In this document: one piece after another, positions 1 to 64,000 of the stretch
Numbering within the stretch: the first letter of the stretch is position 1
Layout of the letters: each line of letters opens with the position of its first letter
Virus record (IMG/VR): IMGVR_UViG_3300045988_150172
Length of the DNA stretch: 64,000 nt
Source of the DNA: a virus
Strand: one strand, 5' to 3'
Made by a program: the position numbers and the translations under genes
Notes under the pieces: generated by a model
Database searches by the model: none
The model's input: only the letters and a program-made list of their open reading frames with translations
Told to the model about the DNA's origin: nothing

Positions 1-2294
1 CTATTGCCCTGTATCGCCCTGGAGCAATGGAGAACGGTTTCCATACGGAGTATGTTAAGCGTAAGGAGGGTGCGCCTGTAAGTTACTTTGTAGGTTCCGA
101 AGAAATTCTCTCTAATACTTATGGGATTTTTTGTATTTCGGAAGATAGCGATGTGCTGACTGAAAGAGGTCTTGTTAAGATTCAGGATATCATTCCTGGA
201 AAGGACAGAGTTAAAACAGAGGATGGTTCTTTTCAGACAGTCTATTTGAAGAAGGATAATGGTGTTAGAGATGTCGTTGAAGTCCAAACAGGCTTTGGGC
301 GGCCAGTGCTCTGCACCCCTAATCATAAGTTTCTAACAAGAGAACGTGGTTGGCAGGAAGCACAGAATTTGCGACACAATGAGGAAATTGTATGTTATTT
401 TGAACAACCGTTAAGAAAGGATGATCTAACTGAAAGGGAATGTCTTGAACATTGGCTGTTAGGGTATTTTCTTGCAGAGGGTAGTTGTGGTTCATCTCCA
501 TATTTTACTGTTACCAATAAGGAAGTTGCTGAAAAGGTGTCTCAGATTATATTGAAACTCTTTCCATCTATGATGGTAGGTATTAAGGAGAAAAAGACTG
601 TTCATAAATCAGGTAGGATTGGTATAACAACACGAGTATATGTGAGACAGAAGAATGGCAACAATGGCTATTTTAATGCGAATTATGAACCTAATCAGTT
701 TATTGTTTGGTTGAAAAAATGGGGTGTTTGGGGTCAGAGCTGTTATACCAAGAGACTTCCTAAAGATTATTCCTTGGACATGATTGTTGGTCTATTGGAG
801 GGTGACGGCTGTATGAAGAATTATACTTTGCGTCTTTGTAATAAGGAACTTTCTATGGATGTTTATATGGGGTTGCAGTCTTACGGGATTCAGTCTTCAT
901 ATAAAATTAGTAAGAGTGGAATACCTGTTGTAAGTTGGAATGACTTGAATCAAGAGTTTAATCTTAGATTGTTTAGTCATAAAAAATTGGTAAGACCGTC
1001 GACAGTACATTCTGGTTATGGTAGGGTTCGTTCTATTACTCCTATGGGGGCACGGAGAGTGTATGATTTGAGTGTGGATAATGTTCATAGTTTTGTTGTA
1101 AATGGCTGTGTTGTAGCGAATTGCTTCCAGGAACAAATTATGGAATTGTGTAAGTGCTTGGGTGGGCTTTCACTTGTGGAAGCTGATGATGTGCGAAAGG
1201 CTATGGTGAAGAAGAAGTATGAAGCACTTCACCAGTATCATCCACGATTTGTCGACAACTACGTGACACAGTTCGGTGTGACGAATGAATATGCTGAAAA
1301 TGTGTGGGATGCTATTGACAAGGCTTCCACCTATCTGTTCAACCGTTCTCATGCTGTTGCCTATGCTCTTACAGGTTATATCTCACAGTGGATGAAAGTT
1401 CATTATCCGATAGAATACTGGAGTGTGGCATTTAAGGAAGCAACAACAGATGACTATCCTCGTTATATTGCTGAGATCAATAAGACAGGGGTCTGTACCG
1501 TAAAACCTGTGGACATTAATCTGTCAGGAACAGGTGTGTATATTGACTTTGCGGCGAAGACGCTTTATTGGTCAGTTACAGGTGTGAAACAGGTTGCCGA
1601 CAAGGCAGCAACGCAGATACTCAAGGAACGGGACGAAAATGGTAGGTACTGGTCTCTTGATGACTTTGTAACTCGACACAAGTGGAAGGGTTCTGCTGTG
1701 AACACAAGGGTTGTGCAGAATCTAATTCTTGCAGGTGCATTTGATGCAGTAGAGAACATTACTGATGCCCCACAGAGGGTGGAACTGCTGATATCCTATT
1801 TAGCTTCCACGAAAAACAAGCTGAATGGGGAGGATCCTATTATAGCAGGGTTTGACAATCACAGGAATGATGCTTGGTGGTGGCAGCTTATGCAGAAGAA
1901 GCTTTCAGGGCTTGCATTCTTTGATTATAGTAGTATCTATGAAAAGGTGAAGCAGTTCTTTCCTGACGGTTATGAATATCACACATTTGAGGACTGTAAT
2001 GATGTTGAATATCGTCCTAACAGGGGTTATGTGATTGTTGGGGGTTATGTGTCTGCAATAGACCTTAAAAAGACTAAAAAAGGAGATGTTCTGTGTCGCA
2101 TTACACTGGAAAATAATTATGAGTTCCTGGATTTGGTGGTATTTCAGTCAGAATATGAACGTCTTCAGGAGGAAATTACGGCAAGCAAGGATAATATTGT
2201 GCTTTTGAATGCAACGCTCTACTATGATGCACGAAATGATAGAAATGCCTTACGTGCTGACATGGAGACCAATATGGTGACATTTAAGTTATAG
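1..2294 (+). CDS. dnaE: DNA polymerase III alpha subunit (DnaE-type), C-terminal portion; 5' end lies outside the window; carries an intein
   Basis: Frame is open from nt 3 (IALYRPGAMENG..). Removing 132..1121 gives TYGIF-CFQEQIMELCKCLGGLSLVEADDVRKAMVKKK, the conserved Pol III alpha YGIxxYQEQxM..SLxEADxxRRAMGKK block. NRSHAVAYAL follows. Confidence 0.85.
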   Translation, partial: IALYRPGAMENGFHTEYVKRKEGAPVSYFVGSEEILSNTYGIFCISEDSDVLTERGLVKIQDIIPGKDRVKTEDGSFQTVYLKKDNGVRDVVEVQTGFGRPVLCTPNHKFLTRERGWQEAQNLRHNEEIVCYFEQPLRKDDLTERECLEHWLLGYFLAEGSCGSSPYFTVTNKEVAEKVSQIILKLFPSMMVGIKEKKTVHKSGRIGITTRVYVRQKNGNNGYFNANYEPNQFIVWLKKWGVWGQSCYTKRLPKDYSLDMIVGLLEGDGCMKNYTLRLCNKELSMDVYMGLQSYGIQSSYKISKSGIPVVSWNDLNQEFNLRLFSHKKLVRPSTVHSGYGRVRSITPMGARRVYDLSVDNVHSFVVNGCVVANCFQEQIMELCKCLGGLSLVEADDVRKAMVKKKYEALHQYHPRFVDNYVTQFGVTNEYAENVWDAIDKASTYLFNRSHAVAYALTGYISQWMKVHYPIEYWSVAFKEATTDDYPRYIAEINKTGVCTVKPVDINLSGTGVYIDFAAKTLYWSVTGVKQVADKAATQILKERDENGRYWSLDDFVTRHKWKGSAVNTRVVQNLILAGAFDAVENITDAPQRVELLISYLASTKNKLNGEDPIIAGFDNHRNDAWWWQLMQKKLSGLAFFDYSSIYEKVKQFFPDGYEYHTFEDCNDVEYRPNRGYVIVGGYVSAIDLKKTKKGDVLCRITLENNYEFLDLVVFQSEYERLQEEITASKDNIVLLNATLYYDARNDRNALRADMETNMVTFKL
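132..1121 (+). mobile_element. Intein (330 codons) with LAGLIDADG homing-endonuclease core
   Basis: Cys1 at 132-134, TPNH block B, LLGYFLAEG (456-482) and IVGLLEGDG (783-809), C-terminal VVAN followed by +1 Cys (1122-1124). Confidence 0.8.
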
Positions 2295-2298
2295 ACTT

Positions 2299-2829
2299 AT
2301 GATAATTACAACACATTTTGCGAATGTTCCGGTAGAACTGGAAACTAATGGCTTTGACGGTCGTATAGACATAGATAGACTGACCAGTATAAATTATGAA
2401 AATCTGTTTGGGGAAGCCGTTACAGTTAGTGCGCTTTTGAATAAGGTAGGAATTCTTAGGGCTGAAGCTGAAAAGGTCGTAGCAGAAAAGAAGCTGGAGA
2501 AGGACATCTATGAAGCAGATAGAAAAAAGTTTTATCGTAGGCAGGCACAGAAGAACGGTGGTAAGTTCTTCTTTGACAATGATGAGATAAAGATGTCTGA
2601 AAAGGCTTTGGAGGAAGTTATTTTACTTGACGAGGAATACCAGCAACTGTCCTGTGAGTTGATAGAGGCACAGAAGAATTTTGCTATTCTTGACACGCTG
2701 CAATGGTCTGTTCAGGACAAAAGTAGGAAGTTGAATAACCTTTTGAAGCCTGTTACACCAGCAGAGTTTTTACAGGAGCTAGTGGATGGTGAGGTTAATT
2801 CATTTTTAATTCGTAAAAAAGGATTTTGA
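2299..2829 (+). CDS. Hypothetical protein, charged/coiled-coil-like
   Basis: Track ORF starting 5 nt after the dnaE stop. No recognisable motif. Confidence 0.6.
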   Translation: MIITTHFANVPVELETNGFDGRIDIDRLTSINYENLFGEAVTVSALLNKVGILRAEAEKVVAEKKLEKDIYEADRKKFYRRQAQKNGGKFFFDNDEIKMSEKALEEVILLDEEYQQLSCELIEAQKNFAILDTLQWSVQDKSRKLNNLLKPVTPAEFLQELVDGEVNSFLIRKKGF

Positions 2830-2830
2830 T

Positions 2831-3106
2831 ATGAAATTTGAGGATGTAGAAGAACTAAAGGAAGCCCTGTGGGAAAGAGATGCAGAAGATACGACATTCT
2901 TTGTTGATCCTGACTATATATCTGCTGTTATAGGTATTTCTACGGATGACAGGGTTGTGTATTCCTATGAGAAGATGGTTGAGTTCTTAGTGAATAGTGA
3001 TGGCATAGCCTATGAGGACGCAGAAGAGTTTATAGAATATAACACCATTCGTACGATTCCTTATATGGGTAAAAATTCACCGATAATTGTTAAGGAAGAA
3101 ATATAA
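2831..3106 (+). CDS. Hypothetical protein (91 aa)
   Basis: Track ORF starting 2 nt after the previous stop. Confidence 0.6.
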   Translation: MKFEDVEELKEALWERDAEDTTFFVDPDYISAVIGISTDDRVVYSYEKMVEFLVNSDGIAYEDAEEFIEYNTIRTIPYMGKNSPIIVKEEI

Positions 3107-3123
3107 AGAAATTCCTGATAAAC

Positions 3124-3175
3124 TCCTTGGATATCCAAGAAAAATAATTACCTTTGCCGTGTAATCATTAAATCA
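3124..3175 (+). promoter_or_regulatory. Promoter/operator cassette copy P1
   Basis: TCCTTGGATATCCAAGAAA, then TAccTTTG (3149-3156), then GTAATCATTAAATCA, with ATG at 3184. Confidence 0.7.
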
Positions 3176-3183
3176 ATAAAGTT

Positions 3184-3402
3184 ATGAAAATCGGAGACAA
3201 GAACTTTAACGAAGCATTGAGCATTATTGCTAAATCACCAACAAGGGTCAATGTCACTATTAACGAACCTGTTGAGGACAACTATTCCAATGTCCACCCT
3301 ATTCTTTTACATCAGGCGTGTGCAAAACTTATCAATAATTTGATTGGAGCCGGATTTTCAATAGGCGTGTGTTCAAAAGGTACTTGGGTTGATAAATTTT
3401 AA
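3184..3402 (+). CDS. Hypothetical protein (72 aa)
   Basis: First ORF after cassette P1. Confidence 0.55.
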   Translation: MKIGDKNFNEALSIIAKSPTRVNVTINEPVEDNYSNVHPILLHQACAKLINNLIGAGFSIGVCSKGTWVDKF

Positions 3403-3534
3403 TTTTAAGTTATGGCAGAATTTATCCATATTTCAGGTGAGTTTTATATTAAACAGTGTGAAACAGCCCCACAGGCATACGACATTTATCGTAAGAAAAA
3501 TGAATGTTAATAGAGAAAGGCATCCTATGGTAAA

Positions 3535-3705
3535 ATGGAAGACATTTCTTATGCAGTTCCTCTTCCGTATGCACTTCATCGTATAGCGAATGCGTTGGCA
3601 GCAGAAGAATCAGCTAACATTTATGAGCTTGCAGATAATCTTAAGAAATATCAGGATGATTTCTTGGAAAGCGTTAAACAAATAGTGAAAATTTACAAAT
3701 CCTAA
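3535..3705 (+). CDS. Hypothetical small protein (56 aa)
   Basis: ATG ORF below the track cutoff (MEDISYAVPLPYALHRIANALAAEE..KIYKS). It looks more protein-like than the overlapping track ORF 3389..3586. Confidence 0.3.
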   Translation: MEDISYAVPLPYALHRIANALAAEESANIYELADNLKKYQDDFLESVKQIVKIYKS

Positions 3706-3723
3706 TTATAAATAAAAGAAATT

Positions 3724-5130
3724 ATGGCAAGTTTTAACAGAGACAGGTTCAGGGCAACACCACTATCAACGGTAAATTCAACCGTTACGGAAACAAAGCA
3801 GTATGACACCTTTTACGGTGGAAGCAGCGACTATGCACCATTCTTTAAGAATGTGGAGGGTGTGACCATTAAGAGGGTTCTCCCAGCACATGAGCCAGGA
3901 GACAGTCCTTACGTTCCTATGATGACTTCAATGCTTGAGTGTGAAGTTGAGGACAAGAAGGATGGTGTGGTTATTGGTAAGAAGATTGCCAAGAAGAAAA
4001 TCTTTATTGCCACACTTCATGCAGGATCAAAGTACGACATCATTGATGAGTACATTAAGAGGGTGTATGCTCTTGCGGAGCAGTATCAGGATAAGGATGA
4101 ACGTAGCAGATTCCTTAACCCAATTACAGGCTATAGAATGGGTAAACAGTGGGTTTCAGGCATTCGTCCACAGCTGGAGTATGTCTATTATGCACTCATT
4201 AACGGTCAGATTTATCGCGATAGCTTGAAGCCGAAACAGATGGAAGCTCTCAACAAGGAGTCCGCTGAAATGTGTGCACAGGATGATACAGCAGCAATAG
4301 ACATTTTCAGTGATCCTTCAACTGGTTACCCTATTCAGTGGTCACGTGAAAAGGATGAGAACGGTAAGACTGTTGAAGTCTTGAAGGCACTTCCGCTTCC
4401 TCGCACAATGTCCTGGGATCAGTATTTTGAAAAGTACGCTGTTCCTGATAAGGTGCTTGAGGATCTTCTTAAGCTTCCTTCGCTTAAGAGCTTGTACGTT
4501 GGTTCCTATCGTAAGAAGGACTTCGAGTATGCACTGGATGGCCTGAAGAGGTTTGACCAGAACAATGGTTACAATGTCTTTGCTGATGAGGACTATCTGG
4601 ACTATATAGAAAGAGCCGAAGCTGAGCTTTCCAAGAAGTGGGGTTCAGAGGAGGATACTGATTCAGCACCACAGCCAAAGACAGCACCAGCACCTCAGGA
4701 GGAAGCACCTGCAAAGCCGAAGCCTGTTACAAAGAAGTCAGTGGCTAAGAAAGTGGCACCTGAAGAACCCACACTGGAGCAGAAGCTGAAAGTTATTAAT
4801 GTGGAATTTGTTAGGCAGTATGGTAATGAGTATGAGGAAATTACTATTGATGACTTGGGTTCTGATCTAGATTCCATCTATGCACTTGCAGTTAAGAAGG
4901 AGGATCTTGGCTATGATCTTGACCATGTTCCTGGATGGGATGCTAAACCTGAAGCACCTGCAAAGCCGAAGCCGAAGCCAGTTTCAAAGGTTGAGGATCC
5001 TGAACCTGAAGCAGCTCCAGAACCAGAGCCACAGGCAGCAGCTCCACAGCCATCAGGCAATGCAACGGCACAGTCTGCTCTGGAAAGAATTAAGGCTATG
5101 CGTGAAAGGGCTAAAATGAACAAACAATAA
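3724..5130 (+). CDS. Replication-module protein, possible gp32-like ssDNA-binding protein with low-complexity PAPKP tail
   Basis: Sits between the polymerase and recombination genes. TIKRVLPAHEPGDSPYVP resembles the T4 gp32 VIRFLPSKNDEQAPF segment. The C-terminus has repeated APAKPKP tracts. The function call is weak. Confidence 0.4.
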   Translation: MASFNRDRFRATPLSTVNSTVTETKQYDTFYGGSSDYAPFFKNVEGVTIKRVLPAHEPGDSPYVPMMTSMLECEVEDKKDGVVIGKKIAKKKIFIATLHAGSKYDIIDEYIKRVYALAEQYQDKDERSRFLNPITGYRMGKQWVSGIRPQLEYVYYALINGQIYRDSLKPKQMEALNKESAEMCAQDDTAAIDIFSDPSTGYPIQWSREKDENGKTVEVLKALPLPRTMSWDQYFEKYAVPDKVLEDLLKLPSLKSLYVGSYRKKDFEYALDGLKRFDQNNGYNVFADEDYLDYIERAEAELSKKWGSEEDTDSAPQPKTAPAPQEEAPAKPKPVTKKSVAKKVAPEEPTLEQKLKVINVEFVRQYGNEYEEITIDDLGSDLDSIYALAVKKEDLGYDLDHVPGWDAKPEAPAKPKPKPVSKVEDPEPEAAPEPEPQAAAPQPSGNATAQSALERIKAMRERAKMNKQ

Positions 5131-5149
5131 TGAAGTAGTAAATGTGATT

Positions 5150-5179
5150 GAGGGGTGGCAGTGATACCACCCCTCTTTT
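5150..5179 (+). terminator. Rho-independent terminator
   Basis: GAGGGGTGG (5150-5158) pairs with CCACCCCTC (5167-5175), followed by TTTT. Confidence 0.75.
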
Positions 5180-5192
5180 AATCTAATCATAT

Positions 5193-6221
5193 ATGATGAA
5201 ACAACCTTTAGCAATAATCAGCACGGACTGGCATATTAAGGCTGATAATAAGGAATCAATTTTGAGTATTACAGAACAGGAGATACAGTTGGCTCAGAAC
5301 TGTGGCGTGAGTACGATTATATGGCTTGGCGACATATTTGACAGTAGAACGAGCCAGAGTCAGGAGCTTCTTACCCTTATGGATAGCATTCTGAATATGT
5401 ATTATCTTGCAGGGTTGACCGTACACTGTATTCCTGGAAATCATGATAAAACAGATTACGGTGATGATAAAAGCTTCCTAACAGTGTTCAAGTATCATCC
5501 AAATTTCCATTTACATGAAGAACTGGACATGTTTGTTCTTGGGCAATATAAATTCTGGTTAATGCCTTTTTACAGACAGGATGTGTATCTTAAGAAATTT
5601 GAAATGTGTACCCCTTTGGGTCGGTGTGTTCTATTCAGTCACACAGCTATTCAGGGTTCTATCAACAATGATGGCAGCAAGGTGGAGTCTTCCATTAAGG
5701 CTTCTCTGTTTAAGGGGTTTGAAAAGGTCTTTCTTGGGCATTATCATAATAGACAGCAGCCAGCCAAGAACATCTTTCATCTACCGAGCGTGCAGCAGAA
5801 CAATTTTGGGGAGGATGAGGACAAGGGTTTTACCGTTCTGTATGATGATCTGTCCTTTGACCTTGTAAAGTCAGTTTTTAAGCCTTATAAGGAGATTGTA
5901 GTTGATGCTCGGACAGTCACCTCGGAGGAACTTGTAGAACTTTCCAAGTCGTCCGTAGATGGGGTGAATCTGCGTCTTACGTTTACAGGGGATAAACAGG
6001 CAGTAAAAAAGATTGACCGAAAAAAATTCACAGCCGTCGGTATAAGTGTGCAGGTTAAGTATGATGATGTCAATGTTGATGAGGTGGATGAGCACCAGAA
6101 TATCATTGCAATGACCGGAACCAGTATTGCGGAGAAATTTGAAGAATTTTGTAAGGAAAAAGGTTATGATTATATAAAGGGTTACGAACTATTAAAAGAA
6201 ATAATGAAATGGCAGGAATAG
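5193..6221 (+). CDS. sbcD: SbcD/Mre11-type nuclease
   Basis: Calcineurin-like phosphoesterase motifs: STDWH, WLGDIFD, IPGNHD, FSHT, LGHYH. Confidence 0.85.
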   Translation: MMKQPLAIISTDWHIKADNKESILSITEQEIQLAQNCGVSTIIWLGDIFDSRTSQSQELLTLMDSILNMYYLAGLTVHCIPGNHDKTDYGDDKSFLTVFKYHPNFHLHEELDMFVLGQYKFWLMPFYRQDVYLKKFEMCTPLGRCVLFSHTAIQGSINNDGSKVESSIKASLFKGFEKVFLGHYHNRQQPAKNIFHLPSVQQNNFGEDEDKGFTVLYDDLSFDLVKSVFKPYKEIVVDARTVTSEELVELSKSSVDGVNLRLTFTGDKQAVKKIDRKKFTAVGISVQVKYDDVNVDEVDEHQNIIAMTGTSIAEKFEEFCKEKGYDYIKGYELLKEIMKWQE

Positions 6222-7171
6222 AAGAACTTGTATCCACCCTACAGAAGAAATTCGGTAAGGAGATTGTAGCTGGGAACACTTCACAGGAAGTTACATTCAT
6301 ATCGTCAGGCAGTATGGGTCTAGACTTGGCCTTGGGTGGGGGTTATCCTCTTGGAAGAATAGTGGAACTCAGAGGATATGAATCAAGCGGTAAGACGACT
6401 CTTGCACTTACAGCCTGTGCAAGCATTCAAAGGCAGACAGGTAAGGCGATTATCTATGTTGACAGGGAGAATGCTATTGACATGGACTATGTGGAAGCTC
6501 TTGGCGTGGATATCTCTCCTGATAAATTCATTCTGACACAGGCAGGCACTGCTGAGGAATGTCTTGAAATTATACGTGAATCGGCAAAGTCAGATGCTGT
6601 TGGTGGTATTGTCATGGATTCTGTGGCGGCTATGTTTCCACGGTGCTATCTGGATGCGGAGGTGGGGGATGCCAAGATGGGTGTTCTGGCTCGACTGATG
6701 TCAGCGTGGCTTCCAGGAATTGTGGGTGACTTGAAGAGAAACAACATCATTGCTCTGTTCATCAACCAGTATCGTGAAAAGATAGGTGTGATGTATGGTT
6801 CACCTAAGACAACTCCAGGAGGAAAGAGTTTGGGTTTTTATGCAAGTCAGATTCTGGATATTGCTAAATCAGGTGTTATAGGTGACAAGGGTGAGGAATC
6901 AGCCATTCACGTTAAGGTACGCGTGGAGAAGAATAAGGTTGCACCACCACTTCGCAAGGCGGAGTTTGATATTCGCTTTGGAGAGGGGGTTGATAGGGCT
7001 TCTGAAGTGCTTGAGCTGGCTGTTGGTTATGAAGTCATTGAGAAGAAAGGCACGTTTTTCCGCTATAATGGTAGTTTGATTGGTCAGGGTGCTGAAAAGG
7101 CAAGAATTTTTCTTAGAGACAATCTAGAACTGATGCAGGAGATTGAATCAAAGATAACAGAAAAGATTTAG
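6209..7171 (+). CDS. recA: RecA recombinase
   Basis: SSGSMGLDLALGGGYPLGRIVELRGYESSGKTTLAL closely matches the bacterial RecA N-terminal/Walker A region. Confidence 0.9.
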   Translation: MAGIEELVSTLQKKFGKEIVAGNTSQEVTFISSGSMGLDLALGGGYPLGRIVELRGYESSGKTTLALTACASIQRQTGKAIIYVDRENAIDMDYVEALGVDISPDKFILTQAGTAEECLEIIRESAKSDAVGGIVMDSVAAMFPRCYLDAEVGDAKMGVLARLMSAWLPGIVGDLKRNNIIALFINQYREKIGVMYGSPKTTPGGKSLGFYASQILDIAKSGVIGDKGEESAIHVKVRVEKNKVAPPLRKAEFDIRFGEGVDRASEVLELAVGYEVIEKKGTFFRYNGSLIGQGAEKARIFLRDNLELMQEIESKITEKI

Positions 7172-7175
7172 GCGT

Positions 7176-9170
7176 ATGCGACTGGAAACGTTAAGATTAA
7201 AGAATTTTCTATCTTTTAGGGAATTGAACCATACATTCCGTAATGGGGCGACCCTTATTCAGGGTAAGAATCTTACGGATGATAGCAAGGAGACAAATGG
7301 TGCTGGAAAGTCCACTATGGAAGCTGGTATTTCTTATGCACTGATGGCTACATCGCTTCGTAAGCAGACACTGGATAGGGATCTAATAAGGTGGGGTGAG
7401 GATGAAGCAGAAGTTGAATTAACACTGTTTTGCCCAGTAAGGAATCAACGCCTTAGAATTTTTAGAAAAATCCGTAGCAAGGGATCAGCGACACTTGAAC
7501 TATATGTAAATGAACAGCCTGTTCAGTTTGCTTCTGTGCTGGAAGGAAACAGGTATATTCTGGACTGGATAGCTATAACACCTGACGACCTAAAGTCATT
7601 CTATATTCTTAATAAGGAAAATTATAAGTCGTTCTTGAGTGCTTCCAATACAGACAAGCTTGCTCTTATTAATCGGTTTATGAAAGCAGAGCAGCTGGAA
7701 GCCGCTGATGATGTTGTAAAGGAGAGAAGCATTCCTTACATTGAAAAGCGCGATGCGGCTCAGAAAAAGGTTTTTTCGGTGGAGGGGGAATTAGACGCTT
7801 ACAGGAGTCAATTGACCCATGAACAGTCCCGTAATCTTGATGAGGAGCTTGAACAGCAAATTGGGGTGATTAACGAGCGAATAAGTGGGTATAGGCTGAA
7901 GATCCAAACGTGTGAGGATAATAATAGGCAGATGGAAGAACTGCAAGGTAAGGTTGAGCTGGAAGTTGATCAGAGAAAGAAAGTCTTGGCGACAGTGAAA
8001 CAATCACTTGAAGCAATGGTGGTTGACAACACACTTGAACAACAGAAGGAATCAATCAGGCAGGAACGTCAGGGGTTGGATAATGCAGTGCTTGAAGCAC
8101 GTAATTTTCGTAACGAAGAGAATAGAAGACTTGATGAAACGAACAGAAAATTAGCTGAACTGAATAAGATGCTTGCAGGTACTGTTACGTGTCCACACTG
8201 CCACCACAGATTCCTACTTAATGATACGGAACATTCTATTGCCGCACTTGAAAGTGAAAAGGTAAATCTGACCTATGATGTGCAGATTCATAATGACACA
8301 ATCAATGAAGTTAATAAAGTGCTTGATGAACTTGCAGACAATCTTTCCACCTATGCTGGTAAGGAGGAGGAAATTGTTGAAGCTATGAACAAGCGTGATA
8401 TTGAATTATCAGCATTGCGTAAACAGGTTGCGGAAGCGGAGCGTACAATTTACAGTAAAGAGGCCTTATTGAGTCAATATGAGGAGACTGTTAATCGTAA
8501 CAATTCTACTATTGAAAATCTACAGAAGGATATTCAACAGGAGGAGGAACGAATTGCTGTACTGGAAAAGAATGGCATTCAGACAAAGGTTGAAGAATAT
8601 GAGGGTTTAATAACTTTGACGGAAAGGAAACTGGAGCGTGCTCAGAAGGAACTTGAAAAGGCAGAAGCTGAACTCAGTGAACTTCAACAGTGGGGGCAGC
8701 GATTTAAGGACTTTAGAATGTCATTAGCCTGTGGCCAGTTGAAAGTGATTCAGGATGCTGCAAATCTGTCTCTTGAACGGCAAAAATCTGAACTTCGTGT
8801 TTCCATTGACGGTTTCAAGGTGAATGCTAAAGGTCAGATTAAGAGTGAAATTACAGTGCTTGTTATCAACGGTGAGGGTGAATATAAAAGTTTCTGGTCA
8901 TATAGTGGGGGTGAACGTGCTAGAGTGGAGATGGCTATGATACAGGCATTTCAGGAAATGCTCAACGCTACGAACCCCTATGGTGGGCTGGATTTTTTGA
9001 TGATTGATGAAGTGCTGGAGGGGACTGACCCCCTTGGGTTAAGTTTACTCATTGAATCGTTGAAGGACGTAGAAAATCCAGTTTATATAATTAGTCATGT
9101 GATGAACATTAAGGTTGGAACACCAATTTTAACTGTTGTGAAAGAAAAAGGTATAAGCAGAATTGAATGA
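7176..9170 (+). CDS. sbcC: SbcC/Rad50-type ATPase
   Basis: N-terminal Walker A (NGAGKST), long coiled coil with CPHC zinc hook, C-terminal SGGERARV signature and LMIDEV Walker B. Confidence 0.85.
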   Translation: MRLETLRLKNFLSFRELNHTFRNGATLIQGKNLTDDSKETNGAGKSTMEAGISYALMATSLRKQTLDRDLIRWGEDEAEVELTLFCPVRNQRLRIFRKIRSKGSATLELYVNEQPVQFASVLEGNRYILDWIAITPDDLKSFYILNKENYKSFLSASNTDKLALINRFMKAEQLEAADDVVKERSIPYIEKRDAAQKKVFSVEGELDAYRSQLTHEQSRNLDEELEQQIGVINERISGYRLKIQTCEDNNRQMEELQGKVELEVDQRKKVLATVKQSLEAMVVDNTLEQQKESIRQERQGLDNAVLEARNFRNEENRRLDETNRKLAELNKMLAGTVTCPHCHHRFLLNDTEHSIAALESEKVNLTYDVQIHNDTINEVNKVLDELADNLSTYAGKEEEIVEAMNKRDIELSALRKQVAEAERTIYSKEALLSQYEETVNRNNSTIENLQKDIQQEEERIAVLEKNGIQTKVEEYEGLITLTERKLERAQKELEKAEAELSELQQWGQRFKDFRMSLACGQLKVIQDAANLSLERQKSELRVSIDGFKVNAKGQIKSEITVLVINGEGEYKSFWSYSGGERARVEMAMIQAFQEMLNATNPYGGLDFLMIDEVLEGTDPLGLSLLIESLKDVENPVYIISHVMNIKVGTPILTVVKEKGISRIE

Positions 9171-9667
9171 ATGATAAAACGATAATAGGCGTTGATCCTG
9201 GAAAGGAAGGATTTATAACTGTAATGAGGGGTGGTGCGTTTGTTCACCATCCCATACCCATGGTAGGTCATCGGGAACTGGATATGGTTGCTCTTTCAGC
9301 TTTAATTGTTAGTATTGCAAGTGAATGTGATCCTAAGATGACACAGGTTGTTATAGAGGATGTTCATGCTATCTATGGTAGTTCTGCTGGAGCAACATTT
9401 ACATTTGGAGGGATAGCCTATGCTCTTAGAATGGGGTTCATCATGGTGGGGCTTCCTGTGGTGCTTGTAGCTCCTAAGAAGTGGCAGAAGGAGATGTTTG
9501 AAGGGGTTAAGGTTGATCCAGATAAAAAGGTGATGTCCATAGCAGCCGCAAAGCGTCTGTGTCCTGGAGCTGATTTACGAAGAACACCAAGGTGTACCAA
9601 GCCTGATGATAATCTTACCGATTCGTTACTTATTGCCATCTATGGTTCAAGACATTATGTATTATGA
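9167..9667 (+). CDS. RuvC-like Holliday junction resolvase
   Basis: IIGVDPGKEG, VIEDVHAIYG and NLTDSLLIAIYG fit the RuvC-fold acidic residues. Start overlaps the sbcC stop. Confidence 0.7.
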   Translation: MNDKTIIGVDPGKEGFITVMRGGAFVHHPIPMVGHRELDMVALSALIVSIASECDPKMTQVVIEDVHAIYGSSAGATFTFGGIAYALRMGFIMVGLPVVLVAPKKWQKEMFEGVKVDPDKKVMSIAAAKRLCPGADLRRTPRCTKPDDNLTDSLLIAIYGSRHYVL

Positions 9668-10017
9668 AATGGGTGTTAAAGTGTTCAAATAAGGCAGATT
9701 GTGAATTTGCTAATAGTGGTAAGTGGCTGGAGTCAGGCTGTTATACGCTAAAGTATGATAGGAAAAGGAAAAGAATGTTTCCAACTTCAGATGAGGATGT
9801 AAGGTGTCCAGTCTGTGGCAGGATTCTTCGATGGGAGGAGCAGTCTGTTCCTATATCAAATTTTGGTGTCAGTACATTTAATGGTCTTTCGGATGAAGCA
9901 AAGAAGAAAGTTCTTCGTGAAAGGTTTGATGCTGACAATAAGCGTACTGGGAATGACATTAAGGCAAATAATCATCGTAAGGCGATGGAAAAACTAATAG
10001 GATATGACAAGCAATGA
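9664..10017 (+). CDS. Hypothetical zinc-ribbon protein
   Basis: Cys pairs CSNKADC and CPVCG. Start overlaps the previous stop. Confidence 0.55.
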   Translation: MKWVLKCSNKADCEFANSGKWLESGCYTLKYDRKRKRMFPTSDEDVRCPVCGRILRWEEQSVPISNFGVSTFNGLSDEAKKKVLRERFDADNKRTGNDIKANNHRKAMEKLIGYDKQ

Positions 10018-10321
10018 AATGTTTTTGGATGCCTGTCAAGGCATTGTAATGAACTGCAACAGGCAGATTCTTGTGATTAAGATTATGGATGAGTGGCGTG
10101 CAATTTTGACAAAATATGTTCGTCTTCCAAATAGAGAAGTTCGTTATTCTGAAGTTATAGGACAGGACATTACTAGAATAGTACAAAACTTTCAAAGTAA
10201 TTTTCAGGGTATGACAGAGCAGCGTCTTGAAGAACTGGTACAGTCAGTATGTATACAGACGTTCAAATTTGGAACGAGTGATTACATTTGGCTAACACAG
10301 GTGGATTTGAATAAGGGCTAA
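10004..10321 (+). CDS. Hypothetical protein (105 aa)
   Basis: Track ORF overlapping the previous gene by 14 nt. Confidence 0.5.
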   Translation: MTSNEMFLDACQGIVMNCNRQILVIKIMDEWRAILTKYVRLPNREVRYSEVIGQDITRIVQNFQSNFQGMTEQRLEELVQSVCIQTFKFGTSDYIWLTQVDLNKG

Positions 10322-10336
10322 TTGATATATAATAAC

Positions 10337-10344
10337 TACATTTG
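10337..10344 (+). promoter_or_regulatory. Candidate -7 promoter element
   Basis: TAcaTTTG lies 30 nt before the ATG at 10375. No well-spaced -33 TTTG was found. Confidence 0.4.
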
Positions 10345-10374
10345 TGTTGTATATTGTTTAATGTTTTTTGAAAA

Positions 10375-10992
10375 ATGGATACGACACAGATTGTAAATTC
10401 AGCTATTGACACAGGCAAGGCGATTGGTGATGTTGGCATGATGGCTATTACGGCCGGATTTTTTTTGGTTCTTTCTGGAATCCTTATGGTGGTGTGCTTT
10501 AAGTGGTTCATTAAACTTATTAACAGCATGATGGAGGATCAAAAGCGAACCATGGAAGAACTTCTAAAGGAAACGCGCGATCAGAATTCAAAGCTTGCAG
10601 AACTGTCAGAATGTCTTACTCCTGAAAATCAGCTAAAGACAAAAGTGATTTCGAATGCTTTCTTTGACCTAGGTATTGAAAAGGTCTGTCGCGTCATTAA
10701 AAAGGTTAGAGTGGAAAACCACATCATTGATAAGGAAGCAACAACGGCAAAGGTTCATAAATTGCTGAAAAATTTGCATGATGATAGGAACAGTAAACTG
10801 GATTCGTTTGCCTATTTAGGCAGACCTCTTTCAAGTTATACTGATGAAAAGTGGGTTGCCAAGGTTGCAGAAGTCGTTCTTAGTGAAATTTACAATGAAA
10901 ATGGAGTTAATGATGAAAGAGCCAATACGAACGTTACAGCCGTGTACGATCAGATAAAGTTGGACTTCTATAGTAATATGATGCAGAGATAA
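10375..10992 (+). CDS. Hypothetical membrane-anchored protein
   Basis: One N-terminal hydrophobic segment (MMAITAGFFLVLSGILMVVCFKWF). Confidence 0.6.
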   Translation: MDTTQIVNSAIDTGKAIGDVGMMAITAGFFLVLSGILMVVCFKWFIKLINSMMEDQKRTMEELLKETRDQNSKLAELSECLTPENQLKTKVISNAFFDLGIEKVCRVIKKVRVENHIIDKEATTAKVHKLLKNLHDDRNSKLDSFAYLGRPLSSYTDEKWVAKVAEVVLSEIYNENGVNDERANTNVTAVYDQIKLDFYSNMMQR

Positions 10993-10994
10993 TT

Positions 10995-12065
10995 ATGAGT
11001 CTTTTTGAATTTATAGCTAAATCACGTTCAGGTGTCTATAAGGATACTTCAGAAAATCGTAGACTTCATCGTGTAGGCCAGCGTTATGGTGCAATTCAAC
11101 AGATTGTTGATGAGGGGGAACTTGTTCCTGGAATGCCTAATTCGACAAAGGTGAATCTGAAGAAGTACCTTTCAGGTAAGATGAAGCACCAAGTAGATGC
11201 ATATATTAATGCACTAAAGGTTACTCCTGCTTGGAATGATATTGAGAAGCTTCGTGCTGTGACTAAAGCTTATCAGGATATGTTTAATGGCAGTTTTGAT
11301 TCCTTGTCTAAAAGCAATAGAGCTCTTTTTGTTGAAATTGTTAAAAGACTTCAGAATAGAATTGCTGAACTTGGTGATGCGAAGAAACCTGATAATGCTG
11401 TTGTTACGACAAATGTGGGCACAAAATCTAAATTTGAACAGGCGGCTGAAAAGGCTGGTTTTGAACGTGGTGAGCCGATGTCTATTGATTTGGCTGATGA
11501 TAAACATGCCAATCCTAAATATATGAAATCAGTTGATGGAAGTTTTCGTCCATATACTTGTAATTGTCAGACATGCGTTGTTGCCTATGAACTTAGACGT
11601 AGAGGTTATGATGTAGAAGCAATGGGTGCTGGTGTTCAAAAGGGTTTTATTAATGAATATCAACACTCACTTGCACTTGATAGCACAAATGCCTTTTTGG
11701 GAATATCATTTAAGCGTTCTACATTAAATTGGAATAATTCAATTAAGAGTAATACACCTAAAGGTCGTCGTGAGTATGTTGCTAATCTGTTTGATGCAAC
11801 AAAAGAAGAGGGTCGGTATTTCCTTTCCATGAAAAATAGAAGAAGATCTACTGGACACATTGTTGTAGTGGAATCCACTGAGGATGGTGGAAAACTTTTA
11901 GTTGATCCTCAATCTGGGGAAAGGATTAATCTTACTGATGGTGCTGCCGTTGATAAATACTTTTCTAGAGTAGATGTTAAGCATCTCTATAATAAAGTAT
12001 TTAGGGTTGATAATCTGGAATTTAATCCTGCCGTGTTTACCGTTGTAACTAAAAATTCTGAATAA
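10995..12065 (+). CDS. Modular effector-like protein: conserved N-terminal NRRLHRVGQ peptide plus C-terminal papain-like (Cys/His/Asp) domain
   Basis: N-terminus is MSLFEFIAKSRSGVYKDTSENRRLHRVGQRYG. C-terminus has TCNCQTCVVAYELRRRGYD .. TGHIVVVE .. LVDPQSG. The middle VNLKKYLSGKMKHQVD segment is shared with 52283..53731. Confidence 0.7.
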   Translation: MSLFEFIAKSRSGVYKDTSENRRLHRVGQRYGAIQQIVDEGELVPGMPNSTKVNLKKYLSGKMKHQVDAYINALKVTPAWNDIEKLRAVTKAYQDMFNGSFDSLSKSNRALFVEIVKRLQNRIAELGDAKKPDNAVVTTNVGTKSKFEQAAEKAGFERGEPMSIDLADDKHANPKYMKSVDGSFRPYTCNCQTCVVAYELRRRGYDVEAMGAGVQKGFINEYQHSLALDSTNAFLGISFKRSTLNWNNSIKSNTPKGRREYVANLFDATKEEGRYFLSMKNRRRSTGHIVVVESTEDGGKLLVDPQSGERINLTDGAAVDKYFSRVDVKHLYNKVFRVDNLEFNPAVFTVVTKNSE

Positions 12066-12067
12066 AA

Positions 12068-12304
12068 ATGATTGCTGAAAAGGACATATTGAAGATCTGT
12101 GAAGCAGCAGGTTGGAAAGGTGGAGAACTTCTTTATGGAGGTTTTGCCGATGGAAAGTATTACGTATCCTATGGTGGTAAGAGTGAGGATGGTGTTATTC
12201 TGCTAGTGGGAGATCCTATAATTCTCATTGTAGAAAATGGTGTGTGTAGGGTTGCTACTGATAGTGAAAGGGTTTATTTTTATGAAAATTTCGTGAAAGA
12301 TTAA
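12068..12304 (+). CDS. Small partner protein (78 aa), possible immunity/adaptor
   Basis: Starts 2 nt after the papain-like gene. Has a frameshifted paralogue at 13339..13576. Confidence 0.6.
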   Translation: MIAEKDILKICEAAGWKGGELLYGGFADGKYYVSYGGKSEDGVILLVGDPIILIVENGVCRVATDSERVYFYENFVKD

Positions 12305-12311
12305 GGAATAA

Positions 12312-12344
12312 TCCTTGGATATTTCAGAAAAGTGATTATATTTG
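12312..12344 (+). promoter_or_regulatory. Promoter/operator cassette copy P2
   Basis: TCCTTGGATATTTCAGAAA then TAtaTTTG (12337-12344), with ATG at 12363. Confidence 0.65.
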
Positions 12345-12362
12345 CGTTATAAAATTTAGGCT

Positions 12363-13091
12363 ATGGGCTTGTTTGAATACATAATTAAAGCTAAATCTGG
12401 TGTTTATAAGGATAATCCAGAGAATAGACGACTGCATAGGGCTGGATTACAATATGGTCAGAAAAAGCAGCAGGAAAGCGTTCCTGATGTAAACAAGGAG
12501 GATTTTGAACTTGCGGAAGCAAAGGTCGAGAAAATGCTTGCCGTGAAACAGAACTTTGATAATGTTTCACAGGCTGTGTGTATGGAGGTTGGTTGTATTG
12601 TCTCCCCTACCAACATTAAAAAGCCCATAAGGATTGCTCAGAAAATGGCTTCTGATAATTCTACTATTGATGATATTAAGGATGTTATGCGTAACACCTT
12701 TGTTGTTAATAGTGACGCTGATGTTGGCAAGGTTATAGAAGTCATATCCAAGCATTATAAAGTCGTTAGAGTAAAGCGTCAAATGCCTGACAAGTTCGCT
12801 GGTTATAGTGGCAATATTGTCAATGTGGAGCTTCCTAATGGTGAAATTGGTGAAATGCAGGTGAACACGCCACAAATGATATTTGGTAAGGAGGTTGAAC
12901 GTGATGCTAGAATGATTCTGGGTGATAGTCTATGGGAACGATTAAAGGCCAATGCAGGAAACCTTATCCCTGGACTTGGTCATAGGATGTATGAGGTGCT
13001 TCGGGATGATTCCATTGACGATGAAAGACTTGATATTGTTGAACGCAATAGTAGAATTTATTATGATAGAATTAGAAAGATTTCGCTATGA
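12363..13091 (+). CDS. RelA/SpoT-like nucleotidyltransferase (small alarmone synthetase / toxSAS-like) with N-terminal NRRLHRAG peptide
   Basis: N-terminus is MGLFEYIIKAKSGVYKDNPENRRLHRAGLQYG. Core has IKKPIRIAQKM, IKDVMRNTFVV, FAGYSGNIVNVELPNGEIGEMQVNTPQM and GHRMYE, matching the order of RelA_SpoT synthetase motifs. Confidence 0.7.
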   Translation: MGLFEYIIKAKSGVYKDNPENRRLHRAGLQYGQKKQQESVPDVNKEDFELAEAKVEKMLAVKQNFDNVSQAVCMEVGCIVSPTNIKKPIRIAQKMASDNSTIDDIKDVMRNTFVVNSDADVGKVIEVISKHYKVVRVKRQMPDKFAGYSGNIVNVELPNGEIGEMQVNTPQMIFGKEVERDARMILGDSLWERLKANAGNLIPGLGHRMYEVLRDDSIDDERLDIVERNSRIYYDRIRKISL

Positions 13092-13336
13092 GAACAGTAA
13101 CTAACAAGGAACTGGGGGAGTTGCTCCGTTCCAATGAAATGGTCTATCTATTAGACGACACCGATGAAATTGCATGGGGGTTTCTTGGTGAAGGAAAGAA
13201 CCGTAGAAGAGTGGTAAGCAAGGCAAAGGGAAGAGAGCCTTTCGAGCACAACCCAAAGCAGCAGAACTCCAACAGTATGATCCGTGCCTATATGAATAAG
13301 GATGTGATGACAAAGGAGGAATTTGAAAATTACTGA
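13088..13336 (+). CDS. Hypothetical protein (82 aa), possible antitoxin/partner of the RelA/SpoT-like gene
   Basis: Start overlaps the upstream stop by 4 nt (ATGA). Confidence 0.55.
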   Translation: MRTVTNKELGELLRSNEMVYLLDDTDEIAWGFLGEGKNRRRVVSKAKGREPFEHNPKQQNSNSMIRAYMNKDVMTKEEFENY

Positions 13337-13338
13337 AT

Positions 13339-13576
13339 ATGTGTGAGCGAAAGAATGACATATTAAAGGTCTGTCAATCGGCAGGTTATACAGAGGGAAA
13401 CCTCATCTATGGTGGTTTTTGTCAATGGGAAACATTATGTGTCCTACGGGCAGGATGATGCGGAGGAACTCCAATGTGTAGGTGCTCCTGTCATTCTGAT
13501 AGTAGAGAACGGTCTATGCAGAATTGCCACTGATGATGAACGAAATTACTTTTATAGATTTCTTGTGAAAGATTAA
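13339..13576 (+). pseudogene. Frameshifted paralogue of the 78-aa ORF at 12068..12304
   Basis: MCERKNDILKVCQSAGYTEGNLIYGGF, then a +1 shift, then VNGKHYVSYGQDDAEELQCVGAPVILIVENGLCRIATDDERNYFYRFLVKD. This aligns end to end with the intact copy. Length is 238 nt versus 237 nt, and the extra base lies in the T5 run at 13416-13420. Confidence 0.65.
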
Positions 13577-13619
13577 GGATGGTTATTGTATATGCGTTTC
13601 TGACAGAGTTAAAGACTAT

Positions 13620-13919
13620 ATGGAAATGAAAAATGATTTCGCGAAGTCCATTCTTGACAACCCTTATAACAGGGTTGAGGGTGGCCAGAAGATTGAATTG
13701 TTCAATGTTCTGTCCAAGTACAGGTATCAGCGTCAGAATAGGCAGTTGACCACCTATGTTGCGTATGCCGAGGATCTTGGAATAACCAAGGAGGAAGCTG
13801 TGGCTTACCAGAATTGGATAAACGACGGCAATCCGACAGGCATTGAGTCCGATGAGCAGTTTTATGAGATTCAGAAACAGGTATATGGCAAGGTTGTTAT
13901 AAAATTGTCGTGGCTTTAA
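13620..13919 (+). CDS. Hypothetical protein (99 aa)
   Basis: Track ORF with no recognisable motif. Confidence 0.5.
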   Translation: MEMKNDFAKSILDNPYNRVEGGQKIELFNVLSKYRYQRQNRQLTTYVAYAEDLGITKEEAVAYQNWINDGNPTGIESDEQFYEIQKQVYGKVVIKLSWL

Positions 13920-13937
13920 TTGATTTTTCATGGGTTA

Positions 13938-13972
13938 TTCTTTTGGAAATTCAAGAACAACGACTATATTTG
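13938..13972 (+). promoter_or_regulatory. Promoter/operator cassette copy P3 (degenerate)
   Basis: TTCTTTTGGAAATTCAAGAAC then TAtaTTTG (13965-13972). It lies inside the N-terminal extension of track ORF 13910. Confidence 0.55.
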
Positions 13973-13999
13973 CGTTGTAAAATTAAAAATGATTTTGTT

Positions 14000-14449
14000 A
14001 TGAACATGGTTGTTAAATCTAAAGATCAGTTTCGTCTGGCTACTGAAATCGCAGTTCAGGCACACAATGGGCAGGTTGATAAGAATGGAGTTCCGTATAT
14101 CTGTCATCCTATTGCTGTTGCTAATAAATGTTCACTTCCAATAGCCAAGTGTATTGCTATGCTTCATGATGTGCTGGAAGATACAAAAGTTACAGCAACA
14201 GATTTGATTGGTATGGGTGTTGACCCATATATTGTTGAATGTGTGGGGAAGCTGACACACAGAAAAGGCACTCCATATTTGGACTATATTCAAAGTATAA
14301 TTGATACAGGAATCTATAACGTTATCAGGGTGAAGTACGCTGACTTATGTGACAATCTTGATCCTGCGAGGGGTGGTTTGAACGAGCGGAAGATGCCTTT
14401 GTATCTTAAGGCTAAAAGAATGTTGGAGGAAGCGTTATGTCGTGTATAG
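14000..14449 (+). CDS. HD-domain (p)ppGpp hydrolase-like protein (small alarmone hydrolase, SpoT/Mesh1 type)
   Basis: HNGQVDKNGVPYICHPIAV, MLHDVLEDT and VKYADLCDNL match the SpoT hydrolase motifs. Start moved to ATG 14000, downstream of the promoter. Confidence 0.8.
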   Translation: MNMVVKSKDQFRLATEIAVQAHNGQVDKNGVPYICHPIAVANKCSLPIAKCIAMLHDVLEDTKVTATDLIGMGVDPYIVECVGKLTHRKGTPYLDYIQSIIDTGIYNVIRVKYADLCDNLDPARGGLNERKMPLYLKAKRMLEEALCRV

Positions 14450-16362
14450 AACTAAGAAATGAAATCCTCCGTTTGAATTCTCTGTATAGGCAAGGTAAGC
14501 CGGAGGTCAGTGATGTTGAGTACGATTCACTTGTGGAGCAGCTGAGAGCTATATCTCCTGATGATGACTTCTTCAAGTCGGGTGTTGCTGAAAAGGCAAC
14601 AGATAGAATGCAGAAGCTTCCCCTTCCTATGTTTTCTCTGGAGAAAATAAAGACGTTTAAGGAGTTTTTGACGTGGGTTGATAGGATGGCTAGGGCTGGG
14701 TGTAAAAATCTCGTAATAACGCCTAAATACGATGGAATAAGTCTTCTTGTTAGTGAACTGTCACAGGCTGCCTGGACAAGGGGTGACGGTGTGCAGGGTC
14801 AGCGAAGCGATGCACACTTTTCACGAATGAAGAATGGTGAGGTTGAACAGCCTGTGTTTGAATATACATGGGGTGAAGCCATCTGTTCTAAAAAGGATTT
14901 TGAATCCGTTAAGGGTGAGTATAAGAATGTTCGCAACATGGTTGCAGGTCTGTTCAACTCTCCTATGGGGGCTAATACGGAACAGATAGGGGCTGTGACC
15001 TTTGTAAGGTACGGTATTGATTCTGATGAAAATAAATCCGTTCAACTGGATTATCTTAATGGTCGTTACCAATACACTACACCATATAGACTGATACAGA
15101 TTGAAAACATTCTTATGTATAATGAGAATGATGTGCTGGGTATGTTGGATAGGCTTTATAGAGAATGGAAGTTGGCATATCAGATAGACGGCCTAGTGAT
15201 TGAGGTTGATGAAAACAGTGTTCGAAAGAAGTTGGGTCGCAAGCCAAATGGAAATCCTGACTATGCCGTTGCATTTAAGAGGGAGGAATGGTTGCAGTCC
15301 TATACAACAACCGTGGAAAAGGTTGAATGGAATGTTAGCAAGGATGGCTGTCTGTGTCCTGTGGTATGCGTAAAGCCTGTTGAGATGGAGGGTGCTACCG
15401 TGTCCAAGGTAACAGGATATAATGCTAAATACATTCTTGACAATCATATTGCAGGTGGTTCCACGATAGACATTATTCGTAGTGGTGACGTTATTCCAAA
15501 GCATATTAGAACGCTTGGTTATTCTACGGAAACATGTTCAAAGGAATTTCCTGCTGTCTGTCCATGCTGTGGCAAGCCTGTTCAATGGGATGCGACGCAT
15601 ACCGAGCTTGTATGTACGAATAAGAATTGTAGGCAACAGGTTATTTCCAGAATGGTGTACTTTTTCAGAACAATGGGTTGTGAGGGTTTTGATGAACCTA
15701 TCGTGCGTCGCCTGTATGACGCTGGAATGGATAGTATCCAGCTTGTCGTGGCGAGCAGGTCATTGGCATTTATGCACGTACTTGGAGAGAATAAGGGGTT
15801 GGCTGTATATAATGAGATCTGGAATAAGGTGCTTAATACAAAAAATCCTGTTGCAAGACTTATGACCGCATATAATGTGTTTGAGGGTGTTCTTGCTGAA
15901 AAGACAGCTCAAAGCATTATAGATGGAAGTGAAGCAGTTCAATATCTGTTGCGTTTCGGTATCAATCAACCTATGAGAGACAAGGATATTTTGGCAGTTC
16001 TTCACGAGGAGCTCTGTTCCATCTCTGGTGTGGGTGCTGTTACGGCTGACACATTCATTACAGGCATGAATAAGTTCTTGGATATGAGGTGTCTGTATCC
16101 CTATTACACCTGCACCCCTAAGAAAAATTTGGCTGATAACTGTATGTATGTCTGCATGACAGGTTTTAGAGATAAGGAACTGGAGAATGAGCTTATAAAA
16201 CAGGGGCACGAAGTTTTGAGCGGTGTTACGGCCAAATGTACTGTTCTTGTGGTGGCTGACTTGAATTCAACAAGCAGTAAGATGCAAAAGGCTCAGAAAA
16301 TGGGAATTCGTATTGTGGACAGAAAGACATTTGAAGATGAAATATACAGCAATAAGGGATAA
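14437..16362 (+). CDS. ligA: NAD-dependent DNA ligase
   Basis: N-terminal YRQGKPEVSDVEYDSL, adenylation motif KYDG, Cys4 finger CPCCG..CTNKNC, C-terminal BRCT-like VCMTGF. Confidence 0.9.
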   Translation: MSCIELRNEILRLNSLYRQGKPEVSDVEYDSLVEQLRAISPDDDFFKSGVAEKATDRMQKLPLPMFSLEKIKTFKEFLTWVDRMARAGCKNLVITPKYDGISLLVSELSQAAWTRGDGVQGQRSDAHFSRMKNGEVEQPVFEYTWGEAICSKKDFESVKGEYKNVRNMVAGLFNSPMGANTEQIGAVTFVRYGIDSDENKSVQLDYLNGRYQYTTPYRLIQIENILMYNENDVLGMLDRLYREWKLAYQIDGLVIEVDENSVRKKLGRKPNGNPDYAVAFKREEWLQSYTTTVEKVEWNVSKDGCLCPVVCVKPVEMEGATVSKVTGYNAKYILDNHIAGGSTIDIIRSGDVIPKHIRTLGYSTETCSKEFPAVCPCCGKPVQWDATHTELVCTNKNCRQQVISRMVYFFRTMGCEGFDEPIVRRLYDAGMDSIQLVVASRSLAFMHVLGENKGLAVYNEIWNKVLNTKNPVARLMTAYNVFEGVLAEKTAQSIIDGSEAVQYLLRFGINQPMRDKDILAVLHEELCSISGVGAVTADTFITGMNKFLDMRCLYPYYTCTPKKNLADNCMYVCMTGFRDKELENELIKQGHEVLSGVTAKCTVLVVADLNSTSSKMQKAQKMGIRIVDRKTFEDEIYSNKG

Positions 16363-18026
16363 TGCGGTACTTCTATCGTGACAGTGCTTGGTGGCACATC
16401 GGGTTTAGTTATGATCCGGAGCTGGTAAAGGAAGTCAAGTCCTTTGCCAATTCCGGATTTAACCCTGAATTGCGCGAATGGTACGTTTTAATTCATATAA
16501 CTACATTGGCAGCAGTGCAAAAGTGGCTTGCAGACAATAATTTTCGGGAGGAAAGGGTGTATATACCATCCAGGAGAGTTGTGGAGTATCAGGAACCACC
16601 TGAAGTGATTACGGCTGATGATGTGCTTGCAGCATGTAAGGAGGTTGAGTTAAAGCGTACACCACGACACTATCAGGCGGAGGGTATTGCCTATATGATT
16701 AATCACGGTAACTGTATAAATGGTGATGACTGTGGGCTTGGCAAAACCGGACAGGCTATTGTTACTGTAGAGCTCATGGATGTGTTTCCTACTCTTGTTA
16801 TCTGTCCAGCGTCCGTTAAATACAACTGGAAAAAGGAATGGCAGAGGTGGAATCCAGCCAGAACGGTGGGTATAGTGGAATCTGGAAAGAAATATGATGA
16901 ATCCGTATGGAACAGTGACGTGGTGGTTATAAACTTTGATATTCTTGGCGAGCGAAGTACGGATAAGCCAAAGGTGAAATATAAGGAGCTGTTGAAGAAA
17001 TACTGGGGTTCATGTATAATTGATGAGATTCACTTTTTGAAGTCAGAAAAGGCAATTCGTACCCGAATGACCAAGAAGATAACGAAGCATATTGCTCACG
17101 TGTGGGGGTTGACTGGAACGCTGACGCAGAATCGTCCTCTGGAACTCATTCAGCCTTATCAGATACTTCGTAGGTTCAGCGAAATTTTTGGTGACACCCT
17201 TGCATTCAAGTTCAGGTACTGTGATGCAAAGAAGACGATGTTCGGTTTTGATGCAAGTGGGTTCAGCAATCTGGAGGAGCTTCACGAACTGTTGCGAATG
17301 GCTGGGTATGTTCGACGGGATAAAAGAGATGTGCTTACGGAACTTCCACCAGTTATAGAACAGACAGTTGATGTTCCTATAAGCAATGCAAGAGAATATC
17401 ACCATGCGGAGGACGACCTGTTGAACTATCTGGAGGCAATAGATGTGGAAAGGGCAAGTTCAGCGGCCAATGCTCCTCATCTTGTGATGTTGAATACACT
17501 CCGTACGTTGAGCATTGTGGGTAAGATGGCCTTTATCAAGTCCTATATTCAGGAGTGGCTTGAATCCAATGAGGAAAAACAGCTTGCTGTCTTTGGGGTG
17601 CATCGTGAGCCGCTTCAGGAGCTTGCAGATTACTTTAAGGCTCCAGTCATTCAGGGTGGTGTGTCCATAGAGAATAAACAGAAGATTGTGGATGCGTTTG
17701 CGGCACAGAAGCATCGTCTTCTGTTTGCCAACATTCAGTCGGCTGGAACAGGTACTGATGGACTTCAGACACACTGTTCAGATATGATATATATAGAACT
17801 TCCCGACCGAAGCACTGATGTTGAACAGACGAATGCTCGACTGGAGCGTATGGGGCAGAAAAATACCATAACGGTTACCTATCTGTTGTCGCCTGAAACA
17901 ATTGATGTTGAAATGAAGGAGACACTGGACGGTAAGAAGATGCTTACCGATGTTGTGAATGCAGGGAAAAGCGAAAATGACCTCATTGCTATGAAATTTT
18001 TTAGAAATCGTAGGAGAAATCCATGA
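16362..18026 (+). CDS. SNF2-family helicase
   Basis: RHYQAEGIAYM, DDCGLGKTGQAI, IIDEIHFLKS, GTLTQNRPLEL, and C-terminal helicase motifs (QSAGTGTDGLQ). Confidence 0.85.
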   Translation: MRYFYRDSAWWHIGFSYDPELVKEVKSFANSGFNPELREWYVLIHITTLAAVQKWLADNNFREERVYIPSRRVVEYQEPPEVITADDVLAACKEVELKRTPRHYQAEGIAYMINHGNCINGDDCGLGKTGQAIVTVELMDVFPTLVICPASVKYNWKKEWQRWNPARTVGIVESGKKYDESVWNSDVVVINFDILGERSTDKPKVKYKELLKKYWGSCIIDEIHFLKSEKAIRTRMTKKITKHIAHVWGLTGTLTQNRPLELIQPYQILRRFSEIFGDTLAFKFRYCDAKKTMFGFDASGFSNLEELHELLRMAGYVRRDKRDVLTELPPVIEQTVDVPISNAREYHHAEDDLLNYLEAIDVERASSAANAPHLVMLNTLRTLSIVGKMAFIKSYIQEWLESNEEKQLAVFGVHREPLQELADYFKAPVIQGGVSIENKQKIVDAFAAQKHRLLFANIQSAGTGTDGLQTHCSDMIYIELPDRSTDVEQTNARLERMGQKNTITVTYLLSPETIDVEMKETLDGKKMLTDVVNAGKSENDLIAMKFFRNRRRNP

Positions 18027-18065
18027 TATTTCGTTGTAATTATATAATTAAATGAATTTCATTAG

Positions 18066-18242
18066 ATGAATACATTGAAAAGATTTAAGTGTAAATTCTT
18101 TGGTAGCAGAGAACGCAAGGGGCAAATCACACAGCAGACATCTTTTGTGACAACCTATGACCGTGCTATGGTTGAGGATGTCCTTAGAAATCAAGGGTGG
18201 GTTAAGATCAACGGCCTAAAGATTAGAGAATGCGAAGAATAG
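18066..18242 (+). CDS. Hypothetical small protein (58 aa)
   Basis: ATG ORF below the track cutoff that fills the 18027-18229 gap. Its stop overlaps the RNase H start. Confidence 0.35.
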   Translation: MNTLKRFKCKFFGSRERKGQITQQTSFVTTYDRAMVEDVLRNQGWVKINGLKIRECEE

Positions 18243-18706
18243 ATATATACACTGATGGGAGCTGTAATGCACGAACTAGGGTTGGCGGATATGGTGTATA
18301 TGCTAGGGATGGTGAGAATGAGGTGGTGATACACCAAGGCTACACCAGCACAACAACAGCTAGGATGGAAATGAGAGCTGTGCTTCATGCAATACGCTTG
18401 GTATCCAATGAACCTCTGGACGTCTATATTCATTCTGATTCTCAATTCGTAGTAAATGCGTTTAAGGAGGGGTGGCTATCCAGATGGCGGCTGTCTAATT
18501 TTGTTGGAGTGATGAACGCCCCCATCTGGAAAGTTATTGTGCTTGAATTGGCAAAACGACCACAGGTTCATTTTCACATTAGATGGCTTCATGGACACCA
18601 GAAGGATATTCTGGATGAAGCAGTCTTTGGAAATACGGTGGCTGATGCACTGGCTGACTATAAGAATCAGGAATCATATATAAAAGATAAAGACGATAAT
18701 CTATGA
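18230..18706 (+). CDS. rnhA: Ribonuclease HI
   Basis: IDIYTDGSC, TTARMEMRAV, IHSDSQFV and GNTVADALA give the RNase H D-E-D-D pattern. Confidence 0.85.
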   Translation: MRRIDIYTDGSCNARTRVGGYGVYARDGENEVVIHQGYTSTTTARMEMRAVLHAIRLVSNEPLDVYIHSDSQFVVNAFKEGWLSRWRLSNFVGVMNAPIWKVIVLELAKRPQVHFHIRWLHGHQKDILDEAVFGNTVADALADYKNQESYIKDKDDNL

Positions 18707-27899: not shown

Positions 27900-28519
27900 C
27901 ATACGTTATGAAGAGATCCAGGAGGGAGGTTGACTTCTTTCTGGTGCAGAGAGCCATCTGCGGTGATCAAGCGGCCTATTCTGAAATATACAACAGTTAC
28001 AGCCGATTCGTTCGAAATGCCGTAAGCAGCATTCTCATCAGGGTTCCACAGGACGTGGATGACGTGTGCATGGAGACATTTGAAAAGGCGTTTCAGTCCC
28101 TGCACAAGTTCCAGCCGGACTATCAGCTGTCGGCATGGCTTGTTCGCATAGCCGTAAACAGTGCCAAGGACTGTCTGCGTAGGCATGGGAGAGTTCAGCT
28201 GGTCTCTCTGGACGTGGATGATACCGCTGATGATGCTGGGGTCGTTCCTCTGGCGGCATGTATAGCCACGGATGACCCACTGCCGACGACGTGCGTGGAG
28301 AATGTACAGGACATTGAATATCTTGAGGGGTTGATGCGCCAGCTGCCTGTGTCTGAAGCCACCATGCTTCGGCAGAAATGTCTTGACGGCATGTCCAGTG
28401 ATGAGATTGCCGACTTCATGGGTGTGAGCAGAAAGGCCGTCAGACGCTGTGTTCGTAATGGGCTGAAGCATCTACAGGAGATTGTAAGCATCAATGACAT
28501 TAGACTTAGAAGCAGATAA
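27896..28519 (+). CDS. ECF-type sigma-70 family RNA polymerase sigma factor
   Basis: Region 2: YSEIYNSYSRFVRNAV..DVDDVCMETFEKAFQSLHKFQPDYQLSAWLVRIAVNSAKDCLRRH. Region 4: LRQKCLDGMSSDEIADFMGVSRKAVRRCVRNGLKHLQE. Confidence 0.85.
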   Translation: MTYVMKRSRREVDFFLVQRAICGDQAAYSEIYNSYSRFVRNAVSSILIRVPQDVDDVCMETFEKAFQSLHKFQPDYQLSAWLVRIAVNSAKDCLRRHGRVQLVSLDVDDTADDAGVVPLAACIATDDPLPTTCVENVQDIEYLEGLMRQLPVSEATMLRQKCLDGMSSDEIADFMGVSRKAVRRCVRNGLKHLQEIVSINDIRLRSR

Positions 28520-28533
28520 AACTGAAATACATT

Positions 28534-28809
28534 ATGATTGACACATTAAGAGCAAAGATTAAGCAGGGAACCATGTCCGTTGACACTTCAACCACCAGAT
28601 GTGACTACTGGGTGGAGGGTGGAAGCAACGGAATACAGACATTCTTCATGACAGCCGAACAGCTCGAAAGGCTGAATGAAAAGTCCATGAAGAAGTTTGG
28701 TCGCATAAACTTCAGGAAGAACGTGCTGGAGAAGTGGGTTAAGGATCACTGGGAGACCGCTGACGTGGACGATGTTGAAGAAATTGAGGATATTGACTAT
28801 GAAGACTAA
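28534..28809 (+). CDS. Hypothetical acidic-tailed protein (91 aa)
   Basis: Track ORF directly after the sigma factor. No transmembrane segment. Confidence 0.55.
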   Translation: MIDTLRAKIKQGTMSVDTSTTRCDYWVEGGSNGIQTFFMTAEQLERLNEKSMKKFGRINFRKNVLEKWVKDHWETADVDDVEEIEDIDYED

Positions 28810-29281
28810 CAGAGGGAAGTCCAACCTGAACAGTGTGCACAGCACCATTGATGACACATCCATTCCGGAGGAGATGGCTTCCTGTATGGTACTGGCGACT
28901 GCCATGGACGTAATCATGACGGACGTCTTCAGTAGAATCAAGGCCATCTACAGTGCATGCGGCATTGAAATAAGAGGGAATGACGTGCTCAAGGGCTTGA
29001 AAAGCTACTGTCAGGCCGTAAAACAGGCTGGGTACTGGTTTGACAGGGAGATTGAGCCTAGAAACGTGGACTGCACATTCGGAACATACGGTACGGCATC
29101 GTCCTATGACAGCTTTCGTGCAAGGTGCGGTGAGGTGGCTGAAGTCGTATCCATGATTGTGCAGGCAAGCAAGGATCCCGATGCTCTGGAGCAAATTAGA
29201 GCCACAGCGAGAGAAGCGGCACGTGACCGAGGAGTAACCCTTGAAGACTGGAAAAGACTTCGCCTAAAGACAGATTATTAG
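28799..29281 (+). CDS. Hypothetical protein
   Basis: Track ORF 28772..29281. The ATG at 28799 overlaps the previous stop and is preferred. Confidence 0.5.
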   Translation: MKTNRGKSNLNSVHSTIDDTSIPEEMASCMVLATAMDVIMTDVFSRIKAIYSACGIEIRGNDVLKGLKSYCQAVKQAGYWFDREIEPRNVDCTFGTYGTASSYDSFRARCGEVAEVVSMIVQASKDPDALEQIRATAREAARDRGVTLEDWKRLRLKTDY

Positions 29282-29303
29282 TATAACAAAAATTAGAGTC
29301 ATT

Positions 29304-29849
29304 ATGAATGTATATGAAGCAGCCCTGAAGACAGTATGTACCGCCTATGAGATAACGCCTGAAGTGTTACGTAGTAGATGCAGAAACAGGCGTCTTGCCC
29401 TAGCACGATGCTGGTACTGTCTATTGACAGGAAGCAAGCCAAGCGGCAGAGTGGGTAGATATGTCGGTCGAGATCATGCGACAGTGGTGTATAGTCGTAG
29501 AATGATGAAGGACTTGATTGATATATACCCAGTGTATATGGAGCGATGGAGAGTTCTCAAGGCCATGTTTGAAAAGTACCTTGCGGAGGAGAGCGTGCCG
29601 ATGCCGTCCATCAGAAGATACACGTCCCTATGGAAGGATTACAGGGATCTACTGTCCGCTGCTGAAGCCGCCAGAAGAAATCTGAACGAACTGTCCACGG
29701 CCATCGTGGGACAGCAGTGCTGGGTGTGTGAACGGCAGGAGGGGGATCTTGTGGTCGTGAAGCCCACATCCACGGAATCTGACTATCTGAGCCTGGACGA
29801 TATGAAGGATATGATCAGAGAACTGCATGGTAACCAGCGTTCAGCATAG
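29304..29849 (+). CDS. DnaA domain IV-like helix-turn-helix DNA-binding protein
   Basis: ITPEVLRSRCRNRRLALARCWYCLL..VGRYVGRDHATVVYSRRMMKDL parallels the DnaA C-terminal L.SkrR.r..a.aRq.amyL...iG..fggRDHtTV. Confidence 0.65.
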   Translation: MNVYEAALKTVCTAYEITPEVLRSRCRNRRLALARCWYCLLTGSKPSGRVGRYVGRDHATVVYSRRMMKDLIDIYPVYMERWRVLKAMFEKYLAEESVPMPSIRRYTSLWKDYRDLLSAAEAARRNLNELSTAIVGQQCWVCERQEGDLVVVKPTSTESDYLSLDDMKDMIRELHGNQRSA

Positions 29850-29918
29850 ATGGGTGAGGTGCATAATTAGAACTTATCATCCTCGATAAGCAGAACTTAT
29901 AGTTGATCATAATTGATA

Positions 29919-29964
29919 GGCACACAGAGAATCCGGAGACTGGTCCTGATCCTGTGTGTCTTTT
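29919..29964 (+). terminator. Terminator-like hairpin
   Basis: GGCACACAG (29919-29927) pairs with CTGTGTGTC (29952-29960), followed by TTTT. The loop is large (24 nt). Confidence 0.5.
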
Positions 29965-30100
29965 CGTGTGAACTCCGTAGGATGTTCACACCTGGAACGT
30001 TCGAACAGAACGTTCCCCAACTTCCTGATATTCAGAACATCCCATTATTCCTATGATAAGTTTTTCTTATAATGGATAATAACCATTCCTTATATGGAGC

Positions 30101-30263
30101 ATACATAGAGGTCAGGCTGGTATCATATAGAGGGGTGTTTGAGGTCACGGTCTGGATGGTCTGGGTCAGGTCTGTATCATGTTGAGGTCGGTTTGGGGAG
30201 TTAAGGGGGTATTTTGAGGTCGGTTTGATATCATGTTGAGGGGTTGGGTAGATCAGTATAGAG
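30101..30263 (+). repeat. Degenerate G/T-rich direct repeats with 54-bp period (iteron-like)
   Basis: TATCAT(A/G)T(A/T)GAGG starts at 30121, 30175 and 30229, with related copies at 30101 and 30252. TGAGGTCGGTTTG occurs at 30183 and 30215. GAGGTC occurs four times. Confidence 0.7.
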
Positions 30264-30433
30264 GACTGTCTGGGTTCGGTTTAGGTGGAGAGGTTCTGGG
30301 TATTTAGAGCCGTGCGGAACCGTCTGCGTCTAAATCCCTTTCGTTCACGTCGTGGCTGTTTTCGGGCGAAATTAGCCGATGACAGGGTGTTTCCGACATA
30401 GATGCATCACCTATGAGCAGTCACTTTCCTAAA

Positions 30434-30588
30434 CTCCGGGATTTTCGGTACTTAACGGAAGCCCATCGGGACAGGCGGATGCCGAAATTTTGTGAAAAAC
30501 TGGTCGTGAAAATGACGCGAAAAACATAATTCGTTGATAATGAGTGACTGATTTCAAATGTTAAGTAGTTGATACCAAAATCCCGGAG
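30434..30588. repeat. 12-bp perfect inverted repeat pair plus direct repeats
   Basis: CTCCGGGATTTT (30434-30445) and AAAATCCCGGAG (30577-30588), with a third AAAATCCCGAAA at 30611. AATGTTAAG(T/C)AGTT occurs at 30557 and 30631. Confidence 0.65.
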
Positions 30589-30712
30589 ATGTATAAAACG
30601 AAATTAAGCAAAAATCCCGAAATTACGTAAAATGTTAAGCAGTTTTTGAAGTCCGTTCTCATAACTCCCCTCAGGTATCCCGAGTTACGATGATTAAAAT
30701 TATAAGTTAGTA

Positions 30713-30780
30713 GAATTCCTTGAAAATTTCATTGGATATTCAAGAAAATGCACCAACTTTGCACATGTAATCATTAAATC
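30713..30780 (+). promoter_or_regulatory. Promoter/operator cassette copy P5
   Basis: GAATTCCTTGAAAATTTCATTGGATATTCAAGAAA, then cAacTTTG (30754-30761), then GTAATCATTAAATC, with ATG at 30790. Confidence 0.65.
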
Positions 30781-30789
30781 ATTGAAATC

Positions 30790-31080
30790 ATGGACACAAA
30801 GAAACAGCTTCAGAATCGTATTGATTCACGTGAAACACATATTAGAAACCTCTCTGCTGAGATTGAAGACCTGACAGCCAAGATTAAGGCTCTGCAGGAA
30901 TGGCAGGTGCAGCTCAAGGATGAACTTGCCGCCATCAAGGACGCCAGAGCTGGGATCTATGACAAGTGGTATCGGTATCACAGGGAGGACAATTCACACT
31001 ATGACACAGCGTGGGAAGTGGAGAAGAGGCTTATGCTGTCAGAGGGGTATACAGGTGAATGGAATGTAATAGATGGATAA
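30790..31080 (+). CDS. Hypothetical coiled-coil protein (96 aa)
   Basis: First ORF after P5. Confidence 0.55.
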   Translation: MDTKKQLQNRIDSRETHIRNLSAEIEDLTAKIKALQEWQVQLKDELAAIKDARAGIYDKWYRYHREDNSHYDTAWEVEKRLMLSEGYTGEWNVIDG

Positions 31081-31102
31081 GCGTTGCTTATAATAAAAAC
31101 TT

Positions 31103-31276
31103 ATGGATGATATGAATATACCTGTATGGAAAGTCTCCTATATGGAGCGCGGCTCATCTGCCGTACACGTCACAACCTACGAGGGTGTCCTGACGCGAGA
31201 TGAGGTGGCTGAATTCTTTGGTCTTAACAGCCCCGACATTGTATGGTATGAGGTTGTCCTGACTGGAGTAAAGTGA
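31103..31276 (+). CDS. Hypothetical small protein (57 aa)
   Basis: ATG ORF below the track cutoff (MDDMNIPVWKVSYMERGSS..VVLTGVK). Confidence 0.35.
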   Translation: MDDMNIPVWKVSYMERGSSAVHVTTYEGVLTRDEVAEFFGLNSPDIVWYEVVLTGVK

Positions 31277-31495
31277 AACAGAATAACTGGGTGGCCTGCC
31301 ATCCATTTATCATATATGATAAATGAAAAATGGATAAGAATGGATTTTTATGGAAAGACTGCTCCTATATATAAAGATGAAGTACAGCCAGACGCTCACA
31401 TCCGAGCAGAAAAAGGCATGCTGTCTCCTTATATGCCTGATGGATCTTATGGGAAGTAAGAATTCCAAGGAAGATTCTACGAAAATATAGAAAAT

Positions 31496-31590
31496 TTCTT
31501 GGAAGATTCAAGAAATAGCCCCAACTTTGTATCGTTGGTTCAGCAAGGTGCTGCCAACAAGGGTTTTTGAAAGTTAATCATTAAAATTAT
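31496..31590 (+). promoter_or_regulatory. Promoter/operator cassette copy P6 with about 40-nt hairpin insertion in the leader
   Basis: TTCTTGGAAGATTCAAGAAA, then cAacTTTG (31522-31529), then a hairpin at 31535-31558 plus TTTTT (31564-31568), then GTTAATCATTAAAAT, with ATG at 31597. Confidence 0.6.
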
Positions 31591-31596
31591 TTCGTT

Positions 31597-32082
31597 ATGA
31601 GCGCAACAATCGTTCTTCCAAACACAAATGAATCGCACATCGCACACATCCTCGCAAAGGACAAGTACGCATTCAAGTACATCAGCAAGGATTATATTCT
31701 GGCCGAAATAGGCAATCTCTGTGATGCTGCCCAGAAAGCCAACGCAAACATTAGACCGATAGTCGGTCTGGACAGCAAGGACAAGGCAGGACTCCTCAAC
31801 ACCTATGAGGATCTTTATCGGGAATGCAGGGAATATAACTTGGCTCTTCTTTCTAACAGGCAGATTAAACTTCATCAGTCAGTTGTAAAAAATGCCGCTA
31901 GAGCAGCACGCCTACGCGATGCGGAGGAAAGGTTCACACTTTACAGTGAAGAGCTTGCCAAGCGCGAAGCAGGAGACATGATGGGGTTGGATGCGAAGGG
32001 TCAGAAGCATCGCATCGCCAGTCTGAAGCGTAAGATTGCTCGTGCTGAAGCGAGCCTGATGAAACTTCAGACGAATTCCTAG
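31597..32082 (+). CDS. Hypothetical protein with C-terminal RIASLKRKIARAEA helix
   Basis: Track ORF. Its tail motif is shared with the next gene. Confidence 0.55.
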   Translation: MSATIVLPNTNESHIAHILAKDKYAFKYISKDYILAEIGNLCDAAQKANANIRPIVGLDSKDKAGLLNTYEDLYRECREYNLALLSNRQIKLHQSVVKNAARAARLRDAEERFTLYSEELAKREAGDMMGLDAKGQKHRIASLKRKIARAEASLMKLQTNS

Positions 32083-32088
32083 AATATT

Positions 32089-32142
32089 TTCTTGGATATT
32101 TCCAGAATTCACCCCAACTTTGCAGGCGTAATCATTAAATCA
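32089..32142 (+). promoter_or_regulatory. Promoter/operator cassette copy P7
   Basis: TTCTTGGATATTTCCAGAA, then cAacTTTG (32115-32122), then GTAATCATTAAATCA (32128-32142), with ATG at 32152. Confidence 0.65.
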
Positions 32143-32151
32143 TTATCAACT

Positions 32152-32772
32152 ATGGCAACAATCGTTTCAAACAAAACACAGGAAATTCAGGCAAGGTTCG
32201 TACAGGCAGGTTTCACTCCAGAAGAAATCCAGGCAGTCAGGGATGCGTGGAATCACGGTCTTTGGGGCGACGCAGAGGTTAGGTTTGCAGATAAAGACGA
32301 ATATGGAATTGGTGCTTGCACTAATGACATTCACTTGGCAGGCAACTTCAAAGGTCGTGAGGTAACTAACATCTGTCGTAAAATCGCTAATCGCATCAGG
32401 AAGCAGGGGCTTGACTGGATTAATCACTTTAACGATTGGTGGGGTGATGGTAGTGGTGATATGCTTTTTATCGCTGAAAAGGTAGGATCGTGGGATGAGC
32501 TCACGGAGTGGGCACGAACCACTCCGGAGGAAATCCATGCGGCTATGGCTGCTGTCGAAAGTAAGGCATGCAAGGCTGAGGAAAGCCAGCGTGAGCACAG
32601 CGAGCGCATCAAGGCCGTTGAGGACAGGCGCAACAACTATGTGGCAGAGTTCCAGAAGTGTCAGGACAGAAAGCGTATCGCATCCCTGAAGCGCAAGATA
32701 GCCAGAGCGGAAGCCAGACTGGAGGTGCTTCGCTCCATTGACAGTCTGTTTCAGAAACCTGAAGAAAAATAG
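32152..32772 (+). CDS. Hypothetical protein with C-terminal RIASLKRKIARAEA helix
   Basis: The track ORF starts at TTG 32092 inside the promoter cassette, so ATG 32152 is preferred. Confidence 0.55.
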   Translation: MATIVSNKTQEIQARFVQAGFTPEEIQAVRDAWNHGLWGDAEVRFADKDEYGIGACTNDIHLAGNFKGREVTNICRKIANRIRKQGLDWINHFNDWWGDGSGDMLFIAEKVGSWDELTEWARTTPEEIHAAMAAVESKACKAEESQREHSERIKAVEDRRNNYVAEFQKCQDRKRIASLKRKIARAEARLEVLRSIDSLFQKPEEK

Positions 32773-32778
32773 AGAAAA

Positions 32779-32831
32779 GTCCTGGGAAATCCAGGACTTC
32801 CCATTATATTTGCATCGTAATCATTAATTCA
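32779..32831 (+). promoter_or_regulatory. Promoter/operator cassette copy P8 (variant palindrome)
   Basis: GTCCTGGgaaatCCAGGAC (32779-32797), then TAtaTTTG (32805-32812), then GTAATCATTAATTCA, with ATG at 32840. Confidence 0.6.
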
Positions 32832-32839
32832 CACACGTT

Positions 32840-33739
32840 ATGTCACACTTCAACAACATCACATCGTTCCAGAACCTCAAGGATCAGTACAGAACCCTCG
32901 CCATGGCAAACCACCCTGACAGGGGCGGTGACACTGCCACCATGCAGGAGATCAATGCCGAATACAGCCGCCTGTACGCCATCTGGGTAAACAGAATAGA
33001 GGATGCAAACGTTCGTCCTACGATGACTGCCGAGCAGTCCATCCGTCACTTCTACACGCAGAACGGCTGGGAGGGATCCAACTATGACTCCAGTCTCAGC
33101 ACCAAGGACATCGCCGCGCTGGTTCGTGAATACTGCAAGCAGAACTGGAACCAGTGGAGGTTCTCCATCAGATGCCACTTCGCCTCCATGTGCAGCGAGA
33201 TCAGCGTTCATCTCAAGGGCGGTCCGATAGCTTCAGGTCTGGTCGGTGAGCAGGGCACGTGCTGTCAGGAGTTCGGCTACCAGACGAGATACCAGTACAG
33301 AAGTGAGCGTGACGAAAGAGTAGCACCCGAAGCGGAGATCGTGATGCAGGACGTCATCGCCTATCTCCAGTCCTTCAACTATGACGACAGCGACGGCATG
33401 ATTGACTACTTTGACACGAACTTCTACATTCACGAGTGCATCGCTGGCAGCATGGAGTGGAAGCACATTCAGAAGCAGGCTCGCATCACAGCCCCACAGC
33501 CTACACCAAGCGAGGAACAGGCCGCTGCCCCACAGCTGGGGGAGGGTGTGGACATCATCACCTATTCTGACAGAGCTCTGGCCGTGGTAGGTGACACCAA
33601 GCCGCTGAGAGCACGTCTCAAGGAGCTCAAGGGTCGCTTCAATCCAGGCCTGACGGTGGACGGCATTCGGAGGGCTGGATGGGTGTTCAGCGCAAGGAGC
33701 TACACAGCGGACACACTTAGACAGGCGATATTCGCCTGA
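32840..33739 (+). CDS. J-domain (DnaJ-like) protein
   Basis: LKDQYRTLAMANHPDRGGDTATMQEINAEYSRLY contains the HPD tripeptide. C-terminus has YSDRALAVVGDTKPL..LKELKGRFNPGL..GWVFS. Confidence 0.8.
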   Translation: MSHFNNITSFQNLKDQYRTLAMANHPDRGGDTATMQEINAEYSRLYAIWVNRIEDANVRPTMTAEQSIRHFYTQNGWEGSNYDSSLSTKDIAALVREYCKQNWNQWRFSIRCHFASMCSEISVHLKGGPIASGLVGEQGTCCQEFGYQTRYQYRSERDERVAPEAEIVMQDVIAYLQSFNYDDSDGMIDYFDTNFYIHECIAGSMEWKHIQKQARITAPQPTPSEEQAAAPQLGEGVDIITYSDRALAVVGDTKPLRARLKELKGRFNPGLTVDGIRRAGWVFSARSYTADTLRQAIFA

Positions 33740-33831
33740 ATTTGCGTTAAATTCGCCAAAATTAGAGAGGTTCACCTCCTATGTGATACAAGTAGTCGGG
33801 TAACCTCTCACAATCGTAAATAACGACCAAA

Positions 33832-34173
33832 ATGAAATATCTACAGATTAGCACAGCATCACGATCCACGTCCGTAACGAATAGAGGGAAAACTGCATCT
33901 GATACACAGGCTGGGTTCTTCAGCATTCCAGCCACAGAACTGAGGTCATGCGTTCTGGACGAGCGCAATGGCTTTCTGACGATTCGGACACCACATGAAA
34001 CAGTCAATCTCCATTCCACTGGGTGGAAGTGGGAAACCCTGCTGGACTGCTTCTGTGACGCAACGGAAGCCCTGATGAGCCACTATGCTGACAGGCCGGA
34101 CGTGAATGACAGAATAACGATAACCGAAGCCGGAGGAATTACAACACTTACAAACCTATATTGCAATGAATAG
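33832..34173 (+). CDS. Hypothetical protein (113 aa)
   Basis: Track ORF. Confidence 0.5.
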   Translation: MKYLQISTASRSTSVTNRGKTASDTQAGFFSIPATELRSCVLDERNGFLTIRTPHETVNLHSTGWKWETLLDCFCDATEALMSHYADRPDVNDRITITEAGGITTLTNLYCNE

Positions 34174-34354
34174 AAGAAAGCAGCACGCCCAGAAGAAAAC
34201 TGGCTGGGTAAACGTCTATAAGGACTATGACGATTCCATTATTCTTGGTGACGTACATGACACTAGAGAAGAAGCTATATCTATTACCAATAAATCACTC
34301 ACTTACTTGGATACTATAAAAATAGAATGGGAGGAACGATATGGAACAGTTTGA
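34166..34354 (+). CDS. Hypothetical protein (62 aa), GWVNVY family
   Basis: KKTGWVNVYKDYDDSIILGDV is paralogous to the C-terminal part of the next ORF. Confidence 0.5.
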   Translation: MNRRKQHAQKKTGWVNVYKDYDDSIILGDVHDTREEAISITNKSLTYLDTIKIEWEERYGTV

Positions 34355-34784
34355 TTTACAGGAATATCTGAAGAACCCTAATAGAAAAGTTGTCACTAGA
34401 GCTGGTAAAGATGTGAGGATTGTATGCATAGACGAAAATCTTGATGATCACCCAATCGTTGCTCTCCTGCAAGGAAACTTCTGTGAAAATACATGCTTCT
34501 ATAGAAGAGACGGATTATGGTTAAACGACGTTGAAACTTCAATGGATTTGTTCTTCGCTTCAGAAAAGAAAGAAGGATGGGTGAATATATATGAAAATTC
34601 GGATGGAAGTCTCCAACTTGGTAGGGTTTACACCTCAAAAAAGATAGCAGAAGATATGTCTAAAAGTGTGAGCTTTACCCTTATATTGCCACAGCAAAAA
34701 TCGAATGGAAGGAATAATATGAAACCGAGCGAAGATAGCAATAGAAGATTGGGCAAAGTTAATTTAATCAAGATAAAAGGGTAA
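34341..34784 (+). CDS. Hypothetical protein (147 aa), C-terminal GWVNIY module
   Basis: KKEGWVNIYENSDGSLQLGRV. The 3' end is uncertain; see the finding for this region. Confidence 0.45.
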   Translation: MEQFDLQEYLKNPNRKVVTRAGKDVRIVCIDENLDDHPIVALLQGNFCENTCFYRRDGLWLNDVETSMDLFFASEKKEGWVNIYENSDGSLQLGRVYTSKKIAEDMSKSVSFTLILPQQKSNGRNNMKPSEDSNRRLGKVNLIKIKG

Positions 34785-34789
34785 CACAT

Positions 34790-35143
34790 ATGAAAGTTGT
34801 TTGTAAAATTTGCGGAGCTGAAGAAGAATCTGAGAAATGGATTCCTCAAACCAAAGAAAGGGTTGAAAAAGAACAGATGTGTTTTCGTTGCCTTCACTGG
34901 GCAGAGCAGCATCGCTTAGACCTTACCGAGAGGGGAGAACATGGATGGGCTGTAATCAATGGAGTTCATTATGTTTTGTGTCCGCATACGGATCTAAACT
35001 GGCCGCGTGGTATGGGTGGAGCCAAGATGAGAATAAGATTTTTTGATGGGTACGAAACTATTTGTGATAATCTTTGGTGTCAGGGAGAAATTCCAAGTGG
35101 TCACTGGAGAGACATTATGCCCGATAACGCTAAATTTATCTAG
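34790..35143 (+). CDS. Hypothetical Cys-rich protein (117 aa)
   Basis: Contains CKICG and CFRC pairs. Confidence 0.55.
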   Translation: MKVVCKICGAEEESEKWIPQTKERVEKEQMCFRCLHWAEQHRLDLTERGEHGWAVINGVHYVLCPHTDLNWPRGMGGAKMRIRFFDGYETICDNLWCQGEIPSGHWRDIMPDNAKFI

Positions 35144-35149
35144 AAAGAT

Positions 35150-35392
35150 ATGGAAACAATAGAAGAAAGAGCAAAGGCAGCATCGGAAGACTACAATGAT
35201 GATGGATATTCAGCAGGTCTTTATATGGGTTATAAAGCAGGAGCAACTGAACAAAAAATTATTGATATTAATAAGGCTTGCGAGTGGCTTGATAATTACC
35301 TTATGGAGATAGGCTACCCAGATGATTGGATGCGAGATTCTCCAAATATGGAAAGCGGAAAAGAAAGATTTAGAAAAGCAATGGGATTATGA
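35150..35392 (+). CDS. Hypothetical protein (80 aa)
   Basis: Track ORF. Confidence 0.5.
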   Translation: METIEERAKAASEDYNDDGYSAGLYMGYKAGATEQKIIDINKACEWLDNYLMEIGYPDDWMRDSPNMESGKERFRKAMGL

Positions 35393-35667
35393 ACATAACT
35401 AAAATCAAAAGGCAGTTTGCAAGGACGGAGTCAATGGTGGCAGAAGCTGACAGCCAGAGAATGCTCCTATGGAATATGCTTTTACCGTACATGTCCGAGG
35501 AGTTTCACGATGAATCCTGTTATATTGATGTGGCGCATGGCGACGGTCTTGTTGTTGTATTTGAAGAGAAGTTTAATTTTGTCAGAGATTATTCGGTAAG
35601 TCAAATTATTGACCTTATTGAAGAGGGTGTGACATGTATAACACCTGACCAACTGATACCAATATAA
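35389..35667 (+). CDS. Hypothetical protein (92 aa)
   Basis: Start overlaps the previous stop (ATGA). Confidence 0.5.
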   Translation: MNITKIKRQFARTESMVAEADSQRMLLWNMLLPYMSEEFHDESCYIDVAHGDGLVVVFEEKFNFVRDYSVSQIIDLIEEGVTCITPDQLIPI

Positions 35668-35702
35668 AAAATGGAAGATTAATTTATAAACTTATAAAAC
35701 AC

Positions 35703-52228: not shown

Positions 52229-52262
52229 TCCTTGGATTTTTCTGAGGGGGTTGTTATATTTG
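52229..52262 (+). promoter_or_regulatory. Promoter/operator cassette copy P16 (degenerate)
   Basis: TCCTTGGATTTTTCTGAGG then TAtaTTTG (52255-52262), with ATG at 52283. Confidence 0.55.
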
Positions 52263-52282
52263 CATTTATAAAATGAAATGAT

Positions 52283-53731
52283 ATGTTAATAGAAAAATCA
52301 AGAAGTGGTGTTTATCAGGACACATCGGAAAATAGGCGTTTACACCGTGTCGGTCAGAAGTATGGTAAGGTAGCTCAGAAGGAGGAAGATTTTGAATCAT
52401 TTGCTGATAGGTACGAAAAAGAATATCGAAAGAAACATTCTGGCTCACCAGTTAAAAATTCTGAAATAAGGTACGAAGCATCAAAGGCATGGGATAAGAT
52501 GCATTCTTCAGAAAACCGTCGTTTACATCATGTAGGTCAGAAGTATGGTGGTGCAAAGAAAGATGAAGCAAAAGTTGATTACAAGGATGTAAAAAGTGTT
52601 GCTGATTTTTTACTAGATAAATTTAACATTTATTCTAAGACAGAAAATTATTCTGAAGTTTCTCCAACTTATCTAAAGTTGAATAAAGGTGTTGAAATCC
52701 GTTTTTCTCCTAAAAAAGAATCGGAAAGGGTAGGTAAAGTATTTTATTCTTCAAGTCAATTTGACAATGAACCTGTTTTTGTAACTATTCTTGCGTCGTT
52801 TGATAAATATCCTGAATTAAAGAAATTATTTGACAAGTTAAGTTCTACTAATCTTAAAGAAGCAACTGACGGTAAAACTGCTCAATGGGGGACTTGGAAG
52901 TTTGCAATTCGAAGCAAGGAAGATTTGAAAAAATTTGGTGAAATTTATAATCAAGTTTTCAACAAGAAAAAGGCTGTTTTAGAGTCAGGTGTGAAGAAAG
53001 GTGAAATGAAACAGGTTGAGAAAGTTTCTTCAAAAGTTGAAGAACAGCCTGTTAAGGAAAATGCTGAGAAGCAGGACAAACAGATTTCACGTGTTACTTT
53101 TGCAGACGTTCCACGTTCCAGGGAAGTGAACCTGAAGAAGTACCTTACTGATTCAAGGCGTAAGCAAGTTGATCATTTGATGAAAGCAGCGGAGGTTATG
53201 CCGAAAAGCACTGTAAAACAGATGCATGATGCAGCTGTTAAGAAGTTCAATGACAATTTTGATAACCTGAAGAAATCTGAACGTGCATCAGCTCTCTATG
53301 TTATTATGAAGTATAAGGACTTTATGAATAAGGCGAAGTCTTCACCTGATAGGAATAAGGTAGCGCGTGAGGATATAGTCAAAAGAATGTCTGATGCTAA
53401 AGTGTCATTTGGTTCTATAGAGCAGATTCTTAGGGAGGGTGCTGAAAAGAAGAGTGGTGATTCAGGAGCAGTAAAGGGTGATATTGAAGTTGACTTGTCT
53501 GGTTCCTATAATGATCATGCTTGGAAATCTTCTGGTCGCAGTAAGCCGAAGAAGACGTATCAGTTGATACTTCATACGGATGCTGATGCAGGTGCATTTA
53601 ATAGAGGAACGTTGACAAGGGATCAGATTAAGGGTGTTACGCTTGTTGAATCCAATCCATGGGAGGGTTTCTATGTTAAGATTAAGGATATGGATCTTGA
53701 TGATTTGCCTGTTCGTGCGGATAGAAAGTAA
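52283..53731 (+). CDS. Modular protein (482 aa) with two NRRLH(R/H)VGQKYG peptides
   Basis: MLIEKSRSGVYQDTSENRRLHRVGQKYG (52283-52366) and SSENRRLHHVGQKYG (52505-52549). VNLKKYLTDSRRKQVD is shared with 10995..12065. C-terminal KTYQLILHTDADAGAFNRGTLTRDQIKGVTLVE. Confidence 0.7.
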   Translation: MLIEKSRSGVYQDTSENRRLHRVGQKYGKVAQKEEDFESFADRYEKEYRKKHSGSPVKNSEIRYEASKAWDKMHSSENRRLHHVGQKYGGAKKDEAKVDYKDVKSVADFLLDKFNIYSKTENYSEVSPTYLKLNKGVEIRFSPKKESERVGKVFYSSSQFDNEPVFVTILASFDKYPELKKLFDKLSSTNLKEATDGKTAQWGTWKFAIRSKEDLKKFGEIYNQVFNKKKAVLESGVKKGEMKQVEKVSSKVEEQPVKENAEKQDKQISRVTFADVPRSREVNLKKYLTDSRRKQVDHLMKAAEVMPKSTVKQMHDAAVKKFNDNFDNLKKSERASALYVIMKYKDFMNKAKSSPDRNKVAREDIVKRMSDAKVSFGSIEQILREGAEKKSGDSGAVKGDIEVDLSGSYNDHAWKSSGRSKPKKTYQLILHTDADAGAFNRGTLTRDQIKGVTLVESNPWEGFYVKIKDMDLDDLPVRADRK

Positions 53732-53778
53732 TGGAGTGTTTGCTTGATATTAAATGGCTGTTTTAGTTTTAATATGAT

Positions 53779-53786
53779 TATATTTG
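53779..53786 (+). promoter_or_regulatory. Candidate -7 promoter element
   Basis: TAtaTTTG lies 36 nt before the ATG at 53823. The AATGATTAAAAT leader resembles the cassette leader. Confidence 0.45.
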
Positions 53787-53822
53787 CTCTGTAGTTGGTG
53801 AATGATTAAAATTATATAAGAG

Positions 53823-54512
53823 ATGAAAAAGTATATTTACACAAAGGGGAGTGAGTCGGTTATTGTTGAGACTGATGGTCTTGGCAAAATTGATAATTTC
53901 ATTATAACAGGTGTTATTGGTGAAAACTATGGTAGTCTGGTGCAGGCTGGGTTCTGCTTTAAGATGGGTGATACCGTTTCTATCGCTTCCATGCTGAATA
54001 TGGCTAAACTTTGCAAGGCAAGAGTTGAATGTTTTGAAGGAAATACTCTTGTTGTCAATGAGAGTGTTGACTATACGGAGGGTGAGGTTGCACTTGCTGG
54101 TACGATAGAGGGCTTGAATCTTTCCATTGTTAGGGATAAGGCATCCTATGAAGCAAACATGTTCCCTGAATATGTTAAGAAGTATCCTTATGAGGAGGGT
54201 GTTACCAATGTTAATTTTCCGTGGCTTGTAGCTAGGTTTAAGAAAGTAACTGAGAAGGATGACAGCACCTATGAGGTTCAGGTCTTGGCTGATGACAGGG
54301 TTCTTGATTTTGTCGGTACAAGTGCTAATCTTGGTAAGGTTTCTGAAGACAAGAAGACACTTACATGTAAGGCAAAGAACGGTCTGTCTTGGGAAGTAAT
54401 TAAGGATCTTGGTATTGTCAATCCTAAGGATGTAACTTGGTTTACCATTCGTATAACTTATAGCGGTGTTCTTTACGAAGCAAAGCTTTATGTAACTCCG
54501 GATACAATCTAA
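53823..54512 (+). CDS. Hypothetical protein (229 aa) upstream of portal
   Basis: Track ORF. The minus-strand ORF 53778..54542 is treated as its shadow. Confidence 0.6.
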   Translation: MKKYIYTKGSESVIVETDGLGKIDNFIITGVIGENYGSLVQAGFCFKMGDTVSIASMLNMAKLCKARVECFEGNTLVVNESVDYTEGEVALAGTIEGLNLSIVRDKASYEANMFPEYVKKYPYEEGVTNVNFPWLVARFKKVTEKDDSTYEVQVLADDRVLDFVGTSANLGKVSEDKKTLTCKAKNGLSWEVIKDLGIVNPKDVTWFTIRITYSGVLYEAKLYVTPDTI

Positions 54513-54524
54513 AATCTTCCATCT

Positions 54525-56243
54525 ATGAGTAGGAAGAAACACTTCATAAAAGGTCAGATGGGGGCTGGTTTGTCAGCTCCCATAGACCGTTTAGATGGGA
54601 TGTCCATTCAGGAATTGAGCTTGATGTCACAGGCTGCACCTCTTGCTCTCCAGAATAGACTGGAAAAGGCTCTTAGATCAGAAAATGTTGAAGAGGTGTT
54701 AAAGGCACAGGCGTTCATTGCACAGCAGGAGAAGAATGGTAAGGCTGTTAAGCCGGACATCAAATCCATCCTATGGAACCCCTCTGAAATTGGTTTTAAT
54801 GGTCGTGGATATCGTGATCCTAATAACGGCATACCGTTTACCACACTTCAGCGAATGGGTGATATCTATATCATTAAATCCATAATCAACACACGTATTG
54901 AGCAGATTCAGAATTTCTTAAGGTATAGTGATGACGACCAGAAGCCTGGATTTCAGCTTCGCTACAAGCGAGTTGTCGGTGGTGACATTAAGGAAGTATC
55001 CAAGAAGGACATGAAAGTGGTTGAGGGGCTTGTGCGTTTTCTTGAGGACGGTGGTGAGAATGATAAATGGTCTTCAGAGGATAATTTTCAGGACTTTACT
55101 CGTAAGGTCATTAAGGATTCCCTGTGTCTTGATCAGATGTGCTTTGAGGTTGTTCGCAGTCGTAATATGAAAGTGAACAAGTTTAGAGCAGTTGATGCCG
55201 CCTTAATACGACAGCTTGATACTGATGATCCACGCTATGCAAGTATGTTTGAACAGTACAGGTGGCACGGTTATCTTCCTCGTTATGCGATGGTCTGGGA
55301 TGGCCAGATTATTCGTAACCCAGCTACTGATGAGCTTGTTGTCTATTATCCATGGGAACTTGGCTACGGCATACGTAACAAGACGACCAATGTATTCAGG
55401 AACGGCTACGGCTGTTCAGAGCTGGAGACTCTTATAGAAGTTGTGACGTGGATACTGTGGGGTATGCAGTATAACGGTAATTTCTTTAAGCAGGGGTCAC
55501 AGCCAAAGGGATTCATCAATGTTAAGAATTCCAACATTGATCAAGGTACGTTGAATGAGTTCCGTCAGGACTGGAAACAGACAATGTCCAGTGTCTATAA
55601 TGCCCACAAGATTCCTGTGATACAGGGTATTGATCTTGAGTGGATAGACTTGCAGCAGTCCAATAAGGACATGGAATTTACGGAGTGGATCAAGTTTTTG
55701 TTTGTTGTGACGTGTGCTGTCTATCGTATTGATCCGTCAGAACTGGGCTTTCAGTTTCAGGATGCCGCAAGGGTGTTTGGACAGGACGGCCAGAAGGAAC
55801 GTCTTGATCATTCGCAGAAAAAGGGGCTGTTCCCGCTTCTTATCTTTTTCCAGAACATCATAAATAGATATGTTATATCTGAAATAGATGACCGCTTTGA
55901 ATTTGTGTTTACAGGCGTGGACATCAAGGATGAGTCCGCTCAGATAGAAATTGACAAGAAGAAGCTGGATGCAGGTGTTGTTTCTCTTGAGGACATGTTT
56001 CGTAAGTATTCAGGTAGGGAGCTTGACCCTGAAAAGGATACGATCCTTAATTCCATCTATCAGACGGCTCAGAGTAATAAGATGATGGGTGGTGAGGATA
56101 TGAACGGTGCTGTTGATGAGATGAACGGTGAGGGTGGAAATGGTGATTTTGACATTGCAGACATGCTGATGCAGAAATCTCAGGGAAACCCTATTCTTGG
56201 CAAGGCACTGGAATTTATTGACAATCAGTTATCGGCTAAATAA
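54525..56243 (+). CDS. Portal protein
   Basis: Size (572 aa) and position at the head of the morphogenesis module. NGYGCSELETLIEVVTWILWGMQYNGNFFKQGSQPKGFINV and YRIDPSELGF are typical of the portal core. Acidic C-terminus. Confidence 0.8.
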   Translation: MSRKKHFIKGQMGAGLSAPIDRLDGMSIQELSLMSQAAPLALQNRLEKALRSENVEEVLKAQAFIAQQEKNGKAVKPDIKSILWNPSEIGFNGRGYRDPNNGIPFTTLQRMGDIYIIKSIINTRIEQIQNFLRYSDDDQKPGFQLRYKRVVGGDIKEVSKKDMKVVEGLVRFLEDGGENDKWSSEDNFQDFTRKVIKDSLCLDQMCFEVVRSRNMKVNKFRAVDAALIRQLDTDDPRYASMFEQYRWHGYLPRYAMVWDGQIIRNPATDELVVYYPWELGYGIRNKTTNVFRNGYGCSELETLIEVVTWILWGMQYNGNFFKQGSQPKGFINVKNSNIDQGTLNEFRQDWKQTMSSVYNAHKIPVIQGIDLEWIDLQQSNKDMEFTEWIKFLFVVTCAVYRIDPSELGFQFQDAARVFGQDGQKERLDHSQKKGLFPLLIFFQNIINRYVISEIDDRFEFVFTGVDIKDESAQIEIDKKKLDAGVVSLEDMFRKYSGRELDPEKDTILNSIYQTAQSNKMMGGEDMNGAVDEMNGEGGNGDFDIADMLMQKSQGNPILGKALEFIDNQLSAK

Positions 56244-56413
56244 TGGCTTATAGAGAAAGAGTTCCAAGGGTGCAGAGGCATGTTGACCCTATGCGATATC
56301 CAGCAGTACAGGGGCGATATGAACGTGAAGCGATGAAGAGCTTTGCGCCTGTGGAGCTGTTTGGTAACATTGTTGAAACGATGACGAAGATAGTTAAGGA
56401 AAAGAGGGGTTGA
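56243..56413 (+). CDS. Hypothetical small protein (56 aa)
   Basis: ATG overlaps the portal stop (TAATG), and its stop abuts the next ATG. Below the track cutoff. Confidence 0.4.
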   Translation: MAYRERVPRVQRHVDPMRYPAVQGRYEREAMKSFAPVELFGNIVETMTKIVKEKRG

Positions 56414-56414
56414 T

Positions 56415-57362
56415 ATGCTTTTTACGGATAAGGACATACAGCAGATTTTGAAGGAAGTGGACTTGTCCACGGCCAAACTGGTTGCTCGTGTTCTTGGTCG
56501 GAGCTTTTTAACCAAATATGACATTGGCCTCCTAAAGAAGCGTGGTGTTGACTTGGTTAAGCTGATACCGAAGTTTCCAGTACATTATCAGTCCTTTCTG
56601 TTTGGTCGGCTTTCGGCCGCACTGGGCGATTCTGTTACGAGAACGATGGCTTATTCTGACCTGTTGCAGTTTCTCCCTAAAATGGGGGATTTTGTCCCGA
56701 CTGCGATGGAACTGTCCTTCTATGATGTGGCAGCGAACAAGACATACACTCATATAAAGGGGTTTGGGGATAGGTTGAAGAATGACGTGCAGAATGCTAT
56801 TTCCGCAGAGGAGATGTCCTATATTCAGACTGAACAGGCTGCAAAGGCCAATAAGGTTATTCATGATGAAATTTTGAATGGCACTGTTCAAAAGAGAACT
56901 GTTCAGAAGATAGCTTCCAACATAGCACATCAAATGGATGACTGGAATAGGGACTGGGGTCGTATTGTGGAAACGGAGTGTCAGGATGTGTTTAATCTTG
57001 GTAGAGCTCAGACATTCATACAGGACAGCACTGACCCCAAGGTTTTCTTTCAGGTGTATCCTGGAGCCTGTAAACATTGTATTCGTCTCTACCTGACGCA
57101 CGGTGTAGGTTCACAGCCAAGACTGTTTAATCTTTCTGAACTGTTGGCAAACGGTACGAACTATGGTGTGAAGTCAAAGGAGTGGAAACCGACAGTGCAT
57201 CCAGTGCACCCATATTGCCGATGTCAGATAAACAGGCTTCCAGAGGGGTATGTGTGGAATGAGGAAAATCATAGGTTTGAACCTCCTAAGAATTATGTTC
57301 GTAAGGTTCAGCGCAAGAGTAAGGTTCACATTGATATAGGTGATAAACATTATGACATATAA
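56415..57362 (+). CDS. Head morphogenesis protein, Mu F / SPP1 gp7-like
   Basis: Lies immediately after the portal. GACKHCIRLY .. VHPVHPYCRCQI resembles the MuF C..C / HPNCRC signature. Confidence 0.65.
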   Translation: MLFTDKDIQQILKEVDLSTAKLVARVLGRSFLTKYDIGLLKKRGVDLVKLIPKFPVHYQSFLFGRLSAALGDSVTRTMAYSDLLQFLPKMGDFVPTAMELSFYDVAANKTYTHIKGFGDRLKNDVQNAISAEEMSYIQTEQAAKANKVIHDEILNGTVQKRTVQKIASNIAHQMDDWNRDWGRIVETECQDVFNLGRAQTFIQDSTDPKVFFQVYPGACKHCIRLYLTHGVGSQPRLFNLSELLANGTNYGVKSKEWKPTVHPVHPYCRCQINRLPEGYVWNEENHRFEPPKNYVRKVQRKSKVHIDIGDKHYDI

Positions 57363-58698
57363 AAATTGGATAACTATGAGATTTAAGAAATGGCTTGGGA
57401 TAATGACCCCACAGGAACAACTTGAGGAATATCATGATCTTAGAAAGAGACTTGCTGAAATTGAAAACGAGGGTAAGGAGCTTGCACATCAGTTTTCCAT
57501 TCAGAAATCCATTATGGATGGTCTAGATGAAAGTGTGCCTGACTCTAAGAGGGCAGAAGTCCTGGCTCGGCATACGGATTTTATGAAAAGCCACACGAAA
57601 AGGGTAACGTCCTGTGTCAATGAGCGTGAAAAGATTTTGAAAGGTATTGCCGTGCTTGTTGAAGAATGTCAGGCGGTGCGTGATGAAATTGAAAAAAGTC
57701 GTAAGATGGACGGCTTGCGCGAACTTCGTAGGGCTGGGAAGCTGGATGAGCATACATTCTTTAATCTTGTGAAGTCCGTTGATGGCAAGCCTGTAAGATA
57801 TGCGGACATGGTTGCTATGCGGGAGTCAGACGGTAAGATTCTTATTCTGCATCGCGTTGATGATGAAATGTGCCCTACTGGGGAAGTGTGCATTCCTGGA
57901 GGTCATGTTGAGCCTGATGAGGATTTCAAGACAGCGGCCTTGCGTGAGTTTAAGGAGGAAACCAACTTGGATCCTATTGTTTCTAGAGGTATTAGGTATC
58001 TTGGTGAACATAAGGACGAGAATGCACACATTCAGTATTATCAGGTGTACGTGGATGGTGGACAGCCTGTTACTGTGGATGCGACAGAGGAGTGTTTTTC
58101 TGAATGGATTGATATAAGTGAAATTCCGTTGAAGAATTTTATTTTTGATCAGGGTAAGATTGTCCTGAATCTTATGGACAGGGTATATAGAATGGATTCT
58201 GTCGAGCCGCTTGATACTATGGTTAAGGCTGTTCAGGATGGGCGCATGTCAGTGGAGTGCTTTAAGGAGATATGCTCTGATATCGTTAAGAAAGCCCTGT
58301 CCACGGAAAATGCTTCACCTCTTATGCCTGAAAGTATGGAGGGTGATGTAAAGAAACTTACCATGCCTGTTCGTGATCCTATGTGTGGTGTGGAAACATT
58401 GCTGAAAGGTTTTGATGGTGTTGATGAGGTGCTTGTGAATGGTACTGAGACAATTAAGTTTGCAAAGCCGCTTTTTATTCGTAGTGTTTCCTATAATGAA
58501 AATCCTGAGACAAATAGGCTGGTTCAGTGTGAAGTTTCTTATATCGGTGAGGATTCTGATATGGGTAAATTGATTGATGTTTTGCGAAATAATCTTAGGA
58601 ATGGTTCTGTGAATTTTAGAATCAAAGAGGAAGAATTTACATCTGTAAATGAGAATGGTACAGATTATGTCGGTGATCCCATTTTTGCGGTTATGTAA
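57352..58698 (+). CDS. Nudix-hydrolase-domain protein within the head module
   Basis: Nudix box GGHVEPDEDFKTAALREFKEETNL (57898-57969) fits GX5EX7REUXEEXGU. The track start at 57340 is GTG, so ATG 57352 is preferred. Confidence 0.75.
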   Translation: MTYKNWITMRFKKWLGIMTPQEQLEEYHDLRKRLAEIENEGKELAHQFSIQKSIMDGLDESVPDSKRAEVLARHTDFMKSHTKRVTSCVNEREKILKGIAVLVEECQAVRDEIEKSRKMDGLRELRRAGKLDEHTFFNLVKSVDGKPVRYADMVAMRESDGKILILHRVDDEMCPTGEVCIPGGHVEPDEDFKTAALREFKEETNLDPIVSRGIRYLGEHKDENAHIQYYQVYVDGGQPVTVDATEECFSEWIDISEIPLKNFIFDQGKIVLNLMDRVYRMDSVEPLDTMVKAVQDGRMSVECFKEICSDIVKKALSTENASPLMPESMEGDVKKLTMPVRDPMCGVETLLKGFDGVDEVLVNGTETIKFAKPLFIRSVSYNENPETNRLVQCEVSYIGEDSDMGKLIDVLRNNLRNGSVNFRIKEEEFTSVNENGTDYVGDPIFAVM

Positions 58699-58738
58699 GT
58701 TTCTGATTATTTTTGTCCATAATTATAGTTTTATGTGA

Positions 58739-59401
58739 ATGAGTGGCGTGAATGACTTTAATTTCTTTCTTCCAGCTGATCTTGTAAAGGCTGAAGATTC
58801 AACAAGGTATCCTCGTGGCGACGAAAGACGTTACGAGAATATGGTGTTTGAAGGAATTGCTAGTGATAACAGTAAGGACTATGAGGGGGAGAGTATGGAG
58901 CCAAAGGGTTTTGATTTGAGTCATTTTTTGAAGCATGGCTTGCTAAATCTTGACCACCTTACAATTAGGGCGAAGGAACTTAAATCTAGATTTTGGATCG
59001 GTGAGCCACTGGAAGCCAAGGTTGTTGACAATAAGCTCTGGGTCAAAGGTAAGCTCTGGAAAGACAGTCCTGAAGCAAGGGCATTCTGGGATAAGTGTAT
59101 TGAGATGGCTGAAAGCGGTTCAACACGCAAGCCAGGAATGTCCATAGAAGGACGCGCCTTGGAACGTGACCCAAAGAACCCCAAGCACATTTTGAAGGCT
59201 ATTATCAATAACATAGCAATGACGTTTACACCTGTGAACTTTAATTCCTATATTGAAATTGCAAAAGGTATTCAATCACAGGATTTTTATCCTACAGACG
59301 GTTCAATTGATGTTAGTGATGATGTAATGTTGGAAGTTGTGCGTGGTGGTAGGAAGTTTATTATAAAATCGGATTTTACTACTTTGGAAGAGAGCATTTA
59401 A
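58739..59401 (+). CDS. Prohead serine protease (HK97-type)
   Basis: FEGIASDNSKDYEGESMEPKGF .. LLNLDHL .. IGEPLEAKVVDNKLWVKGKL .. KPGMSIEG follows the G.AS..D..GE.....F / H / S.G pattern of caudoviral prohead proteases. Confidence 0.7.
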   Translation: MSGVNDFNFFLPADLVKAEDSTRYPRGDERRYENMVFEGIASDNSKDYEGESMEPKGFDLSHFLKHGLLNLDHLTIRAKELKSRFWIGEPLEAKVVDNKLWVKGKLWKDSPEARAFWDKCIEMAESGSTRKPGMSIEGRALERDPKNPKHILKAIINNIAMTFTPVNFNSYIEIAKGIQSQDFYPTDGSIDVSDDVMLEVVRGGRKFIIKSDFTTLEESI

Positions 59402-59445
59402 TGGCTGTGATTCCAGCAAAATGTAAACAATAAAATTTTTAGATT

Positions 59446-60144
59446 ATGTTAAGATTAACTGAAAACCAGAAAAACGATGAGCTCGTAAAGTCACTGTTGG
59501 ATAGTGGCTTTTCTGAAGAGACTATTGCTGGCTGGATTAACTCTGGTGACATTACCCTGAAGTCTGATGACCCAGAGGGTGATGGCGATCCTGAAGAGGG
59601 TGGTGAAGATGACAAGAAGAAGTCAGAGGGTTGTGATGGTGATGGTAAAGAGGGTGAGGGTGCTGATCCAGAACCACCTATTGCTAAAAGCTTTGACGGT
59701 GAAGAATTGATGAAGAGTCTTGCTTCTGTACTTGATGAGCGTGATGATCTTTTGAAATCTATGGTAGCTGATTCCTTTAAGGATGTTCTTGTAAAGGTTG
59801 ACGGTCTTGCGAAGTCCATTGACAGTCTTGTTGCTAAGATTGATGCAATTGGAAATCAAGCCCCAGCATTTAAGTCAGCAGGATTGAATCGTGCTATTCT
59901 TGAGAAGTCTATTGGGGGTGGTGTGAAGGACGATAACGATAAGACTGTTCTCAGTGTTAGCCGTGATCGTGCAGTTGTTAGAGCACTGATTGAAAAGGCT
60001 ATTGATGAGGAAAAGGATGAAGCTATCCAGAAATCTCTTCGTGACGAGACCTTGAATTACCTCATTGATCCTGTGGGTGGTGCTATTGGTGAGACTGCTG
60101 CACGCTACATGTATAACAACAAAAATGTTCGTCTTGTAAAATAA
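59446..60144 (+). CDS. Scaffolding protein candidate
   Basis: Lies between protease and capsid genes. Acidic low-complexity DDPEGDGDPEEGGEDD tract and helical remainder. Confidence 0.5.
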   Translation: MLRLTENQKNDELVKSLLDSGFSEETIAGWINSGDITLKSDDPEGDGDPEEGGEDDKKKSEGCDGDGKEGEGADPEPPIAKSFDGEELMKSLASVLDERDDLLKSMVADSFKDVLVKVDGLAKSIDSLVAKIDAIGNQAPAFKSAGLNRAILEKSIGGGVKDDNDKTVLSVSRDRAVVRALIEKAIDEEKDEAIQKSLRDETLNYLIDPVGGAIGETAARYMYNNKNVRLVK

Positions 60145-60181
60145 TTCTACAGTTATAAACTACTTAATTTTATAGTTCATT

Positions 60182-61699
60182 ATGGATTTGTTCAACTACA
60201 ATGGCAATGAAAATGCCAATCCGCTTGAGTCTATGTCCTCAGAGGAGATTCTCAAGGCGATGGAAGCTGGGCTGCTGACTGGAATGCAGTATGACAACCA
60301 GCTTAACAACGGTGGCGGTTTGAAACCAGAATCTTTGGATGGAGTTCTCAAGAATCTGGAGAATAGGCTTGACCAGCTTGTTTTCTGGAATGAACTCGGA
60401 AGACAGAGAATCGAAAATACCGTACATCAGTACAATCAGCTTTATAAGTATGGTCAGGAGGTGGGTATCTTCAATGTTGAGGGTGAAACTCCTACCGAAA
60501 CAGATTCCATCTACAGACGTAAGTCAGTAGTTGTGAAGTTCACAGGTGTTACTGGACAGGTAACTCATCCGGGAATGATTGTGAAGACAGTTGTAGGTTC
60601 TCTCTACACCAAGGAGGTTGAGAACAAGACAATTCTTCTTCAGACAATTCTTGACAAGAAAGTCATTGATGCTGATTCTAACAAAGTTCCTGAGGAGTTT
60701 GATGGTGTGTTTGCACAGCACGTTACAGGTATCAACGACATTACAGGCGGTCTTCTTGGTAAGACATCAGAGCAGGTTCTTGATGCGTATTTCGGTGATG
60801 TAGCCGTTATCAATGCAAATGGTTCAGTTCTTACTGATGCTCTTGTTGAGGATGCTGCACAGGCTGTTGTTAATGACCGAAACGGTATCATTGATCGTAT
60901 CGTATCATCTCCAGTTGTGTTCAACAACTATGTTAAACTCTTCCATGAGTCAAAACGTGTGATTGTTGGAATGCAGGGTGGTGTTGTAGGTGCTACGATG
61001 GGTCAGTCCGTTAATGACATTACAACTCAGTTTGGTAAGGTCGCCATCAAGGCTGATAAATACTTTGACTGGAATGCTCCAGTGAAGCTCGGTCGCGGTA
61101 AGACTTCTGATAAGGCTCCAAATGCTCCAGTTAGAGATGGTGCAGCAGCCGTTTCAGTTGCTGTTGATGCAAAGGGTCAGTTCGGTACAATGCACGCTGG
61201 AAACTACTTCTATGCAGTGGCAGCTGTTAATAGATACGGAGAGTCAGAGCTTGTACTTCTTAATGACGATGCACAGGCAGTAGGTGCAACACAGTCCGTA
61301 GCATTGAAGTTTACAGGTGCTGTTTCATCTGCATATCCTGAAACCTGCTATGTTATCTATCGTACTGAAGCCAATCCAGCAGATAAGAATGTTGCTGACT
61401 TCTATCCTATCTTTAAGGTGTCTAAGACTGAACTTATAGCAGGATGGGACGGTGCAAAAGCTGGTTCGGTTCATGATCGTAACAGATGGATTGCTGGAAC
61501 GAAGTCTGCTCTTGTTTACTTCAACGGTTCTGAGATGCTTGAGTATCTTGAACTTGGTGGTACGATGAAGCTTGACTATGCTATTGTCGGTCCTAGAAGA
61601 TCATTCTCAGTGCTGAATTACGGTACTCCGGTACTTTACCAGCCTGGAAAAATTGCTCGTATTGTCAATATTGGTAAGATCGGTCTTCCTACCCTTTAA
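60182..61699 (+). CDS. Major capsid protein candidate
   Basis: 505-aa ORF after protease and scaffold, followed by the strongest terminator in the module. Confidence 0.7.
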   Translation: MDLFNYNGNENANPLESMSSEEILKAMEAGLLTGMQYDNQLNNGGGLKPESLDGVLKNLENRLDQLVFWNELGRQRIENTVHQYNQLYKYGQEVGIFNVEGETPTETDSIYRRKSVVVKFTGVTGQVTHPGMIVKTVVGSLYTKEVENKTILLQTILDKKVIDADSNKVPEEFDGVFAQHVTGINDITGGLLGKTSEQVLDAYFGDVAVINANGSVLTDALVEDAAQAVVNDRNGIIDRIVSSPVVFNNYVKLFHESKRVIVGMQGGVVGATMGQSVNDITTQFGKVAIKADKYFDWNAPVKLGRGKTSDKAPNAPVRDGAAAVSVAVDAKGQFGTMHAGNYFYAVAAVNRYGESELVLLNDDAQAVGATQSVALKFTGAVSSAYPETCYVIYRTEANPADKNVADFYPIFKVSKTELIAGWDGAKAGSVHDRNRWIAGTKSALVYFNGSEMLEYLELGGTMKLDYAIVGPRRSFSVLNYGTPVLYQPGKIARIVNIGKIGLPTL

Positions 61700-61725
61700 T
61701 TGGGTTGATTCTGTGAAATGTTATC

Positions 61726-61757
61726 GGGGAGGGGTGGGTAACTCCCTCCCCATTTTT
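61726..61757 (+). terminator. Rho-independent terminator
   Basis: GGGGAGGG (61726-61733) pairs with CCCTCCCC (61744-61751), followed by ATTTTT. Confidence 0.8.
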
Positions 61758-61774
61758 AATTAAATAGATTTGTT

Positions 61775-62425
61775 ATGAAACTTTTTGATAAGAAAATAGG
61801 CAATCAAATAGTCAACTTTAATGGAAAAAAGGTTGCATTCGTTAATTCAGTGGCTGAGGTAGATGATGCTTTTGGTGCTGAAATTCTTAAGATGGGTTTT
61901 CCTGATATTTATGAATTTGGTAAACAGCCTGTCTATGAAACACCGAAGGAGATTCAGATGAAGACTAATTTTTCTGAAAAGGAAGAATGGTATAAAGGCG
62001 AGTGTTCACGTCTTCGTAATATAGCGGATTCTCGTAAGAAGCAGGTTGAGGACTTGGAAGCTGAGGTAAAACTTTGGAAGGAGGAGTATGAAAAGGAGAA
62101 AGCAGCTCGCTTGGCTCTTGTTGAGAATCTTTCTAAGGAAGACAAATCAACGTCTGAGGCGCTTGAGGAAGTTGGGTCAACACATGAGACATCTGATGAG
62201 GTTGAGCTAAACCAGTCTGAAAACGACGAGCAGGGCAGTGAAGAGGAAGTTAAGGGTGAGAATGTTTCAGGAGAGACATCTGATGAAGCCTTGCGTGAGG
62301 AGCTTGCTTCTTTGAAGAAGGACGAACTTCTTGCTTTTGCAAAGGATAACGGTCTTGAAGTTGATGGTCTTGATAAGAGAACAAAGGCTGAAATAATTGA
62401 ATACATTGTTGAATCGGTAGAATAA
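61775..62425 (+). CDS. Acidic coiled-coil protein with C-terminal Rho_N/SAP-like helix-extended-helix motif
   Basis: C-terminal LASLKKDELLAFAKDNGLEVDGLDKRTKAEIIEYIV. The minus-strand ORF 61954..62529 is treated as its shadow. Confidence 0.55.
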   Translation: MKLFDKKIGNQIVNFNGKKVAFVNSVAEVDDAFGAEILKMGFPDIYEFGKQPVYETPKEIQMKTNFSEKEEWYKGECSRLRNIADSRKKQVEDLEAEVKLWKEEYEKEKAARLALVENLSKEDKSTSEALEEVGSTHETSDEVELNQSENDEQGSEEEVKGENVSGETSDEALREELASLKKDELLAFAKDNGLEVDGLDKRTKAEIIEYIVESVE

Positions 62426-62431
62426 TTAGAC

Positions 62432-63232
62432 ATGGGACAGCTTGTCTTGACTTTGAAAACTAGAAAGAATGACGGTATGATGTTTAATCCGTCAGAGATA
62501 TTTGCACTGTATCTGTATGGTATAACCATTCAGGGCGGAGATGGAACGGCCTTCAGTAATGAAAGTATGCGTTTCTATATACAGTCAGCACAGCAGGAGG
62601 TGGAGAGTTTCTTTAATCTTAAGCTTCTGAAGCAGTTTATTAGTCAGGAAAAGCTAACATTCTATCGCGCTGACTATTGGCAGCAGTTCCCTATATTGTT
62701 TACGAATTACCCTGTCAACAAGCCTATATCGTTGACAGGGCGATTCAATAACATTGAGCAGATTTCCTACCCTACAGAGTGGCTTACTACACATCAAAAC
62801 AGTTATGGCCTTTATAAGAGGAGGGTGTCTATTGTTCCTACGGGAAGTGCTACCTGTCAGGCTAATGCTGAAGTCATTCTTTCAGGCATCACTACACAGC
62901 TTGGAAGTCAGAGATTTAGGATGATTCCGGATTATTGGTCGTTTCAATACATTTCTGGATTTGATCTTGATACGATGCCATTGGACTTGATTAATTTGAC
63001 AGGAAAATTAGCATGCTTCGGACCGCTTAACATTGCAGGAGATCTGATTCTCGGTGCAGGTATTGCAAGCCAGAGTCTTGGTGTTGATGGGTTGAGTCAG
63101 GGTATTTCATCTACTAGTAGTGCGACAAATGCTGGATACGGTGCTCGTATCACCGCTTATCAAAAGGAAATTGCTGATTCTGTCAAGCGTTTGAAGTTAG
63201 TGTATGATGAAATAAAGATGGTTGTATGCTAA
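62432..63232 (+). CDS. Hypothetical virion-module protein (266 aa), possible head-completion/adaptor
   Basis: Called on position only. Confidence 0.5.
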   Translation: MGQLVLTLKTRKNDGMMFNPSEIFALYLYGITIQGGDGTAFSNESMRFYIQSAQQEVESFFNLKLLKQFISQEKLTFYRADYWQQFPILFTNYPVNKPISLTGRFNNIEQISYPTEWLTTHQNSYGLYKRRVSIVPTGSATCQANAEVILSGITTQLGSQRFRMIPDYWSFQYISGFDLDTMPLDLINLTGKLACFGPLNIAGDLILGAGIASQSLGVDGLSQGISSTSSATNAGYGARITAYQKEIADSVKRLKLVYDEIKMVVC

Positions 63233-63252
63233 CATTGACTGAAATATACCTG

Positions 63253-63906
63253 ATGAAGTCCTATAAGTACATTCGTCGTGAGTGGCGTAATGGACGATGG
63301 AGGTATTGGTATGATGATGTAAAAGATAAATTTGTTAGAGGACGATATGGACAGATTCTTAGGAATTTTGTTGGTGATCCTCGACAAGCTTTTAAGGCAC
63401 TTTTTAGGGGAAAAACTGGTCAAGCATACGATGTTGTAAAAATAAAGCTTCCAGCAATAGATGTTGATGAAAATGGTAGGCCTTATCAAGTTTATCAAAC
63501 TGGAGGGGAACCATTGCTGGTTGAGACTCCAATAGATATGATTTGGGGTAATGTAGATAAAGGTTTGAAACATATTCTTTTGCGACATTTTGTTCAACAG
63601 AATGATTTTTCATCTATTCAAAATGTGGAAGATGTACTTACTTATAATTTGATCAGATTTCAAAAATATCCTTCTTCATTTGAAGTCAAATTTAATGAAA
63701 GATCTGGAGCATATGAATTGCTTAATCAAAGAGGTGAATCCTTTGTTATTAGCGTGGAAGTGTCTAAAGATTTATATGGGAATCAAATTGTGCGGCATTT
63801 TATTTTGACTTCCTATGATTCTTCTAGGAGTAAAAATTCCAAAATTATTGAAGATGAGAATACGCGACGTAGTCATTTTGAACAAATAAACCAGACAAGG
63901 TATTGA
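63253..63906 (+). CDS. Hypothetical protein; KHILLRH motif suggests a possible BECR-fold RNase-like domain
   Basis: N-terminal YKYIRREWRNGRWRYWYDD, central NVDKGLKHILLRHF. Track ORF 63226 trimmed to ATG 63253. The function call is weak. Confidence 0.4.
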   Translation: MKSYKYIRREWRNGRWRYWYDDVKDKFVRGRYGQILRNFVGDPRQAFKALFRGKTGQAYDVVKIKLPAIDVDENGRPYQVYQTGGEPLLVETPIDMIWGNVDKGLKHILLRHFVQQNDFSSIQNVEDVLTYNLIRFQKYPSSFEVKFNERSGAYELLNQRGESFVISVEVSKDLYGNQIVRHFILTSYDSSRSKNSKIIEDENTRRSHFEQINQTRY

Positions 63907-63917
63907 TTTGTCTGGTT
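63889..63917 (+). terminator. Terminator-like hairpin overlapping the stop codon
   Basis: AACCAGACAA (63889-63898) pairs with TTGTCTGGTT (63908-63917). The T-tract is weak. Confidence 0.5.
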
Positions 63918-64000
63918 TATATAAGGAATTTAGGAATTTGCTTAAAGCGTCATGCTCTCTAAATTTACGTAATGAACCTGTACTTACTCATTACAACCTT

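Follow-up and report, generated by a model that had tools for sequence, protein, structure and literature searches.

A polymorphic effector-immunity locus of a large gut phage and its candidate virion-loading peptide

It is known that the delivery of toxins into the phage particle usually occurs via fusion to the MuF head protein. Among the described systems the closest to the locus studied here is MuF-Apk2/BcTis1/Aph1, which has the same three-gene logic and has been experimentally validated (PMC10083569, PMC12226406). In the locus at positions 10995-14449 of the stretch of DNA that was analysed (the window, 64 kb of the roughly 100-kb genome of a large gut phage), a short peptide is present instead of the MuF fusion. 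Based on our analysis, this is a polymorphic effector-immunity locus having two live cassettes and the debris of earlier ones. As judged from sequence, the first live cassette consists of a papain-fold toxin of the Gln_amidase family and a 78-aa immunity candidate, while the second consists of a Tas1/Apk-type (p)ppApp synthetase and a Tis1-like 82-aa immunity protein. The debris consists of a paralogue of the 78-aa gene with a frameshift and of the 3' stump left from a Zeta-toxin gene, and a resident Aph1-type hydrolase gene comes after it.

The original prediction knew of no described system that combines such elements. However, a synthetase toxin with a small structural immunity protein and a (p)ppApp hydrolase is just the published Apk2/BcTis1/Aph1 cluster (PMC10083569, PMC12226406), and cassette 2 together with the HD gene is, by sequence and predicted structure, the characterised Apk/Tas1 – Tis1(IapK) – Aph1 triad. 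Much of that interpretation is already known biology, and the novelty appears to be the shared leader peptide. We consider it moderately probable that in this polymorphic locus the peptide is a virion-loading tag, with the toxins being packaged and injected and with the immunity proteins and the hydrolase being protective.

The two live cassettes

The features of the locus are listed below; the open reading frames, overlaps, frameshift and promoter-like sites of the original prediction were all found where it had placed them.

10995..12065, plus strand: tagged papain-fold effector, 356 aa (Gln_amidase / 'papain fold toxin 1'; Pfam, Foldseek)
12068..12304, plus strand: 78-aa candidate immunity protein (synteny; start 2 nt past the 356-aa ORF)
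12313..12348, plus strand: promoter element CCTTGGATATTTCAGA ... TTATATTTG before cassette 2 (recurring element)
12363..13091, plus strand: tagged Tas1/Apk-type adenosine 3'-pyrophosphokinase ((p)ppApp synthetase), 242 aa (phmmer, Pfam, PHROG)
13088..13336, plus strand: 82-aa Tis1/IapK-like structural immunity protein (Foldseek, gene context)
13339..13576, plus strand: frameshifted paralogue of the 78-aa gene, orphan and decaying (the two frames joined give a full 78-aa homologue)
13620..13919, plus strand: orphan 3' fragment of a tagged Zeta-toxin gene, 99 codons (identity to the gene of relative L001)
13964..13976, plus strand: -7 promoter box CTATATTTGCGTT, Bacteroidota-type, before the HD gene (recurring element)
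14000..14449, plus strand: Aph1-type (p)ppApp-specific HD pyrophosphohydrolase, 149 aa (phmmer, PHROG)

The 356-aa protein is composed of the tag (aa 1-32, core 11031..11090), a helical middle module (aa ~45-130), which is also present in a 482-aa head-module protein, and the toxin domain (aa ~145-356). It matches Pfam PF15644 Gln_amidase with E=1.2e-11, above the curated cutoff, and residues N190, C191, Q192, C194, H288, D304 and Q306, among them a Cys/His/Asp set, show no variation in 46 homologues. In its AF2 model (mean pLDDT 82.9) the confidence is low over the tag region, which is predicted to be disordered. When this model was searched with Foldseek, as had been suggested, papain-like toxins were matched (9L5U, 8SSM, GtgE, AvrPphB and Josephin-type clippases; probability 0.96-1.0), and both the Pfam membership and the predicted model bear out the papain-like fold proposed for 10995..12065. 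The 78-aa gene is located 3' of the Gln_amidase gene in all slot-A relatives, with an identity of 75-99%, and in the head-module slot a 608-aa tagged Gln_amidase protein is followed by a small ORF sharing the core VG.PI..LI..G..R.ATD.E. The 78-aa protein has no match in Pfam or PDB, and we infer that it is a candidate immunity protein of the papain-fold toxin.

The 242-aa protein, which has no MuF domain, is composed of the tag (aa 1-32, core 12399..12458), a linker and the synthetase domain (aa 57-239). A phmmer search against PDB aligns aa 57-239 with residues 255-435 of Tas1 (6OX6_A, E=8.3e-18), and the motifs RNT, GEMQVN and GHRMYE are of Tas1 type. The match to Pfam RelA_SpoT (E=2.5e-5) is at 25 bits, under the cutoff of 27, and the C-terminal part belongs to phrog_7625, 'head morphogenesis'. 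The RelA/SpoT fold proposed for 12363..13091 is upheld by this homology to Tas1, a (p)ppApp synthetase toxin of that fold. The first 4 nt of the 82-aa ORF are also the last 4 of the 242-aa ORF (ATGA overlap), which gives translational coupling to the toxin gene. For its AF2 model (pLDDT 81.5), the best match among 350,542 PDB chains in Foldseek is 6OX6_B, i.e., Tis1 in complex with Tas1, with TM 0.60/0.64, rmsd of 2.6 A and probability 0.93, the next matches having TM of only ~0.3. It is noted that, the Foldseek E-value being weak (0.47), the Tis1 assignment is based on the TM-score, the full-length coverage, the rank and the gene context. The 82-aa protein has 82-99% identity across 76 clusters, and in relatives L003 and L006 its gene also comes after the Apk gene. 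With the Tis1-like fold of the 82-aa protein and the synteny of the 78-aa gene with the papain toxin at every related locus, the view of the small partners as immunity genes is supported.

Cassette turnover and the resident hydrolase gene

The sequence at 13339..13576, which has 69% nucleotide identity to the intact 78-aa gene, has lost its reading frame through a single additional T within a T5 run at about 13413-13417. The frameshifted paralogue is thus present as described, but rather than a duplicated partner it is a decaying orphan left from cassette turnover. The 99-aa ORF, previously listed among those downstream of the 242-aa protein, aligns at 98% identity with the C-terminal 99 residues of a 419-aa tagged Zeta toxin encoded by L001 (Pfam Zeta_toxin, E=2e-15). 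We rejected it as a gene or partner of its own, for it is the relic of a larger gene, the 3' end of a Zeta toxin displaced by the Apk cassette. Compared with L001 the window DNA has 95% identity as far as 12445, where the tag-coding segment ends, and collinearity picks up again at 13609, inside the Zeta-toxin gene. The tag-coding DNA is therefore also the left boundary of the cassette exchange. In relatives the second position holds a Zeta toxin, Apk or nothing. No obvious immunity gene adjoins the Zeta-toxin cassettes of relatives, which counts against the reading of loading and immunity.

The HD protein matches the '(p)ppApp hydrolase' 7SMG over its whole length (phmmer against PDB, E=5.4e-21) and phrog_990 (E=6e-39), and keeps four of the six Aph signature residues, among them D24 and R119, which were shown to determine the Aph specificity (PMC10083569). 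The SpoT/Mesh1-type hydrolase expected here is thus an alarmone hydrolase, although of the (p)ppApp-specific Aph1 type rather than a generic SAH. All close slot-A relatives have its gene, whether they carry an Apk gene or not. Since L001, L002 and L004 keep it without a synthetase, it is not simply the antidote of the synthetase cassette, as had been supposed, and it may have another purpose.

This persistence would suit counter-defence against (p)ppApp-producing systems of the host, as part of a possible but rather unlikely alternative in which the proteins are intracellular effectors, made after infection and never packaged. As in toxin-antitoxin systems, the small partner or the hydrolase would hold each of them in check, and their use would be in host takeover, in counter-defence or in excluding superinfection. 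On that view the shared peptide would serve some regulatory, localising or partner-binding purpose common to these proteins within the infected cell. In line with this alternative, the locus lies among early-type genes of the replication and recombination module, with SbcCD/RuvC genes on one side and ligase/helicase genes on the other, and toxin-immunity pairs and antidotes of SAH type are a usual feature of toxSAS modules (PMC7229694). That the cassettes lie outside the head module also counts against virion loading.

The promoters predicted at about 12312 and before the HD gene are real, recurring elements of a Bacteroidota-type class with a TAnnTTTG -7 box, the extended element occurring 9 times in the window versus 0.86 expected. 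The 45 nt around the HD-gene box are similar to the sequence preceding other cassettes in relatives, and the extended element recurs before the 843-aa and 482-aa head-module ORFs and several other operons. The same class also drives the helicase and other non-structural operons, which again favours action inside the infected cell and weakens the case for late co-expression with head proteins.

The shared peptide and its linkage to head genes

The N-terminal peptides of the 356-aa and 242-aa proteins are identical at 23 of 36 residues, defining a tag of ~30 residues, G.Y.D...NRRL.RVGQ.YG. The shared leader noticed before is real and far beyond chance, but it is not confined to the two cassette proteins, because there are six copies in the window (11031, 12399, 49968, 50364, 52307 and about 52490), four of them within two ORFs directly upstream of the portal gene:

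49677..52208, plus strand: 843-aa highly charged head-module protein with two internal tags (49968..50027, 50364..50423)
52283..53731, plus strand: 482-aa head-module protein with an N-terminal tag (52307..52366) and a partial second copy (about 52490..52549)
54525..61699, plus strand: head morphogenesis genes beside the tagged ORFs (PHROG and Pfam)
54525..56243, plus strand: portal (phrog_12, PF04860)
56415..57362, plus strand: MuF/SPP1 gp7-like minor head protein (phrog_115; weak PF04233; weak TIGR01641)
57340..58698, plus strand: NUDIX protein (PF00293)
58739..59401, plus strand: prohead protease (phrog_1028)
60182..61699, plus strand: major capsid protein (phrog_752, PF17236)

A profile of the tag (42 positions) searched against 1.84 billion proteins finds 989 representative clusters with E<=1e-3 and 341 with E<=1e-10, and the residues G, Y, N, R, R, G and Y do not vary over about 1000 clusters. 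Of 147 top representatives, 73 have the tag at the very N-terminus. Internal and multiple copies also occur, and the bearers of the tag have Gln_amidase, Zeta toxin, RelA_SpoT, ADP-ribosyltransferase and AAA_33 heads. The motif is also seen in tandem arrays in animal kinases, for which a capsid-loading role offers no explanation.

The breakpoint at 12445 could also be understood if the leader had no function as a peptide, providing only DNA homology for cassette recombination or being a remnant of an ancestral gene start; polymorphic toxin loci are known to swap C-terminal modules via conserved upstream sequence (PMC3482391). This is highly improbable. For the 20 core codons (1,326 pairs), pS has reached saturation (0.85) against a low pN of 0.19, showing purifying selection at the protein level, and the residues noted above do not vary. 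Moreover, the window copies, with 55-72% DNA identity, are too diverged to be efficient homology arms, and internal and multiple copies cannot be gene starts.

The linkage to head genes extends to distant phages, the tagged ORF adjoining portal or MuF in about 52 of 70 related viral loci and abutting MuF in a Sulfuricurvum MAG. In about 50 related loci, the slot before the portal gene opens with a gene that keeps the N-terminal ~130 aa of the 843-aa protein together with the tag; the 843-aa protein itself has no Pfam or PHROG match. The 482-aa slot holds in relatives proteins of 199-724 aa, some with a terminal Gln_amidase domain. The tag is also found inside canonical polyvalent proteins with NUDIX, Kinase-PolyVal and ART-PolyVal domains (P0087, P0102, P0044), which are predicted to be packaged in the capsid (PMC5512222). 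Moreover, the tag and capsid-domain fusions are mutually exclusive on the same toxin head: where Gln_amidase is fused to MuF, minor capsid protein 2, XkdF-type protease or VG15 the tag occurs in 0/24 proteins, versus 23/35 without a capsid-type domain (raw counts, phylogeny ignored), and in many relatives the same Gln_amidase toxin is located in the head module. All of these stand against purely intracellular effectors, the use originally envisaged. The tag is most likely a virion-loading signal and would fill the role held by the MuF domain in MuF polymorphic toxins.

Proposed delivery and comparison with known systems

The analysis establishes the families of the enzymes and immunity proteins, the swap of a cassette, where the tag occurs and how it is linked to head genes, and selection on it as a protein. 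From these observations we infer physical packaging, injection and their timing, and the same applies to the targets of the papain-fold enzyme. The flexible tag would recruit its bearer to the portal, MuF or the procapsid interior, and the packaged protein would then leave the particle along with the DNA and enter the next cell. While the toxins build up in the producing cell, phage development would be shielded by the small binders and the hydrolase. After entry into the new host cell, the injected enzymes would be the first to act, with the synthetase turning ATP/ADP into (p)ppApp and draining ATP, until the incoming genome expresses the Tis1-like protein and Aph1, by which the synthesis would be stopped and the adenylate pool restored.

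Note also that bacterial chromosomes contain an intact orphan Tis1-like gene, with 91% amino-acid identity to the 82-aa protein and no toxin, in the same order as here, i.e., followed by a 78-aa-type paralogue that is likewise decayed. This gene has been captured by a bacterium, and we take it as a sign that the toxin matters inside cells. Its presence is more readily understood if the toxin enters cells lacking the phage's own immunity gene, which fits injection better than effectors that are never packaged. It also resembles acquired protection from the toxins of competitors, as would be expected for interbacterial weapons, where particles or toxins set free by lysogens would kill non-immune neighbours and the lysogen itself would be protected by the immunity genes. 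Such a role was proposed for MuF toxins of temperate phages, and the closest characterised systems, MuF-Apk2 and Bxa, both prophage-encoded, are discussed in this way (PMC5576092, PMC10083569, PMC11699363). For the present phage we regard it as quite unlikely, because among the ORFs examined in 64 kb of the roughly 100-kb genome there is no integrase or lysogeny gene, a full replication set is encoded as is typical of virulent phages, and among about 185,000 species-representative bacterial genomes just 2 have the motif, versus 70 viral contigs. The phage infects Bacteroidota and is probably virulent.

Returning to virion loading by the tag, we compare the locus with known systems. Like the MuF-Apk2/BcTis1/Aph1 cluster, it is phage-encoded and has a Tas1-type synthetase domain, a small Tis1-fold binder and an Aph1-type (p)ppApp-specific HD hydrolase, with a toxin C-terminus that is variable in the family and small immunity ORFs downstream. 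By contrast, the toxin here has the ~30-residue N-terminal peptide, MuF (315 aa) being encoded on its own at a distance of 43 kb; the phage appears virulent rather than temperate, with the cassette in the replication module; and the hydrolase gene lies beyond the cassette debris with its own promoter and is kept in toxin-less relatives. With Tas1-Tis1 (Apk1) of Pseudomonas aeruginosa (PDB 6OX6) it shares a homologous catalytic domain (E=8e-18) with RNT, E.QVN and GH..YE, and the 82-aa protein has the fold and size of Tis1, with an identity of only 16%. However, Tas1 has a PAAR domain and T6SS delivery, in place of the phage context and peptide leader here.

A short terminal peptide on unrelated cargo enzymes is also known from phage T4, where the internal proteins and Alt have an N-terminal capsid targeting sequence, and from the cargo-loading peptides of encapsulins. 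These direct cargo into an HK97-fold shell, and the T4 internal proteins and Alt act in the next host. To our knowledge, these signals have no sequence similarity to the tag. The T4 signal is cut by the prohead protease at a defined site, whereas no such cleavage site is evident here, where loading by the tag is presumed.

As in the phage polyvalent proteins (Iyer, Burroughs, Anand, de Souza and Aravind 2017; PMC5512222), RelA/SpoT, NUDIX, ART, kinase and papain-like peptidase domains are linked to the portal-terminase head module, and packaging and injection are predicted for both; but those are single giant multi-domain polypeptides, while here separate small tagged genes each have an immunity partner. 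Finally, polymorphic toxin systems in general (Zhang et al. 2012; PMC3482391) employ a folded domain and a secretion system where we find a linear peptide of ~30 residues and a virulent-type phage, and they have in common with this locus a constant N-terminal trafficking module with variable C-terminal heads, downstream and orphan immunity genes, and displaced toxin 3' fragments.

The enzymes and their small partner proteins

We are highly confident of the enzyme and immunity assignments for the two cassettes, taken together with the history of cassette swapping at their locus. All the ORFs that were described within 10995-14449 in the original prediction, as well as the overlap and the frameshift, are present at their predicted coordinates. 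The genes of the two cassettes and the downstream HD gene are as follows.

10995..12065, 356-aa ORF, Pfam PF15644 Gln_amidase ("papain fold toxin 1")
12068..12304, 78-aa ORF, beginning 2 nt 3' of the 356-aa ORF
12363..13091, 242-aa ORF, adenosine 3'-pyrophosphokinase (Apk) of the Tas1/Apk type by homology
13088..13336, 82-aa ORF, overlapping the 3' end of the toxin gene by 4 nt
14000..14449, HD protein of 149 aa, single-domain, Aph1-like

The 356-aa protein scores 46.1 bits against PF15644 (cutoff 24.1, E=1.2e-11), and its N-C-Q-x-C motif (C191/C194), His288 and Asp304 are invariant in 46 diverse homologues. With its structure model (pLDDT 82.9), the Foldseek comparison gives as neighbours the papain-like toxin/immunity pair 9L5U, CdiA-CT 8SSM, GtgE, AvrPphB and Josephin-type clippases, so that the papain-like fold proposed before is borne out both by structure and by the Pfam match; the neighbours include proteases, clippases and amidases. 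It is also noted that a confidently predicted helical middle module, VNLKKYL..QVD...FN.NFD...KS.RA, is present at aa 45-130 of the 356-aa protein and at aa 280-350 of a 482-aa head-module protein (52283..53731), and is common to these and to nearly all the relatives' proteins in the slot upstream of the portal gene, while it is absent from the 242-aa protein. The 78-aa gene is located 3' of the papain-fold toxin gene in every close relative, and other relatives have, in their head module, a gene for a 608-aa Gln_amidase protein bearing the shared N-terminal peptide, followed by a small ORF that has the core of the 78-aa protein. Because toxin and partner are paired both in the effector slot at the present locus and in the head module, they move as a unit. 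The 78-aa protein, for which a sequence search of the PDB gave no match, is a candidate immunity protein.

For the 242-aa protein, the RelA/SpoT-type fold that had been expected is upheld by the homology to Tas1, with aa 57-239 matching the Tas1 toxin domain 6OX6_A (E=8.3e-18, phmmer against the PDB) and with IKKPIRIAQKM, DVMRNT, GYSGN, GEMQVN and GHRMYE aligned in order with the Tas1 motifs, including the synthetase motif variants RNT, GE.QVN and GH..YE that are common to the two proteins. The generic Pfam RelA_SpoT model gives 25 bits, just under its 27-bit cutoff, and aa 1-56 consist of the peptide and a linker only. Tas1 is a T6SS effector, and Tis1 is the immunity protein with which it was crystallised (PDB 6OX6). 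Based on the homology and on the linkage to the Tis1-like and Aph1-like genes, it would be expected that the 242-aa protein synthesises exclusively (p)ppApp, from ATP/ADP, and that it is toxic.

For the 82-aa protein there are zero sequence-level matches in the PDB, and its likeness to Tis1 is detected only by comparison of folds. Among 350,542 PDB chains, the best match of its AlphaFold (AF2) model (pLDDT 81.5) is 6OX6_B, that is, Tis1, with TM 0.60/0.64, rmsd 2.6 A over 77 columns (the whole length), a probability of 0.93 and a weak Foldseek E-value of 0.47, the next ones having TM ~0.3. This places the modelled 82-aa protein among the Tis1/IapK-type structural immunity proteins, for which binding to the cognate toxin and blocking of its active site are predicted.

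In the HD protein (phrog_990, E=6e-39), aa 12-143 align with 9-142 of 7SMG, the (p)ppApp-specific hydrolase Aph1, with E=5.4e-21, so that the full length is covered. The Aph signature residues are D24, R96, D116, R119, K133 and Y134, of which D24 and R119 were shown experimentally to determine the adenosine specificity (PMC10083569). The numbering of our alignment recovers all six published positions in Aph1, and the HD protein retains D24, D116, R119 and Y134, with R96 replaced by Ser and K133 by Leu. The alarmone hydrolase proposed in the original prediction as SpoT/Mesh1-type is thus retained as a hydrolase by homology, with its type changed to Aph1.

Cassette exchange and orphan modules

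With the peptide as bait, 70 related loci were recovered from viral contigs, and six of them share the present gene order, i.e., a homologue of the 205-aa gene, the Gln_amidase toxin with the 78-aa partner, a variable position, the HD gene and the ligase gene. The variable position holds the Apk gene and the 82-aa gene in loci L003 and L006, is occupied in L001 and L004 by a tagged Zeta toxin of 419 aa, and is empty in L002. In L001 the Zeta toxin, at 7368-8627, occupies the place of the Apk cassette. Besides the cassette genes, the locus has the following features.

10375..10992, 205-aa protein (phrog_19698, E=4e-76), transmembrane segment at the N-terminus, always 5' of the effector slot in relatives
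13339..13576, broken paralogue of the 78-aa gene, with one extra T in a T5 run
13620..13919, 99-aa ORF, the last 99 codons of a Zeta toxin, an open frame with its own ATG

The window and L001 are 95% identical over 10300-12445 and diverge from 12445, which is the exact end of the leader-coding part of cassette 2. The collinearity resumes at 13609, within the 3' end of the Zeta-toxin gene of L001, with 97% identity. Because the window rejoins L001 inside the Zeta-toxin gene, the 99-aa ORF, which had been listed among the ORFs downstream of the synthetase, is the orphan stump of a displaced Zeta toxin, with 98% identity to the last 99 residues of the L001 protein. From the comparison of the locus across relatives, the frameshifted paralogue, which had been taken as a duplicated partner gene, is likewise identified as an orphan immunity gene in decay, and the HD gene is resident, being also present in L001, L002 and L004, where the synthetase is absent. 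At this locus, the constant N-terminal module, interchangeable C-terminal heads and downstream immunity genes are accompanied by a toxin stump and an immunity gene that are both orphans; with orphan modules included, these are the features by which polymorphic toxins are recognised.

An intact copy of the 82-aa gene, with 91% amino acid identity and no Apk toxin, is also present in bacterial chromosomal contigs of up to 210 kb from many samples (L073-L080, e.g. L073:4998-5392). It resides within a segment of ~400 nt having 89.6% nucleotide identity to window 13085-13486, which also carries the decayed start of the 78-aa paralogue, and its neighbours are Fe-ADH, flavodoxin, LolA, glycosyltransferase (GT2) and MMPL genes. 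This immunity gene, captured by the host and orphaned, suggests that gut Bacteroidota are under real selection from the toxin. One of the contigs is from NCBI GCA_037259975.1, and the copy adjoins an island with GIY-YIG/T5orf172-like and SLFN_AlbA_2 genes.

The phage, the shared peptide and its proposed role in virion loading

The window is a portion of a large phage genome, with genes for DNA polymerase, SbcCD, a UvsX-like recombinase, RuvC, NAD ligase, several helicases and GroEL, the replication gene set being of the virulent type, and with a head module at its 3' end, in which the portal gene is accompanied by genes for a minor head protein like MuF/SPP1 gp7, a NUDIX protein, the prohead protease and a major capsid protein of the SU10 type. 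Among GenBank phages no close or annotated relative was found, a nucleotide search with 10300-14500 giving one 150-nt match of 71% only. Since no integrase is seen among the ORFs examined in this 64-kb part of the genome, and since the peptide motif occurs in only 2 of ~185,000 species-representative bacterial genomes, the locus does not look temperate. The genes outside the cassettes that are of concern here are as follows.

18703..20157 and 38451..39977, two paralogous Dda-like helicases (phrog_1967)
20573..22201, GroEL-type chaperonin (phrog_5725, E=4e-138)
49677..52208, 843-aa ORF with two internal peptide copies
52283..53731, 482-aa ORF with two peptide copies, one of them N-terminal
56415..57362, MuF-like minor head gene, overlapping the start of the next gene
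57340..58698, 452-aa NUDIX-domain gene
59446..60144, candidate scaffold gene

The intergenic regions contain TAnnTTTG boxes, which are typical of Bacteroidota promoters, and the host is expected to be a Bacteroides or Prevotella. In addition, a conserved promoter class of ~55 nt, CCTTGGATATTCnAGAAA(n4)ATTACCTTTG, often followed by GTAATCATTAAATCA, has 9 matches in the window versus 0.86 expected and heads at least eight operons, with copies at window 3125, 12313, 30730, 38422, 44638, 47633(-), 49561 and 52230. The operons that carry it probably belong to a single temporal class, recognised by a factor of the phage or of the host. The cassette-2 promoter was considered as a sign of late co-expression with the head genes, and this was dropped because the element is also located upstream of the helicase and other operons.

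The first ~36 residues are indeed common to the 356-aa and 242-aa proteins, with 23 identical, as had been noticed before; the peptide is, however, not confined to them, a pattern search giving six copies in the window, with the 843-aa and 482-aa ORFs, directly 5' of the portal gene, also carrying it. The peptide, of ~30 residues, has the consensus G.Y.D...NRRL.RVGQ.YG, and its invariant residues are, in the numbering of the 242-aa protein, G13, Y15, N21, R22, R26, G28 and Y31. An exhaustive search of 1.84 billion proteins with a profile of the six copies gave 989 representative clusters at E<=1e-3. This search was used in place of a word-indexed one, which returned only N-terminal fragments of 30-77 aa that told nothing of architectures, and Pfam surveys were used in place of single-linkage clustering, which merged the tagged proteins into one cluster via common middle modules. 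Of the best 147 of the 989 representatives, 73 have the motif at their very N-terminus and 44 internally, and 30 have it in arrays of at least four copies. The heads on the N-terminally tagged proteins are Gln_amidase, Zeta toxin, RelA_SpoT, ADP-ribosyltransferase and AAA_33, plus many without assignment, and where the motif is internal, the bearers include canonical polyvalent proteins with NUDIX, Kinase-PolyVal and ART-PolyVal domains. The peptide is not covered by any Pfam, PHROG or NCBIfam model (NCBIfam recognises neither the tag nor the toxins), and a literature search with the motif string found nothing relevant. It is also noted that some phage Gln_amidase toxins with neither tag nor capsid domain (P0306, P0307, P0309, P0318, P0326) have other short conserved N-terminal motifs, NPYHGADGRF and HWKTINGxxVHxDxNGxYDGGAGGKFNG, which may serve as leaders of this kind in its place.

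The association of the peptide with phage heads is seen in several ways. A tagged ORF adjoins head genes in ~52 of the 70 loci, and in distant phages, as in a Sulfuricurvum MAG, it encodes a short charged protein and lies directly beside the MuF gene. The slot upstream of the portal, with proteins of 199-724 aa, is hypervariable, and a dozen relatives have the same Gln_amidase domain at its end. As a covalent fusion, the Gln_amidase head occurs in other phages with MuF, with minor capsid protein 2, with a protease domain of the XkdF type or with VG15, and by raw count the peptide is present in 0 of 24 such capsid-domain fusions versus 23 of 35 homologues with no such domain. The Apk head has the same duality, with MuF-Apk2 in the literature versus peptide-Apk in the window. 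Moreover, the peptide is predicted to be disordered and is under purifying selection, with pN 0.19 and the synonymous sites saturated at pS 0.85. On the head-gene linkage, the exclusivity with capsid-domain fusions, the predicted disorder and the purifying selection, we lean slightly towards the peptide being a virion-loading signal. If the peptide served only as a DNA homology arm, as could be imagined from the divergence at the very end of the leader-coding part, such a pN relative to pS would not be expected, which counts against that role. It was also considered that the tag could be a prohead-protease site of the T4/phiKZ type; the copies have no invariant acidic residue, the Glu before NRR being Lys in one window copy. 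Because the polyvalent proteins P0087 and P0102 join NUDIX, kinase or ART domains and the tag in one polypeptide, the head module of the window gives the impression of a polyvalent protein divided among separate genes.

On this proposal, which is the simplest reading, the peptide would be a trafficking module equivalent to MuF, a flexible tag recruiting its bearer to the portal, MuF protein or procapsid interior, and the tagged protein would be packaged and then ejected with the DNA. While particles are being produced, the infected cell would be shielded by the small binders and Aph1. The enzymes, already made, would act in the next cell ahead of any phage gene expression, with the synthetase causing a burst of conversion of ATP/ADP to (p)ppApp, which the newly made Tis1-like protein and Aph1 would stop and reverse. 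The packaging, injection and timing are inferred steps. Several observations do not fit readily with packaging: both cassettes are in the replication module and not in the head module, their promoter class also serves the helicase and other operons, no obvious epsilon-like antitoxin or immunity gene adjoins the Zeta cassettes of the relatives, and tandem arrays of the motif are also present in snail and starfish kinases. With these weighed, the explanation combining enzymes, immunity, cassettes and loading by the tag is considered reasonably probable.

The kinases just mentioned are animal Ser/Thr (TKL-like) kinases with 8-13 tandem copies of (T)Y.DN..NR.LGRVG...GS on the N-terminal side of the kinase domain, for example P0020 (Biomphalaria pfeifferi KAK0061970.1), P0033 (Acanthaster planci XP_022104385.1), P0027 and ~25 other representatives, and these kinases are the strongest matches of the phage-derived profile. 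A motif common to invertebrate kinases and phage head-module proteins might be one of homotypic or multivalent assembly. A wider reading, which we offer only tentatively and regard as rather doubtful, is that the peptide is a portable, widely used cargo signal of tailed-phage heads that replaces the MuF fusion, serves a swappable arsenal and acts by multivalent assembly. If this is true, any enzyme bearing the peptide would be packaged and injected; a virulent phage would keep swappable pre-made toxins, including a converter of ATP to (p)ppApp that is reversible by its own Aph1; and, because the motif is found in multi-copy head proteins and in animal-kinase tandem arrays, the peptide would work by homotypic or multivalent assembly rather than by binding to a capsid-specific pocket.

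Comparison with known systems

It is acknowledged that whether phage-encoded polymorphic toxins are delivered, and by what means, is an open question, which this locus makes directly testable. It provides a minimal and experimentally convenient case, with a 30-residue tag versus a 300-residue MuF domain; the tagged toxins are small and of a single domain each, their immunity proteins can be identified, and the phage family offers dozens of natural cassette variants. If the tag is a loading signal, a family of ~1000 protein clusters now without annotation would be explained, a handle for loading chosen proteins into phage particles would be available, and virulent gut phages would inject an ATP-depleting alarmone synthetase with built-in reversal. 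Cargo-to-shell signals are known in the T4 capsid targeting sequence, on internal proteins and Alt, and in the cargo-loading peptides of encapsulins, and by analogy the present peptide would work likewise.

At the level of enzymes and immunity, cassette 2 and the HD gene are a member of the Apk/Tis1/Aph1 kind, the three-gene set of (p)ppApp synthetase toxin, Tis1/IapK and Aph1 being known from characterised prophage examples in Bacteroides caccae, Streptococcus pneumoniae, Mannheimia and Pasteurella, while cassette 1 belongs with the polymorphic toxins of the papain-fold-toxin-1 type, and the locus behaves as the classical polymorphic toxin loci do. By contrast, in the MuF polymorphic toxins (the Apk2 family) the MuF domain is in the toxin polypeptide; neither the 242-aa nor the 356-aa protein has a MuF domain (Pfam, PHROG, NCBIfam), and MuF is here the separate gene at 56415..57362. 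In the papers on Apk2 and Aph1 (PMC10083569, PMC12226406), virion carriage and injection are explicitly stated as not tested, and polyvalent proteins have been predicted to be capsid-packaged and injected (PMC5512222). Finally, we note that the observation of the original prediction is confirmed and its interpretation supported in part. The combination that it regarded as undescribed contains a published triad of synthetase, Tis1 and Aph1; what appears to be undescribed so far is a peptide leader that serves as the constant module, is so widespread and excludes capsid-domain fusions, together with a second effector slot within the replication region and the capture of the immunity gene by a host.
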